NCBI GenBank assembly: GCA_035495255.1 | Contig: DATJGD010000012.1 | Location: forward strand, 34,775 to 98,774 | Reading direction: 5' to 3' | Source: Bacteroidota bacterium | GTDB lineage: Bacteria > Bacteroidota > Ignavibacteria > UBA10030 > SZUA-254 | DNA length: 64,000 nt | Part shown: piece by piece, positions 1 to 64,000 of the stretch | Numbering within the stretch: position 1 is the first letter of the stretch | How the letters are laid out: the number at the start of each line of letters is the position of its first letter | Position numbers and translations under genes: made by a program | The notes under the pieces: generated by a model | What the model was told of the DNA's origin: nothing | What the model saw: the letters and a program-made list of their open reading frames with translations, nothing else | Database searches by the model: none

Positions 1-344
1 ATCCGACGGGGACGATCTGGGGATTCATTATAGGCTTAGCGTTCGACCTCGTCACGGGAAATTTCATCGGCCTTTCCGCTCTGACAAAAACCATTTGCGG
101 GTTCATCGCAGGATATTTCTACAACGAAAACAAAGAAGTCATCATCCTGCGCAGCTATCGCTTCATTGTGATCGTGCTGAGTGTTTCGTTCATTCAAAAC
201 GTTGTCTATTTTCTCATCTTCACGCAGGGAACCAACATCGGCATGACGCGCGCCATTTTTGAGTTCGGCCTCGTGACAACCCTCTACACAGCGATCATTT
301 CACTGATCCCCATGTTTATTTTCTCCCGCAAAACGAGTCGTTAA
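1..344 (+). CDS. mreD: rod shape-determining protein MreD, C-terminal fragment (5' end lies outside the window)
   Basis: Frame-3 translation (PTGTIWGFIIGLAFDLVTGNFIGLSALTKTICGFIAGYF...FSRKTSR) is a hydrophobic polytopic segment. It ends at TAA 342-344, 1 nt before the PBP2 start. The position matches the canonical mreBCD-mrdAB order. Not in the ORF track because it lacks a start inside the window. Confidence 0.55.
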   Translation, partial: PTGTIWGFIIGLAFDLVTGNFIGLSALTKTICGFIAGYFYNENKEVIILRSYRFIVIVLSVSFIQNVVYFLIFTQGTNIGMTRAIFEFGLVTTLYTAIISLIPMFIFSRKTSR

Positions 345-345
345 C

Positions 346-2163
346 ATGGCGCAGGATTCAGAACGTTCACCGCGGCGGAGGCTCTTTGTCGTACTGATCT
401 CGATCATGGCGCTGGTGTTTCTGGGCAGGCTCCTCCAGCTTCAGTTCCTCTACCAGGACGTCTACGGCAAAAAATCGGAAGAGAACAGCATACGCCCGAT
501 CGCCCATGATCCGATCCGCGGATACATGTACGACCGCAACGGATCGCTCATCGTCGACAACCGTCCTTCGTATACCGTGACGCTCACTCCCTTCGAAGTA
601 ACCCTGAAGACGATCAATTACCTGTCGGATATTCTCCAGCTCGATACCTCCTTTATTAAAGAGCGCCTTCGCAAGGGTATTATCTACAATAGATTCGCGC
701 CGATAAAACTTAAACGCGACATCACGTTCCGGGAGCTTTCGGCGATCGAAGAGCACCGTGGAGAACTGCCCGGAGTCGATTACCAGATCGAATCTAAGCG
801 ATTTTACCCGACGTCCGCCAAAGCACCCCATTTATTTGGCTACGTCAAAGAAGTTTCCGATCAGCAGATCGCGGACAATCCCGATTACCGGCCCGGCGAT
901 ATCACCGGAGCGACGGGACTCGAGGCCAAGTACGAGCAGGATCTTCGGGGCAAAAAGGGATATGAGTTTATTACGGTCAACGCCCGCGGTGAGCTTCTCG
1001 GCGCGTACAATAACGGCCAGAATGACGTCCCGCCAAAAGAAGGCAACGACCTCTACCTTGCCCTGGACGCCAAACTTCAGGCGTATGCCGAGTCTCTTAT
1101 GACGGAAAAACGCGGCGCGGTCGTCGCAATCGATCCCGATAACGGCGGCGTCCTTGCGATCGTCAGCAAACCCGATTATGACCTGACGATGTTCGGCAGC
1201 GTAACACCGGTCGATGTGTGGAACGCCCTGAACACCGACGAATCGAAGCCGCTGTTCAACCGCGCGACATTGACGCGCTACCCCCCCGGTTCGACCTTTA
1301 AGATGGTCCTCGCGGCCGCCGCGCTGCAGGAAGGGGTCATCAGTCCCGCCTGGAGCGTGAACTGCAACGGCGTCTTCCATTACGGCAATAAAATTTTTAA
1401 GGACCATATCCCTCATGGCACGACGAACTTTGTCGAATCGATTCAGCGGTCGTGCAACGTCTATTATTACCAGGTCATGCTGAAAGTCGGCCTGGAGAAG
1501 TGGTCGGAGTACGGCGCGGAGTTCGGATTTGGCTCTCCGACGGGGATCGACATCTTCGAGGAAAATCCCGGGCTGCTTCCCTCGGAAGATTACTACGACC
1601 GGACCTACGGCAAAGGACGCTGGACCCAGGGATACCTCGTCAGCCTCGCGATCGGCCAGGGAGAAGTCGGCGTCTCGCCGTTGCAGATGGCGTGCTATGC
1701 CGCTACCCTTGGCAACAAGGGTGAATATTTCACACCCCACGTCGTCCAGAAAATCCGGGACAAGGTGAGCGGGCAGATGTTTGATGTGCCGACTGAATCA
1801 CGGCAGGTCTCATTGTCCGACAATACGTGGAATCTCATCCGCGAAGGCATGCGACGGGCCGTCAACGTTGTAGGTGGAACCGCACTTACCGCACGTGTGC
1901 CGGGAATCGAAGTGTCGGGAAAAACGGGAACTGCGCAGAATCCACACGGAAAGGATCACGCCTGGTTCATCGGCTTTGCTCCCTTTGATCATCCCAGGAT
2001 CGCGATCTGCGTGCTGGTTGAAAATGCCGGGTTCGGCGGTGTCGCCGCCGCGCCGATCGCGGGAGCGTGTATCGAACAATATTTGTTTGGGAAAGTAACG
2101 AAGCGGGGGCCCGGGGGCCCTGTCACAACGTCCGCGCCTTCGGATTCCACGCAGCAAGACTGA
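346..2163 (+). CDS. mrdA: peptidoglycan D,D-transpeptidase PBP2 (elongasome)
   Basis: 605 aa with an N-terminal TM anchor, a PBP dimerisation domain and a transpeptidase domain (FNRATLTRYPPGSTFK with SxxK, SCN, KTGTA motifs). Followed by rodA with a TGATG stop/start overlap. Confidence 0.9.
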   Translation: MAQDSERSPRRRLFVVLISIMALVFLGRLLQLQFLYQDVYGKKSEENSIRPIAHDPIRGYMYDRNGSLIVDNRPSYTVTLTPFEVTLKTINYLSDILQLDTSFIKERLRKGIIYNRFAPIKLKRDITFRELSAIEEHRGELPGVDYQIESKRFYPTSAKAPHLFGYVKEVSDQQIADNPDYRPGDITGATGLEAKYEQDLRGKKGYEFITVNARGELLGAYNNGQNDVPPKEGNDLYLALDAKLQAYAESLMTEKRGAVVAIDPDNGGVLAIVSKPDYDLTMFGSVTPVDVWNALNTDESKPLFNRATLTRYPPGSTFKMVLAAAALQEGVISPAWSVNCNGVFHYGNKIFKDHIPHGTTNFVESIQRSCNVYYYQVMLKVGLEKWSEYGAEFGFGSPTGIDIFEENPGLLPSEDYYDRTYGKGRWTQGYLVSLAIGQGEVGVSPLQMACYAATLGNKGEYFTPHVVQKIRDKVSGQMFDVPTESRQVSLSDNTWNLIREGMRRAVNVVGGTALTARVPGIEVSGKTGTAQNPHGKDHAWFIGFAPFDHPRIAICVLVENAGFGGVAAAPIAGACIEQYLFGKVTKRGPGGPVTTSAPSDSTQQD

Positions 2164-3380
2164 TGAAGAACTGGTTAGCCGAACATATCGATTTCCTGGT
2201 GTTGTTTGTTGTCGGATGCCTTCTGACGATCGGCATCGTTTCGATCTACAGCGCGACGTACGATACCGGCTCGCGGGCATTCTTCCACAAACAGATGATC
2301 TTCGCGGGCATCGGGGCAATCTTCATGATCGTCATCATCGCGATGCCCTTCAGGACTCTTCAGCTCCTCTCGGTCGCGCTCTACGGAATTTCGATCATTA
2401 TGCTCGCGATGGTATTGATCGCCGGCAAAATCGTGGCAGGATCCAAGAGCTGGTTTGGCATCGGCGGCTTCGGCATGCAGCCTTCGGAGCTCGTGAAGAT
2501 CACGACGATCCTCGCGCTTGCCTCGTTCCTCTCTCAGCGCAACAGGAACCTCCGCCGATTCAAGGACATCGCCCTGGCGTTCGGCATAGCCCTCATACCG
2601 GTGTTTTTGATTTTGATGCAGCCGGACATGGGAACGGCGATCATTTACATGGGCACCCTTCTCCTGATACTCTATTGGGCCGGCGCCTCGAACTTTTTGC
2701 TGCTTACCCTTCTTGCGCCCGGCGCGGCGGCTCTCGCATCCCTTATAAGCACGACGGCATTTATTATCGTTATAGCCCTGACGTTAATTATTCTCTTTGT
2801 GCTGCGGGAAAACAGGCTCCTTGCGGCGATCACGTTTTCTCTCACCGTGCTCGTCGGTGCGTCGACGACGTTTATTTTTAACAAGCTCGCGCCGCACCAG
2901 CAAAAACGCATCCTGACGTTTCTCTATCCCGACGCCGACCCGCTGGGAGCGGGTTACAACGTCGCTCAATCTAAGATCGCGATCGGTTCCGGAGGGGTCT
3001 TTGGAAAAGGGTTTCTCCATGGGACGCAGACACAGTTGAATTTTCTTCCGGCGCAGTGGACCGACTTTATTTATTGCGTACCGAGCGAAGAGTTTGGCTT
3101 TCTTGGCGCGTTTCTCATACTGCTGCTGCTGACGATTCTTTTGCTCAGGGGGGTGAAGATCGCGTCGATGGTCAAGAGCCGCTACGCGAGCATCGTGGTC
3201 ATCGGCATCGTCTCGACGCTCGCCGTTCACACGACGATCAACATCGGCATGTCGATGGGAATGCTTCCCGTCATCGGCGTCCCGCTTCCATTTTTGAGTT
3301 ACGGCGGCTCGAATCTCATCACCAACATGATCATGGTCGGCCTGCTCCTTCACATGTACGCCAACAGAAAAGAGTACTAG
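2163..3380 (+). CDS. rodA: SEDS-family peptidoglycan glycosyltransferase RodA
   Basis: Start chosen at MKNWLAEHIDFLVLFVV..., overlapping the mrdA stop. Polytopic membrane protein whose C-terminal end (LPFLSYGGSNLITNMIMVGLLLHMYANRKEY) is SEDS-like (FtsW/RodA). The upstream extension in the ORF track (from 2067) is rejected. Confidence 0.9.
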   Translation: MKNWLAEHIDFLVLFVVGCLLTIGIVSIYSATYDTGSRAFFHKQMIFAGIGAIFMIVIIAMPFRTLQLLSVALYGISIIMLAMVLIAGKIVAGSKSWFGIGGFGMQPSELVKITTILALASFLSQRNRNLRRFKDIALAFGIALIPVFLILMQPDMGTAIIYMGTLLLILYWAGASNFLLLTLLAPGAAALASLISTTAFIIVIALTLIILFVLRENRLLAAITFSLTVLVGASTTFIFNKLAPHQQKRILTFLYPDADPLGAGYNVAQSKIAIGSGGVFGKGFLHGTQTQLNFLPAQWTDFIYCVPSEEFGFLGAFLILLLLTILLLRGVKIASMVKSRYASIVVIGIVSTLAVHTTINIGMSMGMLPVIGVPLPFLSYGGSNLITNMIMVGLLLHMYANRKEY

Positions 3381-3446
3381 GCAGGTAGTTGCCCCCATTT
3401 GCCATTGATGCGAAACGTTGTTATTATCTCCAACTGAACTTACGGC

Positions 3447-5894
3447 TTGAGGCAATTTATTTCTATGGGAAAATTAAAATCAAACCATGAAGTCCCGGCA
3501 GACCAGCTGCGCTGGCACTGCAACCCGAAGTACATCCCGGTAAAAACCACGAATGAAGTAAAACCGTCGAAGGAAATTATCGGCCAGGAGCGTGCGCTTC
3601 GGGCGCTTCGGCTCGGGCTCGAGATGAAGCATCCGGGGTACAACGTGTTCGTCACGGGTTTTTCCGGAACGGGGCGCATGACGACGATCAAACGGCTTCT
3701 CACTGAACTCGAGAACCGCGGGTCGAATCTGAACGACCTCTGCTACGTTCATAATTTCCGGAACACCGATCAGCCGACGCTTCTCGCGTTGCCCGTCGGC
3801 GAAGGATGCAAATTCTCCGACGATATGGAGATGCTCGTTCAGGATCTTATGAAAGATATTCCGGCGTCGTTTGAGACGAAACGGTTTAAGGATGAGCGCA
3901 AACGCCTCATGGAGCATTTTCAGGAACGCCAGCAGAGCGTCCTCAAGGAATTCGAGAAGCGGGTGAAGGAAAAGGGCTTTGAAGTCGTCCAGGTGCAGGT
4001 CGGTTCCGGCATGCGGCCTGACATCACTCCCGTGGTCAATAACAACCCGGTAAGTTTCGATCAGCTCGACAATTTGCTGAAAGAAGGCCAAGTCACGAAA
4101 GAGCAGATCGAGCAATTGTCAAAGGACCGTCTCGTCCTCGAAGGACAGATGGAAATCGTTCTCCGTGAGCTGCGGAACATCGAACGCAAGGCCAGGGAAT
4201 CGATGGATGAGCTTGCCGAGCGATTCATCCTTCCCATCGTACGGGACGAAATCGATCACATCCGGAAATCGTACAACAACGAAAAGCTCCACCGCTACCT
4301 CGACGACGTTCAGGAAAACATTATGGATGATCTGAACCGCTTTCGTCCCGCGGAAGAGCAGCAATCGCAGATCATGGGCATGCCGATGCCATCCCCGGAA
4401 GAAGACCGTTTTACCGAGTACCGCGTGAATGTCGTGGCCGACAATTCCGAGACAAAGGGCGTCCCGATTGTTATCGAAACAAATCCGAAATTCAAAAACA
4501 TCTTCGGAACGATCGACCGCGAGGTAGACCGGAATGGTGTTTGGCGGACCGATTTCACGCTCATCAAGGCGGGCTCCCTCCTCCACGCGAACGGCGGTTA
4601 TCTCGTCATCAACGCGCTCGACGCCCTTATCGAGCAGGGAGTCTGGCAGAATCTCAAACGAACCCTGCGCAACAACCTCCTCGAGATCCAGCCGATTGAA
4701 ACCGGCTTGTTCGGCGCATCCTCCGCGCTGAAGCCGGAACCCATCGACATCGACGTAAAAGTCGTCATGCTCGGCGACGCCTCGATTTACTTTATCCTCT
4801 ACGACCAGGACGACGATTTCAAAAAGATTTTCAAGGTTCGGGCGGATTTCGACACGGAGATGGCGAAGAAGCCGCAGACGATCAGGCACTATATTTCGTT
4901 CATCAAAATGATCTGCGACGACGAAAAACTGAAAGCGTTCAACAAGGCCGGAATCGCCGCCGTGATCGAATACGGGACGCGCCTCGCTGAGCGGCAGGAA
5001 AAGCTTTCGACGCGGTTTAATATAATCGCCGACATCCTTCGTGAATCAAACTACTGGGCGACGAAGGACGACGCCCTGCTTGTCAACGACCAGCACGTGC
5101 TGAAAGCCATCGACGAGCGGGTGGAGCGGGTAAAATTGATGGAGGAAAAGATTGAAGAGATGATTCTCAACGGCGAGATGATGATCGATACGGAGGGATC
5201 TGTCGTGGGACAGGTCAACGGCCTGACGATCTACGACGTGCGGGAGTACTCGTTCGGAAAACCTTCGCGTATCACGGCGAAGACCTCCATCGGCAACGCG
5301 GGTATCATCAATATCGAACGGGAATCCGAACTGAGCGGCCCGACCCACAACAAGGGAGTACTCATCCTCAGCGGTTATCTCCATGGAATGTACGCTCAGA
5401 AGAAGCCGCTCGCAATGACGGCAAGCCTGACATTCGAGCAGTCGTACGGGGGCGTCGACGGAGACAGCGCCTCATCGACTGAGATCTACGCTCTCCTGTC
5501 GAGCCTCTCAAAGCTTCCTCTCCGGCAGGACATTGCCGTTACAGGTTCGGTGAATCAAAATGGAGAGATTCAGCCGATTGGCGGCGTCAACCAGAAAGTC
5601 GAGGGGTTCTTCAGCGTGTGTAAAGCCCGGGGCCTTACCGGGAAACAGGGAGTCATCATTCCTCATCAGAACAAGAAAGACCTCATGCTGCGGCACGAAG
5701 TCGTGCACGCCGTCCGCCAGGGCAAGTTCCATGTCTACGCCATCGCGTCGATCGACGAAGGGATTGAGATTCTCACGGGGAAAAAAGCCGGAAAAAAATT
5801 ACGCAGCGGCGCGTTCGAGAAGGACTCCGTGCACCATCTCGTCGATCATACGCTCACCGAATACGCGAAGCACTGGAAGGAACTGAACCAGTAA
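3447..5894 (+). CDS. Lon-related ATP-dependent protease (AAA+ domain plus S16 Lon proteolytic domain; COG1067/LonB-like)
   Basis: 815 aa. N-terminal Walker A GFSGTGRMT, then a long helical insertion. C-terminal Lon-type protease core (GQVNGLTIY...GPSAG-like SYGGVDGDSASS...IAVTGSVNQNGEIQPIGGV) with the Ser-Lys dyad context. Confidence 0.75.
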   Translation: MRQFISMGKLKSNHEVPADQLRWHCNPKYIPVKTTNEVKPSKEIIGQERALRALRLGLEMKHPGYNVFVTGFSGTGRMTTIKRLLTELENRGSNLNDLCYVHNFRNTDQPTLLALPVGEGCKFSDDMEMLVQDLMKDIPASFETKRFKDERKRLMEHFQERQQSVLKEFEKRVKEKGFEVVQVQVGSGMRPDITPVVNNNPVSFDQLDNLLKEGQVTKEQIEQLSKDRLVLEGQMEIVLRELRNIERKARESMDELAERFILPIVRDEIDHIRKSYNNEKLHRYLDDVQENIMDDLNRFRPAEEQQSQIMGMPMPSPEEDRFTEYRVNVVADNSETKGVPIVIETNPKFKNIFGTIDREVDRNGVWRTDFTLIKAGSLLHANGGYLVINALDALIEQGVWQNLKRTLRNNLLEIQPIETGLFGASSALKPEPIDIDVKVVMLGDASIYFILYDQDDDFKKIFKVRADFDTEMAKKPQTIRHYISFIKMICDDEKLKAFNKAGIAAVIEYGTRLAERQEKLSTRFNIIADILRESNYWATKDDALLVNDQHVLKAIDERVERVKLMEEKIEEMILNGEMMIDTEGSVVGQVNGLTIYDVREYSFGKPSRITAKTSIGNAGIINIERESELSGPTHNKGVLILSGYLHGMYAQKKPLAMTASLTFEQSYGGVDGDSASSTEIYALLSSLSKLPLRQDIAVTGSVNQNGEIQPIGGVNQKVEGFFSVCKARGLTGKQGVIIPHQNKKDLMLRHEVVHAVRQGKFHVYAIASIDEGIEILTGKKAGKKLRSGAFEKDSVHHLVDHTLTEYAKHWKELNQ

Positions 5895-5985
5895 CTGCGG
5901 TCCCCCGCGTGGAATTGCTTCTCTAGCGGAATTTGCTAAATTAGGGAGGCGGCACGCGGCAATTCATCCCAATTCTTTCACATTC

Positions 5986-6522
5986 ATGATTCTCACGGAC
6001 GCGCAGATCCTCGAAGAAATGAGGAAGAAGACGATTGTCATCTCCCCCTTCAATCGAAAGTGTCTCGGCTCCAACAGCTACGATGTCCACCTCGGCAATT
6101 GGCTTGCGATGTACCGGGAAGAAATTCTCGACGCGCGCCGGCATAACCGTGTTCACTATTTCCGCATCCCAAGAGAAGGTCTCATCCTCGTTCCGAGCAA
6201 ATTGTATCTCGGAGTCACGGAGGAATACACCGAGACGCACCACCATGTTCCCTTCCTTGAGGGAAAGAGCAGCATCGGGCGGCTGGGAATCGACATACAC
6301 GCGACTGCAGGCAAAGGGGACATCGGATTCTGCAATACCTGGACCCTGGAAATTTCGGTGCGGCAGCCCGTGCGCATCTACGCCGGCATGCCGATCGGGC
6401 AATTGATCTATTTCGAAATTAATGGTGAAGTGGAAGTGCCGTACAACAGGAAAAAAAGCGCGAAATACAACAGGCGCACAGTGAAGCCGGTCGAATCTAT
6501 GATGTGGAAAAACTTTAAATGA
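5986..6522 (+). CDS. dcd: dCTP deaminase
   Basis: 178 aa. MILTD..IVISPF...GSNSYDVHLG...LEGKSSIGRLGI, the typical Dcd/dUTPase-fold signature. Confidence 0.9.
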   Translation: MILTDAQILEEMRKKTIVISPFNRKCLGSNSYDVHLGNWLAMYREEILDARRHNRVHYFRIPREGLILVPSKLYLGVTEEYTETHHHVPFLEGKSSIGRLGIDIHATAGKGDIGFCNTWTLEISVRQPVRIYAGMPIGQLIYFEINGEVEVPYNRKKSAKYNRRTVKPVESMMWKNFK

Positions 6523-6551
6523 TTACACAGAACCTGATGAAAGGACCTACC

Positions 6552-8630
6552 ATGAAATCAAGAAACTTGGCTGCAATTCTCTTTTGTTTGCTGCTTGTCG
6601 CTCCGTGTTCCTCCCTCCTCGCGCAAACGAAGCGCCCCATCGAGCTGGAAGACATGTTCCATATTAAGCGCGTCACCGATCCGCAGCTTTCTCCTGACGG
6701 AAAATGGGTCGCGTATGTCGTTACCGTCGTCGATAAGGCGGCAAACCGGACAAACAGCGATATCTGGATCGTGTCATCAAACGGCGGAGCCCCGCGTCAG
6801 CTTACAAATTCTCCCCGCCACGACCGGCATCCGCGCTGGTCACCCGACGGCAAGTCGATTCTCTTTGAATCGAACCGTAACGGCGCGTTTCAGTTGTATG
6901 TCGCACCCAGCGAAGGGGGCGATCCGCGGCAGCTGACGACGATTTCTACCGAAGCGAACTCGGGCGTCTGGTCACCCGACGGCAAATCGGTCGCGTTTGT
7001 CTCAGGCGTGTTTGCTGAATTCTCCGATAAGCCGTTTCAGGAAAGCGACGCATTAAATAAGAAAAAACAGGATGACCGCGACAACAGCAAAGTAAAGGCG
7101 CGTGTATTTACACAATTGCTGTATCGACACTGGGACAGCTGGGTAGACGACAAACGACAACACATCTTCGTTGTCCCGTCTGCGGGCGGTGAGCCGAAAG
7201 ATGTAACGCCCGGAGAGAATGACGCGCAGCCGACCTCTTCGACGTTTTCCGCCGGCGATGAATTCGACTTCTCACCCGACAGCAGGGAGATCGCATTTAC
7301 ATGCCCTCCCACCCCCACGCGCGAACAGGCATGGAGCACCAACCACGATATTTTCACCGTGAATCTTTCAACCGGAGAGCGAAAACAGCTTACCACTAAT
7401 CCGGCGGCCGACGGATTTCCCCGATACTCTCCGAACGGCAAGTACGTTGCATACCGCGCGCAATCGAAGCCAGGCTTCGAGGCAGACCGATGGCAGTTGA
7501 TGCTGTACGATCGCGAAACGGGGACAACGAGAAGTTTGTCGGAAGATTTTGATTCTAATGTGGAGGCCGTGGCCTGGAGCAATGACAGCAAGAAACTGTA
7601 CTTCGACGCGGAAGAGAAAGGGAATAAACCCCTGTGGTCCACTTCCTTAAGAAATAATGAAATGAACAAGCTTGTCGAGGCGGGCGTCAATGGCGACATT
7701 AGCTGTTCCCCCGGGGGGAAATTACTGGTGTATTCTCACCAATCGTTCACCCATCCGGTTGAGATCTATACCGCGGCCCTCGATGGAAAGAGCCAGAAGC
7801 AGTTAACACATGTCAATGATGAATTATTTTCCCAGCTTATGTTCACTGAGCCCGAATATGCTTGGTTCGACGGCGCGAATAAGACAAAGGTACAAATGTG
7901 GATCGCAAAACCGCCGACATTTACGGCTGGAAAAAAATATCCGCTCGTATTCTGGGTGCACGGCGGGCCGCAGACAGCGTTTCTTAACTCGTGGTCGTAC
8001 CGCTGGAACTCACAATTGTGGGCCGCACAGGGCTACGTCGTAACCCTCGCGAATCCCCGCGGCAGCACAGGCTTCGGACAGCAGTTCACCGATGAGATCA
8101 GCCACGATTGGGCCGGTAAAGTGTATGAGGATCTCATGAACGGCCTCAGTTATCTTGAATCGCAGCCGTACATCGATACAAGCAGAATGGCGGCGGCGGG
8201 CGCGTCGTTCGGCGGATATATGATGAACTGGTTCGAAGGACACACGGATAAGTTCAAGACAATCGTTTGCCATGACGGCGTATTCAATTTCTCGAGCATG
8301 TACGGCACCACCGAAGAAGTTTGGTTCGACGAATGGGAACACGGGAAGCCGTGGGAAAACCCGGGCGGGGATAAAGATTCTCCGAACCTGTATGCAAAGA
8401 ATTTCAAGACACCGATGCTGATCATCCACAGCGAGCTCGATTACCGCGTCCCGCTGAACGAAGGACAGCAGCTCTTCACGACTCTGCAGCGGCAGGGGGT
8501 TCCCTCGAAGTTCCTGTATTTCCCGGACGAGGGACACTGGGTGCTGAAGCCCGGAAACAGCGAGCTGTGGCATAAGACGATTTTTGAATGGCTCGCCGGT
8601 TATTTGAAGCCGGAAGTGGCAGTGAAGTAA
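6552..8630 (+). CDS. secreted S9-family serine peptidase (TolB-like beta-propeller plus prolyl-oligopeptidase alpha/beta-hydrolase domain)
   Basis: Signal peptide MKSRNLAAILFCLLLVAPCSSLLAQ. Repeated SPDGK propeller blades. C-terminal GASFGGYM (GxSxGG nucleophile elbow) with D and H downstream. Start moved from 6519 to the Met that begins the signal peptide. Confidence 0.8.
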   Translation: MKSRNLAAILFCLLLVAPCSSLLAQTKRPIELEDMFHIKRVTDPQLSPDGKWVAYVVTVVDKAANRTNSDIWIVSSNGGAPRQLTNSPRHDRHPRWSPDGKSILFESNRNGAFQLYVAPSEGGDPRQLTTISTEANSGVWSPDGKSVAFVSGVFAEFSDKPFQESDALNKKKQDDRDNSKVKARVFTQLLYRHWDSWVDDKRQHIFVVPSAGGEPKDVTPGENDAQPTSSTFSAGDEFDFSPDSREIAFTCPPTPTREQAWSTNHDIFTVNLSTGERKQLTTNPAADGFPRYSPNGKYVAYRAQSKPGFEADRWQLMLYDRETGTTRSLSEDFDSNVEAVAWSNDSKKLYFDAEEKGNKPLWSTSLRNNEMNKLVEAGVNGDISCSPGGKLLVYSHQSFTHPVEIYTAALDGKSQKQLTHVNDELFSQLMFTEPEYAWFDGANKTKVQMWIAKPPTFTAGKKYPLVFWVHGGPQTAFLNSWSYRWNSQLWAAQGYVVTLANPRGSTGFGQQFTDEISHDWAGKVYEDLMNGLSYLESQPYIDTSRMAAAGASFGGYMMNWFEGHTDKFKTIVCHDGVFNFSSMYGTTEEVWFDEWEHGKPWENPGGDKDSPNLYAKNFKTPMLIIHSELDYRVPLNEGQQLFTTLQRQGVPSKFLYFPDEGHWVLKPGNSELWHKTIFEWLAGYLKPEVAVK

Positions 8631-8665
8631 GAAGTACCGTGAGCCACAGGCCGCTTACGTTTCTC

Positions 8666-9022
8666 ATGGCAGCGTTGTTGGTTGGTTGCACTTCCACGAA
8701 TACATTTACCCGTGAAGAGCTTATCGCCGACCAAAGCCATAGCATCGTCGTTCACACGTATGACGGCAGAGTCATCCGGTTTTCTAAAGGCGACTACAGG
8801 ATCAGCCGTGTCGATCCCGGAAAGCTCGCGGGGAATGGAAAGCTGGTAGTAAATGAGACCTCCGGATCCGCCAGAGATTGGGAGGGAGATCTCACGTTCG
8901 ATGAAATTAAATCAATTTCGTACTCCGAACCGACGATCTTCGGAGCTGCTTCGGCTGTGTTCTTTATCGGTCTCGGCGCGCTGATCATATTGCTGGTTGC
9001 GTATCCGCCAAAAATGCATTGA
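8666..9022 (+). CDS. hypothetical lipoprotein with a C-terminal TM helix
   Basis: MAALLVGC lipobox, a soluble ~90-aa domain and a C-terminal hydrophobic helix. Start placed after the stop of the upstream S9 gene (the ORF track starts at 8588, inside that gene). Confidence 0.5.
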   Translation: MAALLVGCTSTNTFTREELIADQSHSIVVHTYDGRVIRFSKGDYRISRVDPGKLAGNGKLVVNETSGSARDWEGDLTFDEIKSISYSEPTIFGAASAVFFIGLGALIILLVAYPPKMH

Positions 9023-9034
9023 TGGAACAGGAAA

Positions 9035-9856
9035 ATGACCTTCATCCAAAAACTTCGTAACATCCAGCGCAAAAATAATTCATTGGTCTGCATCGGCCTC
9101 GACACCGATGTGACAAAGGTCCCCGAGTCGTTGTACCGTTGGGGTGATCCGCAATTTGAGTTCAACCGCCGGATCATCGACGCCACCAAAGATCTGGTTT
9201 GCGCCTACAAGCTGAATATTTCATTCTACGAGTCGGTCGGCGAGCACGGATGGTACACGGTGCACCAGACGCTTGCGCGCATTCCCGAAGAAATCGTGAC
9301 CATCGGGGACGGCAAGCGCGGCGACATCCCGAGCTCGGCCGAACGCCAGGCCCATCTCCTCTGCAACGATTGGGAATTTTCCGGAACGACGGTAAACCCC
9401 TACATGGGAGGCGATTCCGTCGAACCGTTTACCAGGAGACCCGAACAGTGCGCGTTCGTTCTTGCTGTCACGTCGAACAAGGGATCGAAGGATTTTCAAC
9501 ACCTCAAGGTCAACGGCAAGCCATTGTACGAGCACGTAGTCCGTACCGCGAAGAAGTGGAACAAGAAAAAGAATATCGGTCTCGTGGTCGGAGCGACACG
9601 CCCGGCGGAGCTGAAGCGCGTGAGATCGCTTGCGCCGGAGATGCCTATTCTCATCCCGGGCATCGGCGCACAAAAAGGAGATCTGGCCTCGACGGTTCGC
9701 TACGGCTGCGACAAGAACGGAGAGCTCGCGATCATCAACATCGGGCGCGCAATTATCAACGCCTCGACCGGCGACGATTTTGCGGAGAGGGCACGGGAAG
9801 CTACGATCCGGTACCGAAATCAGATCAACGAAATCCGCGAGAAATACTTCCGCTAG
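9035..9856 (+). CDS. pyrF: orotidine-5'-phosphate decarboxylase (long type-2 form)
   Basis: 273 aa. VCIGLDTD..., DGKRGDI, and a C-terminal IINIGRAI motif typical of OMP decarboxylase. Confidence 0.85.
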   Translation: MTFIQKLRNIQRKNNSLVCIGLDTDVTKVPESLYRWGDPQFEFNRRIIDATKDLVCAYKLNISFYESVGEHGWYTVHQTLARIPEEIVTIGDGKRGDIPSSAERQAHLLCNDWEFSGTTVNPYMGGDSVEPFTRRPEQCAFVLAVTSNKGSKDFQHLKVNGKPLYEHVVRTAKKWNKKKNIGLVVGATRPAELKRVRSLAPEMPILIPGIGAQKGDLASTVRYGCDKNGELAIINIGRAIINASTGDDFAERAREATIRYRNQINEIREKYFR

Positions 9857-9938
9857 TCGAAACTTTCCGTCGCGGATTCTTGCCGCGGCAGCCACCTCTC
9901 TTTATTCAAACTAATTTTTTCCCTATATTCAGTATCTA

Positions 9939-11096
9939 ATGAATTTAGGAACGTCTGTGTCACGCTCTCAACGCTGCATCGGAATCCTCGGGGGAGGCCA
10001 GCTCGCGCGCATGTCCGCGCTCGCCGCTTACGAACTTGGATTCACGGTGGCGATCGTCGACAGGGATTACGGTTCTCCCGCAGGCAAATTGACTCACCAC
10101 GAGTTCGTCGGTTCGTTTGACGACGACGAACTTCTGCAGCGATTCTGCCAGGTGTCGGACGTTGTCACGCTCGAGAACGAGTTTGTCGATTACCACCGTC
10201 TCGAACTGATCGAGAAAATGAAGAAGACGGTCTTCCCCTCGCCGAAAACCATTTCGCTGATCCAGGATAAGCTCCAGCAGAAAACCATACTGAGGAAAAA
10301 GGGAATACCGGTCGCCGACTTTCTTGAAGTCGGCAGCGCCAGCAATCTTCTTCCCATTATCCGCAAGCTGTCCATTCCGTTTGTCCTGAAATCGCGAAAG
10401 ATGGGATATGACGGGTATGGGAATGCCCTGGTTTCAAATAAAGTCGAGTTTGACGAAGCATACGGGACCCTCACCTCGAGGCATGCGAACCTTCTCGCAG
10501 AGAAGTTCATCGATTTTCAGATGGAGCTCGCGGTGATGGTCGCGCGCACTGCCAAGGAGATCCGCGTCTACCCGCTCGTCCAGACCATTCAGCGCAATCA
10601 TATCTGCCATACAGTCATCGCTCCCGCCCAGGTTGAGCCGCGTGTCCTCGCCGACGCGCAGGAAATCGCCGTCGAGGCGGTCAAAGCCGTCCAGGGATTC
10701 GGGCTGTTCGGTGTCGAATTCTTTCTCGTGAAAAACAACAAACTCCTTGTCAATGAAATGGCGCCGCGGCCGCACAATTCGGGCCATTACACGATCGAGA
10801 CATGCGTGACGTCGCAGTTCGAAAACCACGTTCGCGCAGTCCTGGGATTACCGCTCGGCTCGACCGAAATGGTTTGCCGGCATGCCGTGATGGTGAACTT
10901 ACTCGGTTCGAGAAAGCCCTCTTCAGGAATGAAAAACTACAACACCGCGCTCCGGCATCCGAACGCGCACCTTCACATCTACGGCAAGAACGAGTCCAGG
11001 GCCGGAAGAAAGATGGGACACATTACCCTCACGGGCGACTCGCTTCCGCCGCTCATACAACAGTCCAAAAAGCTCGAATCAAAAATTCTCATATGA
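9939..11096 (+). CDS. purK: N5-carboxyaminoimidazole ribonucleotide synthase
   Basis: 385 aa ATP-grasp. [13 protein letters not shown]-terminus and ...[13 protein letters not shown]. Overlaps purE by ATGA. Confidence 0.9.
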
Positions 11097-11587
11097 AAAA
11101 ACCTCTTGTCGGCATTATCATGGGGAGCAAATCCGATCTCGCGACGATGCAGGAAGCTGCCGCTGTCTGTGAAGAGCTGAAGATTCCATACGAGATACAA
11201 ATTGTGTCGGCGCACCGCACGCCGCGCCGCATGGCGGCGTTCGCGTCTGCCGCGCTCAAACGGGGTATTAAGGTGATCATCGCGGGAGCAGGGGGCGCGG
11301 CGCATCTTCCCGGGATGACGGCGTCGTACACTCCCCTTCCCGTCATCGGCGTTCCGATCAAGACATCAAGCCTTGACGGGCTCGATTCTCTTCTCTCGAT
11401 AGCTCAAATGCCTGCGGGAATACCGGTGGCGACGGTCGCGATCGGCAACGCAAAAAATGCGGGTTTGCTTGCTGCGGAAATTTTGGCGCTCCAGGACAGA
11501 GCGCTGCTTCGGAGGTTGGTGCGGTACAGAAAATCCATCGAACAAAAATCGGTCAGGGACAACAAGAACCTCGCGTCACGGCGCTGA
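11093..11587 (+). CDS. purE: N5-CAIR mutase
   Basis: [20 protein letters not shown]...[13 protein letters not shown]...PVIGVPI, the classic PurE. Start at the ATG overlapping the purK stop (the ORF track extends artificially to 10802). Confidence 0.9.
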
Positions 11588-11591
11588 CGCG

Positions 11592-14500
11592 TTATTGATC
11601 GACCTTCTCCTTCTCCAGCTGTTCGTAGTACTTCCGGATAAGTTCTTCGTAATCTTTTGAATATTTGCCTTCCCGGATCTTCAGCATCTCTTCGCGGAGC
11701 CTGTTCTTCCCCTCCTGCGTCGTGAGGTCGATATCGCCGGGGCTCAGGTGCGGATATGTTTTTCCGGCTTCGGCTTTTCTTCGTTTTTCAAAATCCTTTT
11801 CACGCGCCGAGCGTGAAGCGTCAAGGAGCCGGGAAAGAATGCGGTCCTGCTTTTCTATTGTTTGCGGATTCACTTCTCCCTGGTTGAGGTCGCCGACAAT
11901 TTCCTGCATGTCGTGCTGTACTCTGTCGAGATCTCCGAGGAGCTTGCTGAAATCGCCTGTATTCTTTGCTTCTTCGGACAAATCCTGCAGGGATTTTTGA
12001 ACCGTAGACTGCTGCTGCGCGAGGCGCTGGTATGCCGCCTGTTGCTGGGTCGACATCCCCTGTCCCTCGCTGCCGCCTTGGCCCATGGCTTGTTGGGTCC
12101 CGCTGTTAATGCCTTGCTGCTGGCCGGCCATCTGGCCCAGGCGTCCGAGAAGGCCCGACATTCCGCTTCCGCCTTTACCGCCCTGCGACATCGCGTTGAT
12201 CGCCGACTGCATCATTGAGGCGGCGCGGTTGAGCGCGCCCATCGATTCGCCCTGCTTCTGGGACGTGCCGTTGGGATTCCGCGTTTCCATATTTTGCATC
12301 GCATCCTGCATCCCCTTTTGCGCGTTGCCCAGTTCCCTGCTCATCTCGGGGCTCACGGCAAAGGTCTTCTTTGAAAGGTCTGCCATGGCGTTTGAAACTT
12401 TATCGAGGTCGCTCATGACCTCGTTCTGATTTTCCGCGCTCTGCCGGAAGCTCGGCGAATTCGGATCAAGATCCTTCGAGGTATTCTTCAACGCTTCTTC
12501 ATCCTTGGAAAGCTGGAGTACGTTCTGCAGCTGCTTCTTCATTTGATTGAGGACCTGCTTCGTCTGTTCGTCCTGCATCTGTTTCTGAACATCCGTCAGC
12601 TCCTGCTCCATTTCCCCGAGGTCTTTCTCCGACTCCTCCTGATCCTTCTGAGCCTCCTGCATGTTCCCGCTTTTCATTTGCTGCGACGCGCTGTTCATCT
12701 TCTTGCCCGTCTGCTTGTCTTTCATCGACTGCTCGGCCTTCGACATCTGCTCAAGCGGCATTTCCTTGGGAAACTCCTCCATCTTGTCCTTGAGCGCCGA
12801 CGTTTCTTTTTGCATCGATCCCATTTGTTTTTCGAGATCGTCCTGCTTCTTTGAAAGCTCATCCTGCTTCTTCTGATCGGAAGACTTGGACTGCGCCGTC
12901 TGCTGTTTCAAATCCTGCTGCTGCTTCTGCATCTCGTCGGCGCGCTTGACGAGCTCGTCGAGTTTCTGCTCGATCGCGATCCTCTTTAAAAGCTCGACAG
13001 TCCGCTCGAGGTTTTTCCGGAATTGATCTTCCGAGCCTTTGAGCTGTTCCATCGCGCGCTGCATCTCCTCGGGCGAAAGCTGTTTCATGGACTCCTGCAG
13101 CTTCTTGAGGGCCTGCTGAAGATCTGGGGATTTCAACTGGTCAAGAAGTTTCTGCAATTCCTGGAACTTTTCCATCGTCTGATTGGAGAGCAGCTTGTTG
13201 TCGTCCATCTTTTTCACCGCCTCGTCCATCTTTTGGGCGGTCTGGTCGAGGTTTTTCTTTAATTCGTCGTACCGCTTGAGAAGCTCTTCGGCTTTCTTTT
13301 GCTGCTGCCAGTCGGCTTTGTTCCGGTTCTTCTGGAGGTCGCGATGAAGCGACTCTATGTTCTTCTTCAATTCCTGCGCTTCCTTCGTCGCGTTCTCCAT
13401 CGACTCCATCGATTGCTGCTGCGACTGGCTTACGTCGCTGAACACTTCATCGAGTGAGGGAAGGCGGATCAGGTATGTTTCGCTGCGGCCTGATTTCGGC
13501 CCGTTGATATTGTCGTTATCAAACACTTCGGCATAGTACGCGACCGCGTCTTCCGGCACGAGACGGAGGGAGGTCAGATCCCAATGGTAGGATACGTCGT
13601 TCGCCTGCAGAGTTTTTGACGGGAGAGGAACCTCGACAAATGAATATTCTTCGCGAACCTGCTCGTAGCGTGATTGTGCGAGGCGGTACGCAATGCGCAG
13701 CTTCGAGAACCCGAAATCATCCTTCAGGCGCATGAACAGATCAACCGACTTTTGTTCCGTCAGATCGATATTTTTTCCCGGCGTGATGATCTCGACGGTC
13801 GGGTTTTCGTCATGAAGCAGTTTGACGCTGTATTCGACCGGATCGATGTTCGATAATCCGCTGAGATCCTTCAGTTCGAAATGATACGTGAGTTCTTTTT
13901 TCACGCTGGCGGTCCCGGTCGCGGCGCCATTTGAGATTGTCAAGGGGACCGTCGTGTGATCGCTCCACATCACAAGAGCGGAAGAGAGAGGCTTACTCGC
14001 ATCAAGCCGTACGCTGAGCCGGGATCCCGGATAGGCAGTAACGTCTCCCTGATTGTCTTCCAGTGTCCGCGACGGGATTTTTGTGTAGCCGGGAGACTCG
14101 ACCTGAATCCGGAACGACCGGATAAGAGGGCGGTCGAGAACGCTGATTTTATAGTTGTCGCTCTTGACGTCTTCGGCGGAGGCGTAATACTCCGTGGTCG
14201 TCCTGATGTTTGAAATCTCGGTTTCAAAGAGCCCCGCTGATTTGGGAACGAGATTGAGGGTCTCAAAATCTACCTGCCCCTCCTGCCGGGTCGACAGCGA
14301 AATCTGCCGCGGAGACTTGCCGCGGACACGAACGGTCACCGGCACGGATTGGCCGCGAACAGCGTCAATGTTGCCGGGTTCGACGGTGAGCTGAAGCGGC
14401 ATCGACGCCGCGAACGATGTTCCAAAATTGATGACTCTATAGAATGAATCGAACATCCCGAGCTGGGGAATCACGAAGACAAGCAGAATCAGCGCTGCGG

Positions 14501-15011
14501 CGTACAGAACGGTCTTCCGGATCTTCCGGACGCGCATGTCGCTGACGGCGTCGGTAAAGTTGAGGGGTTGCGCGTTTGTATATAAGTCGCTGAACGAAGC
14601 ATCGATGAGAGGCAGCGAATAGTGTCCGGTCAGCGCGTCTTTGTTCTCGTAGACCTGCATGGCATCGAGAAGGCGGTCCCGGACCTGAGGAAAATGTGAG
14701 CCTACTTTTTCCGCGAGAGCATGATGATCCTGCGATCTCGCCAACAGGGGCCGGACGAGGAGCCAGGCAGCCGCTGCTGCGACGACCGCGAGGGCGGCCG
14801 CGAAGAGGATCGTTCGCCCGATAACGCCGAAGGTGAAAACTTCTTCGAGCAGCGTCACGGCAAAGATCGCCGCAAACGCGATGAGCAGCGTCGCGAGCGT
14901 TCCATAGAGCACGCGCAACCGAAGCTCCCGGGTTCCGACGGCCTCAAGCCGGCGGAGGATCTCATTATAGGATGTTGATACGCCTGACATTATTAATGGG
15001 TCAACGCCCAT
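11592..15011 (-). CDS. giant membrane-anchored coiled-coil / Gln-Gly-rich low-complexity protein (architecture resembles the TIGR02302/DUF4175 family)
   Basis: 1139 aa. Three N-terminal TM helices, a ~400-aa beta-rich domain, a ~450-aa K/E/Q/M-rich coiled coil, a Gly/Gln-rich tract (GGKGGSGMSGLLGRLGQMAGQQQG...) and a conserved-looking C-terminus. An alternative start at M8 (14990) would abut the upstream gene's stop. The family name is from memory of that architecture, not a search. Confidence 0.75.
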   Translation of the reverse strand: MGVDPLIMSGVSTSYNEILRRLEAVGTRELRLRVLYGTLATLLIAFAAIFAVTLLEEVFTFGVIGRTILFAAALAVVAAAAAWLLVRPLLARSQDHHALAEKVGSHFPQVRDRLLDAMQVYENKDALTGHYSLPLIDASFSDLYTNAQPLNFTDAVSDMRVRKIRKTVLYAAALILLVFVIPQLGMFDSFYRVINFGTSFAASMPLQLTVEPGNIDAVRGQSVPVTVRVRGKSPRQISLSTRQEGQVDFETLNLVPKSAGLFETEISNIRTTTEYYASAEDVKSDNYKISVLDRPLIRSFRIQVESPGYTKIPSRTLEDNQGDVTAYPGSRLSVRLDASKPLSSALVMWSDHTTVPLTISNGAATGTASVKKELTYHFELKDLSGLSNIDPVEYSVKLLHDENPTVEIITPGKNIDLTEQKSVDLFMRLKDDFGFSKLRIAYRLAQSRYEQVREEYSFVEVPLPSKTLQANDVSYHWDLTSLRLVPEDAVAYYAEVFDNDNINGPKSGRSETYLIRLPSLDEVFSDVSQSQQQSMESMENATKEAQELKKNIESLHRDLQKNRNKADWQQQKKAEELLKRYDELKKNLDQTAQKMDEAVKKMDDNKLLSNQTMEKFQELQKLLDQLKSPDLQQALKKLQESMKQLSPEEMQRAMEQLKGSEDQFRKNLERTVELLKRIAIEQKLDELVKRADEMQKQQQDLKQQTAQSKSSDQKKQDELSKKQDDLEKQMGSMQKETSALKDKMEEFPKEMPLEQMSKAEQSMKDKQTGKKMNSASQQMKSGNMQEAQKDQEESEKDLGEMEQELTDVQKQMQDEQTKQVLNQMKKQLQNVLQLSKDEEALKNTSKDLDPNSPSFRQSAENQNEVMSDLDKVSNAMADLSKKTFAVSPEMSRELGNAQKGMQDAMQNMETRNPNGTSQKQGESMGALNRAASMMQSAINAMSQGGKGGSGMSGLLGRLGQMAGQQQGINSGTQQAMGQGGSEGQGMSTQQQAAYQRLAQQQSTVQKSLQDLSEEAKNTGDFSKLLGDLDRVQHDMQEIVGDLNQGEVNPQTIEKQDRILSRLLDASRSAREKDFEKRRKAEAGKTYPHLSPGDIDLTTQEGKNRLREEMLKIREGKYSKDYEELIRKYYEQLEKEKVDQ

Positions 15012-15697
15012 ACCACGATATTTGTTCCAAACTGAAGCGCCTCCTGGCGTTTCTCCGGTGAATCGCCATGCACTTCAGGGTCGTTCCAGGCGTCGCTGGG
15101 GTTCGACTCAAATGTATAATAGAGGACAAGCCTCCCGTTGTGAAAAAGCCCGAAGCCCTGCGGCGGCTTGCCGTCGTGCTCGTGCGTCTTTGGGGGGCCT
15201 TTCGGAAATTCAAACTGGCAGTGATAGAGGCCGTACGAGAACGGCAGCTCGACAAGATTCTGCGACGGGAAAATCTTCTTTACTTCGCGGCGGAACGCTT
15301 TGTCCATCCCGTAATCATCGTCGGCATACATGAACCCGCCGTTTTCAAGATATGCCCGGAGCCGCTGAATCTCGACGTCGGTGAACGAGATGTTGCCGTG
15401 GCCCGTCAAAAAGATAAAGGGATAGGAAAAAAACTTGTCGCTCATGATATCGACGAACTCGTACACCGGCTCAACCTGGACGAGCGTGTTCTGCCGGACA
15501 AAGTTCAGAAGGTTTACTTCACCCTGGGGATCATTGTACCAGTCTCCGCCCCCGGAGTATTTCAGGCGGGCAATCTTCAGTGAGCTGTTGACACCGGTCC
15601 CCTGGGGAAATGCAGCATAACAGATCAAAACCGTCAGCACAAAAGCGAACATAGTCCTCATCATACTATAAAAAGGTAACCAAGATAGGGAAAACAT
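14993..15697 (-). CDS. exported hypothetical protein (DUF4159-like), translationally coupled to the giant gene downstream
   Basis: 234 aa. Signal-peptide-like MMRTMFAFVLTVLICYAAFPQ. Its stop overlaps or abuts the start of the 1139-aa gene. The family assignment is tentative. Confidence 0.6.
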   Translation of the reverse strand: MFSLSWLPFYSMMRTMFAFVLTVLICYAAFPQGTGVNSSLKIARLKYSGGGDWYNDPQGEVNLLNFVRQNTLVQVEPVYEFVDIMSDKFFSYPFIFLTGHGNISFTDVEIQRLRAYLENGGFMYADDDYGMDKAFRREVKKIFPSQNLVELPFSYGLYHCQFEFPKGPPKTHEHDGKPPQGFGLFHNGRLVLYYTFESNPSDAWNDPEVHGDSPEKRQEALQFGTNIVVWALTH

Positions 15698-15808
15698 GCA
15701 ACCGGCGCCCTACCCCGTACGTTGAAAATCTGGCGATAATTGGTTATACTATGATAATACTCTACAAAACCCGTCTGTAATACTCGCAAACGAAAGGATT
15801 TTACGAAA

Positions 15809-17815
15809 ATGAGTGCTGTACACAGGGTGCTCGTCACCCTTTTCTTGTCTATGATGATCTATGCCTGCGCCCCAAAAACGTCGGACATTGTGGTTCTCGA
15901 AGTGGGCCCGTCGAAGGTCACCATGAGCGAATATGAGAGTTTCTTCACACGCAACAGCGGCGGCTGGGACGTCGCCAAGCAAAGCTCGATGGAGGAACGG
16001 GAAAGATTTCTCGATCTTCTCACAAACTACAAGCTGAAGCTCCGGGACGCGTACGACAAGAATCTTATCAATGATTCCGACATCGTTCGGGAGCTGCGGG
16101 AATACAGAACAAGCCTTGCCTCGACATATATTCTCGACCGCGAACTCACCGAGCCGGGCGTGAAGCTTCTGTACGAACGTCGCAAGGAGTACATTCGCCC
16201 GCAGCACATTCTCCTGTCGTTAAAACCGGATGCCTCCCCCGAAGAGACACTGAAAGCCTACTCGAAGGCGATGGAGATTATCCGCCTCGCGGCGTCGGGC
16301 CAGAGCTTTGATTCTCTCACGATGCAGTATTCGAGCGATCCCTCGACGAAGACGAATCGCGGAGACCTTTATTATATTACGACCGGAACGCTCGTGAAGC
16401 CGTTTGAAGACGCGATGTACAGCATTCCAAAAGGAAAGATCGGCAGCACGCCTGCCCGTTCATCGTTCGGCTATCATATCATCAAGATCCTCGACCGTGA
16501 GCCGACGCGCATCGTCAAGGCGCGTCATATCATGTCCCGTTTCAAATCGCAAACTCCCGACTCTTCAGAAGCCTCCGAAGCTCTTGCGCGCGTTCAGGGC
16601 TATGCGGACAGCCTAAAGAAGGGATGGGACTTCGCCAAGCTCGCGACGAAGGTTTCAGAGGATCCGGGAAGCGCGCCGAATGGCGGCGACCTTGGATGGT
16701 TTGAGCGGCGCCGGTGGGTTCTCCCGTTCGACGAAGCGGTCTTCAAACTTCGCCTCGGCGAAACGTCTTCGATCGTCCGGACTCCGTTCGGCTACCACAT
16801 TATCCGCATCGACAGTCAGAAATCGATTCCACCGTTTACGGACGCTGCGTTCAGAGATGAACTCAAGAAGATGTATCAGCAGCACCGCTACAGCGAAGAC
16901 TTCGCTGACTATGTCGCAAAAATGAAAACAGAATACGCGTTCGAGTTTAATGAGGAGGCGTTTAACGCTCTTGTGGCGCGCCTCGACTCCACAAAACTCA
17001 TCGGCGACAGCGCGTGGGACGACGGCATTCCTGCGGATGTCCGCGCTCTTCCTCTGCTGAAGATCAATCACAGATCGATCTCCGTCGATACGGTCGTCGC
17101 AGCCCTCGGCAACCGGGCGGAGTTCCGCAACACGTCCCTGCGGCGCGCGGACCTCAGGCCGCGCATTGACCGCATCGCCGAGTCGCTGCTTCTCGAAGCC
17201 AAGTCGGGGAAACTCGAGGCCCAGTATCCCGAGTTCGCCTCGTTAATGAAGGAGTATGACGACGGCGTTGTGCTGTATAAGGCGGAGCAAATGGAAGTGT
17301 GGAACAGAAACGTCGTTTCCGATTCGTCGCTGCGAAGCTACTACGAAGAGCACAAGGCCAAATTCATGTTCCCCGAAAAAGTCAACATCGCCGAAATCTT
17401 TGTCTCGACCGACACGATGGCCGCCAAGCTGTACGATTCGCTCTCCCGCGGCGCCGATTTTGCGACACTTGCGAAGCGGCATTCGGAAGATGTCGATCTC
17501 GGATCAAAGGGCGGCGAGCGGGGATTTCTTCCCGTCGACACCGATTCGCTCACAAAACTGGGAACGACGCTTCAGGCCGGCGAATACACTGAGCCGAAAC
17601 AGGTCGAAGAGGGCGGATTCGTCATCGTGAAATTGCTCGGGCGCCAGGCAGCCCGCCAGAAGACGTTCGACGAAGCGGGAGCCGAGTTATCAAACTCCTT
17701 CCAGGACACGAATTCAAAGCTCCTTGAACAGCAGTGGCTCGATCGTGTAAAAGGCCGCTATCCGGTGAAGCAATACAAGGAACGGCTGGTCGACGCCTTC
17801 AAAAAGGCACAATAA
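15809..17815 (+). CDS. periplasmic peptidyl-prolyl cis-trans isomerase, SurA/PpiD-like lipoprotein with two parvulin domains
   Basis: 668 aa. N-terminal signal/lipobox (..MMIYAC). Two PpiC/parvulin cores (SFGYHIIKILD and TPFGYHIIRIDS) separated by chaperone-like helical regions. Confidence 0.8.
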   Translation: MSAVHRVLVTLFLSMMIYACAPKTSDIVVLEVGPSKVTMSEYESFFTRNSGGWDVAKQSSMEERERFLDLLTNYKLKLRDAYDKNLINDSDIVRELREYRTSLASTYILDRELTEPGVKLLYERRKEYIRPQHILLSLKPDASPEETLKAYSKAMEIIRLAASGQSFDSLTMQYSSDPSTKTNRGDLYYITTGTLVKPFEDAMYSIPKGKIGSTPARSSFGYHIIKILDREPTRIVKARHIMSRFKSQTPDSSEASEALARVQGYADSLKKGWDFAKLATKVSEDPGSAPNGGDLGWFERRRWVLPFDEAVFKLRLGETSSIVRTPFGYHIIRIDSQKSIPPFTDAAFRDELKKMYQQHRYSEDFADYVAKMKTEYAFEFNEEAFNALVARLDSTKLIGDSAWDDGIPADVRALPLLKINHRSISVDTVVAALGNRAEFRNTSLRRADLRPRIDRIAESLLLEAKSGKLEAQYPEFASLMKEYDDGVVLYKAEQMEVWNRNVVSDSSLRSYYEEHKAKFMFPEKVNIAEIFVSTDTMAAKLYDSLSRGADFATLAKRHSEDVDLGSKGGERGFLPVDTDSLTKLGTTLQAGEYTEPKQVEEGGFVIVKLLGRQAARQKTFDEAGAELSNSFQDTNSKLLEQQWLDRVKGRYPVKQYKERLVDAFKKAQ

Positions 17816-17873
17816 GGACATCGGCGCGCGCAGTGAATGGCTCGCGGTGCCCCAAATTTCATAGAGCAACATA

Positions 17874-18734
17874 GTGCCGGCCCCAGCGTACTATAATAGT
17901 ATATGGCTCGCGGCACTCCTGCTTGTCGCCGCGTGCCGCGAAGAGAAACACGCGGACATCATTGCCCGCGTCGGAACCGTCGAGCTTACCCGGGCCGAGG
18001 CCTACGCGCATATCGATACGTCGGCATCCAGCATTGATCTCCAGCTTCAGGCGTACACGACATCCTGGATCAATTCGGAGTTGCTTCACCAGGAAGCAGA
18101 GCGCCAGAAGATCGAAGGATCGGACGAAGCCGAACGAAAGCTCTCGGACGCCCGGAAGCAGATGGTGAACCAGATGTTTCTCGATCACTATATGAAGTCT
18201 GATTCCGGAACGATTCACGAGCAGGAGCTCCACAATTATTATGACGCGCATGAGGCAGAATTTATCGCGCACGATCTCATGCTCAAACTGCGCATCGCGG
18301 TGTTCACTTCGCGGGATCGCGCGAGCGCATTCACAACAGGATTTATGAAAACGTCGAACTGGGACTCGGTCCTTGCTGAACCTTCCATCGCTTCGGGCCT
18401 GGTCCGCTCCTCGCTCCCCCAGTATTACTCTCAGCATACGCTGTTCCCGCCGGAGTTGTGGAGAATCGCGACAACGCTCTCGATCGACGACATCTCATTC
18501 CCGGTAAAAATATCCTCCGGATATGCCATCGTCCAGCCGATCGGAGCCGCGCGGGAGGGAAAACCGCTGCCGTTCGAACTGGTCCGCGATGAAATATATC
18601 AGCGGCTCCTCATCGAGCACCGCCGCACCAGGTACGACGCGCTGTTAGGAACCCTTCGACAGCGGTATGCTGTTGAAGTATTCACGGGTTCATTCCGGCA
18701 AGCAGATACGACACATCTTCAAACTCATGAATAA
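17874..18734 (+). CDS. SurA-N-terminal-domain chaperone-like lipoprotein with a degenerate parvulin-like C-terminus
   Basis: 286 aa. Lipobox LLLVAAC. Helical SurA_N-like region. C-terminal ..SSGYAIVQPI resembles a decayed parvulin core. Its stop overlaps the surA start. Confidence 0.6.
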   Translation: MPAPAYYNSIWLAALLLVAACREEKHADIIARVGTVELTRAEAYAHIDTSASSIDLQLQAYTTSWINSELLHQEAERQKIEGSDEAERKLSDARKQMVNQMFLDHYMKSDSGTIHEQELHNYYDAHEAEFIAHDLMLKLRIAVFTSRDRASAFTTGFMKTSNWDSVLAEPSIASGLVRSSLPQYYSQHTLFPPELWRIATTLSIDDISFPVKISSGYAIVQPIGAAREGKPLPFELVRDEIYQRLLIEHRRTRYDALLGTLRQRYAVEVFTGSFRQADTTHLQTHE

Positions 18735-20013
18735 ACAAACTCTCATTGCAGTCATCTGCCTCGCTGCTCTCCGTGTTCCGGACCGTGCGGCAGGCCAGTC
18801 GACCGTCGTCGACCGCATCGTCGCGGTGGTCGGGAGAGAATGCATTCTCCTCTCCGACGTCACCGCGCAGATCGATTTTTACACGCTCAACAATCACGTC
18901 GATCCTTCGACGCCGGGGCTGCGGGACCAGGTCCTCCAGGCAATGATCGACAAGAAACTCATGCTCTCGAAGGCCGCCGAAGACACGACGATCAACGTCC
19001 GCGAAGAAGACGTGACGAATCAGCTCGATGCCCTTGTCGCTCAACGCATACAGCAGGTCGGCTCCGAAAAGCGGCTTGAAGAGCTGTACGGAATGCCGAT
19101 CAGCAAGATGAAGCGCGAGTTCCGCGACGAGACGAGAAAAGAGCTCATGGTGCAGATGCTGCAGCAAAACAAATTCGGCGATGTTCAGGTCAGCCGCCGC
19201 GAGGTCGAGGAGTTTTACGCCACGTATAAGGACAGTTTGCCGAAAGTGCCGGAAGAACTGGAACTTTACCACATCTTCCGCCTGCCGAAGGTCAGCGAAT
19301 CCTCACGCGCGGCAACGATGGCAAAGGCGCAGAAGATTATCGATTCGATCAAGGCTGGAGGCGATTTTGCCGATTTCGCGCGCCGGTATTCTGAGGACAA
19401 GGGTACCGCGCAGTTCGGAGGCGACCTGGGGTTTGCCCGCCGCGGACAATTTCTCAGGGAATTCGAGGAAGCTGTTTTCTCCCTCAAGGAAAACCAGATC
19501 GCAAACATTGTTGAAACTCCGCTGGGACTTCACATCATGCAGCTGCTTGAACGGCGCGGCGAGTCCGTTCACGCCCGGCACATTCTTTTCAAAGTAGAGC
19601 GCACCGACGCCGATGCCGAATCGACGAAGGCATTTCTCCGTTCGCTGAAGGACAGCGTTCTCCGCGGGGGCGATTTTTCCGATCTCGCCAAACGGTATTC
19701 GGAAGACAAAGAATCGGGCCCGCAGGGGGGCCTCCTGGGAAGCTTTTCAACCTCGCAGTTTGACCAGTCGCTGCTCGATGTCGTGAAGGACATGAAGGAG
19801 GGCGATGTCAGCAATCCGGCGGAAGTGAACTACGGAACATCCAAGGGTTATCACATTATTTATCTCAAGAAACGAATTCCGGAACATACGATCAATATCA
19901 CCGACGACTGGAAGCGGCTCGAAGCGCTCGCCGTCAACGCGAAGCGAAACCAGCTCTACCTCGACTGGCTCAAGCAGCTGCGGTCGGAAATTTACTGGGA
20001 AACACGACTATAA
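18727..20013 (+). CDS. surA: periplasmic chaperone / PPIase SurA (two parvulin domains)
   Basis: Start at MNKQTLIAVICLAAL (signal peptide). SurA_N region followed by two parvulin domains (..TPLGLHIMQLLE.. and ..TSKGYHIIYLKK..). Confidence 0.8.
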   Translation: MNKQTLIAVICLAALRVPDRAAGQSTVVDRIVAVVGRECILLSDVTAQIDFYTLNNHVDPSTPGLRDQVLQAMIDKKLMLSKAAEDTTINVREEDVTNQLDALVAQRIQQVGSEKRLEELYGMPISKMKREFRDETRKELMVQMLQQNKFGDVQVSRREVEEFYATYKDSLPKVPEELELYHIFRLPKVSESSRAATMAKAQKIIDSIKAGGDFADFARRYSEDKGTAQFGGDLGFARRGQFLREFEEAVFSLKENQIANIVETPLGLHIMQLLERRGESVHARHILFKVERTDADAESTKAFLRSLKDSVLRGGDFSDLAKRYSEDKESGPQGGLLGSFSTSQFDQSLLDVVKDMKEGDVSNPAEVNYGTSKGYHIIYLKKRIPEHTINITDDWKRLEALAVNAKRNQLYLDWLKQLRSEIYWETRL

Positions 20014-20025
20014 TTACTTTCTTCC

Positions 20026-21018
20026 ATGGAAACCACAACCACTAACGACGTCGAATCCGTACAAGCTCTCAAAGCAAGCTTCGAGACGATCAAGAAAGAA
20101 ATCTCGAAGGTCATCGTCGGACAAGAGCCGATCATCGAGCAGTTGCTCATCTCGCTTCTTGCGCGTGGCCATTGCCTGCTGGTCGGAGTCCCCGGGCTCG
20201 CGAAAACGCTCCTGATCAAAACGCTCGCGGAGGTCATGGATCTCAAGTTCAGCAGAATCCAGTTCACACCTGACCTCATGCCGTCGGACATTACGGGGAC
20301 CGAAATCCTCGAAGACAACCGCACGACCGGAGAGAAATCGTTCAAGTTTATCCGCGGCCCTGTCTTCGCGAATATCCTGCTTGCCGACGAAATTAACAGG
20401 ACTCCACCGAAGACGCAGTCCGCGCTGCTCGAAGCCATGCAGGAACATCATGTCACCGCCGCCGGGCAGAAGTATACGCTCGAAGAGCCATTTTTTGTTC
20501 TCGCGACGCAGAACCCTATCGAACAGGAAGGAACGTATCCCCTTCCCGAGGCGCAGCTCGACCGTTTCATGTTCAACCTCTGGCTCGACTATCCGAGCGA
20601 GCGGGAAGAGCTGGAGATCGTGAAATCCACGACGAGCATGTACGTCCCGGAATTACGGCACGTCCTTCGCAAAGAAGAGATCCTGCACTATCAGAACCTG
20701 GTCCGAAGAGTCCCGGTTGCCGACAACGTCATCGCGTTCGCGGTGAACCTCGTCGGACGGACACGTCCCAAGTCGAACATGGCGCCGAAGTTCATCGGCG
20801 ACTGGCTCAGCTGGGGTGCGGGGCCCCGGGCGTCTCAATTCCTGATTCTTGGCGCGAAGACGCGCGCAATTCTTGAAGGCCGGCATACTCCCGACATTGA
20901 CGACGTGCGGCATGTCGTCGGCCCCGTCCTTCGTCATCGCATTGTGCCGAACTTTAACGCGGAAGCTGACGGGGTTACCGCCATGCAGATCATCGATAAA
21001 TTATTAGAAAATGATTGA
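20026..21018 (+). CDS. MoxR-family AAA+ ATPase
   Basis: 330 aa. Walker A GVPGLAKT, Walker B LLADEINR, sensor ...ATQNP..., typical MoxR length. 12 nt downstream of surA; overlaps the next gene. Confidence 0.9.
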   Translation: METTTTNDVESVQALKASFETIKKEISKVIVGQEPIIEQLLISLLARGHCLLVGVPGLAKTLLIKTLAEVMDLKFSRIQFTPDLMPSDITGTEILEDNRTTGEKSFKFIRGPVFANILLADEINRTPPKTQSALLEAMQEHHVTAAGQKYTLEEPFFVLATQNPIEQEGTYPLPEAQLDRFMFNLWLDYPSEREELEIVKSTTSMYVPELRHVLRKEEILHYQNLVRRVPVADNVIAFAVNLVGRTRPKSNMAPKFIGDWLSWGAGPRASQFLILGAKTRAILEGRHTPDIDDVRHVVGPVLRHRIVPNFNAEADGVTAMQIIDKLLEND

Positions 21019-23107
21019 GAGGCCCTCAATGATCAAACGAATACTGTTTTGGTCACTTTTCACGGTGGCTACGATCGCGCAGCTTGCCCCTGCGCAAACC
21101 GCGCGCAAGTATTGGGTGTACTTTACCGATAAAGGCCCCAGGTATCCTGCAACCGGAACGCTTTCAAAGAGTTCTCCGGGATATGAACGAGCCGTCAGCA
21201 GCATCACTCCGGCCGCACTCGCGCGGCGGGCGAAAGTACTTCCCGCGGGCGACGTTGTCGATGCGGGCGATCTTCCCCTCTACCAGCCCTATCTTCAGCG
21301 GATCGGACAAACAGGGGCAATTCGGCAGCGGGAATCGCGATGGTTGAATGCCGCAAGTTTCATCGCGACCGCCGATCAGCTTGCGATCATCTCAGGCTAT
21401 TCGTTCGTGAAGAGCGTAACATCTGTCAGGACGATGACAGTGCGAAGCAATTATCAACAGGAATTCCCGCCTGCGGTGCCCTTCGCCAAAACGGTCTCGC
21501 TCGATTACGGGCCTTCCGCAACTCAGAACCAGGTCATCAACACTCCGTCGCTCCACGAGCTCGGGATTACCGGACGCGGAGTCATCATCGGAATGCTCGA
21601 TACCGGTTTTCGCTGGAGAGCGCATGAGTCGCTGCAGTCGCGGTATGTCATCGCCGAACACGATTTTATTCAGAATGACGACACGACGGCAAACCAGGCC
21701 GGCGATTCGTTCAATCAGGATCAGCACGGGACCCTGACGTTTTCGACCATCGGCGGCTACATGCCGGGAAAGCTTATCGGGCCGGCGTTTAACGCGGGAT
21801 TTATTCTGGCAAAAACAGAGTACGTCCCTACCGAAACGAAAATAGAAGAAGACAATTGGGCGAACGCCATTGAGTGGATGGAAGGGCTCGGCGTAGATGT
21901 CGCGAGCAGCTCCCTCGGGTATGATAATTTTGATCCGCAGGGATCGCTTGATTCCAGCGATTACCGCTGGGTCGACGGCGACTTTAACGGCAGAACTTCC
22001 GTTACCGCGATCGCCGCGATCCATGCTGCGAGGCTCGGAGTAGTGGTTTGTAATGCGATGGGAAACGAAGGCAACGGGGATGGCGTCACCGCAACGATGC
22101 TGACGCCGGCCGATGCTGACAGCATTGTTTCAGTTGGAGCCGTGAATTTCTCGCGGGTGCTGGCCGGCTTCAGCTCGACCGGCCCCACGAATGACGGACG
22201 GACCAAGCCCGATGTCGTTGCTCCGGGGGTGAGCGTCTACTGTGCTTCCACCTCGGGGCCCGCTTCATATTTCAGCGTGAGCGGGACTTCGCTCGCGACT
22301 CCGCTGACCGGAGGAACTTCCGCGCTTATTCTCTCGGCACGGCCGGAGCTCACACCGATCCAGGTCCGCAATGCATTACATAACACCGCGATCCCGATTC
22401 TCGACAGCATCTATTATCCGTCGAGCCCGAATAATTTTACCGGTTGGGGGCTCATCGACGCGTTTAACGCGGCCCTTTCCTTCGGTCCGATCTTCAGCAA
22501 CCAGCCGCTGGTTGATTCCGTGAGCTCGGTAAGCATCGATATCGCGTCGAAGTTCGGGATTCGCCCGTCCGCCGTGTACTTTCATTACGCGATCGGCGGG
22601 AGCGCTGTCTACGATTCCATTCCTATGACGCTCGATTCTTCGATGTTCTTCCCGACCTCCGGCAGATACCGCGTCGCGGTTCCGCCGCAGGCAATCGGGA
22701 CTCTCGTTCACTTTTACATGACTGCGGCCGACAGCGCGTCGCTTTCGTATCAGAGTCCGGCTCCCGTGTTGAACAACGTCTGGCAGCTGAACTACGGAAC
22801 AACCGGCGTGAAGACCTCGTCTCAGTATCCGGCGGAGTACGCACTCCTTCAAAACTATCCCAATCCGTTTAATCCGTCGACCCGCATTTCCTACGATCTG
22901 CCGAAGCGGGAACACGTCCGCGTTCAGGTGTTTGACGTGCTCGGCCGGCTCATGGCAACTCTCGTCGACGAAGTGCAGGACGCGGGGAGCGGCGCATCGC
23001 GTTCTCCCGTCGTGTTCAACGCGGCCAACATGCCGAGCGGAATTTACTTTTACAGGATTACGACTCCATCGTTTACCTCGACGAAGAAGATGATGCTTGT
23101 TCGTTGA
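21011..23107 (+). CDS. secreted S8 subtilisin-like serine peptidase with a T9SS C-terminal sorting domain
   Basis: Signal peptide (MIKRILFWSLFTVATIAQLAPAQ), catalytic D (GMLDTGF), H (DQHGT) and S (SGTSLATP). The C-terminal ~80 aa (YPNPFNPSTRISYDL...IYFYRITT...KKMMLVR) is a Por/T9SS type-A CTD. Overlaps both neighbours. Confidence 0.85.
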   Translation: MIERPSMIKRILFWSLFTVATIAQLAPAQTARKYWVYFTDKGPRYPATGTLSKSSPGYERAVSSITPAALARRAKVLPAGDVVDAGDLPLYQPYLQRIGQTGAIRQRESRWLNAASFIATADQLAIISGYSFVKSVTSVRTMTVRSNYQQEFPPAVPFAKTVSLDYGPSATQNQVINTPSLHELGITGRGVIIGMLDTGFRWRAHESLQSRYVIAEHDFIQNDDTTANQAGDSFNQDQHGTLTFSTIGGYMPGKLIGPAFNAGFILAKTEYVPTETKIEEDNWANAIEWMEGLGVDVASSSLGYDNFDPQGSLDSSDYRWVDGDFNGRTSVTAIAAIHAARLGVVVCNAMGNEGNGDGVTATMLTPADADSIVSVGAVNFSRVLAGFSSTGPTNDGRTKPDVVAPGVSVYCASTSGPASYFSVSGTSLATPLTGGTSALILSARPELTPIQVRNALHNTAIPILDSIYYPSSPNNFTGWGLIDAFNAALSFGPIFSNQPLVDSVSSVSIDIASKFGIRPSAVYFHYAIGGSAVYDSIPMTLDSSMFFPTSGRYRVAVPPQAIGTLVHFYMTAADSASLSYQSPAPVLNNVWQLNYGTTGVKTSSQYPAEYALLQNYPNPFNPSTRISYDLPKREHVRVQVFDVLGRLMATLVDEVQDAGSGASRSPVVFNAANMPSGIYFYRITTPSFTSTKKMMLVR

Positions 23108-25283
23108 GGGTATGGCCATTGCGGAGATCTCCATATCGCTAGGGGGAAATGTCCTCGTTTTCCTGCTGTTCGGACTCGTCCTCGCCGCTCTTGCTCTTCT
23201 GTTCTACCGCTTCACGCTTCCGCCGCTTCCGCAGCGAACCCGATCCCTTCTTTCGCTGCTGCGGTCATTTGCCCTGATCTTTCTCCTCATGGCGCTGTTC
23301 GAGCCCGTGTCGCGCTTCGTCCGCCACACCGAACAACCCCCTGTCGTCGCCGTGCTTCTGGATAACTCCCAGAGCATGACGATCAACAGCTCTCCGGCGG
23401 CGCGCAAAAAGCAGGTTCAGGATCTCATCGGGCAGGGGCTGCTTCACAAGCTTCCTTCGGGCGCCCGGCTGCAGTATTACCCGTTCGACGCGAAAATGAA
23501 AACTGTCGCCGCCGCCAGCCCCGATTCGGTGACGTTCACGGGCGAAGTGACGAACATTTCGGATGCCTTCAGCGGCCTCAAGCCTCTGCTTGCGAAGGAA
23601 AACATACAGTCCGTTCTTCTCGTGAGCGACGGAAACTACACGGTCGGAAAGAACCCGTTGTATGATGCCGAAGGGCTGGGGATTCCCGTCTACACCGTCG
23701 GCGTCGGCGATACGAGCGAGCAGCAGGACATTGTCGTCGAGAAAACTACTACCAATGCCCTCGCGTACTCCGGCATGCGAACTCCGGTCGATGTCGTCAT
23801 CCGGAGCTCAGGGTACGACGGTACGAAGACGGAAGTGACATTATCCGAAAGCGGCACGGTGCTGGACCGCTCGGTAGTGACGCTTCAAAAAGGGACTCAT
23901 GAATATACCCTGAAGATGCATTTTCTTCCGATGGAGGAGGGAATAAAAAAACTTTTGGTAAACGTCACCCCCATTTCCGGTGAACTCACGACCCAAAACA
24001 ACAGCCGCTCGTTTTTTGTAAAAGTTCTGAAAAGCAAGCTCAATGTCGTTATTGTCGCAGGCGCTCCGAGCCCGGACCTCTCTGCGCTCCGGCAGGCGCT
24101 TGTTGAGGAGGGCCACTTCAGCATCCACTCTTTTGTGCAAAGGACCGCCGAAAGCTTTTACGAGGGCAGCCTTTCACAGGCGGCTCTCGACAGCGCCGAT
24201 TGTATGGTACTCATCGGTTTTCCCTCCCAGGCTTCAAACCCCTCTCTGATTCAGCGCTTACGGGACAACATCGTGCGGCGTAAACTCCCTCTCTTTTTTG
24301 TCGGCGGGAAAGGAATGAGCTACGGTAAGCTCCAGGCGTTGGAGGCGGTGCTGCCGTTCGGGTGGTCCGGCGAAAATCCGACCGAACTGCTCGTGAGCCC
24401 GATAGTTGAAGACCGGCAAAAGCATCATGCGCTGGTCGAACTCGAGAATAAATTTACATCCGAGAGCTGGCAGCAGCTTCCGCCCATTTATAAAGCACAG
24501 ACTATTTTTCACGGCCGCCCCGAGTCCGAGATACTCGTAACCGCGACGCTGCAGAGCATTAATCTGGGAGAACCTCTCGTCGTCATCCGGAAATCGTTAG
24601 GGCAGAAGTCTTTCGCAGTTACGGGTTACGGCATCTGGCGGTGGAGATTGTTGAGCGGCGACAACCAGCAGGCGAAGGAATTTCTTACCGACCTGGCTTC
24701 AAATGCCATCCGCTGGTTAACGACGCCGGAAGAGAACAAGCGGGTGAAGATCACGCCGAATCAGGAAGCGTTCACCACGGCAGACGAGGTCGGATTCAGC
24801 GGGCAGGTGTATGATGAGGAACTTCGGCCGGTCGATAACGCGGAGGTCGCCGTGCAGGTCACGCACGACGGTGAATCCATTCCCGTGGCTCTCACCGCTG
24901 TCGGCAACGGGTTGTACGAGGGTTCCGCCCAGGGATTACGGGCCGGAGACTATACCTTTTCCGGAGGCGCAACCCGCAACGGCATATCACTCGGAGAAGA
25001 CAAGGGAAAATTTTCTGTCGGCCAGGTAAGCGTGGAGTATATCGAGACAAAAATGAATAAGCAGCTTCTTGAACAGCTTGCGTACCGCACAGGCGGATCT
25101 TACAGAGACATTTCTTCCGCGGAAGCGATTACAGCTGACCTCCCCACGGGGACGGCATTCCGTTCGAGAGATCTCACCCAGGCGAGCGAGATCGAGCTGT
25201 GGAACTGGAAGTATCTTGCCGTCATCGTCATTGCACTGTTCTCCGCCGAATGGTTTGTGCGGAAAAGAAACGGAATGCTGTAA
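23097..25283 (+). CDS. membrane protein with an N-terminal double-TM domain, a vWA domain (BatA-like) and a C-terminal TM anchor
   Basis: 728 aa. Two N-terminal TM helices, then VVAVLLDNSQSM (MIDAS DxSxS) ... VSDGNY ... VGVGD, a large extracytoplasmic region and a terminal hydrophobic helix. Overlaps the S8 gene by 11 nt. Confidence 0.7.
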   Translation: MFVEGMAIAEISISLGGNVLVFLLFGLVLAALALLFYRFTLPPLPQRTRSLLSLLRSFALIFLLMALFEPVSRFVRHTEQPPVVAVLLDNSQSMTINSSPAARKKQVQDLIGQGLLHKLPSGARLQYYPFDAKMKTVAAASPDSVTFTGEVTNISDAFSGLKPLLAKENIQSVLLVSDGNYTVGKNPLYDAEGLGIPVYTVGVGDTSEQQDIVVEKTTTNALAYSGMRTPVDVVIRSSGYDGTKTEVTLSESGTVLDRSVVTLQKGTHEYTLKMHFLPMEEGIKKLLVNVTPISGELTTQNNSRSFFVKVLKSKLNVVIVAGAPSPDLSALRQALVEEGHFSIHSFVQRTAESFYEGSLSQAALDSADCMVLIGFPSQASNPSLIQRLRDNIVRRKLPLFFVGGKGMSYGKLQALEAVLPFGWSGENPTELLVSPIVEDRQKHHALVELENKFTSESWQQLPPIYKAQTIFHGRPESEILVTATLQSINLGEPLVVIRKSLGQKSFAVTGYGIWRWRLLSGDNQQAKEFLTDLASNAIRWLTTPEENKRVKITPNQEAFTTADEVGFSGQVYDEELRPVDNAEVAVQVTHDGESIPVALTAVGNGLYEGSAQGLRAGDYTFSGGATRNGISLGEDKGKFSVGQVSVEYIETKMNKQLLEQLAYRTGGSYRDISSAEAITADLPTGTAFRSRDLTQASEIELWNWKYLAVIVIALFSAEWFVRKRNGML

Positions 25284-25341
25284 CAGACATTCTGCACTCC
25301 ATATTCCGTCCGATGCCGCCCTTTTCCAATAGGGGCGTGGA

Positions 25342-25366
25342 GGCCGGAGCCAAAGAGGATCCGGCC
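25342..25366. terminator. candidate bidirectional hairpin between convergent genes (vWA gene and ftsZ)
   Basis: GGCCGGA-gccaaagagga-TCCGGCC inverted repeat in the 161-bp convergent gap. No clean T-tract. Confidence 0.35.
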
Positions 25367-25444
25367 GGCACGCCAAGGAGGAGAAACAATAGTTTTATGT
25401 AACGGGCGAACTTCCCCGTTCTTTCCTATCCGCACACTACCCTC

Positions 25445-26623
25445 TTAGTCCATGATCTTCCGCAGGAACGCAGGCTTCTCGGTATCGACGACATTCGTCT
25501 CCGTTCTGCCCTGTTCCGGCTCGTCGTTTTTATACGGGTTCACAGAGATATCGATTCCTTTTCTCATGAACGCCGGTTCATCGAGCTTCTGAAGATCGTG
25601 AAGCCCGACAGGTATTCTGTCGATGACTTTGGCCGTCGGTTTCGCGACACGCACTCCGGCCACTCCCCGCTTGTTGAATCCCGTCGCGATCACCGTGACG
25701 ATCATCTCTTCGCCGAGGTTTTCATCGATCACGGCGCCGAGGATGACATTGGCTTCCTCGCCTGCCGCTTCGTGAATGACGCTGACTGCTTCGTCGACTT
25801 CGACAAGCGACATCGTCGGTCCGCCGGTAACGTTCACGAGCACTCCCTGGGCGCCCGAGATCGAAACGCCTTCGAGGAGCGGGCTTGAGATTGCCGCGTG
25901 GGCCGATTCTATCGCGCGGTTTTCGCCGCTTGCGACGCCGGACCCCATGAGCGCATCGCCCATTTCTCTCATGATCGTTCGAACGTCCGCGAAGTCGACG
26001 TTAATGAGCCCCGGAATCGTAATGAGCTCCGAGATGCCGCGCGTGGCATTATACAGCACGTCGTTCGCCTTGTCGAACGCTTCCTGAAGAGGAGTATTTC
26101 TTTCTACGATTGAAAGAAGCTTCTGGTTCGGGATCATGATCAGCGTGTCGACATGCTTCTTCATTTCTTCGATTCCCGCTTCCGCCTGTCCAAGGCGCTT
26201 CTTGCCTTCGCACGTAAACGGTTTTGTAACAATGCCCACCACGAGCGCCCCTACGCTCTTGGCGATATTGGCAACCACCGGTGCGCCGCCCGTGCCGGTG
26301 CCGCCGCCCATCCCTGCGGTGATGAACACCATGTCGCTGCCGGCGAGGGAGCGGGCGATCTCGTCGCGGTCTTCTTCGACCGCGCGCTGGCCGATGGAAG
26401 GATCGGCTCCCGCACCCAGTCCGCGGGTGAGGTTCTTGCCGATCTGCACCTTGTTCGGCGCCTTGTTGCGTTCAAGCGCCTGCATGTCCGTGTTGATCGC
26501 AAAAAAGTCAACACCCTGCAATCGCTTGTCGATCATGCTGGTCACGGCATTTCCTCCGCCGCCTCCAACGCCTACCACACGGATCTTTGCTCCGTGCTCG
26601 AAGTAGTTATCGAGTTCTATCAC
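25445..26623 (-). CDS. ftsZ: cell division GTPase FtsZ
   Basis: GGGTGTG tubulin signature, the NTD motif and a conserved C-terminal tail (AFLRK). Confidence 0.95.
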   Translation of the reverse strand: MIELDNYFEHGAKIRVVGVGGGGGNAVTSMIDKRLQGVDFFAINTDMQALERNKAPNKVQIGKNLTRGLGAGADPSIGQRAVEEDRDEIARSLAGSDMVFITAGMGGGTGTGGAPVVANIAKSVGALVVGIVTKPFTCEGKKRLGQAEAGIEEMKKHVDTLIMIPNQKLLSIVERNTPLQEAFDKANDVLYNATRGISELITIPGLINVDFADVRTIMREMGDALMGSGVASGENRAIESAHAAISSPLLEGVSISGAQGVLVNVTGGPTMSLVEVDEAVSVIHEAAGEEANVILGAVIDENLGEEMIVTVIATGFNKRGVAGVRVAKPTAKVIDRIPVGLHDLQKLDEPAFMRKGIDISVNPYKNDEPEQGRTETNVVDTEKPAFLRKIMD

Positions 26624-26675
26624 TATTGTTTCTCCTTATGTTATTGTAATGGGGGTTTAGTTTTAATAATAAATT

Positions 26676-27926
26676 CTATAATTCGTCGAACCAGCTTTTC
26701 ATCTTGCCAAAAATCCTTTTGATATCCCTGTTGCCTTTACCGTTCCCGTTGCCGTTCGCAAAGTGGAGAGGCGTGACGTCTTTGTTTCGCAGGCCGTGCA
26801 GAACGAGCCCTACGCACGTTGCGTAGATAGGGTTCTCAATCTCACGTACAAGACCCGCGTTGAATCCCGCCGGAATGCCGATCTTTACCGGCATGCCCAG
26901 CACTTCGCGCGCGAGCTCGGCAACGCCTTTGATGAGCGATCCGCCGCCGGTCAGCACGACGCCCGCGGAGAGATGCCGTGAATATCCGGAACGTTTCACC
27001 TCCATTGCCGCGATCTCAAAGATTTCCTCCATCCTCGGCTGGATGATCTGCGCGAGAAGCTGCTTGTCGATCTCCAGGGGCGGCCTGCCGCCGATGCCCG
27101 GAAGCGTAATCGGTTCGCCGTCGATAACACTGGGGAGATACGCAAATCCGTGCTGGCATTTCAGCTTTTCTGCCTGCTCGGTAAGAACGCCGAGCCCTTT
27201 CCGAATGTCGTTGGTAACCTGGTTTCCCGCGACCGGGATGACGGCCGTATGCCGGATCGTCCGGTCTTCAAACACCGCCAGGTCGGTCGTGCCGCCTCCG
27301 ATGTCGAGAAGCGCGATGCCGACCTCTTTTTCTTCTTCTTCGAGGACGGCATAGCTCGAGGCGAGCGGCTCGAGCACCATGTCGCGGACCGTAAGGCCGG
27401 CGCGCTGCACGCATTTATAAATATTCTGCGCCGCGGTAACAAGCCCGGTGATGATATGAACATTCGCTTCCAGCCGCACTCCCGACATTCCGACGGGATC
27501 GCAGACTCCGTCCTGCCCGTCGATGATGAATTCCTGCGGGATGACATGGATGATCTTGCGGTCCGACGGCAGCGCGACGCGTTTCGTGTCCTCGATGAGG
27601 CGGTTGACATCGGCCTGCGATATTTCATTCTCGACCCCGGCAATGGCGATGACGCCGCGGCTTTGAAAACTCTGAATATGTTCTCCCGCGATGCCCACAA
27701 TGACTGATTGAATCTTAATCCCCGACCGCGATTCCGCTTCGGCGACGGCGCTTTGAATCGAGCGGACGGTCTTGTCGATATTCGTCACTACTCCGCGCGT
27801 GAGGCCGTCGGAGAGGCTTCTGCCGACGCCCAGCACATTGAATCTTCCGCCGTCGTCCGCCGCCGCCACAACGGCGCAGACTTTTGTAGTTCCGATATCG
27901 AGCCCGACAATAATTTCCTGTTCCAT
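26676..27926 (-). CDS. ftsA: cell division protein FtsA
   Basis: 416 aa actin-fold. VGLDIGTTKV, DIGGGTTD. Sits between ftsQ and ftsZ. Confidence 0.95.
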   Translation of the reverse strand: MEQEIIVGLDIGTTKVCAVVAAADDGGRFNVLGVGRSLSDGLTRGVVTNIDKTVRSIQSAVAEAESRSGIKIQSVIVGIAGEHIQSFQSRGVIAIAGVENEISQADVNRLIEDTKRVALPSDRKIIHVIPQEFIIDGQDGVCDPVGMSGVRLEANVHIITGLVTAAQNIYKCVQRAGLTVRDMVLEPLASSYAVLEEEEKEVGIALLDIGGGTTDLAVFEDRTIRHTAVIPVAGNQVTNDIRKGLGVLTEQAEKLKCQHGFAYLPSVIDGEPITLPGIGGRPPLEIDKQLLAQIIQPRMEEIFEIAAMEVKRSGYSRHLSAGVVLTGGGSLIKGVAELAREVLGMPVKIGIPAGFNAGLVREIENPIYATCVGLVLHGLRNKDVTPLHFANGNGNGKGNRDIKRIFGKMKSWFDEL

Positions 27927-27939
27927 GAACGATCCTTTG

Positions 27940-28755
27940 TTATGAGGAAGCTTTTTTAGTTTGCTGGGCCTGCTGCTGCGCCCATTTCACGACGACCTGG
28001 TCGCGAAACCGTAAATCGATGTACTTCATGCCCTCGACATCCTCCGGGTGGACATTTGCGCTCCAGAAATTTTCAAACATCAAAAGTTTCCGGGCAATGT
28101 CGTCGCGGCCGACGATCACGGGAACCCCCGCCTCGGATGAGTACAAGATAATGTCTCCGCCGTTATTCATATTGACTTCTGAAATCATATGATAAATCGA
28201 TGTGTCCAGCGCCTGCGCCGTCTGGCAGAGTTCGATCGCTTTCAGCAGCTCCTTGCTCATGAGGGCGGCGCCCGGCCGCGCGTTTTGCAATCCGTCGATG
28301 CCGCTGACGAGCGGCAGATCGAATTTTTTGTTCGATTCGTTATACGGCAGCAGGATTCCATCCTTATCTGTGTAGCACAGCTGGCCGCAATTGACCGCCG
28401 CGACCGGCACGCGCTCAACGACGTCGATTTCAACCGAGCCCGGGAACTGCCGGTACACGCTCGCGGAAAGAACGAACGGATGCCGCGCGATCCTGTCCCG
28501 TATCTCCGCGAGGTTCAGCGTATACAGGGGGGCGCGAGCCGAGATCTTTGTCATCGCGACGATATCCTTCACGGACACCGCGCTCGCGCCGTCCACAGAA
28601 ATATGCTGAACCCTCAGCGTCGACCGCCATTTCAATGAAAGTATGGACAACGCCGTGCCGAGGGCGAGAAGCAGCGCGAGGGTCAGGATGCCCCACTTTG
28701 AAGAGGTTGAAGAGGACCCCTTCCGTTTGCTCTTCATGTTCTCGTCGCCGTTCAT
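27940..28755 (-). CDS. ftsQ: cell division protein FtsQ/DivIB
   Basis: 271 aa. Single TM, then a POTRA-like domain. In the canonical position; its start overlaps the murB stop. Confidence 0.8.
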   Translation of the reverse strand: MNGDENMKSKRKGSSSTSSKWGILTLALLLALGTALSILSLKWRSTLRVQHISVDGASAVSVKDIVAMTKISARAPLYTLNLAEIRDRIARHPFVLSASVYRQFPGSVEIDVVERVPVAAVNCGQLCYTDKDGILLPYNESNKKFDLPLVSGIDGLQNARPGAALMSKELLKAIELCQTAQALDTSIYHMISEVNMNNGGDIILYSSEAGVPVIVGRDDIARKLLMFENFWSANVHPEDVEGMKYIDLRFRDQVVVKWAQQQAQQTKKASS

Positions 28756-29672
28756 TCGTACACCTGCCGTTCTACCTGTTCGTCGAATCCAACGAGCTTT
28801 ACTTCGAGCTCAAGATCGATGTTGAATTTCTTTGCCACGGTACTCTTCGCGAGCTCGATCAGGGACAACACTTCTTCGGCTGTCGCGTTTCCATGATTCA
28901 CAATAAAGTTCGCGTGCTTCTCCGAAATCTGCGCGTTGCCGATGCGCTTCCCTTTGAGCCCGGCCTCCTCGATGAGCTTCGCCGCGTACCCGCCTTTCGG
29001 ATTTTTGAACATACTGCCCGAGTTGGGAAAATTCACCGGCTGAGCGCGGTTGCGTTTGATGAGCAGGTCGCGGCGGTTCTTCATGATCTCCTGCTTGTCC
29101 CCCGCCGCCAGCTGAAACGTCGCGCCGAGGATGATATCGCCCTGAAAGTTCGAGTGCCGGTAGCTGAACCCGGAATCCTGCTTCGAAACCGTGGTGACGT
29201 TTCCTTTCCGCAGCACTTCGACGGTCACGAGGTGATCCGATATTTCCCCGCCGTATGCCCCCGCGTTCATCACGACCGCTCCTCCGATGGTCCCCGGTAT
29301 TCCGGGAAGCATTTCGACGCCCTGGAGGCTGTGATGAATACAAAAGTCGACGAACCGCGCCAGGCTTAATCCTGCTTCAGCGGTCACTACGTTTCCTGAA
29401 ACGCTGATGTGGCTGAGGCCGCTTTCCAGATTGATCACCGCGCCTCTGACCCCGTCGTCGCTCACGAGCATATTGCTCCCTTTTCCGAGTATGAGGTACG
29501 GAAGGCGCTGCTGTTGAAGATATGTGACGATCGCAACCACGTCCGCCTTGTCTGCGGGCTCCAGGTAAAAGTCCGCCGGGCCGCCGATTTGAAACGAGGT
29601 ATACTTGCCCAACGGCTCGTTGAGCGAAATGAACCCCCGGAAAAATTTCTTTATGTCGATAATGTCTACCAC
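28752..29672 (-). CDS. murB: UDP-N-acetylenolpyruvoylglucosamine reductase
   Basis: 306 aa FAD-binding MurB (GGPADFY, GKGSNML, ...GNAQISEKHANFIVN). Confidence 0.9.
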   Translation of the reverse strand: MVDIIDIKKFFRGFISLNEPLGKYTSFQIGGPADFYLEPADKADVVAIVTYLQQQRLPYLILGKGSNMLVSDDGVRGAVINLESGLSHISVSGNVVTAEAGLSLARFVDFCIHHSLQGVEMLPGIPGTIGGAVVMNAGAYGGEISDHLVTVEVLRKGNVTTVSKQDSGFSYRHSNFQGDIILGATFQLAAGDKQEIMKNRRDLLIKRNRAQPVNFPNSGSMFKNPKGGYAAKLIEEAGLKGKRIGNAQISEKHANFIVNHGNATAEEVLSLIELAKSTVAKKFNIDLELEVKLVGFDEQVERQVYE

Positions 29673-29676
29673 AGTA

Positions 29677-31062
29677 CTACTTCTTCGCCTTTAATGTTTT
29701 TAAAAATTCTTCGCCATATTTCCAGATATCGCCTGCGCCCATCGTGATGACGATGTCGTTTTCTTTCACCGTATTCATCAGCACGTCGACGACCTTCTTT
29801 TTGTCGGGGACATACCGGGCGTCCTTGTGCCCGTACTGTTTTGCCGCGTTCACGATGAGCTCACCTGTGACTCCCTGAATAGGCTCTTCGCGGGCCGGGT
29901 AAACGTCCGTGACAATGAGAAGATCCGAGAGCAGGAACGCTTTTCCGAAATCTTCGTAGAAATCCCGCGTCCGCGAATAGAGGTGCGGCTGGAAGACACA
30001 GACGACGCGCCTCCTCCAGCCCGCTTTCGCGCCCGAGAGCGTGGCACGGCATTCCGTGGGATGATGAGCGTAGTCGTCAAATACTTCGACGCCTTTCGCT
30101 TCTCCTTTTTTCTCCCACCGGCGGTAGACACCGCTGAACTTTTCAATCCCGGATTTAACCTTTGCAAACGGGACGCCAAGTTCGAGACCGACCGCGATGG
30201 CTGCCAGAGCGTTCTGGACGTTATGTTTGCCCGGGATTTGCAGCGTAACGATTCCTAACTCCTTCGCCCCCCGGACAATCGTACAGGTCGTCGTATTGTC
30301 CTTGTGTTGGAGATCCAGCGCCTGGATATCGGCCTGGGGGTTTAATCCATACGTGATGATTTTTTTCTTGTTGAGCTGCGGCATAATGTCCTGAAGCGCC
30401 GGCTCGTCGAGGCAGAGCACGACGAATCCGTAAAAAGGAACCCTGCTCGCGAACTGGACAAACGCCCCCTTGATATCGTCGAGGTCCCGGTAACAGTCGA
30501 GATGATCGGTCTCGAGCGTCGTGAGAACCGCGATCGTCGGCGTAAGGGAGAGAAACGACCGGTCGAATTCGTCCGCTTCGACGACGATAAAGTCGCCTTT
30601 GCCGAGACGCGCGTTCGTTCCGCCAAGGCCGCTGAGCTTGCCGCCGACGATAACTGTGGGATCGAGGCCCCCTTCCATCAGGACGAGGCTGATCATCGAT
30701 GTCGTCGTCGTTTTTCCGTGCGTGCCCGCGATGCCGATGCCATATTTTAACCGCATGACCTCGGCGAGCATCTCCGCGCGCCGGATAATCGGAATGCTTC
30801 TCCGCTGCGCTTCGACGACCTCCGGGTTATCGAGGCCAACGGCGGAAGAGTACACCAGCGCGTCGACGTCCGGCAGAACGTTCGCGGCTTTATGCCCCTC
30901 GAGAACCGCCGCACCGAGCTGCTGGAGACGCTCGGTCACTTCGCTCAACGCCCTGTCCGATCCGCTGACGCGAAATCCCTGGTCGAGCAGGATCTCGGCG
31001 ATGCCGCTCATGCCGATGCCGCCGATGCCCACAAAATGTATTTTTTTAATTGAGCTGAACAT
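29677..31062 (-). CDS. murC: UDP-N-acetylmuramate--L-alanine ligase
   Basis: 461 aa Mur ligase. IHFVGIGGIGMSGIA, GTHGKTTTTSM. Confidence 0.9.
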   Translation of the reverse strand: MFSSIKKIHFVGIGGIGMSGIAEILLDQGFRVSGSDRALSEVTERLQQLGAAVLEGHKAANVLPDVDALVYSSAVGLDNPEVVEAQRRSIPIIRRAEMLAEVMRLKYGIGIAGTHGKTTTTSMISLVLMEGGLDPTVIVGGKLSGLGGTNARLGKGDFIVVEADEFDRSFLSLTPTIAVLTTLETDHLDCYRDLDDIKGAFVQFASRVPFYGFVVLCLDEPALQDIMPQLNKKKIITYGLNPQADIQALDLQHKDNTTTCTIVRGAKELGIVTLQIPGKHNVQNALAAIAVGLELGVPFAKVKSGIEKFSGVYRRWEKKGEAKGVEVFDDYAHHPTECRATLSGAKAGWRRRVVCVFQPHLYSRTRDFYEDFGKAFLLSDLLIVTDVYPAREEPIQGVTGELIVNAAKQYGHKDARYVPDKKKVVDVLMNTVKENDIVITMGAGDIWKYGEEFLKTLKAKK

Positions 31063-31086
31063 TTAGACTACAACGTGTTTATGTGT

Positions 31087-31449
31087 CTACTTTCCAAACA
31101 TCATCTGTGCTGCGATCAAGAATAAGGCGCCGCCGAAAATTCGTTTCAACATGACATCCGGAAGCTGCGTTGCGATCGATCCCCCGAAATATCCGCCCAC
31201 GAGGAAGCCTACGCACATGAGCCCCGCGACTTTAATGTCGACATGGCCGGCCTGGTAATACTTAAGGGCTGCCAGGATGCCGATCGGCGGTATGAGCATT
31301 GCCAGCGTCGTTCCCTGCGCCATATGCTGCTGCCATCCGAAGATGTAGACGAGAGCGGGAATAATGAACACTGCGCCGCCGATTCCAAGGATTCCGGCAA
31401 GGACGCCTACCACAAGGCCCAATATGACATACCATATCTCCATATTCAT
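31087..31449 (-). CDS. half-size TauE/SafE (TSUP/DUF81) family membrane protein
   Basis: 120 aa with four predicted TM helices and Gly-rich motifs (GILGIGGAVFIIP ... GFLVGGYFGGS) typical of one 4-TM repeat of TSUP transporters. Inserted between murG and murC. Confidence 0.6.
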   Translation of the reverse strand: MNMEIWYVILGLVVGVLAGILGIGGAVFIIPALVYIFGWQQHMAQGTTLAMLIPPIGILAALKYYQAGHVDIKVAGLMCVGFLVGGYFGGSIATQLPDVMLKRIFGGALFLIAAQMMFGK

Positions 31450-31458
31450 CCTTTCAGA

Positions 31459-31974
31459 TTAACCCAGTGAACGTCGAAAACCCATGACCGGTTTTTTCGG
31501 TTTGGGAACAAGGCCCGAAATGCGATGCATCTCCGACAGCAGTTCTTTTTCGCGCTCGTATCTTCCGATGCGTATCCTGAACCATCGGCGGCGGTCGTGA
31601 GTTTTGAAGACGACCACCTGGGAACGGCCGGCGGTGCGCACGCCGCTTTCTCTTCCGATATGGAACCACTCGATATTTGCCAGCGAGATCCGCCGTTCAT
31701 GAAACTTGTTGTGAAATATAATTTCGTCCCCTGCCAGAATGAGCTTACGGTCGCGCGCCCGGTTCAGCATCAATACGATAAACGATATCGCCACAAACAA
31801 GATGATGATATAGAGTATCGGATCGGCAATGAGCGTCGGCATTCGATCGAACGTAATCGTGCCGCGGATCCCGCCATAAAATATCAGCGTGATCATATAC
31901 AGGAGCGCCTGCTGATAATAGAAATCAAGCTTGTATTTGAATACCCGCGCATCGTGTTGTAACGTTCCTTCCAT
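31459..31974 (-). CDS. hypothetical membrane protein: 2 TM helices plus a bacterial-PH-like (YdbS/DUF304-like) soluble domain
   Basis: 171 aa. Two hydrophobic helices followed by a ~90-aa basic domain. The architecture resembles bPH_2 proteins; the assignment is tentative. Immediately downstream of murG (3-nt gap). Confidence 0.5.
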   Translation of the reverse strand: MEGTLQHDARVFKYKLDFYYQQALLYMITLIFYGGIRGTITFDRMPTLIADPILYIIILFVAISFIVLMLNRARDRKLILAGDEIIFHNKFHERRISLANIEWFHIGRESGVRTAGRSQVVVFKTHDRRRWFRIRIGRYEREKELLSEMHRISGLVPKPKKPVMGFRRSLG

Positions 31975-31977
31975 ACT

Positions 31978-33078
31978 CTAGTTTCTTGCCGCCAGCGCGA
32001 TCGCCCTTTTCGCGATATCGCTTGCCGCGTCCGGCTTGCCCAGGCTCTTGCTCTTTTTTCCGATTTCGTTCAAACGTCCTTCGTCAAGCAGCGAAACGAC
32101 CATGTTCAACAGATCGTGCGAAGCCATCTTGTCGTCCAACACTTCTGCAGCTCCTTCAGCCTTGAGGGCAGAGGCATTCTCTGCCTGGTGATTCGCCGCC
32201 GCGTGCGGATATGGTATCAGCAATGCCGCTTTGCCAAGCCGCGTGAGCTCGGCGATCGTTGTCGCGCCGGCGCGGCACACAACGAGGTCGCTCACGGCAT
32301 ATGCGTAGTCCATACGGTCAAGAAACGCACCGACCCAAAAGTCGCTCGGCGGATAGCTCCCGCCGGCTTGCTGCGCGGCCGCAAAATCCTGTTCTCCTGT
32401 CTGCCAAATGAGGCGCAAGCCGGTATTCATAAGCTTTTCGAGATTAGACTGAACGGCAACATTTATCGAATGTGCGCCAAGACTTCCTCCGAACACGAGG
32501 AGCGTTTTTTTGGGCGCAGCCTCAAATCCGAAATACCGCAGCGCTTCGCCCCGGTCGGCGTGTTCAAGATCCGATCGCGTCGGATTTCCGGAAAGGATGA
32601 TATTGTCCTTGCGCTTGAAAAAGTCTCCCGAACCGGGAAACGAAACATGGACTTCGTTCGCTTTCATGGCAAGAATCCTGGTCGTCACGCCGGGAAAACT
32701 ATTCTGCTCCTGAATGATCGTCGGGATACCGCGCATCATCGCCGCGCGCAGAACGGGCCCCGACACGTAGCCGCCGGTCCCGATGACGACATCGGGCTTG
32801 AATTTCGCTATGATCGAATGTGCCTGTATCATTCCAATAACCAGTTTCAACGGGAAGAGCAGATTGCTGAGATGAAATCCGCGCCTGAATCCGCTGATCC
32901 AAATCGTCCTGAATTCATATCCGTGTTTCGGAACGACTCTCGCCTCCAGCTTATTTTTCGTTCCGACAAAAAGTATCTTCGCAGACGGTTCGAGCCTTCG
33001 TAGTTCAGCCGCGATCGCAATCGCGGGAAACAAGTGACCGCCTGTACCGCCTCCTGCAAACATGGCGCGTATCGGCAC
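31978..33078 (-). CDS. murG: undecaprenyldiphospho-muramoylpentapeptide beta-N-acetylglucosaminyltransferase
   Basis: 366 aa. GGTGGHLFPA N-terminus and a GT-B fold. Confidence 0.9.
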   Translation of the reverse strand: MPIRAMFAGGGTGGHLFPAIAIAAELRRLEPSAKILFVGTKNKLEARVVPKHGYEFRTIWISGFRRGFHLSNLLFPLKLVIGMIQAHSIIAKFKPDVVIGTGGYVSGPVLRAAMMRGIPTIIQEQNSFPGVTTRILAMKANEVHVSFPGSGDFFKRKDNIILSGNPTRSDLEHADRGEALRYFGFEAAPKKTLLVFGGSLGAHSINVAVQSNLEKLMNTGLRLIWQTGEQDFAAAQQAGGSYPPSDFWVGAFLDRMDYAYAVSDLVVCRAGATTIAELTRLGKAALLIPYPHAAANHQAENASALKAEGAAEVLDDKMASHDLLNMVVSLLDEGRLNEIGKKSKSLGKPDAASDIAKRAIALAARN

Positions 33079-33079
33079 A

Positions 33080-34258
33080 TCAATAGACCTTTCCTGCCAC
33101 GGCCTGGCCGATCACGACCGGCTGCGGAGCTTCTGCAGGCGCGCTTGTCCTCGCCCTCGGGTGCAGATCCGTCTGCGAAGAGATGTTCAGCAGTACGCCG
33201 ATCGCGCACGCGGAGAACACCATCGATGATCCGCCGTAGCTCACGAACGGCATCGGCAGCCCGGTTGTGGGAAGTATTCCCAGCGTCACGCCGGCATTGA
33301 TGAGCGCGTAGAGCGTGATCGCCGATGTTATCGCGATCGCGAGGTTTCTTCCGAACGAATCCGCCGCATATTTTGCGATCTTGAATCCGCGGATCATAAT
33401 GATCGCAAAGAGGGACATAAAGAACATTGTCCCGATGAAGCCGTATTCTTCTCCGACGATGGAGAAGACAAAATCGCCGTACGATTCCGGCAGGAAAAAG
33501 TCACGCTGCCTGCTTTCACCGGGGCCGACGCCGAAGATGCCGCCGTTCCCGAATCCCAGGATGCCCTGCCACAACTGGTAGTGGGACTTCCCTGCTCCGT
33601 TGCTGCCGCTCAAAAAGGCCATTATTCGCGCCCGGCGGTATTCAGCGCTCATCATATATAATAGTATGACGGGGACCAGCACCGCGAAGGTCAGGCCAAG
33701 GTGCGAAAGACGCGCGCGGCCCATGAACAGCATGACAAGGCTCAGCAAAAATATCATCGAGCCCATGCTGAAATTCGGCTGAAGCATCACGAGCAGCGTG
33801 ATGCTTCCGATCCAGACCATCATCGGAACGAAGCCGCGCCTGAAATCCTGGATGAGCTCGTCCTTGACAGCAATCAACGTACAGAGATGAAAGAGGAGCG
33901 CATACTTCGCGAATTCGGAGGGCTGAAACCCCAGGCTGCCGAACCGCAGCCAGCGCGTGGCCCCTTTTGCTTCGCCGCCGAGAACGAGTGTTATCATGAG
34001 CAATCCGACTGCTCCGATTACAGCAAGTTTTGTAAACCGCTGCACCTTGTGATAATCGATCCGCATCGCGACGAACATCCCGATGATCCCGAGGAGAACT
34101 TTCACGGCATGCGTGAGGAGCATCTTCTCGCTCTCGCCGTATTTCACAAAGGCATAGGACGAGGAGGCGCTGTAGACGATCCCGAGGCTCAGCAGCATCA
34201 GCGTGAGCACGGAGATCATAACGGCGACGTCGATATGGTTACGTTGCGTTGCGAACAT
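33080..34258 (-). CDS. ftsW: SEDS peptidoglycan glycosyltransferase FtsW
   Basis: 392 aa polytopic SEDS protein in the dcw position between murD and murG. Confidence 0.9.
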   Translation of the reverse strand: MFATQRNHIDVAVMISVLTLMLLSLGIVYSASSSYAFVKYGESEKMLLTHAVKVLLGIIGMFVAMRIDYHKVQRFTKLAVIGAVGLLMITLVLGGEAKGATRWLRFGSLGFQPSEFAKYALLFHLCTLIAVKDELIQDFRRGFVPMMVWIGSITLLVMLQPNFSMGSMIFLLSLVMLFMGRARLSHLGLTFAVLVPVILLYMMSAEYRRARIMAFLSGSNGAGKSHYQLWQGILGFGNGGIFGVGPGESRQRDFFLPESYGDFVFSIVGEEYGFIGTMFFMSLFAIIMIRGFKIAKYAADSFGRNLAIAITSAITLYALINAGVTLGILPTTGLPMPFVSYGGSSMVFSACAIGVLLNISSQTDLHPRARTSAPAEAPQPVVIGQAVAGKVY

Positions 34259-35651
34259 TTCCTAATTCATTGACAAGTTGTTTGAACACGCGCCCGCGGT
34301 GCTCGTAATTTTCGAACCAGTCGAACGATGCGCATGCCGGTGAAAGCAGGACGACATCTCCGCTCGCCGCGAGCGACGCCGCGCTCGTCACGGCTTCGGG
34401 CATCGAGCGGGCAATCACGACATTCCGAACCTTGCCGAATTCGCGCTCTACCGTTCCGGCCGATTCGCCGATTGCCACGATCGCCTTTACATGTTGCTCT
34501 ACGAGATCGTAGAGCCTCGTATAATCATTGCCTTTGTCGCGCCCGCCCAGAAGAAGCACGATAGGCTCCTTGAATGACTGAAGCGCGTACCAGACCGAGT
34601 CGACGTTCGTCGCTTTCGAATCGTTCACGTACTTCACGCCGTCGACTTCCCTGACAAATTCAAGCCTGTGCTCGACCCCTTTGAAATTCCTGAGTGTCGC
34701 ACGCGCCGATCCGGGAGTCACACCCATGATCTGGGCCGCGAGAACGGCCGCCATCGAATTGTACAAATTATGTACGCCCTTAATGCTGATTTCGTCGACT
34801 GGAACAATTTCGGTCCGCTTCCCAGCCAGCGAAGTCACGAGGTGACCGTCCTCGATAAAGGCCCCCTCTTCAAATCGTTCGGTCGCGCTGAACGGAACCG
34901 CGTGCACGTGCAGGCTCGCCATCCGCCGCGCGCATTCGCGCGTCTCTTCGTCATCGTACGAGTAAATAAGAAAATCGTCGGCCGTCTGGTTTTCGAAGAT
35001 TCTGCATTTTGACGCGATATACTTTTCCAATGAATGCTCGTACCGGTCGAGATGGTCCGGCGTGATGTTCAGGATGACGGACACCTTCGGATGAAACGAT
35101 TCAATGTCGTCGAGCTGAAAGCTGCTGACTTCAAGGACCGCGATCGATTCCGGCGTCATCTCCGGTATCGCCGAGGAAAATGCCTTGCCGATGTTCCCCG
35201 CAACGACAGGAGACTTTTTGGCGTCCTCGAGCAATCGTCCTGCCAGCGTCGTGGTCGTCGTCTTCCCGTTCGTACCGGTAATGGCGACGATCGGCGAAGG
35301 GCAATACCAGCTTGCCGCTTCGAGCTCGCTGACGATCCGGATTCCCCGGCCTTTGATACTCTGAACGATTTCCGCGGTCGAAGGAACTCCGGGGCTCAGC
35401 ACCACAAGGTCGGCGTCCAGCACGCGATTCGAATGCGATCCCACTTCGAACTCCACCCCGATGGATTCGAGATCCGGAATTTGCGCGCGCAGCTTCTCGC
35501 GTGAAGAGCTGTCGCTGACAAACACGTTCGCTCCGTGCGAGACCAGGAGCCGTGCTACGGCGATGCCGCTGCGGGCAGCGCCGATCACCGATATGTTCAT
35601 TCCCGCAACCGGGTTATTCGTACTCACTTCCTTTTCGTAAAGTATCTCCAC
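34239..35651 (-). CDS. murD: UDP-N-acetylmuramoylalanine--D-glutamate ligase
   Basis: 470 aa. GAARSG Rossmann N-terminus, GTNGKTTTT P-loop. Confidence 0.9.
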   Translation of the reverse strand: MEILYEKEVSTNNPVAGMNISVIGAARSGIAVARLLVSHGANVFVSDSSSREKLRAQIPDLESIGVEFEVGSHSNRVLDADLVVLSPGVPSTAEIVQSIKGRGIRIVSELEAASWYCPSPIVAITGTNGKTTTTTLAGRLLEDAKKSPVVAGNIGKAFSSAIPEMTPESIAVLEVSSFQLDDIESFHPKVSVILNITPDHLDRYEHSLEKYIASKCRIFENQTADDFLIYSYDDEETRECARRMASLHVHAVPFSATERFEEGAFIEDGHLVTSLAGKRTEIVPVDEISIKGVHNLYNSMAAVLAAQIMGVTPGSARATLRNFKGVEHRLEFVREVDGVKYVNDSKATNVDSVWYALQSFKEPIVLLLGGRDKGNDYTRLYDLVEQHVKAIVAIGESAGTVEREFGKVRNVVIARSMPEAVTSAASLAASGDVVLLSPACASFDWFENYEHRGRVFKQLVNELGNVRNAT

Positions 35652-35653
35652 TC

Positions 35654-36778
35654 TTACCGTACCTTAAACGTCGCCAGGCTGAGGATCATCAACAAGATCG
35701 CCGCGATATAAAACCGTGTAACGATCTTGGGCTCGGGCCATCCGCACATTTCAAAATGATGATGGAGCGGCGCCATTTTAAAAATCCGCCTTCCTTCTCC
35801 GTATTTCTTTTTTGTGTACTTAAAGTAGTACCGCTGAATGATGACGGAGACCGTTTCCATGAGAAACACGCCGCCAAGAATGGGCAGCATGAGTTCTTTT
35901 TTAATGAGGACGCAGAGAGCTCCGATCGCGCCGCCCAGCGCAAGAGATCCGGTGTCACCCATGAACACTTGCGCCGGGTAGGCGTTGAACCAGAGAAACC
36001 CGAGCGACGCTCCCACCAGCGCCGCGCAGTAGATGCTGAGCTCTCCGTTCCCTTTGAGAAAAGGAATGGTTAAATACTGGCTCACATCAAAACGTCCTGA
36101 CACATAACAGATAATCGCCAACGTCAACCCCACGATCCCGACCGTGCCCGCCGCCAACCCGTCGAGCCCGTCGGTAAGATTCACCGCGTTGCTCGTTGCC
36201 GTAATGACGAACACGACCATGGGCACGTAGAGCAGGCCAAAATCAAATACCCTGTTCTTGAAAAACGGGACAGTCGTGCTCGATTTATATTTCACCAGCG
36301 TCGCGTCGATCCACTCGGGATAAAAATAAATAACTCCGCCGACGATCAATCCGACAATGACCTGGCCGACGAGTTTGTACTCTTCGATAAGCCCTTTTCT
36401 TTTTTTCTTCACGACCTTCAGATAGTCGTCAAGAAATCCCACAGCCCCAAGCCACACCGTGACGAACAATATGAGAATGACATAGCCGTTCTTGATATCG
36501 GCCCAGAGCACCGCGGGTATCAATGTCGCGGAAAGCACGATCAGGCCGCCCATCGTCGGCGTGCCCGCTTTCGACAAATGCGATTTCGGGGCTTCGAGTT
36601 TCGCCGACTCGCCTATCTGAAGCCGTTTCAGGAGCCTGATGACTTTCGGCCCGAGCCAGAACGCGATGACCAGCGCCGTGAGAGCCGCAGCCCCCGCCCG
36701 GAACGTAATGTACCGGAACACTCCCACGCCGGGAATATGAAACTGACGCCTCAGATACTCGAAGAGATAAATGAACAT
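35654..36778 (-). CDS. mraY: phospho-N-acetylmuramoyl-pentapeptide transferase
   Basis: 374 aa polytopic membrane protein with NAVNLTDGLDGLA and the HHHFE motif. Confidence 0.95.
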   Translation of the reverse strand: MFIYLFEYLRRQFHIPGVGVFRYITFRAGAAALTALVIAFWLGPKVIRLLKRLQIGESAKLEAPKSHLSKAGTPTMGGLIVLSATLIPAVLWADIKNGYVILILFVTVWLGAVGFLDDYLKVVKKKRKGLIEEYKLVGQVIVGLIVGGVIYFYPEWIDATLVKYKSSTTVPFFKNRVFDFGLLYVPMVVFVITATSNAVNLTDGLDGLAAGTVGIVGLTLAIICYVSGRFDVSQYLTIPFLKGNGELSIYCAALVGASLGFLWFNAYPAQVFMGDTGSLALGGAIGALCVLIKKELMLPILGGVFLMETVSVIIQRYYFKYTKKKYGEGRRIFKMAPLHHHFEMCGWPEPKIVTRFYIAAILLMILSLATFKVR

Positions 36779-37285
36779 CTACCTGGCCCTGTGAAATACT
36801 CTGCGTTCGGTGTGCTTCTCTTTGCCTTCGGGCGTCTTCTGGAGGACCGATATCTGAAGCGTATTGGCGTCGGTTAATTCCCATGTATCCGATTGGGAAT
36901 ACTTTTCCAGTTCAGGAGTGCCGACATGCTGTTCGACCCTTGAATCAACCACAAAGTGCTTTCCGCCCGACTTCCACGACGCTTTGATCCACCGCGCCGA
37001 TTTGCGTGCGGTGTCCGCGCGAAATACTTCGTTTCCGTTCAGCGCGTATGCCGTAAACGGTAATTTGACATCCTGTCCCATTCCCTTCATCGAAGCGACG
37101 GTGACGATCGAGTCGCGGGTCTGGCGGATATTCATAATAAATGAGTCAATATTTTTGAACGATTCGGGAAGATTCTCGCTTTTCTTCAGATCCAATTGCC
37201 ATGCGCCGGAAAAATCGGCGTGCTTCAACGATTGAAACCCGAACAACGCTGCAGCGAGAACCGCAATGAATATTTTTATCTTCAT
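36779..37285 (-). CDS. secreted hypothetical protein, lipocalin-like (GxW N-terminal motif), embedded in the dcw operon
   Basis: 168 aa. Signal peptide MKIKIFIAVLAAALFGFQS, then FSGAWQLDLKKSEN (lipocalin-style GxW) and a beta-rich remainder. Its start overlaps the murF stop; its stop abuts the mraY start. Confidence 0.5.
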   Translation of the reverse strand: MKIKIFIAVLAAALFGFQSLKHADFSGAWQLDLKKSENLPESFKNIDSFIMNIRQTRDSIVTVASMKGMGQDVKLPFTAYALNGNEVFRADTARKSARWIKASWKSGGKHFVVDSRVEQHVGTPELEKYSQSDTWELTDANTLQISVLQKTPEGKEKHTERRVFHRAR

Positions 37286-38673
37286 TTTTTTACTCCTGAC
37301 ATTGTGTTCTGAACATACGCAACGACTTCTTCCATTTTCATTCCACGCGATCCCTTGACAAGCACGATATCGCCGGGAGAAAGCTTTGACGCCAGGTATC
37401 GTGAAAGCTCCTGTTTGTCGTTAAAGTGCATCCCATGTTGTACTCGCGCTCCTTTGCCGATCTCTTCGCCCATGCTTCCGAACGTGAGAAGGCGATCGAA
37501 GCCGAGCGCACGCACGGCGGAGCCTACCGTACGATGCTCCTCGGCCGAGGCGTCTCCGAGCTCGAGCATGTCGGCGAGTACGACGAATTTTGTTCCGCTC
37601 GTTTTCATCGCGGCGAGCGACTCCAGCGCTGAGACCACGGAGTCGGGGTTCGCGTTGTAGGTATCGTTGATAATCGTAACCCCGCCGGCGTTGACGATCT
37701 GCATCCGTTTTCCGACGGCCGTGAATTCTTTCAACCCTTTCTGTATGTTCCGGACTTCAACGCCCTGGGATAATCCTACCGTCGCCGCGGCGAGGGCATT
37801 CAGCGCCATATGTTTTCCGGGAACTGTGAGCTCAATAGTGAATTCAGGAACATTTTTTGAGCTTACGGAAATCGAAGTGCGTGCTTCCGGATCAATATTG
37901 ACGATCCTGCCGAAGACATCGGCTTCCTTCTGCGAGAAACCGTAGGTCACTTTCGTTCGGGGCTTTGACGCCTGCTTCTCCAGATGGCGGTCATCGGCGT
38001 TGACATAGGCGGTACCGCCGCTTGCCAATGCGTCAAAGAGCTCCCCCTCTGCCTGAGCTACGCCATCGAGGTTTTTGAAAAACTCCATGTGCTCGTGCCC
38101 GATGTTTGTAATAATACCGTGCGTCGGCTCAAGGATGCCGCAGAGATACCGCAGCTCGCCAAAATGGTTTGTCCCGATTTCGATCACAGCCTTCTCATGA
38201 TGTTGTTCAAGCTTCAACAGCGTTAACGGAACGCCGATATGATTATTGAGATTTCCTTCCGTGTTGAGCACGTCGTATTGAGTTCTGAGAACCGAAGAAA
38301 TCATTTCTTTTGTCGTCGTCTTTCCGTTGCTTCCCGCCACCGCGATGAACGGGATCTTAAATTTTTTCCGAACCACATTTGCCACGCGCCCCAGCGCTTT
38401 CGTCGTGTCGTTGACGATAAACAGCGGGTGCTTCGTGGCGGCTTCAAGATTCGCATTCTTGTCGACGACGGCGCCCAGGGCGCCCCTCGCCATTGCCGCA
38501 TCGACGAACCGGTGGCCGTCGAACGATTCGCCCCGCAGCGCAAAGAACAACTCACCCTGTCGTATCGTGCGGGAGTCGGTAGAAACTCCCGTCAATGCCA
38601 TGCCACGTGTCGCTTCAATATTCCGCGCATGAACATCGCCGATGCTCAGGAGATCATCGATCGTAACAGTCAT
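37282..38673 (-). CDS. murF: UDP-N-acetylmuramoyl-tripeptide--D-alanyl-D-alanine ligase
   Basis: 463 aa Mur ligase. GSNGKTTTKEM. Confidence 0.9.
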   Translation of the reverse strand: MTVTIDDLLSIGDVHARNIEATRGMALTGVSTDSRTIRQGELFFALRGESFDGHRFVDAAMARGALGAVVDKNANLEAATKHPLFIVNDTTKALGRVANVVRKKFKIPFIAVAGSNGKTTTKEMISSVLRTQYDVLNTEGNLNNHIGVPLTLLKLEQHHEKAVIEIGTNHFGELRYLCGILEPTHGIITNIGHEHMEFFKNLDGVAQAEGELFDALASGGTAYVNADDRHLEKQASKPRTKVTYGFSQKEADVFGRIVNIDPEARTSISVSSKNVPEFTIELTVPGKHMALNALAAATVGLSQGVEVRNIQKGLKEFTAVGKRMQIVNAGGVTIINDTYNANPDSVVSALESLAAMKTSGTKFVVLADMLELGDASAEEHRTVGSAVRALGFDRLLTFGSMGEEIGKGARVQHGMHFNDKQELSRYLASKLSPGDIVLVKGSRGMKMEEVVAYVQNTMSGVKK

Positions 38674-40223
38674 GCTGCCCGGCGAAGAAACTCCTCTACA
38701 ACTTCCCGGTCGCTGAAATGAATCTTCGTGTCGCCAATAACCTGGTAATCTTCGTGCCCTTTACCGGCGATGAGCACGACATCCTTGTCCCCTGCCGCGG
38801 ACAACGCCTGAACGATCGCCGTCCGGCGATCGGCTTCCCGGATCACGCGAGCGCCGGGTTTTACTCCTGCGAACACCTCGTCGAGAATGAGCTCGGGGTT
38901 CTCATGCCGCGGATTATCCGAGGTGAGCACCACAATGTCGCTGTACTCCGACGCGATGCGCCCCATTTGCGGGCGTTTCGTGCGGTCCCTGTTCCCGCCG
39001 CAGCCGAAGACGGTAATGAGTTTGCCGCGATTTCCTCCGTCAAAAATATCGCGCACCGCGGTAATTGCTTTCAGCAAGGCGTCAGGCGTGTGCGCATAAT
39101 CGACGACGGCTGTCCAGCCGCGGGGAGATTGAATTTGCTCGAAGCGGCCGCGCACGACCGGGGTCGAATGTATCGCTTCGCGAATGACATTTTTTTCTAT
39201 CCCCAGCGCCACACCGGTGGAGAATGCGGCAAGAATATTGCTCACGTTAAACCTGCCGATCAGAGAAGACTCGACTGCCGTCCGTTCGCTTCCATGAGAG
39301 ATAACGCACGACGTCGAATGCATCGAGAGCGACAGGTCCGTAGCGCGCACCTCTGCGGAGGCGGCAGTTCCATAGGAAATCTTCTGCGATCTTCCTATCG
39401 TCATCATTTTTTCGCCCCACGGGTCGTCGACGTTGATCACCGCGAACGCCGCGGCGGGCAATGATTCAAATAATATGCTCTTGGCATTAAAGTATTCCGG
39501 CATCGTGCCGTGATAGTCAAGATGATCCTGCGTAAGGTTCGTGAACACGCCGGCGCGAAATTCAATGCCTTCGACCCGGTGCTGATGCAGCGCGTGCGAC
39601 GATACTTCCATCACCGCGGCATCGCAATGCTGTTCCACCATCTTCGCCAGAAGTTCGTTCAGCTCGAGCGACTCCGGCGTCGTATGCGTTGCCGGGAGAA
39701 TCTGCTTGCCGATTTCATATTGTATGGTACCGATGAGGCCTGTCGTCATTCCCTTTGCGTTAAGCAGCGAGCGGATCAAATGCGTCGTCGTCGTCTTGCC
39801 GTTCGTCCCGGTCACGCCCACCATGAGGAGCTCCTTCGACGGATGGCGGAAGTAATTCGCCGAGATGCGCGCGAGCGCGACCCTCGTGTTCGCGACGACA
39901 ATCTTGACGACCCCGGCGTGCATGAAATAGGAATCCGGGAGAACGGAATCGTCTTCGATCACCACCACGGAGGCGCCGTTCGCGACCGCCTGGGAAACAA
40001 ACGCATGTCCGTCAAAGCCTGAGCCGCGGATCGCGATGAACAGATCTCCCCGCGCGACGCGCCGTGAATCGTAGCAGACGCGGTTCACCTGGATATCGTG
40101 TGTCACCACCATCCGACCGTATAATGTTTGAAACATCTTGCTGACGGAAACTCCGTCCAATAATCGTGATAATGTCATGAATGCCGGTTCAGGCGCGGGT
40201 TCTTCGATACATGCTTGTTCCAT
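38670..40223 (-). CDS. murE: UDP-N-acetylmuramoyl-L-alanyl-D-glutamate--2,6-diaminopimelate ligase
   Basis: 517 aa. GVTGTNGKTTTT, and a DNPR motif near the C-terminus consistent with a meso-DAP-adding enzyme. Confidence 0.9.
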   Translation of the reverse strand: MEQACIEEPAPEPAFMTLSRLLDGVSVSKMFQTLYGRMVVTHDIQVNRVCYDSRRVARGDLFIAIRGSGFDGHAFVSQAVANGASVVVIEDDSVLPDSYFMHAGVVKIVVANTRVALARISANYFRHPSKELLMVGVTGTNGKTTTTHLIRSLLNAKGMTTGLIGTIQYEIGKQILPATHTTPESLELNELLAKMVEQHCDAAVMEVSSHALHQHRVEGIEFRAGVFTNLTQDHLDYHGTMPEYFNAKSILFESLPAAAFAVINVDDPWGEKMMTIGRSQKISYGTAASAEVRATDLSLSMHSTSCVISHGSERTAVESSLIGRFNVSNILAAFSTGVALGIEKNVIREAIHSTPVVRGRFEQIQSPRGWTAVVDYAHTPDALLKAITAVRDIFDGGNRGKLITVFGCGGNRDRTKRPQMGRIASEYSDIVVLTSDNPRHENPELILDEVFAGVKPGARVIREADRRTAIVQALSAAGDKDVVLIAGKGHEDYQVIGDTKIHFSDREVVEEFLRRAA

Positions 40224-40253
40224 CGGCGCGCGCGTAAATACTCTCGTCCTCTG

Positions 40254-42350
40254 TTAGTTGGCGGATAACGACGTCAGTGATTTTTGCTGGCAGACGAGCA
40301 TGATCTTCGTTCCTGCCTTCAGCAACTGGCCGGCTCCCGGAGTTTGGGTCTTCACCGTTCCGGAACCGCTGACAACGGGATCAAGCTTTCTCATCCTCAG
40401 CATGTTGACGGCTTTTCGCACGCTCATCCCGCGGACATCGGGGATAACATTGGCCATGTCCGCCGGCGTTGATACCCCCGCGGACTTCGCGGAGGCTTTT
40501 TTCACCGGAGCACTCTTTACCGGAACATTGTTAACCTGGGTACTCTTTTCCGGCGCAGGTTCCGGCACGGCTCTCGGATTTTGCGGCGCTACAGACGCGA
40601 ACATTTCCGACGCCCCGATCACGCGCTCGGCAATCGCCTTAAAGACCGGCGCGCTCGTCGTGCCGCCGTAGTATGTCCCGGCCCGCGGGTTGTCGATCAT
40701 GACGAGGCAGACAACCTGCGGATCCTCCGAGGGATAGAATCCCACGAACGATGCCGTATAACTTCCGGGTTCATATTTTCCTTCGACAAATTTCTTCGAC
40801 GTTCCTGTTTTACCCGCGATGTCGATCCCTTCGACCGCCGCAGGTTTGCCGGTGCCGATCTTCACGACATCCTGAAAAAAATGCTTGAGCGTTTTTGCCG
40901 TCGCCTCGGAGATGACGCGGCGGATCATCTGCGGCTGAAAGTCGTTCACGACCTGTCCCTGCGCGTCGAGTTCCTGTTTGATGAGCATCGGTTTCATGAG
41001 CACGCCGTCGTTCGCCAGAGCGCAATACGCCGAAGCGATCTGCAGAGGGGTCACCTGGACTTCATAGCCGTATGCCATCGTGTTGAGCGTCGTGCCGGAC
41101 CACTCCGCAGGCTTTTTCAGGGTTCCGCGAACTTCACCGGGAAACTCGACATTTGTCGAGATGCCAAAGCCGTAGTCACGGGCCATTTTGTACAGACGCT
41201 CGCTTCCGATGACGTCGCTGGCTTTCGCCATCACGATGTTGCTCGAATACGCCATCGCCTCCTGGAACGTGATCCATCCGTATTCATGCGTGTCGACGAT
41301 GGGTTTGGGGCGGCCGGCGACATTATATTTTCCGTTCTCTGCAAAGAATTTCTGTTCCGGTTTGATGAGATGATTCTCAAGCGCCGCCGAAGCCGTGACG
41401 ATCTTAAATACCGAGCCGGGTTCGAAGACGTCGGTGACGGCGCGGAGTTTCTGATCTTCGGCTCCGTAACTTCCGAAGCGCGCCGGATCGACCGGCGGAT
41501 ATTGTCCCATCGCGAGAATTTCCCCGGTCCTGTTCTTCATCATAATAACAATGCCGCGGTCGGCCTTGTTCGTTTCAACCCCTTTCTGCAACTCCTTTTC
41601 TGCGATCGACTGGAGCTCCGCGTCGATGGTCAGCACGACGCTGTGGCCGTTGACCGGCTCGACACGGGGATAATCGACCGACGGACGGGCTTTCCCAAGT
41701 CCGTCCCGCTGAAGGACGACATATCCGTCGACGCCCTGGAGAAGCTTGTCGAATTCAAGCTCGGAGCCCGCAAGGCCGTTATTATCGATATCGGTAAATC
41801 CGATGAGCTGCCCTGCGACATGGTCGCTATGGTAGAGCCTTCTCGGTTCATAGAGGACGATAAGTCCTTCGAGCTTTGCCGCGTCCACCTTTTTGAGAAT
41901 ATCGGGGTTCACCAGCCGTTCCAGCCACACGAATCGCAGGTCGGAATCAAGCTTGTCGAGATAATATTTTTTGGGCTTGCCGAACAGCTGTGAAAACTTT
42001 GCCGCTATCGCGCGGGCATCCTCAGCCGCGACCTTGGGATCTGCTGCAAAGGAGACGAACATGGAATTCGACGCAAGCACCTCTTCGTTCCGGTCGTAAA
42101 TCACTCCCCGCGTTGCCGGGAGATCCATTCTTGTCTGGTATTGCCTCTTCGCAAGATCCCGGTACGTTCCGAAATTGACGATCTGGACCTGCGCGAGCCG
42201 CAGACAAACGACGACAAAGAAGAGTAGAATGCCGATCTGAAGATAACGCAGACGCTTCTGCGTGTTGTTCAGCCAGACAGGCTTCTGTTTCCCCGCGACG
42301 GTTGTCACGGCGGCCGCTTCAAGAAATTTTTTGAACAGTCTCCGGATCAC
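40254..42350 (-). CDS. ftsI: division transpeptidase FtsI (PBP3) with a C-terminal PASTA domain
   Basis: 698 aa. TM anchor, dimerisation domain, transpeptidase domain (STFK-like, SxN, KTGT). C-terminal ~60 aa (IPDVRGMSVRKAVNMLRMRKL...GTVKTQTPGAGQLLKAGTKIML) match a PASTA module. Confidence 0.9.
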   Translation of the reverse strand: MIRRLFKKFLEAAAVTTVAGKQKPVWLNNTQKRLRYLQIGILLFFVVVCLRLAQVQIVNFGTYRDLAKRQYQTRMDLPATRGVIYDRNEEVLASNSMFVSFAADPKVAAEDARAIAAKFSQLFGKPKKYYLDKLDSDLRFVWLERLVNPDILKKVDAAKLEGLIVLYEPRRLYHSDHVAGQLIGFTDIDNNGLAGSELEFDKLLQGVDGYVVLQRDGLGKARPSVDYPRVEPVNGHSVVLTIDAELQSIAEKELQKGVETNKADRGIVIMMKNRTGEILAMGQYPPVDPARFGSYGAEDQKLRAVTDVFEPGSVFKIVTASAALENHLIKPEQKFFAENGKYNVAGRPKPIVDTHEYGWITFQEAMAYSSNIVMAKASDVIGSERLYKMARDYGFGISTNVEFPGEVRGTLKKPAEWSGTTLNTMAYGYEVQVTPLQIASAYCALANDGVLMKPMLIKQELDAQGQVVNDFQPQMIRRVISEATAKTLKHFFQDVVKIGTGKPAAVEGIDIAGKTGTSKKFVEGKYEPGSYTASFVGFYPSEDPQVVCLVMIDNPRAGTYYGGTTSAPVFKAIAERVIGASEMFASVAPQNPRAVPEPAPEKSTQVNNVPVKSAPVKKASAKSAGVSTPADMANVIPDVRGMSVRKAVNMLRMRKLDPVVSGSGTVKTQTPGAGQLLKAGTKIMLVCQQKSLTSLSAN

Positions 42351-42781
42351 GGCTGAAGTTTTTCAAGACGCTGTTCGTCGATGTCCAACGGAACAGGCTG
42401 CGTTTTTGTATAGGTCATTCCGAGTTTATCGGTCGCAATTTTTCCGATGCGTTCAAGGCTCGACTTTCTGTTGACTTCCGCTCTGAGCACCTCGTTCGAA
42501 TACTGAACCTTCTGACACTGCATCTGGAGATCGTTAATCTCCATGGCCAACCTGTTCACGGTGAGCTTGTTCCAAACATAGAGAACGATGAGGATGGAGA
42601 CAAGCACCATCGCCAGAATCAAATTGAACGGTGACCGCCTTCGCCGTGTCACGGGGCGGTTGCCGCGGCGTATTTCCTCGCGCGCAGGCGGGGGACTCCC
42701 CCCTCCGTTGTAGACGTACCTTCGTTCTTTCGGCTCGGATGGCGGCGGTGCTACGTCGAGGTCTTCATCAAACGGCTTCAT
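42347..42781 (-). CDS. ftsL: cell division protein FtsL
   Basis: 144 aa. Basic/Pro-rich N-terminus, a single TM, then a coiled coil. In the canonical slot between rsmH and ftsI with overlapping stops and starts. Confidence 0.7.
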   Translation of the reverse strand: MKPFDEDLDVAPPPSEPKERRYVYNGGGSPPPAREEIRRGNRPVTRRRRSPFNLILAMVLVSILIVLYVWNKLTVNRLAMEINDLQMQCQKVQYSNEVLRAEVNRKSSLERIGKIATDKLGMTYTKTQPVPLDIDEQRLEKLQP

Positions 42782-43710
42782 GCTGCGACCTTCTCGATTG
42801 CGCGCAACTTTGCGCTTCGTGCGCGCGGGTTATTGGTGATTTCGTGTTCGCCCGGACTTACCGGCTTCTTTGTGAGGATCTTGACTCTCGCCTGCCGCGG
42901 AATATCGGGAAGCAATTTGTGCTCCGCTCGGATCGATGTTTTCGCTTCTTCAACGAAAAATGTTTTGACGATTCTGTCTTCCAGCGAGTGATACGATATC
43001 ACGACAAACCTGCCGCCGGCAGACAGGCAATCGAGCCCGGCGCGAAGCCCGTCATCCAGGCGGCCGAGTTCGTCATTCACTTCGATGCGGATCGCCTGAA
43101 AAATGCGCGCCAGGGACTTTTGCAGGAAGTGCTTGCCGGTAACGGATTCGACGATCGCTGCCAGGGCGCGGGTAGTTTCAATTGGCCCCTTCTTCCGTTC
43201 GTCGCCAATCCGGCGGGCAATTCTTGCGGCGTTCTTTTCTTCGCCGTAGACGCGAAAGATCTCCGTTAATCGTCCAGGCTCATAGGTATTGACGACTCGC
43301 ACGGCATCGAGCTTCTCCTGCTGGTTCATCCGCATATCCAGCCTGCCGTCGTGCTGGAAGCTGAACCCTCTCGTGCTCTCGTTCAACTGATGCGAAGAGA
43401 CGCCGAGGTCCAGGAGGATGCCGTCGACTGATTTGATATTCCGCTGCGCGAGCCGTGCTTTCATATTTGAAAAATTATCGTGGATGAACGTCACCCGGTC
43501 GCCGTACTGCCGCAAGCGCTCCTTCGCAACCGAAAGCGCCTGAACGTCCTGATCAAAACCGATGACCCTGCTCTTTGCGGCCGTCATCAGGATCTGCTCC
43601 GTGTGCCCGCCGCCGCCGAGCGTGCCGTCGACATACACGCCATCGGGAACGGCATGTAAGTAGGTGACAACTTCCTGCGCCAATACCGGTGAGTGAAACT
43701 CATGATGCAT
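42778..43710 (-). CDS. rsmH: 16S rRNA (cytosine1402-N4)-methyltransferase
   Basis: 310 aa MraW. VDGTLGGGGH SAM-binding motif. Confidence 0.9.
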   Translation of the reverse strand: MHHEFHSPVLAQEVVTYLHAVPDGVYVDGTLGGGGHTEQILMTAAKSRVIGFDQDVQALSVAKERLRQYGDRVTFIHDNFSNMKARLAQRNIKSVDGILLDLGVSSHQLNESTRGFSFQHDGRLDMRMNQQEKLDAVRVVNTYEPGRLTEIFRVYGEEKNAARIARRIGDERKKGPIETTRALAAIVESVTGKHFLQKSLARIFQAIRIEVNDELGRLDDGLRAGLDCLSAGGRFVVISYHSLEDRIVKTFFVEEAKTSIRAEHKLLPDIPRQARVKILTKKPVSPGEHEITNNPRARSAKLRAIEKVAA

Positions 43711-43756
43711 TTACGACAAAGCAAGGAAAGAGATGTTCTGAACATTCATGGATTGT

Positions 43757-44197
43757 TTACCGCATGACTTTCGCGGCGATATTCTCGTACGGCTCCTGCT
43801 GGTTCTTCTTGTAGTCCTCGTAGCTTCCGGGATCCCACAACTCAATTTTGTCCAGCGTTCCGATGATCCGGACCTCGTCGCCGATGTTTGCAAACTCGCG
43901 CAGCTCCTGGGGAATGGAAAGGCGCGCCTGGCCGTCGAGCTGGCTTTCCGACGCGAGCTCGAGCAATGCTCTGATAAGGCTTCGATGCTCCGGATTGTAG
44001 GAGGAGAGGTTGCGCAGGGTTTGTTCGAGCTTGTTCCATTCGTCGATTGGATAGACGAACAGGCACTTCTCAAATCCGCGCGTGATGACGAAGGTGTCGC
44101 TGCATTCCGGATTGACGTACTTCCGCAGCTTGGCAGGAAGATTTACTCTTCCTTTCTCATCGACGGCATACATATATGAGCCCTTAAATGACGACAT
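43757..44197 (-). CDS. mraZ: transcriptional regulator MraZ
   Basis: 146 aa, two-fold-repeat MraZ. First gene of the dcw cluster. Confidence 0.9.
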   Translation of the reverse strand: MSSFKGSYMYAVDEKGRVNLPAKLRKYVNPECSDTFVITRGFEKCLFVYPIDEWNKLEQTLRNLSSYNPEHRSLIRALLELASESQLDGQARLSIPQELREFANIGDEVRIIGTLDKIELWDPGSYEDYKKNQQEPYENIAAKVMR

Positions 44198-44237
44198 TAT
44201 TTTTTCATTTCCTGATCTTCGACAAAATCCTTTAAAT

Positions 44238-44270
44238 CAAAAAAAATTCCACACCATTATTCCCCACTTT
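44238..44270 (-). promoter_or_regulatory. candidate MraZ operator: direct repeats GTGGGGA-N3-GTGGGGA (10-bp period) plus a degenerate third repeat, 40-75 bp upstream of mraZ
   Basis: The plus strand reads ttCCACACcattatTCCCCACtttTCCCCACcgg. On the mraZ strand this is GTGGGGaaaaGTGGGGaataatGGTGTGG. MraZ proteins are known to bind 10-bp-spaced GTGG[GT] direct repeats in their own promoter region. Confidence 0.5.
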
Positions 44271-44431
44271 TCCCCACCGGTGAAACTCCAATTTAGGGTT
44301 TTTTGCTTAAAAGTCAAGTGTTTTTTGCGTTTTGGAGGGAATTACTGGGCTTTTGTGAAGCCGAACAACAACTCTGAAGAAAAACGGCTAAAACGGGCTA
44401 TTTTCGAGGGTGCCTAAGGGCTCAAAATGGA

Positions 44432-44558
44432 CCCAAAGTGGGTAAGAAGGGGACAAAAATTCTGACCGTTATGAGGGCCTGACATCGGGTCTCCTTCAGC
44501 CCGCCCGGAACCTCATGTCGCGCCGGTTGCCGTCGGCCCGAAGTGAGTAAGAACGGCG
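44432..44558. repeat. two imperfect 22-nt direct repeats (cccaAAGTGgGTAAGAAgGGg / cccgAAGTGaGTAAGAAcGGc) ~105 bp apart in the long mraZ/DUF1059 intergenic region
   Basis: Seen directly in the sequence. Both copies again contain a GTG(G/A)G core. Function unknown. Confidence 0.4.
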
Positions 44559-44742
44559 CAACGTTTTCAGAAATTCGTCCGGAAAAATGCTCTGCCTGTT
44601 ACGACAAATTTCTAAAAGTATTTTAGACGGCAAAAGGCATTGTATATTTTTTTTAATTGCCAACCTGAATCATTGGGGAGCACACAACGTTTTTATTAAT
44701 GTCATCGTCGAAAGATCATTCAACATTCATAAGGAGTCAGTC

Positions 44743-44883
44743 ATGGTACAACGAATTTTTCTTGCGGGCTTTGTTCTTGTCTTCGCGTTCTCATTTGTGA
44801 CACTGGCGATCGCCCAGGACACAATGAGGCGTGACACAACGGGGCATAATTATATGAAGCAGGACACAGCAGATGCGCCATGA
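44743..44883 (+). CDS. signal peptide plus Met/Asp-repeat N-terminal fragment of a DUF1059-like secreted protein (frame-disrupted relative to the downstream ORF)
   Basis: RBS AAGGAG 7 nt upstream. MVQRIFLAGFVLVFAFSFVTLAIAQ signal peptide. Ends at TGA 44881-44883, which overlaps the ATG of the next ORF. The paralogue at 61844-62182 carries the same signal peptide, repeat and domain in one frame. Confidence 0.5.
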   Translation: MVQRIFLAGFVLVFAFSFVTLAIAQDTMRRDTTGHNYMKQDTADAP

Positions 44884-45167
44884 ACCGGGACATGAAGAAC
44901 GGGGAAATGAATGACCGGGACACGTTCAATCGCGGCATGAAGGGGCAACGGGGAATGAACAACAACCAGGAAATGTCGGGCTCTCTCCAATCGGCCACAT
45001 GCGACATCTGCGGATTCATGGTCCGAAGCCACAACGAGAAAGAGATCGCTTCGATCATGAAAACACATCAAAAGAAATATCATCACAAGACCGTCTCCGA
45101 CAAGGACGTCAAGGACATGATTCGAAACGATCAGAGTCATTCGGAAAATGATATCAAGCAGCAATGA
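44880..45167 (+). CDS. DUF1059-like small metal-binding-type domain protein (C-terminal part; probably the frameshifted continuation of 44743-44883)
   Basis: Met-rich repeats (MNRDMKNGEMNDRD...GMKGQRGM), then CDICGFMVRSHNEKEIASIMKTHQKKYHHK, matching the CxxCGF....E.E......H....H pattern recalled for DUF1059 and the paralogue at 61844-62182. Confidence 0.6.
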   Translation: MNRDMKNGEMNDRDTFNRGMKGQRGMNNNQEMSGSLQSATCDICGFMVRSHNEKEIASIMKTHQKKYHHKTVSDKDVKDMIRNDQSHSENDIKQQ

Positions 45168-45194
45168 TGAATCTGACGTATCGCCAATAAAGAA

Positions 45195-45220
45195 CCCCGT
45201 CATCGACGGGGTTTTTTCTT
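45195..45220 (+). terminator. rho-independent terminator after the DUF1059-like gene
   Basis: CCCCGTC-atc-GACGGGG hairpin followed by TTTTTTCTT. Confidence 0.6.
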
Positions 45221-45283
45221 GGCGTACTGCAATCGTAAGCCATTGCCGCACAAGTACTTATATGATATTACAAATCGCACTCA

Positions 45284-48200
45284 TTATTGAGACACTCGCC
45301 GCGAAGCGTCTGCCATCTCGCCGATGACCTTTGCAGCTGCTGCCAATCGCAGTTGGGGATCCGCCGTCGCCGGCAGTGCGGTCTGCAGAGTGAGATCCTT
45401 TCCTTGCTGGCGGAGTTGAATGTTTTTCAGACTCTTGTCCGCTAACTTTCGCATGATCAATTGAAACGGAGACTCCGCGTCACTCTGTGTCCCGTAGAAT
45501 TTGTCATCGGAGGAATCCGGCAGGGTCACGACGAGGGTCTGACCTTTCAGGGAAACTTTTATGAAATTGCCGCCGGCCGCGATCAGCCGCAGCGTCATGA
45601 GCCCTGTGAGGTGTTCCACTTCTTCCGGGTACTGGCCAAACCGGTCGACAAGCTCTTCCCTGATATTTTTCAGCTCCGCTTCCGAGCGCACCTTGTAGAG
45701 GCGGCGATAAAGATCCAACCGTTCAGTATCTGATTCAACGTAAAAGTCCGGGATAAGTGCTTCAATGTCCGATTCTATGATTGTTTCCGGAAGATGCGGT
45801 TCTGCGCCGGACACCTGCGCGGTGAAGAGTTCTTTGAACTCTTCTTCCTTGAGCTCTTCGACCGCCTCTCTCACGATCCGCTCATACATTTCAAATCCCA
45901 TTTCCATGATGAATCCGGATTGCTCCGCGCCGAAGACATTTCCGGCGCCGCGAATTTCCAGGTCGCGCATCGCGAGATTGAAGCCGGAGCCGAGTTCCGA
46001 AAACTCTTCGATCGCCTGCAGGCGGCGGAGCGTCTGTTTCGGCAGAATGCCGAGCGGCGGGACGAGAAGATACGCGTAGGCCTGGATATTCGAACGCCCT
46101 ACCCTCCCACGGAGCTGGTAGAGCTCCGCGAGCCCAAACCGGTCAGCCCGGTTGATAATGATCGAATTCACGCTCGGAATATCGAGCCCGGATTCGATAA
46201 TCTTCGTGGCAACCAGCACGTCGAACTTTTTCTCCAGAAAGTCCATCATGGTCTGCTCGAGTTCGTGCCCTTTCATCTGGCCGTGCGCGGCGTGAACCCG
46301 GGCATGCGGTACATGCGTTTTGATCTGGCTTGTGATCGTGTCGATATTCTGCACCCGGTCGTGGACCACGTAGACCTGTCCTCCCCGGTGAAGCTCTTTC
46401 ATGATCGCTTCCCGGAATATATTCCAGTGCGCCTGGCGCCCTTCGGAGGCAGGAATAATTTCGGTGATGATGGGGAGTCTGTTTCTCGGCGGCGTGGAAA
46501 TAAGCGAGAGATCCCGCGCACCCATAAGAGAAAAATGGAGCGTTCTCGGAATCGGCGTGGCGGTAAGCGACAGCGTATCAACGGTCGCTTTCAGCTGGCG
46601 AAGTTTTTCTTTCGCGGCAACTCCGAACCTGTGCTCTTCGTCGATGATGAGAAGACCCAGGTCTTTGAACGCGATGTCTTTTGAAAGCAGCCTGTGCGTA
46701 CCGATGACAATGTCGACCGATCCGCCGCGCAGCGCCTCCACGACATTCTTCTGCTCCTTCTTCGACTTGAACCGTGTAAGGTGCTCTATGCGCGTAGCAT
46801 AGCGCGAGAGCCGGTCATGAAACGTATTGTAATGCTGGAGCGCGAGGATCGTCGTCGGCACGAGCAGTCCCACCTGCTTCCCATCCATGACGGCTTTGAA
46901 TGCCGCACGGACCGCGACCTCCGTCTTGCCAAAGCCGACGTCGCCGCAGATCAGCCGGTCCATCGGCGACGAGCTTTCCATATCCTGCTTAACTGCAAGC
47001 GTCGCGCTTGCCTGATCGGGAGTGTCTTCGTACATAAAGGACGCCTCAAGTTCCTTCTGCCAGTGGGAATCCGGGCTGAAGGCGGTGCCGTGTTCGTGCT
47101 TGCGGCGGGCATAGAGCTTCATGAGATCGCGCGCGATATCTTTGACCCGTTTTTTCGCGCGTGCTTTTGCTTTTTCCCACTCCGGCGTTCCGAGCTTGTT
47201 AAGAACCGGAGCATGTCCTTCCGCCGAAGAATATTTCTGAACGCGGTTGATGAAGTTCAGGTTCACGTAGAGGACGTCATCCTCCAGAAAATGCATTTTC
47301 ATGACTTCCTGTTCGATGCCGCCGACCGTCAGCTTCTTGAGGCCGTCGAACACGCCGATCCCGTGGTCCACGTGGACGACAAAGTCTCCGCGCCGAAGCT
47401 GCTGAACCTCTTTCTGAGAAAATCCTTTGAACCGCTTCCGCTTCGCAAGGCCTCTTCGCCTCAGCCGTCCGAAAATCTCATGCTCGGTAAATACGACGAG
47501 ACGTTCAGGATGGTAAATGAAACCGGAATGGATGGTTTCGGAAAGAAATTTCGGAGCAATCTTCTGCAACCGTGCTTCGTCAACCTCCTCCGGCTCGTTA
47601 TGTTCTTCTACCGAACCGTCACCGCCGGCGTGAAATCGGCCGCCCGGTTCAACTTCGGGGTTTCCGGACGGGGTTTCTTCAATGAGCTCTTTCAGCCGGT
47701 CAGATTCGGCTTTCATATCGCTCGTCAGCAGGACAGAATATCCTTCGGCCGTGAATTTCCTGAGTGCTTCTACTAATCTGCCGATGCTTCCGTTGAACGC
47801 GGGCTGGGGCGCCGCGGAGAACGTAAGATCCGAAGATTGATTACGGATCGGAGAGCTTTCAATGACCCGGAAGCGAGCGAGCTGGACGTTTATTTCCTCC
47901 GCTGAGAATAATCCGGCGGCTTCTTCCGCCAGCCGTTCAGTGATTTCCCGATCAATGCTTGCAGGATCATCCAGCACCACGAGGCTATTTTCCCCGATAT
48001 AATCGAGAAGCGAAGAGGTGCGCGCGGATGTGTCCGTGGCTTCCTTCTCTCCGGGAGCCGCCTGCCCTGTGCCCTCTTCCCCGGGCGCGCTTGATTGGAG
48101 AGCGGGGACAATGCTCGCAGATTTCATTTGGCGGATCGATCGCTGAGAGAGCGCGTCGAATTCCCGGATGGATTCGACAGTGTCGCCCCAGAATTCCAGC

Positions 48201-48796
48201 CGGAGAGGATTGTCTCCCGCATACGAGAACACATCGATAATGCCGCCGCGGACCGCAATGTCGCCGTAGCTTTCGACAAACTGTTTTCGTTCGAATCCCA
48301 GCGATTCAAGATTTTCGATGAGCTCCCGGAACTTGTACTGCTTGCCTGAATCAACTTCCACGATTCTTTTAGTGAAGGCGCGCGGCGGCGGCAGTTTTTC
48401 TGCGATCGATTGCGCCGACGCAACGACGATCAAACGTAGATCAGACGAAATCGATTTCAGCGTTTCTATTTGCGAAATCGAAGAGGTCATATCGAGCGTC
48501 TGCGCCGAGTGCGCCGGGCTGGATCCGAAGAACCGGACACGATCTTCTCCTGCGAGAATCGCACAATCGTCTCGAAGTTTTTCCGCGCGCTCCTGATCCG
48601 AACCGATGAGCAAAACATTTTTGACGCCCGGAGAAGTATCTCCTCCCTCTTCGAAGAGGTTGACCGCAACGAACGCGAGAAGAGATCCGGCGGCGCCGTC
48701 AACGACGAGCGGCTTCCCCGGGTGGAGTGATCCAGCCTTCTTCGCAAGGGCTTTGAACTCGGCCGAACGGTATATTTTTTCCTTGATTTCCTTCAA
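45284..48796 (-). CDS. mfd: transcription-repair coupling factor Mfd
   Basis: 1170 aa. UvrB-homology N-terminus, RNAP-interaction domain, superfamily-2 helicase motifs (GDVGFGKTEVA, DEEHRFG), TRG motif. Confidence 0.95.
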   Translation of the reverse strand: MKEIKEKIYRSAEFKALAKKAGSLHPGKPLVVDGAAGSLLAFVAVNLFEEGGDTSPGVKNVLLIGSDQERAEKLRDDCAILAGEDRVRFFGSSPAHSAQTLDMTSSISQIETLKSISSDLRLIVVASAQSIAEKLPPPRAFTKRIVEVDSGKQYKFRELIENLESLGFERKQFVESYGDIAVRGGIIDVFSYAGDNPLRLEFWGDTVESIREFDALSQRSIRQMKSASIVPALQSSAPGEEGTGQAAPGEKEATDTSARTSSLLDYIGENSLVVLDDPASIDREITERLAEEAAGLFSAEEINVQLARFRVIESSPIRNQSSDLTFSAAPQPAFNGSIGRLVEALRKFTAEGYSVLLTSDMKAESDRLKELIEETPSGNPEVEPGGRFHAGGDGSVEEHNEPEEVDEARLQKIAPKFLSETIHSGFIYHPERLVVFTEHEIFGRLRRRGLAKRKRFKGFSQKEVQQLRRGDFVVHVDHGIGVFDGLKKLTVGGIEQEVMKMHFLEDDVLYVNLNFINRVQKYSSAEGHAPVLNKLGTPEWEKAKARAKKRVKDIARDLMKLYARRKHEHGTAFSPDSHWQKELEASFMYEDTPDQASATLAVKQDMESSSPMDRLICGDVGFGKTEVAVRAAFKAVMDGKQVGLLVPTTILALQHYNTFHDRLSRYATRIEHLTRFKSKKEQKNVVEALRGGSVDIVIGTHRLLSKDIAFKDLGLLIIDEEHRFGVAAKEKLRQLKATVDTLSLTATPIPRTLHFSLMGARDLSLISTPPRNRLPIITEIIPASEGRQAHWNIFREAIMKELHRGGQVYVVHDRVQNIDTITSQIKTHVPHARVHAAHGQMKGHELEQTMMDFLEKKFDVLVATKIIESGLDIPSVNSIIINRADRFGLAELYQLRGRVGRSNIQAYAYLLVPPLGILPKQTLRRLQAIEEFSELGSGFNLAMRDLEIRGAGNVFGAEQSGFIMEMGFEMYERIVREAVEELKEEEFKELFTAQVSGAEPHLPETIIESDIEALIPDFYVESDTERLDLYRRLYKVRSEAELKNIREELVDRFGQYPEEVEHLTGLMTLRLIAAGGNFIKVSLKGQTLVVTLPDSSDDKFYGTQSDAESPFQLIMRKLADKSLKNIQLRQQGKDLTLQTALPATADPQLRLAAAAKVIGEMADASRRVSQ

Positions 48797-48979
48797 ATGT
48801 ATTTTTCGGAATTCGAATGGCGTTGCCTTCTTGGCGAAAACACTCTACCCCTACTCGCTCCGTTTGAGGGAAAAAGTAAGGGTTATCCATAAGTTACGCA
48901 TCGCCCCAGGGATTTGCAAAAAGAACTTGCAAGAAATACGCGCATTGTACATTAGTATTGTTGTGAATATATTGAGCCT

Positions 48980-49402
48980 ATGGACGATCCGATCAAAGTA
49001 ACGAGCCATTTGTCTATCCCACTGGGAGAATTAGAATTCCATTTCGCACGGAGCGGCGGTAAGGGAGGGCAAAACGTCAATAAGGTGGAAACGAAGGTCG
49101 AGCTGTTTTTCGATGTTGAGCATTCAGCGAGCCTTTCTGATCATCATCGCAACAAACTCATGTCGGAGCTGAGGTCCCGCCTCGACAGCCGGGGGATGCT
49201 GAGAATTGTCGCCCAGGACTCGCGAAGCCAGTGGCAAAACCGCGAGCTTGCGGTTGAGCGTTTGGTCGAAGTCCTGCAAGCTGCGCTCAAAACGAAGAAA
49301 AAGCGGGTTGCGACGAAAACGCCGGCCGCGGCGAAGGAGCGGCGGCTTGTGGAGAAGAAGCGGCGGGGAATCATCATTCGCTCCCGGAGAATCGAGGACT
49401 AG
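48980..49402 (+). CDS. arfB: alternative ribosome-rescue factor ArfB (peptidyl-tRNA hydrolase, RF-1 GGQ domain)
   Basis: 140 aa. SGGKGGQNVNKVETKV (GGQ motif) plus a basic C-terminal tail (KKKRVATKTPAAAKERR...). Confidence 0.85.
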   Translation: MDDPIKVTSHLSIPLGELEFHFARSGGKGGQNVNKVETKVELFFDVEHSASLSDHHRNKLMSELRSRLDSRGMLRIVAQDSRSQWQNRELAVERLVEVLQAALKTKKKRVATKTPAAAKERRLVEKKRRGIIIRSRRIED

Positions 49403-49428
49403 CCGGCTTTTGACTTTAGCAGAGTCCT

Positions 49429-49710
49429 TTAGGCAGCCGGTTTCCCGGCCTGCGGCGCTCCGAGAATCTTATTTGCCATCCACACCGACAGCAAGAAGAT
49501 GCCGAGAATTAATCCGAACGCGAGCAGCCATGAGAGATAAATTTCGAAAGCAATAAGGAAGGTAAGAACGATTGTAAGAATTCCGATATTGATCAGCTGC
49601 AGTAAAAAGGCGTTACGCCGCTTCTCATACTTGGGAATGATCCCAAGCCACTCCGATACCAGGGAGACCGCGATCGAGACTGCAATTATTTCGAGGGCAA
49701 AAAGAAACAT
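49429..49710 (-). CDS. small hypothetical membrane protein (3 TM)
   Basis: Start chosen at MFLFALEIIAVSIAV (M53 of the track ORF), which avoids overlap with the end of thyX. Purely hydrophobic. No recognisable family. Confidence 0.4.
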   Translation of the reverse strand: MFLFALEIIAVSIAVSLVSEWLGIIPKYEKRRNAFLLQLINIGILTIVLTFLIAFEIYLSWLLAFGLILGIFLLSVWMANKILGAPQAGKPAA

Positions 49711-49792
49711 ATCGTAATTGGTTTTCCTGTCTTTACGATATGATGGGTAGAAAGTTGGCGGAGGAGAGGGATGGCCCCGGTAAGCTCCAGAA

Positions 49793-50668
49793 TTAAGCCT
49801 TTTTCTCCGGATGAGCAGCCAGGCCTTCAAGTTTCTCCAGAAACTCTTCGGCTTCTCGTTTTCCAAATCCCTTCGATTCCAGATATTCCTGCGTGACCCC
49901 GTCCTTTGTAAGACGCTCGCCGATCACCGCCATCTCGAGACGTGAGAACTTCTGGCTCTTGAGAATATAATCCTCAAATGCTTCCCAGGCGAACGGCGCC
50001 ACGCATTTTGCGATCTCCGCCATTGCTTCTCCGTATACCCGGATCTCATACTGCGCGTGGGGATCGATGCGCAACCGCAGAAAATGGAAGAGATTGTGCA
50101 GATCGATCTTCCAGTACCATTCGGTGTACAGCGAGAGCGGAAGATTGATGCGGGCAAGCTCGCGGGCGATGTCGGATTCGAGCATCTGCTCGTACTCGCC
50201 GTATAATTTTTCCTGCGAAGAGGTTAAGATATGCAGCACGTTCATGCGCAAGTCGGCCGGCACATCCTCGTCGCGGCGCCCCTGCTTGTTCTGAAGGCTT
50301 TGGAAATGTATCGCGTGGTGCTCGGGAACGTAAAACTCATCTTTCATGACCGAATAGCGGCCCGAGTATTCGTTCACGTTCGCCGTGCGGTGGCGGATCC
50401 ATTGGCGGGCGACAAAGATCGGCAGCTTGATGTGGAACTTGAGCTCGACCATTTCGAACGGCGTCGTGTGAAGGTGCCGCATGAGGTAGCGGATGAGGCC
50501 GCGGTCCTCATTGACGGTCTTTGTTCCCTTCCCGTAGGAGACGCGCGCAGCCTGGACGATCGATTCGTCTCCACCCATAAAATCGACAAGGCGGACAAAG
50601 CCCGCGTTGAGACATTTGAACTCTTTATCTAAGACTGCTTCTGCCGCCGGGTTCGAAACGTGTGCCAT
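49793..50668 (-). CDS. thyX: flavin-dependent thymidylate synthase ThyX
   Basis: 291 aa. RHRTANVNEYSGRYS (the ThyX RHRxxxxxS motif). Confidence 0.9.
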   Translation of the reverse strand: MAHVSNPAAEAVLDKEFKCLNAGFVRLVDFMGGDESIVQAARVSYGKGTKTVNEDRGLIRYLMRHLHTTPFEMVELKFHIKLPIFVARQWIRHRTANVNEYSGRYSVMKDEFYVPEHHAIHFQSLQNKQGRRDEDVPADLRMNVLHILTSSQEKLYGEYEQMLESDIARELARINLPLSLYTEWYWKIDLHNLFHFLRLRIDPHAQYEIRVYGEAMAEIAKCVAPFAWEAFEDYILKSQKFSRLEMAVIGERLTKDGVTQEYLESKGFGKREAEEFLEKLEGLAAHPEKKA

Positions 50669-50787
50669 GGAGTGTTGGACTGTTGAGTGCGGTTCAATGT
50701 ACTAATTAGAGCGGAGAAAGCCAAGAGGAAAACGGCGGTCCCGCTCATCGCCGTTGTATCTTGTCCCGCCTTTGACTATCTTTTTCA

Positions 50788-51195
50788 ATGCAAAGAGTCG
50801 CGGTCGGAATTTTATTGAATAACGGCAAGATCCTCCTCTGCCAGCGGAAACGCACGGCGGCGAAGTACCCTCTGAAATGGGAATTCCCCGGAGGCAAAAT
50901 CGAAGAAGGGGAATCCGCCGAGCAATGCCTTCGCCGCGAGCTTGTGGAAGAATTGGGAATTCAGGCGAATGTCGGGCTCCTCTATCATCAGCAGCACGCG
51001 CTCTACTCCGACGGCAGGGAATACGACGTCTTCTATTATGTCGTTCCGAACTTTACCGGCGTCATGACGAATCATGTGTTTGAAGAGTATATCTGGATCC
51101 CGGTCCGGGAGTTTCCTTCGTACGATATTCTGGAAGGAAATAAGGATGTTATGAACAAACTGCTTGCGGACGATGATCTTCACCGACCGGGTTAA
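50788..51195 (+). CDS. Nudix hydrolase, MutT-like (8-oxo-dGTP diphosphatase candidate)
   Basis: 135 aa with an intact Nudix box GGKIEEGESAEQCLRRELVEELGI (Gx5Ex7REUxEExGU). Confidence 0.8.
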   Translation: MQRVAVGILLNNGKILLCQRKRTAAKYPLKWEFPGGKIEEGESAEQCLRRELVEELGIQANVGLLYHQQHALYSDGREYDVFYYVVPNFTGVMTNHVFEEYIWIPVREFPSYDILEGNKDVMNKLLADDDLHRPG

Positions 51196-52075
51196 GCTGC
51201 GGCGCCTGCACCGTTCAGTTGAATCGTGGTATCGCAATCATCGCCGGGACCTTCAATGGCGAACGACGCGGGACCCCTATGAGATTCTTGTGTCGGAGAT
51301 TATGCTGCAGCAGACGCAGGTCCGCCGCGTCCAGGAAAAACTCCCCATATTTTTGAAACGCTTTCCGGACTTTACGGCACTCGCCCGCTCACAAAAGAGC
51401 GACGTCATCCGGGCCTGGGAAGGGATGGGCTACAACAACCGGGCCGTCCGGCTCAATGAGCTCGCACGAATCATTGTGAAGGAACATCACTCCCGGCTTC
51501 CATCGGATATCGCGACGCTCCAGTCTCTTCCCGGCATCGGCCCATATACCGCGCACGCCTTGACATCGTTCGCATTCCGAAAACGCGTGCCTGTTGTCGA
51601 TGTGAATATCCGCCGCGTCTTCTCCCGAATTTTCACAACAGGAAAAATGTTGTCCGACCGGGATGCATGGAAACTTGCTGAGAAAGTATTGCCGGCATCC
51701 GCGTTTACATGGAACCAGGCGCTCATGGACCTGGGAGCCGTGATCTGCACGGCTCGCAAACCGGCGTGCCCATTGTGTCCCATTGCGCGATTGTGTTCGT
51801 CGCGATCGGTTATCAAGAGAATGCCGGCCGTAGCGAAGACGAATCCGGAACCTTCATATCACGGACTTCCCCGCCGCATCTGGCGCGGAAAGATTGTTCA
51901 AGCCCTGCGAAATTCTCCGCGCAAACAAGTCCGTCTCTCCTCGTTGGCCGGAGCAATTCGGCTTACGGCAGCAGATCAGCCATGGATCGGCGAGCTGGTC
52001 CGTCATCTCGAAAAAGACGGATTGATCGTCACCCGGAAAATTACAAATACAACATATGTCTCCCTCGCGGCATGA
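51164..52075 (+). CDS. HhH-GPD [4Fe-4S] DNA glycosylase of the MutY/Nth family lacking the MutY C-terminal Nudix-like domain
   Basis: HhH motif LPGIGPYTAHAL. Catalytic-Asp region. FeS loop CTARKPACPLCPIARLC (Cx6Cx2Cx5C). The C-terminal ~90 aa are unrelated to the MutT fold. Overlaps both neighbours. Confidence 0.75.
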   Translation: MRTMIFTDRVKLRRLHRSVESWYRNHRRDLQWRTTRDPYEILVSEIMLQQTQVRRVQEKLPIFLKRFPDFTALARSQKSDVIRAWEGMGYNNRAVRLNELARIIVKEHHSRLPSDIATLQSLPGIGPYTAHALTSFAFRKRVPVVDVNIRRVFSRIFTTGKMLSDRDAWKLAEKVLPASAFTWNQALMDLGAVICTARKPACPLCPIARLCSSRSVIKRMPAVAKTNPEPSYHGLPRRIWRGKIVQALRNSPRKQVRLSSLAGAIRLTAADQPWIGELVRHLEKDGLIVTRKITNTTYVSLAA

Positions 52076-52703
52076 CAAGGTCACCCTTGCGCAAGCGAAC
52101 ATCGTTCGCTTGTTCAACGAGCGGAGAGTCGCAATTCAAACGCGGCTTGAGGAATTCAAACAGGTCCCTTCTTCCGAATATTTTTACGAGCTCGTCTATT
52201 GTCTCCTGACCCCGCAGTCGAGCGCGGTGAACGCCGGCCTGGCCGTCGAACTGCTGCGGAGGCACGACCTGTTCGGTTCCGAAATCAACCCCGAACCCCT
52301 CCTCCACCAGAAAGAGTTTTACATCCGGTTTCATAAGACGAAGGCAAAACACCTGCTTGCCGTCAAGGAAGGCTATTCCGCCATTGCGGGGCAGCTCTCC
52401 AACGGGACAACCAGCGTGGAATTGCGGGAATGGCTCGTCGTGAATGTGAAAGGGCTGGGCTGGAAGGAGTCCTCGCATTTCCTCCGGAACATCGGTCACG
52501 AAGACCTCGCCATACTTGACCGGCATATCCTGAGAAATCTTGTGCGCTTAAAGGTCCTTCATCGCCTTCCGCCAACCCTTACAAAGAAGCGGTATTTGGC
52601 AATCGAGAAAAAATTTTTTAAGTTTGCACAGCAAATTGGCATCCCGATGGATGAGCTCGACCTCCTCTTCTGGAGCATGGAGACGGGCGAAATTCTTAAA
52701 TAG
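52056..52703 (+). CDS. Ogg2/archaeal-type 8-oxoguanine DNA glycosylase / AP lyase (N-glycosylase/DNA lyase)
   Basis: 215 aa. HhH-GPD motif ...VKGLGWKESSHFLRNIGHEDLAILDRHI with catalytic K and D, and the length of the Ogg2 family. Confidence 0.7.
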   Translation: MSPSRHDKVTLAQANIVRLFNERRVAIQTRLEEFKQVPSSEYFYELVYCLLTPQSSAVNAGLAVELLRRHDLFGSEINPEPLLHQKEFYIRFHKTKAKHLLAVKEGYSAIAGQLSNGTTSVELREWLVVNVKGLGWKESSHFLRNIGHEDLAILDRHILRNLVRLKVLHRLPPTLTKKRYLAIEKKFFKFAQQIGIPMDELDLLFWSMETGEILK

Positions 52704-52709
52704 AATACT

Positions 52710-53876
52710 ATGAAAGCACTTGTACTCGGAGCCGGAATGATGGGCAGCGCCATGGCGTACGACCTGGCCCATTCTCCCGGCGTTGAAAAGATCATCCTCG
52801 CGGACATCAATGAAGATGCCGCACGGTCAGTTGCGGTGAGAACTGCGAAGCACGTCGAGCCGCGGAAGCTCGATATCAATTATTTTGACGAGGTTGTCGA
52901 CCTTATGGGGGGCGTCGACGTCGCTCTTGGAGCGACAAGCTACACACACAATGTCCTTCTGACAAAAGCCGCGATCGAAGCGAAAGTCCATTTCACCGAT
53001 CTTGGCGGCAACATGGATGTCGTCTATAAACAGATGGCTTTCGACGCGCAGGCGCGCGCCGCAAATATTCTTATTCTCCCCAACTGCGGCCTTGCTCCGG
53101 GGATGGCGTGCGTTATTGCCGCCGGCGGCGCAAAGAAGTTCAGCGACGTGCGGGAAATTCACATACGGGTAGGGGGCCTTCCGCAGCATCCCCAGCCCCC
53201 GCTGAATTACCAGCTCGTCTTTTCTCCCGAAGGACTGATCAACGAATACATCGAACCCGCCGAAGTGATCCGGGCCGGCGAGCCGCTCACGGTTGAATCA
53301 ATGGTGGATCTTGAAGAGCTGGAGTTCCCGAAACCGTTCGGGAAAGTCGAAGCGTTCAACACCTCGGGCGGAACGTCGACCCTGACCCGGATGTTCAAGG
53401 GGAAAGTCAAAGAACTCGATTACAAGACGATCCGCTACAAAGGCCATTGCGAAAAATTCAAGACACTGCTGGATCTCGGATTCGGGAGCTCGGAACCGGT
53501 GACCGTCGGATCGCATGTGTTCACGGCCCGCGAGTACTTCGAGCATTTATTGAAAAAAAAGCTTCCGATGAACGGGCCCGACGTGGTGCTCACGCGCGTC
53601 ACGATAAAAGGCATAATGAACGGGGAAGGAAAGACCCTGAACTACGAAATGGTCGATTACTTCGACCAGGTCGCCGGGCTGACGTCCATGATGCGCACGA
53701 CCTCCTTTCCGACATCGATCATCGCACAGATGGCCGCGAACGGGACGATCACAACGCGCGGAGTCGCTCCGCCCGAACAGTGCGTTCCTCTCGATCCCTT
53801 CATCGCGGAGCTTAAGAAGAGAAATATTATTATAAAAGAAACCTCCTCAAAGATCCTTTCGTTCGGTGAGAAATGA
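52710..53876 (+). CDS. saccharopine dehydrogenase-family NAD(P)-dependent oxidoreductase
   Basis: 388 aa. N-terminal Rossmann MKALVLGAGMMGSAMAYDL, and a Sacchrp_dh_C-like C-terminal half. Confidence 0.75.
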   Translation: MKALVLGAGMMGSAMAYDLAHSPGVEKIILADINEDAARSVAVRTAKHVEPRKLDINYFDEVVDLMGGVDVALGATSYTHNVLLTKAAIEAKVHFTDLGGNMDVVYKQMAFDAQARAANILILPNCGLAPGMACVIAAGGAKKFSDVREIHIRVGGLPQHPQPPLNYQLVFSPEGLINEYIEPAEVIRAGEPLTVESMVDLEELEFPKPFGKVEAFNTSGGTSTLTRMFKGKVKELDYKTIRYKGHCEKFKTLLDLGFGSSEPVTVGSHVFTAREYFEHLLKKKLPMNGPDVVLTRVTIKGIMNGEGKTLNYEMVDYFDQVAGLTSMMRTTSFPTSIIAQMAANGTITTRGVAPPEQCVPLDPFIAELKKRNIIIKETSSKILSFGEK

Positions 53877-54020
53877 AACGGCCGCTCTCAGTGGTGATCA
53901 TATCGAAGAACCCGAAAACGATGCAGGAGACGCATAACCGGTTCGACACGCAAACGAGTTTTCCGAGGGTGCGGTTATTCTTTATATTCTTAAAGGCTTT
54001 TTTTACAGGACATTTCTGAA

Positions 54021-54518
54021 ATGGCAGATTCGTTTTCATTTGACATCGTATCGAAGGTCGACATGCAGGAGGTCGACAACGCGCTCAATCAGGCCCGCAA
54101 GGAGATCACACAGCGGTACGACTTCAAGGGATCCAAGACCTCGATCGATCTCAATCAGAAAGAATTCGAGATCGTCATTATCTCCGACGATGAATTCAGG
54201 ATGAAATCCGTCATCGACATCCTCCAGGGAAAGTTCGTGAAGCGAAATGTGCCGCTGAAGGCGCTCACCTACGGCGCCATAGAACAGGCGTCCGGAGGCA
54301 CGGTGCGTCAATCGATCAGGCTGCAGAACGGAATCGACAAAGAGAACGCGAAGCATATTACAAAAATGATCAAGGACTCGAAGCTGAAAGTCCAGGCGCA
54401 GATCATGGACGACCAGGTTCGGGTCACCAGCAAGAGCAAAGACGATCTGCAGTCTGTCATGGCGCTGGTGCGAGGGGCAGACCTGAAATTCGCGGTCCAG
54501 TTTGTCAATTACCGGTAA
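54021..54518 (+). CDS. yajQ: YajQ-family nucleotide-binding protein (UPF0234)
   Basis: 165 aa. [24 protein letters not shown]...YDFKGS, the hallmark YajQ N-terminus. Confidence 0.85.
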
Positions 54519-54519
54519 C

Positions 54520-56097
54520 ATGCGCTCGCTCAGACTTGGGCTATATTTCCTGCTGTTTACCTCGTTCGCCTTCGCGCAAAACTCTCTCCCGGTAACGTTT
54601 CTCCAGGCTCCTTCGCGCAACTCCCACATCGGCAAGTTTACGCGGAACGGAATGACCTACGGATCGCTCGACGATCTGGCGCGGGTGTTCGTCATTGATA
54701 CCTATGCCGATTCGGACGCCGCGAAAATGGAGTTGAGAACCGAAGCCTACACCATCACGGCGAGCGCCGGCAACCCCTTCATTGTATTGACCGACCTTCA
54801 GCACAATAGCAACGTCGTGCAGATGCCGGCCGAGGTCCGCTTCGCCGCAGGGAGCTATTTTGTTCCGCTCGAATCGTTTATCCCCATCCTGGATTATATC
54901 TCCCCGGAAGCGATCGCTTTCGACCGGGTGCGCACGGCTGTTATTGTCGGAACGGTGACTCCTGTTTCGCGCTTCGACGTCACCGGCGTGGATTTTGAGC
55001 AGAAAACCAACGGTTATCTGGTAAAAATTCACTGCGCGAAAAACCTGCCGGACTACGAGACATTTCTGAAGATCGACGGCGACGACACCTGGTTGTACGT
55101 CACGATCGCCGACGCGCGCGCCGACGAAGCGGCATTCAAACGAATACGCCCTTCCGGATTCGTGAAAAAAATTATGGTGTTCCAGTCCCCCACCTCCGTT
55201 CAGCTGACGATCCGCATCAAAGGCCAGATGGACAGCCATGAGCCAATCGCCTCTCCGGGCAGCAACGATATCTTCGTCGCGATCCGGCCTTCAACCGAAG
55301 AGCAGTCGGCAAAATATAAAGAACGCGAATACCAGCACAACCTCGAACGCGAGCGGAAACGGTGGAAGCTGGATGTCGTCGTCATCGACGCCGGCCACGG
55401 CGGGAAAGACCCCGGGACGATCGGCGTGACGAAGACGAAGGAAAAAGACGTGACGCTGGCGATCGCGCTCAAGCTGGGAAAGCTCCTTGAAAAGCAGCTC
55501 CCCGGCGTCCGTGTCGTCTACACGCGAAAGACCGATGAGTTTATTGAGCTGTACCGCCGCGGACAGATCGCCAATGAATCGGGCGGGAAGCTCTTCGTGA
55601 GCATTCACTGCAACGCCATGCCGCGGAAGCCGCGGTCGACGAGCGGATTTGAGATCTATCTCCTCCGTCCCGGTAAGACGGAGAAGGCGATCAGCATCGC
55701 TGAACGGGAAAACGCCGTCGTGAAAATGGAAGAAGGGTACGAGCAGCGGTACAAAGAGCTCACAGAGGATAATTTTATTCTCATGACGATGGCGCAAAGC
55801 GCCTATGTGAAGTACAGCGAACAGTTTGCGGATATCCTGCGGCAGGAAATGGGAAAGCGACTCGACCTCGACAACAACGGCACGAAGCAGGCAGGGTTTT
55901 ACGTACTTGTCGGGGCATCGATGCCGAACGTGCTTGTCGAAACAGGGTATCTGTCCAACACTCACGACGAAAAGATCCTCAAGAGCACGAAGGGACAGCA
56001 GAAAATTGCAGAATCGATTTTTTACGGAATCAAGAAGTACAAGACAGATTATGAGCGCTCGCTTCAGGAAGGCGCCTCCATCGGATCAACGAGATAA
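54520..56097 (+). CDS. N-acetylmuramoyl-L-alanine amidase (AmiC-like, with N-terminal AMIN-type domains)
   Basis: Signal peptide MRSLRLGLYFLLFTSFAFAQ, two beta-rich AMIN-like modules, then an Amidase_3 core (VVIDAGHGGKDPG...SIHCNA...E). Confidence 0.85.
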   Translation: MRSLRLGLYFLLFTSFAFAQNSLPVTFLQAPSRNSHIGKFTRNGMTYGSLDDLARVFVIDTYADSDAAKMELRTEAYTITASAGNPFIVLTDLQHNSNVVQMPAEVRFAAGSYFVPLESFIPILDYISPEAIAFDRVRTAVIVGTVTPVSRFDVTGVDFEQKTNGYLVKIHCAKNLPDYETFLKIDGDDTWLYVTIADARADEAAFKRIRPSGFVKKIMVFQSPTSVQLTIRIKGQMDSHEPIASPGSNDIFVAIRPSTEEQSAKYKEREYQHNLERERKRWKLDVVVIDAGHGGKDPGTIGVTKTKEKDVTLAIALKLGKLLEKQLPGVRVVYTRKTDEFIELYRRGQIANESGGKLFVSIHCNAMPRKPRSTSGFEIYLLRPGKTEKAISIAERENAVVKMEEGYEQRYKELTEDNFILMTMAQSAYVKYSEQFADILRQEMGKRLDLDNNGTKQAGFYVLVGASMPNVLVETGYLSNTHDEKILKSTKGQQKIAESIFYGIKKYKTDYERSLQEGASIGSTR

Positions 56098-57578
56098 TGT
56101 TAAAGAAGCTTCGCATATCGACAAAATTATTGCTGACGATCTTTCCGCTTCTTCTTCTGGGAATCGGGACGAGTATCTATCTCAATAACCGGTACCAGGA
56201 GCAGGAGATGCTCGCCCAGGCGCAGGCTTCCGCGCAAACTGCCGCGGACATCTTGCGCGAATCGCTCGTCAACATGATGACGACCCGGTTAAAGGTCGAC
56301 GACGGGTACCTCTCCCAGCTTGCTTCGATCCGCGATCTCCGGAACCTTCACATCCACTTCCGCACCGATAGCCTTCATCTGCGCGACATGTACCAGGATG
56401 ATGAGCGCATCGCCCGCCTGCGAAACCGCGAGCAGATGATTCCGCCCATCGAAGCGCATGAACGGGAAGTGTTCAGCACCGGAGAGCCGATGTGGCAGCG
56501 CAAGGGAGACATGTTCAACGCGATCATTCCCTTCAAGGCGGTCGAAAAATGCCAGACGTGTCATGAAGTCCCGCCGGGCTATGTCCTCGGCGCGGCGGAA
56601 ATGGATATTTCGCTCGAACGGATTTCTGCGGCCGTGAACAGTAATTGGACACGATCGCTCTGGATCTTCGGAATTTTTATGACGGCCGCACTGGTGCTCT
56701 GTCTTGTTGTCTACCACATCGTGGTGCATCAAAATATGCGGCACCTCGTGGACGCAACGATTGCGATAGGACGGGGGAATCTTACGGACGAGCATTTGAA
56801 GCAGATCCATTCCGGCGACGAGCTCGGCGATCTCGCCCGCGCGTTTGACATGATGCGCTCAGAGCTCAATAATGCGCAGCAGAAAGTCATCCATACCGAA
56901 CGCCTTTCAATGGTGGGCCAGATGGCGAGCTCGATCGTGCATGATTTCCGGACCCCGATGAGCACCATCAATCTCGCGATTGAATCGCTGCAGAAAGGGA
57001 TGAACTTCACGCCGGAAAAGACCCAGGAATGGTACCGGATGATACGCGACGCCGTTCAGCGTATGGTGACGATGGCCCAGGAGCTTCTGGATTTTTCACG
57101 CGGCGACGTCCGGCTCGAAAAAGTTGAATTCCCGATACCGGAGTTTACGCATTTGTTGGTTAAGAGCGTCAAGCCGAGCCTCGATCAGGCGCACATTAAA
57201 TTAAAGATAGAGGAAAAATACAGCGGGACAGCGCTGGTGGACCCCGAGCGGCTCCAGCGCGCCTTCATTAACATCATTAACAACGCGCAGGACGCTATGT
57301 CGTCGGGAGGAATTCTCAACATCGCCACCGGGAGAGACGACGGCCATGTAACATTTAGCATTGCCGACACGGGAAAAGGCATACCGCCCGAGATCAAAGA
57401 TACCATCTTCGACGCGTTTGTCACCGCGGGGAAAAAGAAAGGGACCGGCCTGGGGCTGGCTATTACAAAACGCATTGTTGATCAACACAGCGGGGAAATC
57501 TTCGTTGCCAGCGAGAGCGGAAAAGGGACGACCTTCACAATAAGAATACCGCTCGGAGATACCTCGGACGACGATTAA
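56097..57578 (+). CDS. sensor histidine kinase with a periplasmic domain carrying a CXXCH motif
   Basis: TM1, a ~150-aa periplasmic domain containing FKAVEKCQTCHEVPPG, TM2, HAMP, HisKA (HDFRTPM) and HATPase_c (GTGLGLAI). No response regulator adjacent. Confidence 0.85.
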   Translation: MLKKLRISTKLLLTIFPLLLLGIGTSIYLNNRYQEQEMLAQAQASAQTAADILRESLVNMMTTRLKVDDGYLSQLASIRDLRNLHIHFRTDSLHLRDMYQDDERIARLRNREQMIPPIEAHEREVFSTGEPMWQRKGDMFNAIIPFKAVEKCQTCHEVPPGYVLGAAEMDISLERISAAVNSNWTRSLWIFGIFMTAALVLCLVVYHIVVHQNMRHLVDATIAIGRGNLTDEHLKQIHSGDELGDLARAFDMMRSELNNAQQKVIHTERLSMVGQMASSIVHDFRTPMSTINLAIESLQKGMNFTPEKTQEWYRMIRDAVQRMVTMAQELLDFSRGDVRLEKVEFPIPEFTHLLVKSVKPSLDQAHIKLKIEEKYSGTALVDPERLQRAFINIINNAQDAMSSGGILNIATGRDDGHVTFSIADTGKGIPPEIKDTIFDAFVTAGKKKGTGLGLAITKRIVDQHSGEIFVASESGKGTTFTIRIPLGDTSDDD

Positions 57579-57610
57579 GACGCCGTCCTCCCTCCGCAAT
57601 CTGCCTCCTG

Positions 57611-59473
57611 CTATTGCACCACCAACACCGGGATCGAGAGTTTGTGCCGCACCTCTGATATCGAGGCTCCGAACAAAATATCTTTGATGCCCCTGTGTCT
57701 GTGGCCTCCCATCACCAAAATGTCAATGCCTGTTTCGCTGCAGAGTTTAACAATCTGTTCGGGCACATTTCCGTAGCCGAGCAGCGGCACAACATCGATA
57801 TTCAACGATCGCACATGTTGAGCGATTTCGATGAGCCTGCTGTTATCGGTGCGCGCTTCGTTATCGAACGCGTTTGTTCCGTACAACTGGCCGCTGACAC
57901 CTTCCACGATATGAAAGAGAAACATCGTCGCGCCGTGCTGCCTGGCGAGCGTCTGAGCGTGCGATAAGGCCTTGGCATCCATTTCGCCGTAATCGAGCGC
58001 GACGCCGACCTTCGTATACTTCTGCGGCGCAATGTCGTAACCCGACGGTGCGACGGGGGCGCTCTTCTGCTTCCTGAGCCATCTCCTTGGAATTGCAATG
58101 TACAGGAGAAGCAGCCCGCAGCCGGCCGCAACCGGGACGACGGTGCCCCAGATCCAGCCCGCGTGTTCGGCGGTGGCTATCCAATCTCCGATCGTGGAAA
58201 CGACCAGCTTCGCGTTGAGCCCGACAATGAGAACCGCCGTAATCCATGCCAGGATCTTGACCCATCGCTTGTTCACAAATTCCCCCATGCGCGATTTCTC
58301 GCTCGTGAACTGTATCAGCGGGATGACGGCGAACGGAAGCTGCAGGCTAAGTATAACCTGACTGAGGATCAGCAGCCCATACGATCCCTGCTCTCCCTGG
58401 ATCCCGATGACAAAGACGGCGGGGATGATGGCAATAAGCCGGGTAATGAGGCGCCGAAGCACCGGACGAATCTTAAATTGCAAAAATCCTTCCATGACAA
58501 TCTGGCCCGCAAGTGTTCCGGTGAGCGTCGAGCTTTGACCGGCGGAAAGAAGCGCCACCGCAAAGAGGGTGCTCGCCAGTGTCGTCCCCAGCAGTGGCGT
58601 AAGAAGCTCATGCGCCTGCTGGATTTCCGTCACGATAACATTATGCTTGAAGAAGACCGCAGCAGAGACAATAAGGATCGCCGCGTTGACGAAGAACGCC
58701 GCGTTCAGCGCGACAGCCGTGTCCACAAAATTCCATTTGCATGCCTGCCTCTTCCCCTCCGGTGATTCTTCGACCGCCCGGGTCTGGACTAACGCAGAAT
58801 GAAGGTAGAGATTATGCGGCATGACGGTGGCCCCCAGGATCCCGATCGCGATATACAGGCTTTCACTCGTGAGGTGGGGGGTGAACCCGGCGACGACATT
58901 TCCCCATTCGGGCCTCGACAAAAACACTTCTATCCCGAAGCAAATGCCGATCGTTCCGACGAGCATGAGGATAAACGCCTCCATCTTGCGAATGCCCAAC
59001 TGCTGAATCACCAGGAAGAGCATCGTATCAAAACCGGTGATGATGACGCCGTAGAGAAGAGGTACTTTAAAGAGGAGGTTGAGGCCGATCGCGGTGCCGA
59101 GCACTTCGGCAAGGTCGCACGCGGCAATTGCCACCTCGCAAAGGACCCAGAGAATGAACGCGACCGGTTTCGGATAATTCTCGCGGCACGCCTGCGCGAG
59201 GTCTCTTCCGGTGACGATCCCAAGCCTCGCGGAAAGTGTTTGCAGCAGCACTGCCATGAGATTCGACATCAGAAGCACCCAGATCAGCTGGTACCCGAAG
59301 CGCGCCCCGCCTTCGAGATCGGTCGCCCAGTTTCCGGGATCCATATACCCTACGCTCACCAGGTACGCGGGGCCCGCGAACGCCATCATGCGACGGAACG
59401 TGCCGGCGTTCTTCGGGATTGTGACCGAGCGGTGAACTTCCGATAACGATGTGGATGTCGATTCTGTTTTCAA
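57611..59473 (-). CDS. mntH: Nramp-family divalent metal (Mn2+/Fe2+) transporter MntH fused to a C-terminal universal-stress-protein (UspA) domain
   Basis: 620 aa. Nramp signature GYMDPGNWATD plus 11 TM helices, then a ~140-aa Usp-like alpha/beta domain (VGVALDYGEMD...ILVMGGHRHRGIKDILFGASISEVRHKLSIPVLVV). Confidence 0.85.
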   Translation of the reverse strand: MKTESTSTSLSEVHRSVTIPKNAGTFRRMMAFAGPAYLVSVGYMDPGNWATDLEGGARFGYQLIWVLLMSNLMAVLLQTLSARLGIVTGRDLAQACRENYPKPVAFILWVLCEVAIAACDLAEVLGTAIGLNLLFKVPLLYGVIITGFDTMLFLVIQQLGIRKMEAFILMLVGTIGICFGIEVFLSRPEWGNVVAGFTPHLTSESLYIAIGILGATVMPHNLYLHSALVQTRAVEESPEGKRQACKWNFVDTAVALNAAFFVNAAILIVSAAVFFKHNVIVTEIQQAHELLTPLLGTTLASTLFAVALLSAGQSSTLTGTLAGQIVMEGFLQFKIRPVLRRLITRLIAIIPAVFVIGIQGEQGSYGLLILSQVILSLQLPFAVIPLIQFTSEKSRMGEFVNKRWVKILAWITAVLIVGLNAKLVVSTIGDWIATAEHAGWIWGTVVPVAAGCGLLLLYIAIPRRWLRKQKSAPVAPSGYDIAPQKYTKVGVALDYGEMDAKALSHAQTLARQHGATMFLFHIVEGVSGQLYGTNAFDNEARTDNSRLIEIAQHVRSLNIDVVPLLGYGNVPEQIVKLCSETGIDILVMGGHRHRGIKDILFGASISEVRHKLSIPVLVVQ

Positions 59474-59474
59474 T

Positions 59475-60131
59475 CTACGCCTTTGTTACAAAGACCGCTT
59501 CAGCAAGTTTCTTGCTGATAAATTTCTTTTTGTTCCCAACCTTGACGGTCATCGATCCGTCGAAGTCGAGCTTTTCTTCAACGCGCAGCTTGGCGTTCAG
59601 CTCCAAGCCCAGCCGTGAGGCGTGCTGAAGCAGCGCGGAATCATCATCGTTAACGCGGGCGATCGCAACCCGGTCGCCGGTAGAAGAATCCGATAATTTC
59701 CGCAGCTCCTTCACCTCGAGGATCCCTTCTGCCGTCGGGATCGGATCTCCGTGAGGATCGACCTTCGGGTATCCGAGAGCCTTGTCGAGCCGTTGTTCCA
59801 TCTCGTCGGAGGTAACATGCTCAAGGAGCTCAGCTTCATCGTGGACTTCGTCCCACGAATACCCAAGGAATTTCACCAGCAGCATTTCCCACAACCGGTG
59901 GCGCCGCATCATTTTCAGGGCAAGGCGCTTCCCCTGTTCGGTCAATTCAACTCCGCGGTACGGAGTGTGCCACAGCAGCTTCCGCTCCGACAGCTTCTTC
60001 ACCATATCGGTGACCGATGCGTCGGTAATTTCGAGGTGTGCGGCCAATTCAGATGTCGACACCGTGCCGCCATCCTGCTGGAGTTTATAGATGCCTTTTA
60101 TATAGTCTTCGGTGCTTTGGTTGTGTTTCAT
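59475..60131 (-). CDS. mntR: DtxR/MntR-family metal-dependent transcriptional repressor with a C-terminal FeoA/SH3-like domain
   Basis: 218 aa. N-terminal wHTH (TSELAAHLEITDASVTDMVKKL), metal-site residues and dimerisation helix, C-terminal SH3-like domain. Immediately upstream of mntH (1-nt gap). Confidence 0.85.
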   Translation of the reverse strand: MKHNQSTEDYIKGIYKLQQDGGTVSTSELAAHLEITDASVTDMVKKLSERKLLWHTPYRGVELTEQGKRLALKMMRRHRLWEMLLVKFLGYSWDEVHDEAELLEHVTSDEMEQRLDKALGYPKVDPHGDPIPTAEGILEVKELRKLSDSSTGDRVAIARVNDDDSALLQHASRLGLELNAKLRVEEKLDFDGSMTVKVGNKKKFISKKLAEAVFVTKA

Positions 60132-60138
60132 GGCAAAG

Positions 60139-60154
60139 TTTAGGTATGCCTAAA
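60139..60154. promoter_or_regulatory. DtxR/MntR-type operator TTTAGGTATGCCTAAA overlapping the mntR promoter/5' UTR
   Basis: Inverted repeat TTTAGG-tatg-CCTAAA 8-24 nt upstream of the mntR start codon. Closely matches the DtxR consensus half TTAGGTTAGCCTAA. Confidence 0.5.
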
Positions 60155-60195
60155 TATATGATTTGGAGGGCATAAATCCAAATTCGTCCGAACGC

Positions 60196-60226
60196 CAAAT
60201 AAAAAGCCGGCTTCGAGGGCCGGCTT
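60196..60226 (-). terminator. rho-independent terminator downstream of the POT transporter gene
   Basis: GCCGGC-ttcgagg-GCCGGC hairpin followed, on the minus strand, by a T-tract (plus-strand AAATAAAAA). Confidence 0.5.
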
Positions 60227-60250
60227 CCGCAGAAATGTGTCGGGAAAATG

Positions 60251-61615
60251 TTAGTGTACGCCACCCATGAGTTTTCGTATCGGCTTTACAAAGATGAACA
60301 TCACCGCGGCAGTTACAAGCAGGATGACCGACACTTCGCCGAAGAGCTGACTGAGAGGCATCGTCGCAAAGAATCCCGCGGCCCACCCCGCCAGCTTGTT
60401 TCCGAAAGAGTTCGAGAGGAACCAGACACCCATCATGAGCCCGAGTATTCGCGGAGGAGCAAGTTTTGTGACCGCGCTGAGGCCGATCGGATAGAGACAA
60501 ATCTCTCCGAACTCCGAGATCGCGTACGAGAGCACCAGCCACCAGGGGCTTACCCGCGCGCCGGGCTCGCTCTGGGCATACGAACCTGCCGGAACGAGCA
60601 CGAGAAATGCGAGCGCCATAAAGAACACTCCGATCGCGAGTTTTGCGGGGACTGACGGCTCGCGCTTTCCGAGGCGCACCCAGAGCCAGGCAAAGAAAGG
60701 CGCCAGGATGATGACGAACACCGGCTGCACAGACTGAAACCATGACGACGGAAATGAAAAGCCGAACGCTTCAAGGCGTGTATACCGGTCCGCGAAGAGA
60801 TTGAGCGTTGTGCCTGCCTGCTCATACGCCCCCCAGAAAATAATTGCAACAATAAAGAAAATAAAGACAGCGCCGATGCGTTTCCATTCCTCGGCAGTAA
60901 ATCCGCCGCCTGTGTGCACGGCCTGTGTCGCCGTCTGTGCCTTCGATTCCTGGATTCGGTCGACCGCTTGCTGCAGGCGCTTTCTTCCCAGAACATACTG
61001 GATAAGCCCAAATGCCATTCCGACGCCGGCGCAGGCAAAACCAATATGCCAGTCCACTTTCTGCGCGAGGTAGCCTGCGATGAGCGGGCCGAACAGCGCG
61101 CCAAGATTAATTCCCATATAAAAGAGGGAAAACCCGGCGTCGCGTCGAGTGTCATCCTTCGGATATAACGAGCCGACAAGGGTGCTCGCGTTTGGTTTCA
61201 ATAATCCGGTTCCGATGATGATCATTCCAAGGCCGGCATAGAAAAAGGGGAGGTCTTTGAATACCAGCGTAAAATGTCCGAGCATGATGATAATACCGCC
61301 GACAAGAACGCTGCGGTATTGGCCGAGGAACCGGTCAGCGACAAACCCTCCGGCGATTGCGGCGCCCCATACGAGGCCGGTATACCAGCCGTAAATCGAT
61401 CCGGCATCCGCGTCCGTTAATCCCAAACCGCCCGCCGCCGCGGGTGCCACCATATAAAGAATGAGGAACGCGCGCATCCCGTAATAGCTGAACCGTTCCC
61501 ACATTTCGGTAAAGAACAATGTCGATAACCCGCCCGGGTGGCCCAGAAATGTTTTCTCCTGCGATCCGCCCATCGTTGATGCCGGTGAGGCAGCAGTCAT
61601 CGTTTCGTTTGCCAT
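60251..61615 (-). CDS. POT/PTR2-family proton-dependent di/tripeptide transporter (MFS)
   Basis: 454 aa. PTR2 signature FTEMWERFSYYGMRAFL and ~12 TM helices. Confidence 0.85.
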   Translation of the reverse strand: MANETMTAASPASTMGGSQEKTFLGHPGGLSTLFFTEMWERFSYYGMRAFLILYMVAPAAAGGLGLTDADAGSIYGWYTGLVWGAAIAGGFVADRFLGQYRSVLVGGIIIMLGHFTLVFKDLPFFYAGLGMIIIGTGLLKPNASTLVGSLYPKDDTRRDAGFSLFYMGINLGALFGPLIAGYLAQKVDWHIGFACAGVGMAFGLIQYVLGRKRLQQAVDRIQESKAQTATQAVHTGGGFTAEEWKRIGAVFIFFIVAIIFWGAYEQAGTTLNLFADRYTRLEAFGFSFPSSWFQSVQPVFVIILAPFFAWLWVRLGKREPSVPAKLAIGVFFMALAFLVLVPAGSYAQSEPGARVSPWWLVLSYAISEFGEICLYPIGLSAVTKLAPPRILGLMMGVWFLSNSFGNKLAGWAAGFFATMPLSQLFGEVSVILLVTAAVMFIFVKPIRKLMGGVH

Positions 61616-61778
61616 AGATTTCCTTCGCTGTGAATGATCGCGCCACGTACCTGGGTGCGTGGCATCCGGAGTGTAAAGTAGCGATTGCCCATGTGAGAAT
61701 CAAGGAATCTTGCGGGGCGAAACTTGTCCGGGGCAGCGAGGGGAGGCTGCCGGGACCGTTGATTAAGGCGTTGCCAGG

Positions 61779-61812
61779 AAAAAGAAAAGCCCCGTCCTTC
61801 AGGGGACGGGGC
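61779..61812 (-). terminator. rho-independent terminator after the DUF1059-like gene (minus strand)
   Basis: GCCCCGTCC-ttcagg-GGACGGGGC 9-bp stem followed on the minus strand by CTTTTCTTTT. Confidence 0.55.
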
Positions 61813-61843
61813 CGGTGCAACGGAACGATGAGAAAGCTTCGAA

Positions 61844-62182
61844 TTACTTGGTGGCTTCCTCGGTCTTCATCATTTCTTTGATCTTCGCGTCGGTCATGGT
61901 CATTTTGTGGACCATCTTCGCGTGCGTTTTGACCATCGAAATGATTTCTTTTTCGCTATGGCTTCGAACCATGAAGCCGCAGGTCGCGTCGCAGTTTACC
62001 GACTTCAACGGACCGGACATGCTCTCATCTTTTTTCATTTCCCCTTTGGCATCGTCCTTCTTCATCTCCATTTTCTTATCGTCCTTCTTCATCTCTTGTT
62101 TTGCGGCATCCTGGGCGAACGTGGCAAGGGAGAAGGAGAGTGTGAGCGCGAACAAGAACAATGCGGCAAAAATTCGTTTCAT
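61844..62182 (-). CDS. secreted DUF1059-like protein with a Met/Lys/Asp repeat linker (paralogue of 44743-45167)
   Basis: Start at MKRIFAALFLFALTLSFSLATFAQ with an RBS GGAG upstream. Repeat EMKKDDKKMEMKKDDAKGEMKKDESM. Then CDATCGFMVRSHSEKEIISMVKTHAKMVHKM. The ORF-track start at 62260 is rejected. Confidence 0.65.
   Translation of the reverse strand: MKRIFAALFLFALTLSFSLATFAQDAAKQEMKKDDKKMEMKKDDAKGEMKKDESMSGPLKSVNCDATCGFMVRSHSEKEIISMVKTHAKMVHKMTMTDAKIKEMMKTEEATK
62051..62095. repeat. intragenic tandem repeat (18-nt unit atcgtccttcttcatctc, 27-nt period) encoding the KKDD..MEM repeats
   Basis: Two identical copies at 62051-62068 and 62078-62095. Confidence 0.5.
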
Positions 62183-62349
62183 ATGAACTCCTTTCAGATG
62201 ATGTGAGTTGTGATTTGCTGCCCCCGGTTTGGCAATAGAAGGTACCCCTTTCAACGGCAAAAATCAATTCGGGAATCCGGCTTTTGTACCTCTCCCCATT
62301 TTTCCGTATCTTGAGTCCACTTTTCAAGGAAAAACGTCAAATTATCATT

Positions 62350-64000
62350 ATGTCTTCAGTTTCTACAATTCCGACGAACAATCAAAGGCTTATCACGTGG
62401 GTCGAGGAGATGAAATCCCTCTGCAAGCCCGACGCGGTCCATTGGTGCGACGGTTCGGAGGCGGAATACCAGAGGCTCTGCGATCAACTCGTCGCTTCCG
62501 GGACATTTATCAAGCTCAACGAGCAAAAGCGGCCGAACAGTTTTCTCTCGCGGTCAGATCCCGGAGACGTCGCCCGCGTCGAAGACCGGACGTTCATCTG
62601 CAGCGTTCGGAAAGACGACGCCGGGCCGATGAACAACTGGATCGCCCCGAAAGAAATGAAAGAAAACCTTACCAAACTGTTCAACGGCTGCATGCGAGGA
62701 AGGACGATGTACGTCATTCCCTTCAGCATGGGGCCGCTCGGTTCTCCCATTTCCCACATCGGCGTCCAGGTCACCGACTCGCCGTATGTCGTCGTGAGCA
62801 TGAAGATTATGACGCGCATGGGAAAGAAGGTGTTGGATGTTCTTGGCGCGGATGATTTCGTTCATTGCTTGCATTCGGTGGGAATGCCCCTCGCACAAGG
62901 CCAAAAGGATGTACCGTGGCCGTGCAATAAGGATCAAAAGTATATCGTCCACTTTCCGGAAGATCGAACCATCTGGTCGTTCGGAAGCGGATACGGCGGA
63001 AACGCGCTGCTGGGAAAAAAATGTTTCGCGCTTCGCATCGCGTCGACGATGGCGCGCGACGAGGGCTGGCTCGCCGAACACATGCTCATCCTCGGCGTGG
63101 AATCTCCCGACAAGGAAAAATCCTACATCGCCGCGGCGTTTCCCAGCGCCTGCGGAAAAACAAATTTTGCGATGCTCATCCCTCCGGCGGCGTTTAAAGG
63201 GTGGAAGGTGACGACAGTCGGCGATGACATTGCCTGGATCAAACAGGGAAGCGACGGGAAACTCTACGCGATCAACCCCGAAGCGGGCTATTTCGGAGTG
63301 GCACCGGGGACTTCGTACAAGACAAATCCGAACGCGATGGAGTGCATTAAGGCGAATACGATCTTTACGAACGTCGCGCTGACCCCCGACGGCGACGTTT
63401 GGTGGGAAGGAATGTCGAATCCTCCCGAGAAGCTTACCGACTGGCGGGGAAAAGAGTGGACTCCGAATTCTCCCGGGCCGGCGGCTCACCCGAACGCACG
63501 CTTCACCGCGCCGGCGCACCAGAACCCGATCATCGACCCTTCGTGGGAAGATCCTAGCGGCGTTCCGATCAGCGCGTTGATTTTCGGGGGAAGAAGAAGC
63601 ACAGTCGTCCCGCTGGTCCATCAGTCCGCGAACTGGAACTTCGGCGTCTACATGGCGGCGACGATGGGCTCCGAAACGACGGCTGCTGCGGCCGGCGAAG
63701 TCGGAAAAGTGCGCCGCGACCCGTTCGCGATGCTTCCGTTCTGCGGCTATCATATGGCCGATTATTTTAACCACTGGCTGCAGTTTGGCCGGAATCTTCC
63801 AAACCCGCCGAGAATCTTTGCCGTAAACTGGTTCCGGAAAGACGAGAACGGAAGATTCATTTGGCCGGGATACAGCGAGAACATGCGCGTCCTGAAATGG
63901 ATCGTCGACCGCGCGCGGGGCCGCGGGCACGCCATTGAAAGCCCGCTCGGCTGGATGCCGCTCTACGAGGATTTTATGTGGGAGGGTCTGGAGAGCTTCA
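62350..64000 (+). CDS. pckG: phosphoenolpyruvate carboxykinase (GTP), 3' end beyond the window
   Basis: Manual translation from ATG 62350: [36 protein letters not shown]... with [24 protein letters not shown] and [18 protein letters not shown] (GTP-PEPCK P-loop/kinase-1a). Absent from the ORF track because no stop occurs before the window end. The antisense ORF 62554-63930 is rejected. Confidence 0.9.

Follow-up and report, generated by a model that had tools for sequence, protein, structure and literature searches.

A chaperone-linked MoxR-vWA operon of Ignavibacteria as a probable split, DUF58-less variant of MoxR/Bat-type envelope modules

Eight adjacent genes in the genome of an uncultured Ignavibacteria-type bacterium raise the question of whether a MoxR-type ATPase and a set of exported and membrane proteins operate together in the cell envelope, as was proposed in an earlier note on this DNA, which described a single MoxR-driven maturation or quality-control machine. 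The window (the whole stretch analysed) comprises 64,000 nt of Bacteroidota bacterium (Ignavibacteria; UBA10030; SZUA-254; GCA_035495255.1, contig DATJGD010000012.1, positions 34,775-98,774 of the forward strand); the feature under study occupies window positions 11592-25283, and the synteny of the block was compared in 80 species-level genomes. An open reading frame (ORF) check and profile searches located all eight genes where the note had placed them and in the families it had named, with matches to DUF4159, DUF4175, parvulins, MoxR, Peptidase_S8 and the T9SS sorting domain:

11592..15011, minus strand: DUF4175 inner-membrane protein, ORF of 1139 aa (PF13779, E 1e-24)
14993..15697, minus strand: exported DUF4159 protein with signal peptide, ORF of 234 aa (PF13709, E 7e-62)
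15698..15808, no strand: divergent intergenic region, DUF4159 to PPI1, with promoter-like hexamers on both strands
15809..17815, plus strand: PPI1, a 668-aa lipoprotein with three parvulin-type PPIase domains (lipobox IYAC; profile matches)
17874..18734, plus strand: PPI2, a 286-aa PpiD/PrsA-like lipoprotein with a divergent parvulin domain (lipobox VAAC; Rotamase_2, E 4e-10)
18667..20013, plus strand: SurA-like periplasmic chaperone with signal peptide, SurA N-terminal domain and two parvulin domains (profiles)
20026..21018, plus strand: cytoplasmic MoxR-type AAA+ ATPase of the MRP/AAA_3 type, 330 aa (AAA_3, E 2e-64; AAA_lid_2, E 9e-15)
21011..23107, plus strand: secreted S8A subtilase, 698 aa (Peptidase_S8, E 3e-39)
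23112..25283, plus strand: BatA-like inner-membrane vWA protein, 723 aa (likely start ATG at 23112)

These genes constitute two separate units rather than one module. Unit B (11592-15697, minus strand) is the DUF4159-DUF4175 pair, and unit A (15809-25283, plus strand) encodes the lipoprotein parvulin, the PpiD-like lipoprotein, the SurA-like protein, MoxR, the T9SS-sorted subtilase and the vWA membrane protein; the block is bordered on the left by purK-purE and on the right by ftsZ-ftsA-ftsQ-murB of the dcw cluster. The protein lengths given in the note hold for the ORFs, although likely starts shorten the DUF4159 protein to 219 aa (M16; 14993-15652), a length in keeping with homologues of 219-224 aa, one of them 100% identical, and the DUF4175 protein to 1132 aa (M8; 11592-14990); the likely start of the SurA-like protein is M21 at 18727, giving 428 aa. 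The note also had the plus-strand stops and starts overlapping, apart from a 12-nt gap before MoxR. With the likely starts the junctions are indeed tight, with overlaps of 8 nt (PPI2/SurA) and 8 nt or a 10-nt gap (MoxR/S8), but gaps of 2 nt (DUF4159/DUF4175), 12 nt (SurA/MoxR) and 4 nt (S8/vWA) separate the others. By consensus pattern only, the best sigma-70-like match of a 15-kb scan (TTGAAA-17-TATACT, 15722-15750, plus strand) and a second, weaker match (15781-15754, minus strand) lie in the divergent intergenic region.

Unit A appears to be a six-gene operon conserved across Ignavibacteria, its co-transcription being predicted from gene spacing and the consensus-pattern scans. The PPI1-PPI2-SurA-MoxR order is kept in 52 of the 56 loci with enough flank, MoxR adjoins the vWA gene in 64 of the 66 loci used for the MoxR/vWA and S8 counts, and the SurA-MoxR gap is at most 200 nt in 55/58. 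The genes flanking the block differ by clade, and the six-gene order persists through these changes of flank, down to identities of ∼37% for vWA and ∼30% for PPI1, which bears out the claim that the plus-strand genes form one block under selection.

Departures from this order are of several kinds. MoxR-vWA occurs without PPIase genes in four loci (L025, L035, L044, and L046), which have HlyD/ABC/MacB-type genes upstream of it instead, and the vWA gene occurs without MoxR in two (L055 and L067). Two M16 peptidase genes lie between SurA and MoxR in L063/L064, and in the clade of L045 an LptD_2 gene comes after the vWA gene, recalling the known lptD-surA linkage of E. coli. The PPIase-less loci and the tolerated insertions, together with the dispensability of the S8 gene in two clades, the mostly distant position of the DUF4159/DUF4175 pair and the PPIase-free Bat operon of Bacteroidales (see below), favor an operon of convenience, in which the PPIases are ordinary housekeeping proteins of outer-membrane biogenesis whose genes merely have a promoter in common with a reduced, Bat-like MoxR-vWA stress module. 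The subtilase would then be an exoprotease for nutrition whose gene came to lie between the two, DUF4159/DUF4175 would be appended independently to the division cluster, and no joint machine would exist. Such an arrangement is considered unlikely, though it merits attention, since the six-gene order survives flank turnover at low identity, the SurA-MoxR gap is consistently short, and the DUF families are tied to MoxR-vWA by a Gemmatirosa cluster and the L077/L079 layout described below. The inserted genes are, moreover, themselves envelope or proteolysis genes, suggesting a functional theme rather than random neighbours.

The three PPIases resemble the SurA, PpiD and parvulin chaperones of Gram-negative bacteria, the SurA-like protein in combining a SurA_N domain, two parvulin domains and a signal peptide, and PPI1 and PPI2 as lipoprotein parvulins. 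PPI1 is matched by Rotamase_3 (E 1e-53), Rotamase (E 2e-51), and Rotamase_2 (E 1e-27), and the SurA-like protein by Rotamase_3 (E 3e-45) and by SurA_N and SurA_N_3 (both ∼E 2e-6), of which SurA_N scores 28.2 bits, under its cut-off of 30.8, and SurA_N_3 27.6, just over its cut-off of 27.2. The SurA model NF008038 aligns to residues 22-443 with a score under its cut-off, and none of the three PPIases reaches an NCBIfam equivalog cut-off. Full-text literature searches found no report of PPIases joined to a MoxR-vWA pair in a single block.

MoxR (Walker A GVPGLAKT, Walker B LLADEINR; closest solved structure 2r44, E 3e-79) is the sole partner that is neither exported nor membrane-bound. The vWA protein begins with TM1, a conserved cytoplasmic loop and TM2. 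Next come a vWA domain with a MIDAS site and a GATase1-like domain flanked by two beta-sandwiches, and the protein closes with TM3 and an RKRxGML tail. The vWA/Ig/GATase1-like/Ig body is predicted by the positive-inside rule to face the periplasm, with cytoplasmic exposure of ∼14 + 7 residues. The MIDAS site is invariant in 79/79 orthologues, S8-less ones included, and in structure its vWA domain comes closest to BatB; a profile search did not detect BatA_N (PF07584) in the protein. The same topology is seen in Borrelia burgdorferi BB0173, a BatA/B-like vWA inner-membrane protein encoded next to MoxR (BB0176), which has three TM helices and an experimentally periplasmic vWA domain (PMC5700661). 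BB0173 is described as a Bat-type protein with vWA as its only domain, encoded in a cluster with DUF58, TPR and BatD genes (PMC5700661), and so would lack the GATase1-like and Ig-like domains of the window protein; linkage to PPIases or a protease is absent there.

The subtilase had been placed by the earlier note in the slot usually held by DUF58. Its sequence reads as a signal peptide, a putative N-terminal propeptide-like region and a catalytic domain, with a sorting domain for the T9SS at the C-terminus (TIGR04183, 40 bits, cut-off 23; PF18962, Por_Secre_tail, 34.3, cut-off 27); subtilisin BPN' is the closest solved relative (E 4e-21). The catalytic residues D197, N352, and S427 are conserved in 45/45 operon orthologues and H239 in 44/45, the remaining sequence having an alignment gap there; by these sequence features the protein is an active enzyme exported by the T9SS. 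The gene is present in 48/66 loci and, in the vWA protein phylogeny, missing from exactly two clades, in which the slot is empty, with no other gene in its place, and the loop and tail residues of the vWA protein are intact, as is the MIDAS site. The subtilase is thus accessory and not a DUF58 replacement. A role of the whole operon in its maturation, with PPIases, MoxR and vWA protein folding, holding or activating it in the periplasm before export and the MIDAS binding protease or propeptide, would agree with its placement between moxR and the vWA gene in those 48 loci (junctions of at most 10 nt), with S8 and vWA identities to the window proteins that fall broadly in step across operons (36-69% vs. 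37-55%), with the conserved catalytic residues, and with the fact that T9SS cargo folds in the periplasm. It is nevertheless improbable, as the two S8-less clades keep PPIase-MoxR-vWA or MoxR-vWA, and the homologous MoxR/vWA-GATase1-like clusters of Gemmatirosa and Sinorhizobium contain no protease.

The Bat operon, examined in Parabacteroides distasonis, is built from MoxR, DUF58, BatA, BatB, BatC, BatD, and BatE families and has no PPIase neighbours upstream. Compared with it, the window block lacks DUF58, the second vWA protein, the TPR proteins and BatD, includes three PPIase genes and a subtilase gene, and encodes a vWA protein twice as long (723 vs. ∼330 aa) with additional Ig-like and GATase1-like domains; profile searches found neither DUF58 nor a second MoxR in the 64-kb window. 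An aerotolerance or oxidative-stress module of the classical Bat type, a role first put forward for Bacteroides fragilis, in which vWA protein and MoxR keep the periplasmic redox state and the PPIases repair damaged envelope proteins, would fit the MRP/AAA_3 type of MoxR, the likeness to BatB and the response of Riemerella Bat operons to heat and oxidative stress (PMC11834572). Against this, DUF58, BatD and the BatB/BatC/BatE TPR proteins are all absent, profile searches found no redox-active domain in any of the eight proteins, and Leptospira bat deletion mutants showed no phenotype in the assays used, their tolerance of reactive oxygen species being unchanged (PMC3557215), so that this explanation, too, is doubtful.

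Closer parallels join the two units. In Gemmatirosa, genes for a vWA homologue, DUF4159, MoxR, DUF58, a BatA-VWA-GATase1_like protein and DUF4175 lie on one strand; the 803-aa vWA homologue matches the window vWA protein over its full length (E 6e-38) and the DUF4175 proteins match at E 5e-39. S. meliloti has, in a row, MoxR, DUF58, BatA_N...DUF4159 and VWA/GATase1_like, a cluster that from its gene content is probably orthologous to RL3499-RL3502, an operon type conserved broadly in Alphaproteobacteria, and to which the fuller Gemmatirosa cluster adds DUF4175. The window shares with these clusters MoxR (50-54% identity), DUF4159, the TM-vWA-GATase1-like protein and DUF4175; it differs in lacking DUF58, in the added PPIases and S8 protease, in a stand-alone exported DUF4159 that is not fused to a BatA_N anchor, and in the splitting of the Ignavibacteria genes into two units, usually far apart. 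DUF4175 directly follows the vWA gene in two Ignavibacteria loci (L077 and L079). The four families are thus linked in Gemmatirosa and in part in L077/L079 and S. meliloti, and the claim that they belong to one recurrent system is upheld by the Gemmatirosa cluster. An envelope role likewise fits, all partners other than MoxR being exported or membrane proteins, and the Rhizobium RL3499-RL3502 operon having a reported phenotype of lost envelope integrity and altered cell morphology, with RL3499 described as important for membrane integrity and morphology, as cited in PMC3893208.

The wrapped-around geometry emphasized in the note did not hold as a conserved feature. In other Ignavibacteria the DUF4159-DUF4175 pair usually closes the dcw cluster, immediately behind ftsZ; the order ftsZ, DUF4159, DUF4175 is found in L081, L083, and L088, followed by pyrF, S9 peptidase and dCTP deaminase genes as in the window, and the L081 pair is ∼150 kb from the MoxR operon (L005) of the same contig. 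The divergent layout is confined to the window and its closest relative L047, in which unit A is inverted between ftsZ and unit B, and is therefore lineage-specific. The pair itself is stable, with DUF4175 directly after DUF4159 in 8/8 contexts containing both genes (window, L047, L081-L083, and L087-L089) and DUF4159 identity of 70-85% across Ignavibacteria. The DUF4159 family profile matches the uncharacterised structure 4i66 (E 3e-6) and has no similarity to the profile of the GATase1-like domain of the vWA protein. In the DUF4175 protein, a TM hairpin, a helical segment in the cytoplasm and one more TM helix come before a periplasmic region of ∼950 aa, within which three beta-sandwich domains precede helical bundles of ∼600 aa that include low-complexity stretches rich in Gln/Gly. 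AdvA of Acinetobacter baumannii, an essential division protein that localises to division sites, also has TM helices and a DUF4175 annotation (PMC7481262), which invites comparison with the usual position of the Ignavibacteria gene near ftsZ; its match lies within the first ∼200 residues, beside the TM helices, whereas the window protein matches profile positions 190-770, so that the two may share no homologous region and the likeness is a lead only.

The reading preferred here, to which a probability of roughly 0.55 is assigned, is that the locus represents a split variant, lacking DUF58 and fused to periplasmic chaperones, of a MoxR/Bat-type envelope module that is known but whose mechanism is unsolved. 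Units A and B would be parts of one ancient envelope system, derived from the widespread MoxR/DUF58/BatA-vWA-GATase1-like/DUF4159 (/DUF4175) module and made neighbours by lineage-specific rearrangement. A MoxR hexamer may engage the vWA protein at the only two places where it is exposed to the cytoplasm, its invariant YRxTxPP...R loop and its RKRxGML tail, and ATP-driven remodelling could then alter the MIDAS/GATase1-like body, whose predicted periplasmic location agrees with BB0173 by analogy. This body, with DUF4159 and the long DUF4175 protein, might act on a step of envelope or division-site assembly, the parvulin chaperones possibly giving folding capacity within the same regulon and the subtilase being a co-regulated passenger or one client rather than a core part. 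Several points weigh against this scheme: the two cytoplasmic segments offer an AAA+ ring little to grip, DUF58, the canonical candidate for an adaptor, is missing, and the PPIase-less and MoxR-less loci, the PPIase-free Bacteroidales Bat operon, the dissimilarity of DUF4159 and the GATase1-like domain and the phenotype-free Leptospira mutants count here as well. MoxR docking, transmembrane signalling, the connection with division and the part played by the PPIases are proposals, and the maturation or quality-control machine of the earlier note is a hypothesis. Relatives of the module (the Bat operons, and RL3499-RL3502 in Rhizobium) influence tolerance of stress, the integrity of the envelope and the shape of the cell.

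The eight genes proposed for this region in the earlier note were all recovered in place by an ORF listing and HMM scans. They form a minus-strand unit of two genes (11592-15697) and a plus-strand unit of six (15809-25283), as follows.

Features of the eight-gene block
11592-15011, minus strand: DUF4175 protein (PF13779, E 1e-24)
14993-15697, minus strand: DUF4159 protein (PF13709, E 7e-62)
15809-17815, plus strand: PPI1, a parvulin-type lipoprotein with three parvulin domains
17874-18734, plus strand: PPI2, a parvulin-type lipoprotein (Rotamase_2)
18667-20013, plus strand: SurA-like protein (SurA_N and two parvulin domains)
20026-21018, plus strand: MoxR ATPase (AAA_3, E 2e-64)
21011-23107, plus strand: S8 subtilase (Peptidase_S8, PF00082, E 3e-39) with a T9SS sorting domain scoring above both curated cut-offs
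23097/23112-25283, plus strand: vWA membrane protein (TM segments and a vWA domain)

The block is bordered on the left by purK-purE and on the right by ftsZ-ftsA-ftsQ-murB of the dcw cluster. Probable true starts, set from homologue lengths and from a separate gene prediction for this organism, give likely lengths of 219 aa for the DUF4159 protein, 1132 aa for the DUF4175 protein, 428 aa for the SurA-like protein and 723 aa for the vWA protein. The earlier note described overlapping stops and starts from MoxR to the vWA gene; gene junctions are tight (12-nt gap to 8-nt overlap), but only some of them overlap. A promoter and terminator scan returned weak consensus matches only, which were given no weight with regard to co-transcription, and scanning the window with Rfam and tRNA models produced zero matches.

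Several other features of the window lie outside the block. A LonB/LonC-like protease gene (3447-5894, plus strand; AAA_32, LonB lid, LonC helical and Lon_C domains) is flanked by a RodA/PBP2 pair and a dCTP deaminase gene. The dcw cluster contains a 171-aa ORF without a Pfam match (31459-31974, minus strand), which separates murG from murC; at three loci from other genomes (L081-L083) an ORF of similar size, likewise without a Pfam match, occupies the same place and is followed by a small TauE-like gene. GC content falls to 0.49 at 44000-46000, against ∼0.55 elsewhere; mfd lies on one side of this dip and the mraZ/rsmH end of the dcw cluster on the other. Within it, ∼44200-45280 holds short ORFs only, with no Rfam or tRNA match. 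An Nramp metal transporter gene with a fused C-terminal universal stress protein domain (57611-59473, minus strand) adjoins a gene for a DtxR-type Fe-dependent repressor with a FeoA domain (59475-60131).

Homologues of the window proteins are found in Ignavibacteria or "Bacteroidota" metagenome-assembled genomes. The vWA alignment was scanned against one genome per species, yielding 80 loci, and synteny was scored by tblastn with the window proteins, the denominators being loci with enough flank. The gene-neighbourhood conservation put forward as a check by the earlier note was borne out for the plus-strand block, in which the order PPI1-PPI2-SurA-MoxR is present at 52/56 loci and MoxR lies next to the vWA gene, directly or via S8, at 64/66; the SurA-MoxR gap is ≤200 nt at 55 of the 58 loci. 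It is doubtful that these genes constitute an operon of convenience with no joint machine: their order is kept down to ∼37% vWA and ∼30% PPI1 identity, while the block flanks vary (one clade having an upstream gldG-like ABC transporter and DUF4340, another divergent genes). The PPIases are replaced by HlyD/ABC/MacB-type genes at four loci (L025, L035, L044, and L046), and the vWA gene occurs without MoxR at two (L055 and L067).

Individual lineages depart from this layout in other ways. In one of them the SurA-like gene and moxR are separated by two genes for M16 (insulinase-type) peptidases (L063, 3952-6788; also L064), giving the order PPI1-PPI2-SurA-M16-M16-MoxR-S8-vWA. The L044 subclade (L044, 2682-8591) carries HlyD, an ABC ATPase and three MacB/FtsX-type permease genes upstream of moxR-vWA and no PPIases, and in L067 (7365-9794) the gene that precedes the vWA gene, at ∼200 nt, encodes a Lon protease and not MoxR. 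About nine loci of the L045 clade have a 179-aa ORF ∼12-16 nt after the vWA gene, followed by a gene for an LptD_2 outer-membrane protein (L045, 12179-15347), reminiscent of the lptD-surA linkage of Escherichia coli. Some Ignavibacteria may have a second MoxR paralogue, perhaps in a canonical Bat module: L078 has a further MoxR-like match (58% identity) at its edge (21696-22169), ∼9.6 kb downstream of the vWA gene.

The window MoxR belongs to the MRP (MoxR-proper) subfamily, which is characterized by an AAA_3 (PF07726) core, an AAA_lid_2 domain, Walker A and B motifs, a length of ∼320-340 aa and the lack of a TM helix or signal peptide. It scores 216 bits for AAA_3 (cut-off 27) and E 9e-15 for AAA_lid_2, its sequence contains GVPGLAKT and LLADEINR, it is matched by structure 2r44 at E 3e-79, and it is encoded beside a vWA-domain protein, the gene for which is 2.1 kb further downstream within the block. 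PPI1 and PPI2 possess lipoboxes and the third folding factor has a signal peptide. The latter is SurA-like rather than a proven SurA orthologue, its two parvulin domains being accompanied by SurA_N at 28.2 bits (below the 30.8 cut-off) and SurA_N_3 at 27.6 (just above 27.2), and the SurA equivalog model NF008038 scoring 115 bits against a cut-off of 394.

The subtilase is a typical S8A enzyme judged by its sequence, with an Asp-His-Ser triad and oxyanion Asn; D197, N352, and S427 are kept in 45/45 operon orthologues and H239 in 44 of them, with a gap in the alignment at this position in the remaining sequence. Its signal peptide, propeptide-like N-terminal region and type A C-terminal sorting domain (residues 616-695; TIGR04183 at 40 bits, cut-off 23; PF18962 at 34.3, cut-off 27) predict that it should leave the cell. 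The earlier note had it occupying the slot of DUF58; S8 does sit at that position, but it does not replace DUF58, since clades without S8 have moxR followed directly by the vWA gene. A dedicated system for maturation of the subtilase is improbable: S8 lies between MoxR and vWA at 48/66 loci, but a neighbour-joining tree of the vWA protein shows two clades without it, L077/L079 and a large monophyletic group, where the vWA gene directly follows moxR at gaps of 60-255 nt and the MIDAS site and other conserved residues of the vWA protein are the same as elsewhere. The most economical reading is that S8 is an old accessory gene that has been lost at least twice.

The vWA protein has three TM segments (∼13-31, ∼46-63, and 699-719). 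The positive-inside rule predicts a periplasmic orientation of its body, in line with the topology determined experimentally for Borrelia BB0173 (PMC5700661). This body comprises a vWA domain (65-200), a beta-sandwich (205-306), a GATase1-like domain (310-540), a second beta-sandwich (545-637) and a small alpha/beta unit. The loop predicted to be cytoplasmic, residues 32-45, reads YRFTLPPLPQRTR, with Y32, T35, P37, and R51 near-invariant, and the tail after TM3 is RKRNGML, in which R717 and G721 are kept in 78/79 orthologues. We infer that cytoplasmic MoxR could reach the vWA protein through this short invariant loop and tail only. At E≤1e-30 the vWA-GATase1-like family counts ∼5900 representatives of 50%-identity clusters.

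Of the minus-strand pair, the DUF4159 protein is a full-length family member (209 bits, profile positions 1-202 of 202) whose only structural match is the uncharacterised 4i66; the idea that it is a free-standing GATase1-like copy was dropped at the sequence level, since profile-profile comparison with the vWA family revealed no similarity (probability 0.2). The DUF4175 protein scores 87 bits against a gathering cut-off of 27.3 over profile positions 190-770 of 825 and matches none of the NCBIfam models, TIGR02302 included. In its predicted model a TM hairpin is followed by a cytoplasmic helical segment and a third TM, and then by three beta-sandwich domains and ∼600 residues of helical bundles; structure comparison revealed no specific structural relative of the protein. 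A possible link to AdvA is kept as a lead only, because the matched DUF4175 profile regions differ.

DUF4159 and DUF4175 are adjacent in 8/8 contexts in which both were seen (the window, L047 from its closest relative, L081-L083, and L087-L089). In L081, L083, and L088 the pair comes immediately after ftsZ, in the same orientation, and is followed by convergent DUF2851, pyrF, S9 peptidase and dCTP deaminase genes, the last three of which are likewise found on the far side of the pair in the window. L081 and the MoxR operon of L005 are on one contig, ∼150 kb apart. Compared with these three loci, the window and L047, whose FtsZ is 93% identical to that of the window, have the 9.5-kb PPIase-MoxR-S8-vWA operon in inverted orientation between ftsZ and DUF4159, most probably through a rearrangement specific to this lineage. 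The arrangement that had been regarded as a module, divergent and wrapped around the chaperone genes, is confined to these two loci and is not conserved.

DUF4175 is repeatedly followed by genes for an M14 carboxypeptidase, an ECF sigma factor and a zf-HC2 anti-sigma factor (L036, 804-3613; L087, 11606-14384; L089, 9636-12243), with a 1249-aa gene between DUF4175 and M14 in L089 and continuation of the string into the PPIase operon in L036. A stand-alone DUF4159 gene, its product 46% identical to the window protein, is carried by the actinobacterial plasmid pCRULAC1 of Corynebacterium crudilactis (L085, 11965-12582), far from the usual context; it stands isolated in a region of aminoglycoside and sulfonamide resistance rich in IS26/IS6 and was set aside as uninformative.

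Comparisons with known clusters point to the two units being parts of one system. Plasmid 1 of Gemmatirosa kalamazoonensis encodes on one strand, in this order, a vWA homologue, TPR/peptidase-MA, DUF4159, MoxR, DUF58, BatA_N-VWA_2-GATase1_like and DUF4175 proteins; the first, of 803 aa, is homologous to the window vWA protein over its full length (E 6e-38), the MoxR of the cluster is 54% identical and its DUF4175 matches at E 5e-39. DUF4175 directly follows the vWA gene in L077 and L079, and the order in Sinorhizobium meliloti is MoxR, DUF58, BatA_N...DUF4159 and VWA/GATase1_like (apparently frameshifted). The latter cluster is probably of the RL3499-RL3502 type, which is reported to be important for membrane integrity and morphology (PMC3893208, PMC5118466). 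An assignment of RL3502 to DUF4175 was dropped, the fourth S. meliloti cluster gene being VWA/GATase1_like. MoxR, TM-vWA-GATase1-like, DUF4159 and DUF4175 are all present in the window and have clustered homologues in Gemmatirosa (L086); the window has two divergent units without DUF58, and separate units are the rule in most Ignavibacteria.

The canonical Bat operon (MoxR-DUF58-BatA-E) offers a different comparison. The window vWA protein resembles BatA and BatB in topology and vWA fold but is ∼400 residues longer, and the double-TM anchor domain BatA_N (PF07584) was detected neither in it nor among the matches of 29 family members. DUF58 is absent after moxR, with no PF01882 match in the eight proteins or the other scanned window ORFs, and HMM scans of the block found no TPR (BatB/C/E) or BatD match, in contrast to the operon of Parabacteroides distasonis, which encodes TPR proteins and BatD along with DUF58 and a pair of short vWA proteins. 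A classical Bat redox module is an improbable description of this locus. PPIase genes may precede moxR in some Flavobacteriia; the one Bacteroidales operon examined, that of Parabacteroides, has none upstream.

The composition, predicted localisation, catalytic and MIDAS residue conservation and synteny of these genes are established, and the mechanism that we favour is a proposal. MoxR would dock on the loop and tail and remodel the periplasmic vWA body, which together with DUF4159 and DUF4175 would act on a step in the assembly of the envelope or of the division site, with co-expressed chaperones and the subtilase as an accessory. The main weaknesses of this mechanism are the absent DUF58 adaptor and the very small cytoplasmic surface of the vWA protein. 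In a more far-reaching version, to which we assign a probability of only about 10%, ATP hydrolysis by MoxR might drive conformational work across the inner membrane via the vWA loop and tail, powering a periplasmic folding and quality-control assembly of the vWA/GATase1-like body, DUF4159, a periplasm-spanning DUF4175 and the three parvulin chaperones.

Full-text literature searches on MoxR with DUF4159, SurA/PPIase or T9SS found no description of this arrangement. None of the component families is new, and the module derives from a known type of cluster by rearrangement, reduction and expansion. Few bacterial gene clusters that lack a known mechanism are as widespread as MoxR-vWA/Bat-type modules, and Bat function is still called elusive (PMC3557215). 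By dropping DUF58 and TPR/BatD and gaining three periplasmic folding factors, the Ignavibacteria version restricts the hypothesis to the folding or assembly of envelope proteins and singles out a short invariant loop and tail as the sole candidate ATPase contact in the vWA protein. The position of DUF4159-DUF4175 directly after ftsZ provides a second testable lead, towards cell division. Both leads on this old question, the chaperone linkage and the ftsZ linkage, are concrete enough to be tested; should both fail, what is left is a useful, well documented synteny variant and nothing beyond. If the more far-reaching version is true, the module would couple ATP to chaperone activity in a periplasm that itself has no ATP, and might do so at the division site.

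Follow-up and report, generated by a model that had tools for sequence, protein, structure and literature searches.

A DUF4175-family inner-membrane protein paired with DUF4159 in an Ignavibacteria genome: predicted periplasmic domains and a putative link to MoxR/von Willebrand-domain envelope operons

Operons that combine a MoxR-type (MRP) ATPase with DUF58 and BatA/BatB proteins are described as the aerotolerance (Bat) operon of Bacteroides, as BB0170-0176 in Borrelia and as RL3499-RL3502 in Rhizobium leguminosarum. A BatA-type protein resides in the inner membrane and places its von Willebrand (vWA) domain in the periplasm (PMC5700661), and the Rhizobium MRP MoxR RL3499 is required for membrane integrity and morphology (PMC3893208). 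In two other phyla, operons of this kind encode proteins of the DUF4175 family. These proteins begin with two or three TM helices, after which comes a long extracytoplasmic part containing a Gln/Gly-rich tract. The alphaproteobacterial form is ~850 aa long and thus shorter than the form of Ignavibacteria and Gemmatimonadota (~1110-1250 aa). We take the family to be related to the alphaproteobacterial TIGR02302 'low-complexity' membrane proteins.

The window analysed here, meaning the whole 64-kb stretch of DNA, carries a complete gene of this family on the minus strand (11592..15011, ATG start); the parts of its 1139-aa product are given below by coordinates on the same strand. A Pfam profile search matched PF13779 (DUF4175) with 87 bits (E 1.1e-24), above the curated gathering threshold of 27.3 bits, over aa 304-957 and only profile positions 190-770 of 825. 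We found 395 homologs, and among the 120 listed all but a few truncated entries were ~1100-1150 aa long, with 94-100 % query coverage and 43-71 % identity, which places the ORF far beyond chance. NCBI names the close homologs 'DUF4175 family protein', and ~11,000 cluster representatives match. A search of NCBIfam returned no family at E≤0.01, TIGR02302 included, and no DNA-level tandem repeat was found. The literature searched contained no experimental datum for any DUF4175 protein, the sole mention being a partial N-terminal match in Acinetobacter baumannii AdvA. The sequence-only reading of this DNA had given the function of the protein as unknown. The protein is no orphan but a member of a named, very widespread and uncharacterised family and is paired with DUF4159. 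Because the same protein is encoded in MoxR/von Willebrand-domain envelope operons of other phyla, the gene is of a kind already known and not a new one.

Immediately upstream on the same strand lies the gene for a 234-aa exported DUF4159 protein (14993..15697; PF13709, 209 bits, E 6.6e-62), which starts with a hydrophobic segment that may be a signal or an anchor. The two ORFs overlap by 19 nt, with the TAA stop of DUF4159 falling within the DUF4175 ORF (sequence ATGGGCGTTGACCCATTAA), and DUF4159 adjoins DUF4175 in 63 of 76 related loci. Translation of DUF4175 is probably coupled to that of DUF4159, in agreement with the coupling that the sequence-only reading had proposed. The DUF4159 clan is class I glutamine amidotransferase-like (PMC4702930), and the protein matched PDB 4i66 weakly. 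At the other end, the purE stop (TGA, 11585-11587) and the DUF4175 stop (11592-11594) converge with the 4-nt gap reported before. A 7-bp GC-rich hairpin between them (11572..11591), found by pattern match only, is a possible bidirectional terminator. The DUF4159-DUF4175 pair is separated from a divergent gene block by an intergenic region in the ORF map (15698..15808), in which promoter-like hexamers occur on both strands (15722-15750 on plus, 15781-15754 on minus) as consensus matches only.

The claim that the 1139-aa protein is membrane-anchored was confirmed by Kyte-Doolittle analysis, which placed three hydrophobic segments near aa 33-55, 63-86 and 166-188. The first two form a helical hairpin (TM1-TM2, aa 33-86, 14754..14915; AF2 helices 13-59 and 63-90), connected by a 7-aa loop that is almost without K and R. 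A conserved helical loop with K/R-rich flanks follows (aa 87-165, 14517..14753), and TM3 (aa 166-188, 14448..14516) leads the chain to the periplasm according to hydrophobicity, AF2 and the positive-inside pattern. In 81 and 112 homologs, the mean number of K+R residues was 4.5-4.9 before TM1, 0.2 in the TM1-TM2 loop, 2.6 after TM2, 3.0-3.4 before TM3 and 1.3-1.8 after TM3. This positive-inside pattern is conserved over 193 homologs. The same three-TM layout occurs across three phyla, including Planctomycetota homologs and the PF13779-carrying homologs of Gemmatimonadota, and Cys is nearly absent. We therefore predict from the sequences an N-in protein with the TM1-TM2 hairpin, a cytoplasmic loop of ~80 aa, TM3 and then ~950 periplasmic residues. 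The loop is 83-84 aa long in all homologs; G104, D112, L135 and F152 are invariant in homolog set A1, while in set A2 conservation reaches at least 90 % at A100 and D112, making the loop a candidate contact site for cytoplasmic partners. The earlier suggestion that the bulk of the protein is periplasmic is thus supported by the positive-inside pattern, by the tandem Ig-like domains described below and by the exported partner.

The AF2 full-length model (pLDDT 78, pTM 0.43, inter-domain geometry uncertain) places three Ig-like beta-sandwiches in tandem ahead of 18 helices, each 13-64 aa long. The Ig-like domains lie at about aa 207-292, 297-398 and 405-516 (13458..14396) and were modelled with pLDDT 80-92. 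Foldseek, which had been suggested for this part of the protein, matched tandem Ig-like arrays, namely complement C3/C5 MG-domain arrays and FN3 triplets (E 2e-6 to 1e-4 over ~350 columns). The domains contain invariant residues, conserved acidic motifs mark the domain boundaries (VLDRPL, PDExP, DDFGF and FDNDNxxGPK), and the beta part is 311-322 aa long across homologs. The '~400-aa N-terminal beta domain' of the sequence-only reading needs correction: beta structure covers ~310 aa (aa 207-516), and the ~190 aa that precede it consist of TM helices and the cytoplasmic loop.

The helical region (aa 519-940, 12192..13457) contains Q 14.5, K 13.5, E 10.9 and M 7.1 %; K+E+Q+M make up 46 % of it versus 16 % of the beta region, in line with the composition noted earlier. 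Both peptides quoted at that time recur in the translated ORF: the helical stretch spans about aa 558-603, and GGKGGSGMSG...GQGM spans aa 944-985. The region is not the 'extreme', heptad-like coiled coil once proposed, since it is predicted as a segmented stack of helical bundles made of the 18 separate helices, the longest of 64 aa, with 17 breaks at conserved Pro/Gly. Modelled as a fragment, it reached pTM 0.62, with a core at about aa 668-938 of pLDDT 84-95. Its best fold matches were vinculin, alpha-catenin and talin rods, all weak (Foldseek E 2.7e-3 to 0.3). The length is fixed at 422 aa (interquartile range 422-422 in A1 and 417-423 in A2). This invariance, together with conserved sequence and break motifs, marks it as a folded structure and not a spacer.

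A Gly/Gln/Met tract follows (aa 941-987, 12051..12191; G 34, Q 19, S 13 and M 11 %). To call it a low-complexity tract is misleading: its consensus, GGxGGMGMAGLMxRLxQMxGxQxGINxGTQ, is conserved, and it was modelled as a conserved helix flanked by two short low-confidence loops (pLDDT <50 at aa 944-949 and 980-984). The layout of the family fits the protein in its three TM segments, its conserved positive-inside pattern and this tract. The C-terminal helical module (aa 988-1139, 11595..12050) is 148-152 aa long across homologs, is conserved and contains, with invariant residues, the strongest motifs of the family (QERILSRLLD, RERDYEKRR and YxKDYEELIRKYF). In the Paludisphaera operon, a protein of 185 aa that is encoded separately aligns with the final ~110 aa of this module (about 1028-1136); judging by this alignment, DUF4175 is modular and its C-terminal module is a gene of its own in Paludisphaera. 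Taken together, the model predicts that the ~600 aa after the Ig-like domains form stacked helical bundles, including a conserved Gly/Gln/Met hinge and a charged, highly conserved C-terminal module.

The link to MoxR/vWA genes that the sequence-only reading had suspected was found in five loci of other phyla, three from Gemmatimonadota (Gemmatirosa and two further) and two from Planctomycetota (a Planctomyces plasmid and the Paludisphaera chromosome). In Gemmatimonadota the order is [vWA/GATase1-like membrane protein]-[~335 aa]-[TPR+Peptidase_MA_2]-DUF4159-MoxR-DUF58-BatA/vWA-DUF4175, with DUF4175 last. In Planctomycetota it is MoxR-DUF58-BatA-vWA-DUF4175(short)-helical protein-185-aa protein. 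The operons of both phyla include a homolog of a 728-aa membrane protein of the window that has two N-terminal TM helices (23097..25283, plus strand). This protein had no Pfam match, but it shares 26 % identity over 730 aa (E 2e-45) with the GATase1_like/vWA protein of the Gemmatirosa operon, matches an 815-aa protein of the Paludisphaera operon (E 2e-20) and reads DNSQS at a MIDAS-like DxSxS motif.

In the window, the system is split and arranged back-to-back, with DUF4159-DUF4175 on one strand and a divergent block beside it on the other. The block starts with three genes for PPIC-type PPIase/SurA-like periplasmic chaperones (15809..20013, plus; Pfam Rotamase and SurA_N), followed by a MoxR-type AAA+ ATPase (AAA_3; 20026..21018, plus; PF07726, E 1.6e-64), an S8 peptidase with a T9SS C-terminal domain and the 728-aa vWA-like protein. 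The MoxR gene lies 4.3 kb from the DUF4159 start, and its product shares 54 % identity with the MoxR encoded in the Gemmatirosa DUF4175 operon. The arrangement of three PPIase genes before MoxR recurs in loci L003 and L048. Within the 64-kb window, neither DUF58 (tblastn with two DUF58 proteins and Pfam scans of the ORFs) nor BatA (PF07584 and tblastn with two BatA proteins) was detected, so that in this lineage the case for a MoxR link depends on gene order in other phyla, which are represented by only five loci.

Our best reading, which we hold with some confidence, is that an envelope complex of MoxR (MRP subfamily) and vWA proteins has the 1139-aa protein as its stalk or scaffold in the periplasm; the 'scaffold' role proposed earlier is plausible. 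In such a complex, the Ig-like array together with the helical rod would keep DUF4159 and the vWA/GATase-like domains of the periplasm at a constant spacing from the inner membrane. Cytoplasmic MoxR might engage the complex at the cytoplasmic loop with its near-invariant Asp112, where a DUF58-type vWA adaptor, if present, could join it. By comparison with the Rhizobium RL3499 MoxR operon, the role would probably be in envelope integrity or cell shape.

A different account makes DUF4159-DUF4175 an autonomous two-protein envelope module that acts at the division site independently of MoxR, whose vicinity in the window would then be incidental. The pair is located directly downstream of ftsZ, on the same strand and within 600 nt, in 24 of 66 Ignavibacteria-type loci, and at most 10 kb from ftsZ in 39 of 82; MoxR occurs within 10 kb in only 2 of these 82. 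Moreover, the N-terminal part of AdvA, an essential division protein of A. baumannii, is reported to match DUF4175 and to contain two TM helices (PMC7481262). However, the ftsZ adjacency comes from one related clade and is therefore not independent evidence, and the MoxR-DUF58-BatA operons that contain the gene in Gemmatimonadota and Planctomycetota lie away from ftsZ. The MoxR/vWA block of the window, which sits exactly between ftsZ and DUF4159, re-joins both sets, and we regard a MoxR-independent division module as possible but doubtful. It is unlikely, too, that the protein is a periplasmic molecular ruler, an idea of the sequence-only reading; a rigid Ig-like array with its helical rod would then define or gauge how far the outer membrane or peptidoglycan lies from the inner membrane. 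What suggests a ruler is only how strikingly constant the helical part is in length. Every segment barely varies in length (417-423 aa for the helical, 311-322 aa for the beta and 148-152 aa for the C-terminal part) among homologs sharing only ~30 % identity. The acidic boundary motifs, as read from the sequence, resemble Ca2+-rigidified linkers, and the inferred reach could be ~20 nm, from helices of 61-64 aa (~9 nm at 1.5 A per residue) and three Ig domains (about 10-12 nm at about 4 nm each). Constant length is equally expected of any folded multi-helix domain, though, and in the models the helices double back against each other, which leaves the end-to-end reach unfixed. The planctomycete homologs are split among separate polypeptides, which fits a single-chain ruler less easily, and no outer-membrane- or peptidoglycan-binding domain was detected with Pfam. 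A more far-reaching version, which we consider improbable, would make DUF4175 a periplasmic strut, calibrated in length and force-bearing, at or near the division site, with a Ca2+-stiffened Ig-like stalk and vinculin/talin-like bundles that link an ATP-driven (MoxR) inner-membrane complex to outer envelope layers. If true, DUF4175 would be a previously unrecognised, widespread trans-envelope tether whose helical bundles serve as a ruler or mechanosensitive element.

Met makes up 6-7 % of aa 519-1139, M744, M751, M901, M924, M951 and M1035 are invariant in A1, and three PPIase/SurA-like genes lie in the divergent block. From these observations, the helical region with its many Met and Gln residues could act in the periplasm as a holdase chaperone, or its methionines could serve as an oxidant sink; either role would connect it to the 'aerotolerance' phenotype described for Bat operons and to the neighbouring SurA-like genes. 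We think this very unlikely: conserved Met is compatible with ordinary helix-bundle cores, the Gemmatimonadota homologs are G/A/R/Q/E-rich instead of K/M-rich, and no similarity to known chaperones appeared in Pfam, sequence or fold searches. Composition alone, charged and helical, would point to a cytoplasmic SMC-like or cytoskeletal coiled-coil protein or to a surface adhesin, readings to which we give almost no credence. With three TM helices and a positive-inside pattern that is conserved, the C-terminal part comes to lie outside the cytoplasm. A Pfam scan found no SMC, ABC-ATPase, flagellar, adhesin or vinculin domain, and sequence and fold searches gave no solved structural homolog; the SMC-like or flagellar homology that would have refuted the sequence-only reading is thus absent. 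An SMC-like or cytoskeletal coiled coil was rejected on these grounds and because the protein has no uninterrupted coiled coil of >100 residues. Unlike the neighbouring S8 peptidase, it has no T9SS C-terminal domain.

The preferred reading, a periplasmic scaffold of a MoxR/vWA complex, can be set against several known systems. With other proteins of PF13779 the 1139-aa protein shares N-terminal TM helices, a large extracytoplasmic region, a Gln/Gly-rich tract and an uncharacterised function. It resembles vinculin, alpha-catenin and talin in its series of antiparallel 4-5-helix bundles with helices of ~15-60 residues, but the matches are weak (TM about 0.18, ~11 % identity) and thus indicate analogy, not homology; moreover, the bundles are periplasmic here and cytoplasmic there. 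An inner-membrane anchor, a long charged helical periplasmic region and possible coupling to an inner-membrane energy source recall TolA and TonB. Those proteins cross the membrane with a single TM helix and have an extended rod, either one helix or Pro-rich, as well as the proton-motive ExbBD/TolQR motor and a defined C-terminal outer-membrane/Pal-binding domain. These features are absent from the 1139-aa protein, which gave no sequence or fold match to either. In AdvA, only the N-terminal ~200 aa are reported to match, and an Ig-like or helical region is not described. From the Bat systems the locus differs in that the named BatA-E proteins include neither DUF4175 nor DUF4159 and that the window is without DUF58 and BatA. 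It resembles them in its MoxR and vWA-like membrane protein genes within 10 kb, and with Borrelia BB0173 the protein shares inner-membrane anchoring with periplasmic domains (PMC5700661).

The 1139-aa ORF at 11592..15011 (minus strand, ATG start) is real where the sequence-only reading had placed it, with full-length homologs, and both peptide strings quoted in that reading are present in its translation. We detected 395 homologs of the protein; among the 120 listed, all but a few incomplete entries are ~1100-1150 aa long, with 94-100 % query coverage and 43-71 % identity. Given these full-length homologs and the ORF checks, the gene is genuine and conserved. The TAA of the 234-aa ORF upstream (14993..15697, minus strand) sits 19 nt into the 1139-aa ORF, within ATGGGCGTTGACCCATTAA. 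At the other end, the reported 4-nt spacing to the convergent purE was confirmed (stops at 11585-11587 and 11592-11594). A 7-bp GC-rich hairpin at 11572-11591, called on both strands by a terminator scan and lacking a good T-run, overlaps the purE stop and spans this gap. The purE ORF as called (10802-11587, plus strand, 261 aa) overlaps purK by ~300 nt; its real start is probably an internal ATG at about 11105, since the AIRC domain begins only at residue 103. The composition is biased in residues 519-940 (Q 14.5, K 13.5, E 10.9 and M 7.1 %; K+E+Q+M 46 % versus 16 % in the beta region of the protein) and in residues 941-987 (G 34, Q 19, S 13 and M 11 %). At the DNA level, Tandem Repeats Finder detected no repeats behind this repetitive-looking protein.

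The protein is not an orphan, as it belongs to a recognised family, DUF4175 (Pfam PF13779; 87 bits, E 1.1e-24, cutoff 27.3). The upstream 234-aa protein matches DUF4159 over its full length (PF13709, E 6.6e-62). NCBIfam, including TIGR02302, gave no match for either protein; 'DUF4175 family protein' is already the NCBI and JGI name of the homologs. An exhaustive search with residues 1-560 as query matched 11,097 cluster representatives at E<=1e-3, of which 871 reach E<=1e-30; those of full length are mostly 1110-1200 aa long. A literature search found no experimental paper on DUF4175. The protein is thus a further member of a known uncharacterised family, and nothing in the window is unexpected for that family. 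We regard the identity and architecture, taken alone, as very probable.

Three hydrophobic segments lie at residues ~33-55, 63-86 and 166-188. In sets of 81 close and 112 distant homologs, K+R counts are 4.5-4.9 ahead of TM1, 0.2 in the 7-residue TM1-TM2 loop, 2.6 past TM2, 3.0-3.4 ahead of TM3 and 1.3-1.8 past TM3. From this distribution we predict a cytoplasmic N-terminus, an 83-84-aa cytoplasmic loop between TM2 and TM3, and ~950 C-terminal residues outside the cytoplasm, which agrees with the extracytoplasmic bulk proposed from the sequence. The three-TM layout is common to Gemmatimonadota and Planctomycetota homologs. Cysteine is absent from the window protein and makes up 0.09-0.15 % of residues across the family.

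A full-length AlphaFold2 model built from the 81-sequence alignment had a mean pLDDT of 78 and a pTM of 0.43. It places the strands at residues 207-516 in three beta-sandwich domains (~207-292, 297-398 and 405-516; pLDDT 80-92). In Foldseek searches of the PDB, this part matched the tandem MG domains of complement C3/C5/alpha2-macroglobulin as well as FN3 triplets and bacterial adhesin Ig arrays (E 2e-6 to 1e-4 across about 350 columns); as modelled, it is a generic tandem Ig-like array with no specific homolog. Its length is nearly fixed at 313-315 aa in close and ~30 % identical homologs. The residues most conserved in the family (VLDRPL, PDExPTxE, DDFGF and FDNDNxxGPK) fall at domain boundaries and in domain 3, and by eye these motifs resemble cadherin-type Ca2+-binding linkers, for which they are candidates.

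From residue 520 on, the model shows 18 helices, each 13-64 residues long (515 helical residues in all), and the short breaks between them coincide with the conserved motifs KSP, EEFPKEMP, LDPNS and KKTFAVSPEM. Residues 519-940 have a median length of 422 aa (IQR 422-422) in close homologs and 420 aa (IQR 417-423) in those ~30 % identical. The G/Q/M tract that follows had been labelled low-complexity, a misleading description: it carries the conserved consensus GGxGGMGMAGLMxRLxQMxGxQxGINxGTQ, with low-confidence loops in the AlphaFold2 model confined to residues 944-949 and 980-984. The C-terminal part is also nearly fixed in length (150-152 aa), and its last ~110 residues contain the strongest motifs of the family (QERILSRLLD, RERDYEKRR and YxKDYEELIRKYF).

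The window is a chromosomal segment of an Ignavibacteria-type bacterium, on which the dcw/fts cluster lies together with pur genes and a peptidase that has a T9SS sorting domain. Loci were scanned for with the alignment of close homologs, the distant alignment being too diverse for a locus search; the best 80 of 546 loci were all of Ignavibacteria type. The closest relatives of the window are Ignavibacteria/Bacteroidota MAGs. The DUF4175-DUF4159 pairing is tight: 76 of 82 related loci have enough upstream sequence, and in 63 of these DUF4159 is the adjacent upstream gene in the same orientation. Immediately ahead of DUF4159 is ftsZ in 24/66 loci, and it lies within 10 kb in 39/82; many related genomes (L001, L004-L007 and others) have ftsZ directly followed by DUF4159-DUF4175. 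In the window, a 9.5-kb block of opposite orientation (15698-25444) lies exactly between DUF4159 and ftsZ (25445-26623, minus strand). This plus-strand block, divergent from the DUF4159-DUF4175 pair, is also found in the closest relative, L003.

The block begins with three consecutive PPIC-type PPIase genes (15809-20013, plus strand), one with a SurA N-terminal domain, directly followed by MoxR (20026-21018, plus strand). This order is common to the window, L003 and the related locus L048, and suggests that periplasmic folding factors are co-expressed with the MoxR/vWA genes. Next comes the gene of an S8 subtilase (21011-23107, plus strand) that ends in a T9SS sorting domain (Por_Secre_tail); it overlaps MoxR and the following, vWA-like gene by a few nt each. 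It looks like a lineage-specific insertion common to the window and L003, because in L048 the vWA-like gene directly follows MoxR. The vWA-like gene (23097-25283, plus strand) encodes a 728-aa membrane protein with two N-terminal TM segments, a DNSQS (DxSxS) motif and no Pfam match. No DUF58 or BatA gene is present within the 64-kb window, and MoxR lies within 10 kb of DUF4175 in only 2/82 related loci. A LonC/LonB-like protease (AAA_32, LonC_helical and Lon_C domains) is encoded near the locus, at 3447-5894 on the plus strand; in 6/82 related loci a homolog lies downstream of DUF4175, no more than 10 kb away. A ~1-kb stretch of low G+C (0.49 versus about 0.55) at 44200-45280 separates mraZ (43757-44197, minus strand) from mfd (45284-48796, minus strand) and contains small ORFs only, such as a 95-aa Asn/Lys/His-rich one at 44880-45167. 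Rfam and tRNA scans of the whole window gave no match.

A tblastn search of plasmids with DUF4175 gave matches only in Gemmatirosa and Planctomyces and reached no alphaproteobacterial member. On the Gemmatirosa kalamazoonensis megaplasmid, the gene of the homolog (1268 aa; 25 % identity across 616 aa) closes a cluster of genes that share one strand, in the order a homolog of the 728-aa protein (E 2e-45), a long ORF, DUF4159 (recognised by tblastn), MoxR, DUF58, BatA_N+VWA+GATase1_like and DUF4175. Two further Gemmatimonadota contigs have the order GATase1_like (~770 aa), ~335-aa protein, TPR+Peptidase_MA_2, DUF4159, MoxR, DUF58, BatA/VWA and DUF4175. The TPR+Peptidase_MA_2 gene (~870 aa; L085 2435-5047, L086 2525-5158) and the ~335-aa protein, which has no Pfam match, both lie upstream of DUF4159, and no counterpart of either was found in the window. 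On the Planctomyces sp. SH-PL62 plasmid and the Paludisphaera borealis chromosome, the order is MoxR, DUF58, BatA, a ~815-aa homolog of the 728-aa protein, a short DUF4175 (~743 aa; three TMs and the beta region), a secreted helical protein and a 185-aa protein, the last two as separate genes (L087 14303-14860; L084 8515-10143). In two other phyla, DUF4175 thus belongs to one operon with MoxR, DUF58 and BatA/vWA, and the suspected MoxR/vWA link is borne out. The 185-aa protein aligns (pairwise E 1e-7, 24 % identity) to the window protein at residues ~1028-1136, a stretch that includes the motif YxxxYxxLIxxYYxxL, so the C-terminal module appears to be separable. A helical-region HMM detected no homology in the 542-aa and 666-aa helical proteins downstream of the planctomycete DUF4175; what looks like a fission/fusion relationship within the family is therefore supported, for the helical part, in the C-terminal ~110 aa only.

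Operons of the MoxR (MRP)-vWA 'Bat-like' kind occur very widely, and aerotolerance, stress tolerance, envelope integrity and cell shape have been linked to them; we know of no accepted mechanism for them. MoxR AAA+ ATPases act together with vWA-domain proteins (PMC9976466, PMC13036017), and the BatA-type BB0173 is an inner-membrane protein with a periplasmic vWA domain (PMC5700661). Membrane integrity and cell morphology depend on RL3499, an MRP-subfamily MoxR of Rhizobium leguminosarum (PMC3893208). We propose that DUF4175 would be the periplasmic stalk or scaffold of the MoxR/vWA system, positioning DUF4159 and the vWA/GATase1-like domains; the earlier idea of a periplasmic scaffold is reasonable. 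The cytoplasmic loop (residues 87-165), in which A100 and D112 are >=90 % conserved even among distant homologs, would be a likely handle for a cytoplasmic ATPase or adaptor. Family, architecture and stalk role combined are a reading we hold to be moderately probable.

An autonomous DUF4159-DUF4175 division-site module is supported in a single clade, where ftsZ adjoins the pair in related loci, and by the lead from AdvA, an Acinetobacter baumannii division protein with an N-terminal DUF4175 match (PMC7481262); this adjacency comes from one clade only, however, and the operons of other phyla contradict it. The invariant segment lengths suggest a molecular ruler, but a folded region explains them equally well. 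Composition, and composition alone, suggests a Met-rich chaperone or oxidant sink, yet it differs in the Gemmatimonadota homologs. The predicted topology and the absence of the relevant domains speak against a cytoplasmic SMC-like protein or an adhesin, and neither structure nor profile searches found a resemblance to SMC or flagellar proteins. A defence-system reading was dropped: PADLOC models were blank for DUF4175, DUF4159 and the 728-aa protein, and MoxR gave a weak DolB match only.

For the window itself the outcome is unremarkable: the protein can be recognised as belonging to a known but uncharacterised family. In general terms, DUF4175 is a large unstudied family (~11,000 sequence clusters) belonging to a long-unexplained system, and a vague 'coiled-coil/low-complexity' ORF now has a defined architecture, a DUF4159 pairing and MoxR-DUF58-BatA operons elsewhere. 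That DUF4175 forms the periplasmic stalk of a MoxR-DUF58-BatA complex is thereby a testable hypothesis. The coiled coil itself does not stand: the region is helical and not one long coiled coil, because it is modelled as 18 helices separated by breaks and its fold matches are of the bundle type. Modelled alone with 16 sequences, residues 519-1139 gave a pTM of 0.62 and a pLDDT of 84-95 over residues ~668-938. A PDB sequence-profile search matched nothing but de novo designed helical bundles (all E above 0.004), and Foldseek searches of the PDB with the helical part gave nothing at E<1e-3. The best folds were vinculin (2.7e-3), alphaE-catenin (6.7e-3), the HMP-1 M domain and talin, matches which indicate that the modelled helical part is a stack of antiparallel helical bundles like those of vinculin, catenin and talin.

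Follow-up and report, generated by a model that had tools for sequence, protein, structure and literature searches.

Bat-like envelope loci, in which MoxR and vWA genes are found together, are widespread and of unknown function, and the locus analysed here raises the question of why a gene for a secreted S8 subtilase should lie between the two. A preliminary description of this DNA reported that order, with a signal peptide and a T9SS tail on the subtilase, and domain matches in the window (the whole stretch of DNA analysed, 64 kb long, whose coordinates are used throughout) confirm it: a MoxR gene at 20026–21018 is followed by an S8 gene ending at 23107 and by a gene, ending at 25283, for a membrane protein of 723 aa whose vWA domain is divergent (hereafter VWA). 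Literature searches on MoxR in connection with subtilisin, with type IX secretion or with the Ignavibacteria returned no description of this MoxR–S8–VWA arrangement. The trio forms the 3′ half of a tight six-gene block that begins with three PPIase genes at 15809, and the spacing together with a consensus scan suggests that the six genes constitute one operon. The block and its borders comprise the following features.

11592–15697, minus strand: genes for a DUF4175 membrane protein (11592–15011) and a DUF4159 membrane protein (14993–15697), divergent from the block.
15722–15750, plus strand: weak sigma-70-like promoter, best match TTGAAA-17-TATACT (10/12), from a consensus scan.
15809–17815, plus strand: PPIase 1, parvulin-type, 668 aa, with Rotamase_3, Rotamase and Rotamase_2 matches and a lipoprotein-like signal (…MMIYAC).
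17874–18734, plus strand: PPIase 2, about 286 aa, with a match to Rotamase_2 only and a lipobox (LLLVAAC); position conserved.
18667–20013, plus strand: PPIase 3, a SurA-like periplasmic chaperone/PPIase, with SurA_N and Rotamase matches and a signal peptide.
20026–21018, plus strand: MoxR-type AAA+ ATPase, 330 aa, lacking an export signal (PF07726 and AAA_lid_2).
21029–23107, plus strand: S8 subtilase pre-pro-enzyme, 692 aa; signal peptide 1–22, prodomain ~26–132, catalytic domain ~160–485, beta-sandwich ~500–590, type-A CTD ~605–692.
23112–25283, plus strand: VWA, 723-aa inner-membrane protein (from homologue start, AlphaFold2 model, family profile and topology prediction); TM 14–35, TM 41–63, vWA with complete MIDAS 66–200, Ig-like 206–306, alpha/beta (flavodoxin/OST48-like) 310–540, Ig-like 545–637, TM 699–719.
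25401–25420, plus strand: terminator-like hairpin 3′ of the VWA gene, convergent with ftsZ, from a consensus scan.

The 8-nt and 11-nt overlaps by which the trio had been described as translationally coupled are artefacts of longest-ORF calls (ATG 21011 for S8 and TTG 23097 for VWA). Because an identical NCBI protein (P0121) has 692 aa and an identical JGI protein (P0001) has 723 aa, we place the starts at ATG 21029 and ATG 23112, and the gene calls of relatives begin at the equivalent codons. These homologue-supported starts thus give a MoxR–S8 spacer of 10 nt, containing a GAGAGG motif, and an S8–VWA spacer of 4 nt, so that coupling by overlap is lost although both junctions remain tight enough to be compatible with coupled translation. 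The S8–VWA junction is the tightest and best conserved: of 46 loci, 30 have a spacer of 3–12 nt, and in the clade to which the window belongs it is always 4 nt.

The subtilase ORF (21011/21029–23107) matches PF00082 at 135 bits and carries both marks of T9SS cargo, namely an N-terminal Sec signal peptide with cleavage between MIKRILFWSLFTVATIAQLAPA and QT, and a C-terminal Por_Secre_tail/TIGR04183 domain of type A (PF18962, 34.3 bits against a cut-off of 27; TIGR04183, 40 bits against a cut-off of 23) that recurs in nearly all of 120 homologues among the matches listed. The catalytic triad D191, H233 and S421 and the oxyanion asparagine N346 are conserved in 44–46 of 46 orthologues, the AF2 model displays the catalytic domain, and a prodomain is present. 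The closest PDB matches are generic subtilisins (~1e-21), with no close relative of solved structure. Judged from its sequence, the subtilase is a catalytically competent protease predicted to be exported by Sec and T9SS; no T9SS component genes were found within the 64-kb window.

That the third gene encodes a 'vWA partner' of MoxR, as had been stated, is weakly supported for the window protein itself, which has no Pfam or NCBIfam match at E ≤ 0.01. Among its family, 18 of 25 members match PF00092 (best E 8e-6), and the family profile weakly matches the BatA/BatB vWA structures 4jdu and 3ibs (E ~0.01). The MIDAS residues D84, S/T86, S88, T147 and D173, which make up the DxSxS…T…D pattern, occur without exception in all 75 relatives compared. 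In the AlphaFold2 model (pLDDT 81) residues 66–200 form an alpha/beta domain; the fold matches of the model include ANTXR2, a vWA+Ig receptor, while its best PDB match is the luminal subunit OST48. From the fold match and the pattern of secondary structure, residues 310–540 may tentatively be called flavodoxin/GldG-like; the idea that this middle domain is related to the DUF4159 protein encoded nearby was considered and rejected (hhalign probability 0.4%). The positive-inside rule applied to 25 homologues predicts that the 630-residue central, vWA-bearing part is periplasmic.

The MoxR protein is a classical family member (PF07726 AAA_3, 216 bits against a cut-off of 27; AAA_lid_2 PF17863, 54.7 bits) that shares 67–90% identity with its relatives, and neither a signal peptide nor a convincing transmembrane segment was found in its sequence. 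All three PPIases, by comparison, bear signal peptides or lipoboxes; given the predicted periplasmic location of the vWA-bearing part, all products of the block but MoxR would therefore be extracytoplasmic. PPIase 1 is conserved as the first gene of the block in relatives, and the true start of PPIase 3 is probably an internal ATG yielding MNKQTLIAV…. The sigma-70-like match upstream of PPIase 1 is a weak candidate for the operon promoter, and Rfam and tRNA scans of the 64-kb window returned no matches. The surroundings of the block are housekeeping genes (dcw cluster). The divergent DUF4159 and DUF4175 genes probably belong to this MoxR/Bat-like envelope system as well; in L062, L064, L071 and L072 a DUF4175 homologue lies directly beside the VWA gene.

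A survey of 84 related loci placed the window's arrangement in context: 38 have MoxR–S8–VWA, 20 have MoxR–VWA, 2 (3 with L035) have S8–VWA with no adjoining MoxR, and 8 have other orders. The full trio is retained down to ~36% S8 identity while the genes flanking the block vary between loci, and S8-centred look-ups recovered the same block in 3 of 3. The question whether relatives keep the S8 insertion thus has a divided answer: 38 loci with differing flanks have it, but in 20 loci MoxR is followed directly by VWA, the order that the preliminary description, supposing the subtilase gene to lie elsewhere, had associated with a neutral insertion. MoxR and VWA are unlinked in five loci (L053, L073, L080, L085 and L086), and Melioribacteraceae-type relatives have VWA alone. 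In L070 and L077 the S8–VWA pair is kept and MoxR and the PPIases lie elsewhere, which speaks against plain co-regulation and hints at a more specific S8–VWA tie; in L035 an S8 likewise precedes VWA.

In the VWA tree, 18 S8-less loci form one deep clade, and L016 and L062/L064 stand apart as independent cases. The underlying event may have been either a gain of S8 after this clade split off or a loss within it. A tblastn search for S8 remnants in the MoxR–VWA spacers of L016, L062, L064, L048, L026 and L056 found none (all E > 0.03); deletions, if any, were therefore clean. T9SS-tailed proteins encoded 3′ of VWA in L019, L038 and L056 proved to be unrelated cargo (BNR/sortilin-like, GH26), probably there by chance. 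Pairwise distances of S8 and VWA are correlated (r = 0.79, a value that 0 of 2,000 Mantel permutations reached), and correlations involving MoxR are lower (0.60–0.66). A profile search of 1.84 billion representatives, meant to supply an outgroup that would tell gain from loss, gave 5,941 clusters at E ≤ 1e-30; the 150 of these 5,941 among the matches listed are all full-length, and those inspected are Ignavibacteria-type, so that they yielded no gene context from outside that group. Since S8 divergence tracks that of VWA and the catalytic residues are invariant, S8 appears as an old, vertically inherited, predicted-active and dispensable member of the block, and by these comparisons it is inherited at the MoxR/VWA position across much of the Ignavibacteria.

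Several known systems resemble parts of this block. Bat loci (moxR-DUF58-batA-batB-batC-batD-batE, including Borrelia BB0170–BB0176) share with it a MoxR (AAA_3) gene heading genes for vWA membrane proteins, a vWA facing the periplasm (predicted here, and experimentally periplasmic for Borrelia BB0173, whose gene adjoins a MoxR gene (PMC5700661)), the weak profile similarity to 4jdu and 3ibs, and DUF4159 and DUF4175 neighbours. In contrast to the Bat aerotolerance operon, no DUF58, TPR (BatC) or BatD/E was found among the window ORFs scanned, a single vWA–Ig–alpha/beta–Ig protein stands in place of BatA plus BatB, three PPIase genes stand at the head, and a T9SS subtilase is inserted. A second parallel is offered by Lactococcus PrtP/PrtM and Bacillus PrsA, where, as here, the gene of an exported S8 pro-enzyme is accompanied by genes for PPIases of the parvulin family bearing lipoprotein signals, PrtP/PrtM exemplifying exported subtilases that rely on adjacent parvulin lipoproteins (PMC8623714). 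Here, however, the host is diderm with predicted T9SS export, the PPIases are three, and the same three genes also precede MoxR in S8-less loci, and so they are not dedicated maturases of S8. In the archaeal arCOG01314 neighbourhood (Makarova et al. 2015, PMC5898192), MoxR is accompanied by a secreted vWA protein and a membrane-anchored GldG-like (flavodoxin-fold) protein, and the two sets have in common a cytoplasmic MoxR and extracytoplasmic vWA, Ig-like and flavodoxin-like modules; these modules are fused in one protein in the window, lineage and sequence families differ, and the archaeal set has no protease.

The enzyme itself has the same architecture (signal peptide, prodomain, S8 domain, beta-sandwich and type-A CTD) as the T9SS subtilisin-like proteases Riemerella SspA and the Bergeyella KP-43 peptidases, for which a fixed position inside a MoxR operon is undescribed. 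MoxR–vWA ternary conflict systems (Kaur, Burroughs, Iyer, Aravind 2020, PMC7159879) likewise combine MoxR and vWA genes with a peptidase nearby, but the window has no VMAP, iSTAND, FtsH or beta-propeller third component, its MoxR matches AAA_3 at 216 bits as opposed to 40 bits for bpMoxR, and its vWA is predicted to be periplasmic within a housekeeping context. A reading as a defence system was also set aside, as PADLOC gave one generic subtilase match and nothing for MoxR or VWA, and the neighbours belong to the dcw cluster. A canonical MoxR–vWA chaperone pair of the RavA–ViaA, CbbQ–CbbO, NorQ–NorD or CoxD–CoxE type would require both partners in one compartment, where they can bind, whereas the topology prediction over 25 homologues would separate the vWA of this block from its MoxR.

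We put at roughly one half the probability that S8 is a vertically inherited, useful but dispensable passenger of an Ignavibacteria envelope operon, its benefit being co-regulation. Because whole related lineages lack it, S8 is better seen as an optional passenger of the operon than as a MoxR client. The subtilase gene would have become embedded long ago among genes for three parvulin/SurA-type PPIases, MoxR and a membrane vWA protein, all of whose products save MoxR would function outside the cytoplasm. The pro-enzyme would then be co-produced with periplasmic folding catalysts and with a periplasm-facing vWA/Ig/flavodoxin-like protein, to whose translation its own is probably coupled through the 4-nt stop-to-start spacer, and would fold in the periplasm before leaving via the T9SS. 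The advantage would lie in being regulated together with factors for envelope folding and assembly, and produced in stoichiometric proportion to them, and not in direct action of MoxR, which would act for the membrane system, that is VWA and probably the DUF4175 and DUF4159 proteins, as in Bat-like loci.

Two other accounts of the S8 position we hold to be unlikely, both to the same degree. S8 could be a neutral hitch-hiker: a T9SS protease gene of a common kind that came to lie between operon genes with which it has no functional relation and has been kept since clean removal is rare. T9SS-secreted subtilases are indeed ordinary and abundant Bacteroidota cargo, S8 is missing from one deep clade and has several times been lost or moved, unrelated T9SS cargo genes adjoin VWA in some S8-less loci, and no residue or indel in VWA proteins distinguishes S8-containing from S8-lacking loci; yet the position has persisted to ~36% identity while both flanks turned over, very short spacers have been retained, the catalytic residues are strictly conserved, and the S8-less spacers examined hold no remnants. 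Alternatively, S8 and VWA could be specific partners, the periplasmic MIDAS/Ig/flavodoxin-like part binding the pro-enzyme, for instance to act as holdase or anchor or to pass it on to the T9SS, or S8 processing VWA or its ligands, with MoxR powering VWA from the cytoplasmic side. The short and conserved S8–VWA junction, the persistence of the pair in L070 and L077, where it is parted from MoxR, the S8 before VWA in L035, the higher distance correlation, the intact MIDAS and the predicted exposure of both proteins to the periplasm all point this way. Against it stand the unchanged VWA sequence where S8 is absent, the 20 loci that lack S8 at this position and the Melioribacteraceae-type relatives with VWA alone, and the predicted destinations, since its T9SS tail would take S8 out past the outer membrane and VWA has its anchor in the inner one; that the correlation exceeds those involving MoxR may moreover simply mirror the low divergence of MoxR. 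A more explicit form, in which the MIDAS captures the pro-enzyme or other T9SS cargo at the inner membrane and MoxR remodels VWA for release or hand-over, seems more doubtful still.

MoxR proteins act as maturation chaperones for particular clients, and subtilases usually fold by means of their own prodomain. Examples of such MoxR clients (PMC7159879), together with the adjacency of MoxR and S8 at a 10-nt spacer in 38 loci, lend some appeal to the earlier proposal that a cytoplasmic MoxR chaperone aids the activation or export of the subtilase, which we nonetheless regard as very improbable. MoxR lacks an export signal and S8 bears a Sec signal peptide and a T9SS tail, so that folded S8 would never meet MoxR; MoxR occupies the same position in 20 loci without S8; S8 has a prodomain of its own; and in the rearranged blocks S8 goes with VWA and not with MoxR.

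Co-regulation with envelope folding factors, possibly together with a functional tie to VWA, fits best, and the comparative genomics assembled here, in which there is no mechanistic surprise, points to co-regulation over a client relationship. Should S8 and VWA prove to be a working pair in which cargo is captured and then handed over, T9SS cargo would pass through a periplasmic staging step not described before, and a Bat-like MoxR/vWA system would have its first assigned client. The S8-less relatives offer natural 'knock-out' comparators, and an identifiable secreted enzyme kept for so long inside a Bat-like locus may provide a handle on what such systems act on.

Domain matches bear out the gene order at the centre of the preliminary description, in which a subtilase (S8) with a signal peptide and a T9SS tail lies between a MoxR ATPase and a membrane protein (VWA). 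These genes belong to a block of six closely spaced genes on the + strand (15.8–25.3 kb of the window), headed by three parvulin/SurA-type PPIase genes:

15809–17815, + strand: parvulin-type PPIase, 668 aa
17874–18734, + strand: Rotamase_2-only protein
18667–20013, + strand: SurA-like PPIase
20026–21018, + strand: MoxR AAA+ ATPase (PF07726, 216 bits)
ending at 23107, + strand: S8 subtilase (PF00082, 135 bits; PF18962, 34 bits; TIGR04183, 40 bits)
ending at 25283, + strand: membrane protein VWA, 723 aa

Upstream of the block, DUF4159 and DUF4175 genes are transcribed divergently from it; downstream, it converges on ftsZ at the end of the dcw cluster. As judged by a consensus scan only, the best promoter-like site precedes the first PPIase gene, a terminator-like hairpin lies 3′ of the VWA gene, and no strong promoter or terminator sites were found inside the block. 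The divergent pair (11592–15697, − strand) encodes DUF4175 and DUF4159 proteins of 1139 and 234 aa; because a DUF4175 homologue directly adjoins the VWA gene in four related loci (L062, L064, L071 and L072), these membrane proteins are probably members of the same MoxR/Bat-like system as VWA. Elsewhere in the window, a LonB/LonC-like AAA+ protease gene (3447–5894, +; AAA_32, LonB lid, LonC helical and Lon_C domains) adjoins a PBP2/RodA pair (346–3380), and a gene for an Nramp metal transporter with a fused C-terminal universal stress protein domain (57611–59473, −) adjoins a DtxR/FeoA-type iron-dependent repressor gene (59475–60131). Upstream of mraZ, a stretch of about 1.1 kb (44200–45280) has lower GC (0.49 versus 0.55), only short open reading frames and no Rfam or tRNA match.

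The overlaps of 8 and 11 nt previously described on either side of S8 hold for the longest open reading frames (from ATG 21011 and TTG 23097) and not for the supported starts, which differ. The NCBI protein identical to S8 has 692 aa and starts at ATG 21029 (P0121), a codon preceded by GAGAGG that yields a clean signal peptide (MIKRILFW…APA|QT); the JGI protein identical to VWA has 723 aa and starts at ATG 23112 (P0001). Gene calls in three relatives use equivalent start codons. The actual junctions are spacers of 10 nt (MoxR/S8) and 4 nt (S8/VWA). The latter spans 3–12 nt in 30 of 46 loci and exactly 4 nt in most of the window's clade, a spacing that would fit termination–reinitiation coupling; no conserved Shine–Dalgarno motif was found there across the relatives compared. 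In two long-read MAGs, the MoxR frame continues without a stop into the S8 (L045, 6938–9985) or VWA frame (L079, 8903–12088), probably reflecting assembly indels and not true fusions.

MoxR is a classical MRP-type ATPase on which no export signal was found. S8 comprises a signal peptide, a roughly 110-residue prodomain, a catalytic domain, a beta-sandwich and a type-A T9SS tail (AF2 model, pLDDT 77); with D191, H233, N346 and S421 kept in 44–46 of 46 orthologues, it bears every hallmark of an active exported zymogen. Among solved structures, generic subtilisins come nearest to it (about 1e-21). In one locus (L035, 4388–9998), a divergent S8 directly upstream of VWA is split into a catalytic part (7091–8899) and a T9SS tail (8856–9998), with a TPR-CHAT protein ahead of it in place of MoxR.

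Calling the third protein a vWA partner was over-confident: its sequence is only weakly recognisable as vWA, with no Pfam or NCBIfam match of its own, PF00092 matches in 18 of 25 homologues, and a family profile that weakly matches BatA/BatB vWA structures (E about 0.01). Its MIDAS residues, however, are invariant in 75 of 75 relatives. An AF2 model (pLDDT 81) shows two TM helices at the N-terminus, followed by a vWA-like alpha/beta domain and an Ig-like domain, then a larger alpha/beta domain with another Ig-like domain after it, and a last TM helix at the C-terminus. Fold matches, led in the PDB by the luminal OST48 subunit and including the vWA+Ig receptor ANTXR2, have low TM-scores and are suggestive only. 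By the positive-inside rule over 25 homologues, the charges of the TM1–TM2 loop (2.6 K+R, 0 D+E) and C-terminal tail (3.0 K+R, 0 D+E) predict a periplasmic position for the 630-residue central part. Experiments on the Bat-like vWA membrane protein BB0173 of Borrelia, which has an adjacent MoxR gene, showed the same topology (PMC5700661). Signal peptides or lipoboxes occur on all three PPIases and, together with the VWA topology, predict that every block product except MoxR is extracytoplasmic.

A VWA profile searched against one genome per GTDB species gave 520 relatives, of which the best 80, all Ignavibacteria-type MAGs, were compared together with four earlier loci after placing the window's proteins on each. 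Conservation of the S8 insertion, left to such a comparison by the preliminary description, holds in 38 loci with the order PPIases–MoxR–S8–VWA and fails in 20 where VWA directly follows MoxR (spacers 12–278 nt). Six incomplete loci carry S8–VWA, two have S8–VWA with MoxR 6–9 kb off (L070, L077), eight have other upstream genes and nine were too short for classification. All three S8-centred look-ups returned the same six-gene block. Its flanks differ widely (upstream UbiA, DUF4159 or XdhC; downstream FtsZ, UvrA, methyltransferase, M23 peptidase or DAHP synthase), so the conserved unit is the block itself. The 150 best representatives from a search of 1.84 billion proteins were all full-length, and those checked were still Ignavibacteria-type. 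Conservation of this arrangement goes far past what chance would give, but S8 is demonstrably an optional part of it.

S8 and VWA pairwise distances are correlated (r = 0.79, reached by 0 of 2000 Mantel permutations), suggesting that S8 was either acquired once, long ago, or present ancestrally, and was then inherited vertically, with repeated loss or relocation. In a neighbour-joining tree of VWA proteins, 18 S8-less loci form a single deep clade, S8 is independently missing from L016 (nested within the window's clade) and from L062/L064, and the loci with other upstream genes nest in a third clade. Spacers of the S8-less loci examined contained no S8 remnants; the deep clade may have lost S8 or may always have lacked it. 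In the Melioribacteraceae-type loci L085 (8001–10130) and L086 (8001–10136), VWA is flanked by surE and a phosphoribosyltransferase gene, and no MoxR or S8 gene lies within 8 kb, indicating that the MoxR–VWA linkage is itself lineage-specific.

The proposal that MoxR assists activation or export of S8 is not supported: the inner membrane parts the two proteins after S8 export, MoxR keeps its position in the 20 loci without S8, and in broken blocks S8 remains with VWA, not MoxR. A specific tie between S8 and VWA is possible, given that theirs is the tightest junction, that the pair persists and that both are predicted to be exposed to the periplasm; however, no residue or indel separates VWA proteins of S8-containing and S8-lacking loci, and the MIDAS is invariant in both, which argues that VWA functions independently of S8. 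Exported subtilases depend on parvulin-type lipoprotein foldases, as in PrtP/PrtM and PrsA (PMC8623714), and foldase dependence is a plausible reason for co-expressing S8 with the PPIases; these also occur in loci without S8 and are thus general factors, not dedicated to it. We favour, at a probability of about 0.5, S8 as a long-standing, dispensable accessory of an envelope biogenesis operon: it would be made alongside periplasmic folding factors and the VWA membrane protein and exit through the T9SS, and the role of MoxR would be to serve the membrane system in the manner of Bat-like loci. That vWA and MoxR provide a periplasmic staging step for a T9SS protease seems improbable.

Like Bat-type MoxR loci, this one combines a MoxR gene with a membrane protein whose vWA-like part is predicted to face the periplasm; unlike them, it has no DUF58 (no such gene was found within the window), no BatC–E and no two-BatA/B layout. 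A second resemblance is to an archaeal neighbourhood of MoxR, secreted vWA and GldG-like membrane proteins, predicted to form a secretion or remodelling complex (PMC5898192). A MoxR–vWA conflict system was rejected as its identity. T9SS subtilases are ordinary cargo, and the limited literature collection searched contained no account of a subtilase with a fixed place in a MoxR/vWA operon. The locus represents a lineage-specific form of a known locus type.

Follow-up and report, generated by a model that had tools for sequence, protein, structure and literature searches.

The window (the whole stretch of DNA analysed here, 64,000 nt) carries at 44743-45167 two short open reading frames, ORF1 and ORF2, whose joint product has the architecture of a 112-aa paralogue encoded elsewhere in the window and of about 24 homologue clusters (Table 1). 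In ORF1 the boundary between signal peptide and mature part lies between MVQRIFLAGFVLVFAFSFVTLAIA and QD, the whole product being MVQRIFLAGFVLVFAFSFVTLAIA followed by QDTMRRDTTGHNYMKQDTADAP, and its N-terminus aligns with the N-termini of 24 family members and of an orthologue on another contig, L062. The product of ORF2 (MNRDMKNGEM...CDICGFMVRSH...KKYHHK...IKQQ, then a stop) starts with a Met/Asn/Arg/Asp-rich stretch, continues with SGSLQSATCDICGFMVRSHNEKEIASIMKTHQKKYHHK... and has a domain with the motif pieces CDICGFMVRSH...THQKKYHHK. ORF2 is read in the -1 frame relative to ORF1, and the stop of the one and the ATG of the other overlap as ATGA. An earlier note on this DNA had described two such frames reproducing the layout of the paralogue and jointly open only over 44850-44883; its coordinates and translations proved correct, a TAA at 44847-44849 closing the ORF2 frame and leaving an overlap window of 34 nt. 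ORF1 has a Shine-Dalgarno sequence, and ORF2 has none of its own.

Table 1. Coordinates of the split gene, its neighbours and the intact paralogue in the window
Feature	Position	Strand	Description
mraZ	43757-44197	-	146-aa ORF; opens the dcw cluster; transcribed away from the split gene
Shine-Dalgarno AAGGAG	44731-44736	+	6 nt upstream of the ORF1 ATG
ORF1	44743-44883	+	46 codons; signal peptide and first Met/Asp repeat units; MVQRIFLAGFVLVFAFSFVTLAIAQDTMRRDTTGHNYMKQDTADAP, then stop
Degenerate 15-nt (5-codon) coding repeats	44818-44975	+	ATG-AAG/AGG-nnn-GAC-ACA and variants; encode the Met-rich linker
Lesion	between 44878 and 44879	+	one base missing; window GCGC^CATG, L062 ACGCACATG (DNA alignment)
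ORF2	44880-45167	+	95 codons; rest of the Met-rich linker and DUF1059-like domain
Intrinsic terminator of the split gene	45193-45219	+	hairpin AACCCCGTCATCGACGGGGTT at 45193-45213, then T-run; between the convergent split gene and mfd
mfd (presumed)	45284-48796	-	1170-aa ORF; convergent, downstream of the split gene
Intrinsic terminator of the paralogue	61788-61813	-	10-bp stem with 8 GC pairs, then TTTCTTTTTC (T-run)
Intact paralogue	61844-62182	-	112 aa; signal peptide, MKKD/E repeats, DUF1059 domain with C64, C68, H87, H92

The other elements named in the earlier note, strong terminators on both genes and an upstream region shared with mraZ, are also present. The MraZ protein is 92% identical in amino acids to that of L010, a related genome, and 91% identical to that of L062, and on the contig SRR9009773 a 146-aa gene at the matching position relative to the 95-aa ORF is annotated as PF02381 MraZ. 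On the other side lies a gene that we take, from what is known of the family's length and sequence motifs, to be mfd (transcription-repair coupling factor); its product shows 78% amino acid identity to that of the corresponding L010 gene. In the window the interval between mraZ and mfd (44198-45283) is 1.1 kb long and contains the split gene alone. The L010 interval (4340-10634) is 6.3 kb long and holds a TauE gene, a DUF1059 gene (P0013), a 178-aa gene and LMF1/DCC1-like, HTH and TMEM164-like genes, from which we conclude that the gene content between mraZ and mfd turns over rapidly among close relatives; P0013 belongs to the subclade of the paralogue. In L062 (404-1454) it is an LMF1-like gene, not mfd, that comes after the DUF1059 gene. 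About 270 nt upstream of mraZ (44198-44467) are part of a stretch about 88.6% identical to L062, and 44468-44640 is not alignable; a promoter or leader of mraZ may account for the conserved part. This conserved DNA matches no Rfam family, and in a scan of 44100-45300 nothing came near any Rfam gathering score.

A secreted, Met-rich branch of the DUF1059 family

The resemblance to DUF1059 that the earlier note had seen was checked against the Pfam model PF06348, which has a curated gathering cut-off of 21.1 bits. It is clear for the paralogue (31.3 bits), already named 'DUF1059 domain-containing protein' at NCBI, and for the L062 orthologue (25.3 bits); P0013, P0020 and P0022 also pass, and a C...CGF...H...H core is common to all five. 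The split copy, in contrast, stays just below the cut-off, both as ORF2 (19.9 bits) and as the restored 141-aa protein (18.9 bits), and its assignment to the family rests on its evident homology to proteins above the cut-off. In a word-seeded search the paralogue, whose translation is a single frame (MKRIF...MKKDD repeats...CDATCGFMVRSH...HAKMVHKM), retrieved 24 homologue clusters, which originate from metagenomes of soil and groundwater and from MAGs labelled 'Bacteroidota/Ignavibacteria'. All of them are single-frame and follow one plan, in which the signal peptide (…SFS..TFAQD) comes first, MKKD/E-type repeats form the linker, and the domain reads GPLKSVxCDxxCGFMVRSHxEKE…H.KK.H. These three parts share one frame in the paralogue, in the 24 clusters and in L062, but not in the mraZ-adjacent copy of the window. 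Scanning the GTDB representative genomes placed the full architecture in Ignavibacteria/Bacteroidota-type MAGs and a bare, signal-less domain of 55-65 aa in Nitrospirota, Deltaproteobacteria, Aminicenantes, CPR bacteria and several archaea. Compared with most PF06348 proteins, which are of this short, signal-less kind, those of the Ignavibacteria/Bacteroidota clade are extended by a signal peptide and a Met/Lys/Glu-rich linker of 20-55 aa.

Across 67 domain sequences, ORF2 included, seven positions are invariant (C64, C68, G69, F70, S74, H87 and H92 in the numbering of the paralogue). The CxxC...H...H pattern of the earlier note is therefore right as to the two Cys and two His, but its C-x2-C is atypical for a family that has C-x3-C in all but three of the 67 sequences. 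The three exceptions are C-x2-C in the split gene (CDIC, 45005-45016) and C-x4-C in L062 (CDVNGC, 1181-1198) and in a Nanoarchaeia sequence (L055). The loop between the invariant Cys appears to be unusually unstable in the sub-lineage of the split gene. Family-wide, the linker contains 15% Met and 0.6% His, and Met is kept even where K/D/E have given way to N/R/G in the clade of the split gene. AlphaFold2 predicts with confidence a beta-beta-alpha-alpha-beta domain of about 55 aa (pLDDT 84 for the paralogue domain alone) and a disordered linker. Foldseek comparison of both models with the PDB gave no neighbour with E < 1, and for the DUF1059 proteins studied there was no match in the PDB by sequence and no family match in NCBIfam. 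The literature on DUF1059 contains two passing mentions only, one of them within a [NiFe]-hydrogenase gene cluster, with the function given as unknown, and no mention of PF06348 was found in the literature. The neighbours of the family's genes are heterogeneous (PEPCK/PTR2, TetR-MFP-MFS-OEP, cytochrome c, TauE, amylase, GH47, AcrB, TPR, FliW), and gene context points to no function; the DUF1059 gene behaves as a stand-alone unit. Some distant relatives (P0028, P0031, P0048 and P0057) contain two or three tandem, related Cys...H...H modules (CPDPCSF... or CPICNNE...). In P0031 a hydrophobic, signal-like segment is clearly seen at the N-terminus, and P0057, with 456 aa, combines three CxxCGF/Y modules with an unrelated N-terminal region.

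One missing base in the linker-coding repeats

An exhaustive HMMER search identified one close relative of ORF2, the 123-aa P0027 (68% identity by phmmer). The related metagenome contig that bears it, L062, carries the positional orthologue (66% identical to ORF2 by tblastn), with mraZ divergently upstream as the anchor of this positional match and with the Shine-Dalgarno context 'cataaggag' and the terminator hairpin in common; the DNA upstream of the gene is 88.6% identical over 674 nt, and the hairpin downstream of it, AACCCCGTCATCGACGGGGTTTTTT, is identical to that of the window. In L062 the gene (959-1351) is one uninterrupted ORF of 130 codons, MLKRNFIMGFILVLAFSFLTIAIAQDTTRQNYMKQDTDKTHMGGGMNNREM…CDVNGCGFMIRSHNEKE…SENDIKQ, comprising signal peptide, linker and domain, and thus a single gene and not a pair. 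Aligning the two DNAs shows that the window lacks one base between 44878 and 44879, inside the very stretch where the earlier note had supposed one gene to be split by a frameshift. Within the gene the window differs from L062 by four indels: a gain of 15 nt that corresponds to one 5-codon repeat unit, a gain of 21 nt in the linker, a loss of 6 nt between the two Cys, all three in frame, and this loss of 1 nt, the only one of the four that breaks the frame. Adding one base at the lesion yields a single frame of 141 aa (…NYMKQDTADAHMNRDMKNGEM…), 67% identical to the L062 orthologue. Independently of L062, the shift is confined to 44866-44889, because ORF1 and ORF2 both read the GGACA motif that recurs in them with GAC (Asp) as a codon. 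Since the combined product aligns end to end with the 24 single-frame homologues and with the single-frame positional orthologue, the match of both ORFs to one protein is not a matter of chance. ORF1 and ORF2 are evidently the two halves of what was once a single gene, which a frameshift has interrupted, and this frameshift created the TGA that ends ORF1.

Further orthologues were sought by several routes. When the fused protein and the L062 protein were used in word-seeded searches, each matched only itself. Two scans of metagenome contigs gave distant, domain-only relatives, and the best match in a scan of genome contigs had 53% identity, the species of the window not being among the matches. 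One protein-pattern scan of metagenome contigs matched 522 stretches, of which 0 were confirmed; it carries little weight, as sample 3300031716 (source of L001, see below) was apparently absent from the scanned set. Synonymous divergence between window and L062 is much higher in the DUF1059 gene (pS 0.64, dS about 1.4) than in the adjacent mraZ (pS 0.35, dS 0.48), a gap for which codon-usage constraint on mraZ, recombination and small-sample noise are possible causes.

Fate of the split gene

Three explanations for the split had been offered in the earlier note, a sequencing indel, a genuine pseudogene and slippage-prone phase variation. A sequencing or assembly indel, with the genome truly carrying an intact gene, comes to mind for a single-base difference in a metagenome-assembled genome that is known from assembled sequence alone. 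However, three further contigs, from JGI 3300031716, Logan SRR8549365 and Logan SRR9009773, encode an identical 95-aa ORF2. The first two (L001 and L002) align gap-free to the window at 99.5-99.6% identity and carry 8-12 SNPs relative to it, none of them within the split gene, and so represent a second haplotype, with the reservation that L001 and L002 do not differ in their overlap and could stem from a single sample, so that the assemblies are perhaps not all independent. The SRR9009773 contig has a mraZ-ORF2 spacing of 683 nt, equal to that of the window. The split form is the only allele in the window and in these three contigs, a small sample of assembled sequences, and no intact allele turned up among 5.8 billion protein clusters queried with the fused protein. 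Because the gap-free split recurs in assemblies with a second haplotype and the site, GCGCCATG in its assembled form, is not a homopolymer, an assembly error is very unlikely, and we conclude that the deletion is real and common to the sampled population. The form GCGCNCATG at this site would indicate phase variation or an assembly error. Phase variation, in which reversible slipped-strand mispairing in the repeats would switch the secreted protein ON and OFF, is suggested by the position of the lesion within degenerate 15-nt repeats and by the length changes of 15 and 21 nt there between lineages. The 'ggacaca/gggaca-rich' repetitiveness that had raised this idea is real, but it is that of a degenerate 15-nt coding repeat, the only kind of repeat near the lesion, and not of a simple sequence repeat. 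Slippage between the 5-codon units, which share 74-85% identity, adds or removes multiples of 3 nt and is unable to bring the two ORFs back into one frame. Between 44840 and 44900 there is no homopolymer of at least 5 nt, no 2-6-nt unit repeated at least 3 times and no repeat of 1, 2, 4 or 5 nt. A tract whose unit is not a multiple of 3 is thus lacking, as is an in-frame allele beside the out-of-frame one, every assembly and database searched holding the OFF allele only. We consider phase variation as highly improbable. Still more remote is programmed -1 ribosomal frameshifting or transcriptional slippage that would fuse ORF1 and ORF2 into the full-length protein. The -1 frame of ORF2 and the 34-nt overlap are in line with such recoding, but the ORF1 frame contains no X_XXY_YYZ slippery heptamer, the overlap contains neither a heptamer nor an A/T run, a tRNA-Pro on CCA would, from the sequence, be unable to re-pair on GCC, and the two-frame layout is conserved neither in the orthologue nor in any relative, all of which are single-frame. 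Both phase variation and programmed frameshifting therefore find no support in the sequence.

The explanation we favour, with a probability of about 0.65, is that the split gene is an ordinary young pseudogene, or a truncated remnant. The mraZ-adjacent gene is a copy of a gene for a small secreted protein in which a Sec-type signal peptide is followed by a Met-rich linker, predicted to be disordered, and by a DUF1059 domain of about 55 aa. One base was deleted inside the linker-coding repeats in the lineage of the window. Translation from the intact Shine-Dalgarno sequence and ATG of ORF1 now stops at the next ATGA after 46 codons, so that the domain is cut off from the export signal and no full-length secreted protein can arise. 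The lost function would be covered, if at all, by the intact paralogue. Loss of function is favoured because export is the rule in the clade, L062 carries an intact orthologue, ORF2 has no ribosome-binding site of its own and an intact paralogue is present in the genome. Like ordinary frameshift pseudogenes, the split gene has a single-base deletion, a premature stop and no secondary lesions, the promoter region, Shine-Dalgarno sequence, signal peptide, invariant Cys/His and terminator all being intact, and as with them a relative carries an intact orthologue and the genome itself an intact paralogue. Its only peculiarity lies in the Met-Lys/Asn repeats. In the ORF1 frame each ATGAA of the ORF2 repeats supplies a TGA. 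A shift of the same phase thus always terminates at a codon that is Met in the true frame, with a nearby TGA and an overlapping in-frame ATG guaranteed. The ATGA overlap is therefore automatic and is not evidence of selected coupling, although it can give the false appearance of two translationally coupled genes.

How old the deletion may be was approached through substitution rates (Nei-Gojobori, base-restored window gene against L062). For the whole gene the dN/dS ratio is 0.13; the ORF1 part has 0.24, the ORF2 part 0.085 and the domain 0.083, against 0.082 in the neighbouring mraZ. A relative-rate test against the family consensus counted 10 amino acid changes unique to the window and 7 unique to L062 (p = 0.63). 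Decay after the frameshift is thereby ruled out as the origin of the long branch of the split gene, since L062 has the same long branch and the relative rates are flat, which means that this branch predates the lesion. Either the deletion is recent relative to the split of the two lineages or ORF2 is still under selection; the data fit both equally, and, with one close orthologue to date it by, the event is poorly dated. Selection on ORF2 would be expected if the split were tolerated or even useful, that is, if ORF2 were translated by termination-reinitiation at the ATGA to give a signal-less cytoplasmic protein of 95 aa, with ORF1 yielding a short exported peptide and the domain being relocalised. 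Consistent with this are the ATGA overlap, the retention in ORF2 of the family-invariant C, C, G, F, S, H and H with a dN/dS of 0.08, the absence of any rate acceleration in the window copy and the occurrence of the split allele in two haplotypes; moreover, in Nitrospirota, Deltaproteobacteria, archaea and CPR a DUF1059 protein normally has 55-65 aa and no signal peptide, so a cytoplasmic ORF2 could function. However, a very recent lesion predicts a low dN/dS equally well, the overlap is a by-product of the ATGAA repeats, ORF2 has no Shine-Dalgarno sequence, the arrangement is not conserved in the sole close orthologue, the Pfam score is under the cut-off, and the C-x2-C spacing occurs in none of the other domain sequences compared (n=67). 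We regard such a relocalisation as unlikely. The pseudogene proposed in the earlier note is thus the one of its three explanations that gains support, from the intact single-frame orthologue and the single missing base; its recency, like the loss of function, is probable rather than observed. For annotation this would mean that the public 95-aa 'hypothetical protein' and the 98-aa ORF upstream of it are halves of one frameshifted DUF1059 gene, for which pseudogene or frameshifted CDS is the proper annotation. A cluster of three SNPs (44609, 44611 and 44619) distinguishes the two haplotypes.

The intact paralogue and metal binding

The paralogue is of the same family as the split gene, as the earlier note had recognised, but the two are not recent duplicates. 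Such a recent duplication is ruled out by their identity of about 43% and by their different subclades in a neighbour-joining tree of the 54-residue domain, which is built on few positions and only indicative: the split gene falls in an 'HHK/HNK' subclade (P0018-P0023, L013) and the paralogue with P0004/P0006/P0016. The earlier note had further likened the Met-rich repeats to Cu(I)-binding motifs. Met-rich periplasmic segments that bind copper or silver are known as the Mets motifs of CopA/PcoA, CopB, PcoE/SilE and CusF. Like these, the linker of the family is exported, predicted to be disordered and has periodic Met, and its 15% Met family-wide upholds this part of the comparison. In contrast to Mets-motif proteins, however, it has no sequence or profile similarity to any copper-protein family, and His is almost absent. 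Neither Pfam, NCBIfam and the PDB, beyond DUF1059 itself, nor the gene neighbours gave any sign of copper-family homology or of a copper-resistance or other metal-related neighbourhood. From the four invariant residues and the composition of the linker, a CCHH metal site and a metal-scavenging Met-rich linker can reasonably be inferred. A broader combination, in which ORF2 is re-initiated at the ATGA and kept in the cytoplasm, the paralogue supplies the exported form and the clade constitutes an undescribed class of small periplasmic metal-binding or metal-buffering proteins, seems to us doubtful.

The family is already catalogued as DUF1059, though uncharacterised, and its intact, secreted Met-rich clade is of more interest than the split copy. 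With its invariant C, C, H and H, a confidently predicted fold and no structural neighbour in the PDB, this clade is a modest but concrete target for metal-binding work, for which the intact paralogue is a better object than the split copy. Five other contigs carry exact copies of the paralogue, with PEPCK and a PTR2/MFS transporter as its neighbours on either side. In the alignment of one contig, L005 (JGI Ga0310812_10039672), with 61846-63618 of the window there is one gap, which lies inside the PEPCK gene, and by tblastn the PEPCK of L005 is recovered as two overlapping segments (residues 1-191 and 176-439), suggesting a frameshift or an assembly error there.
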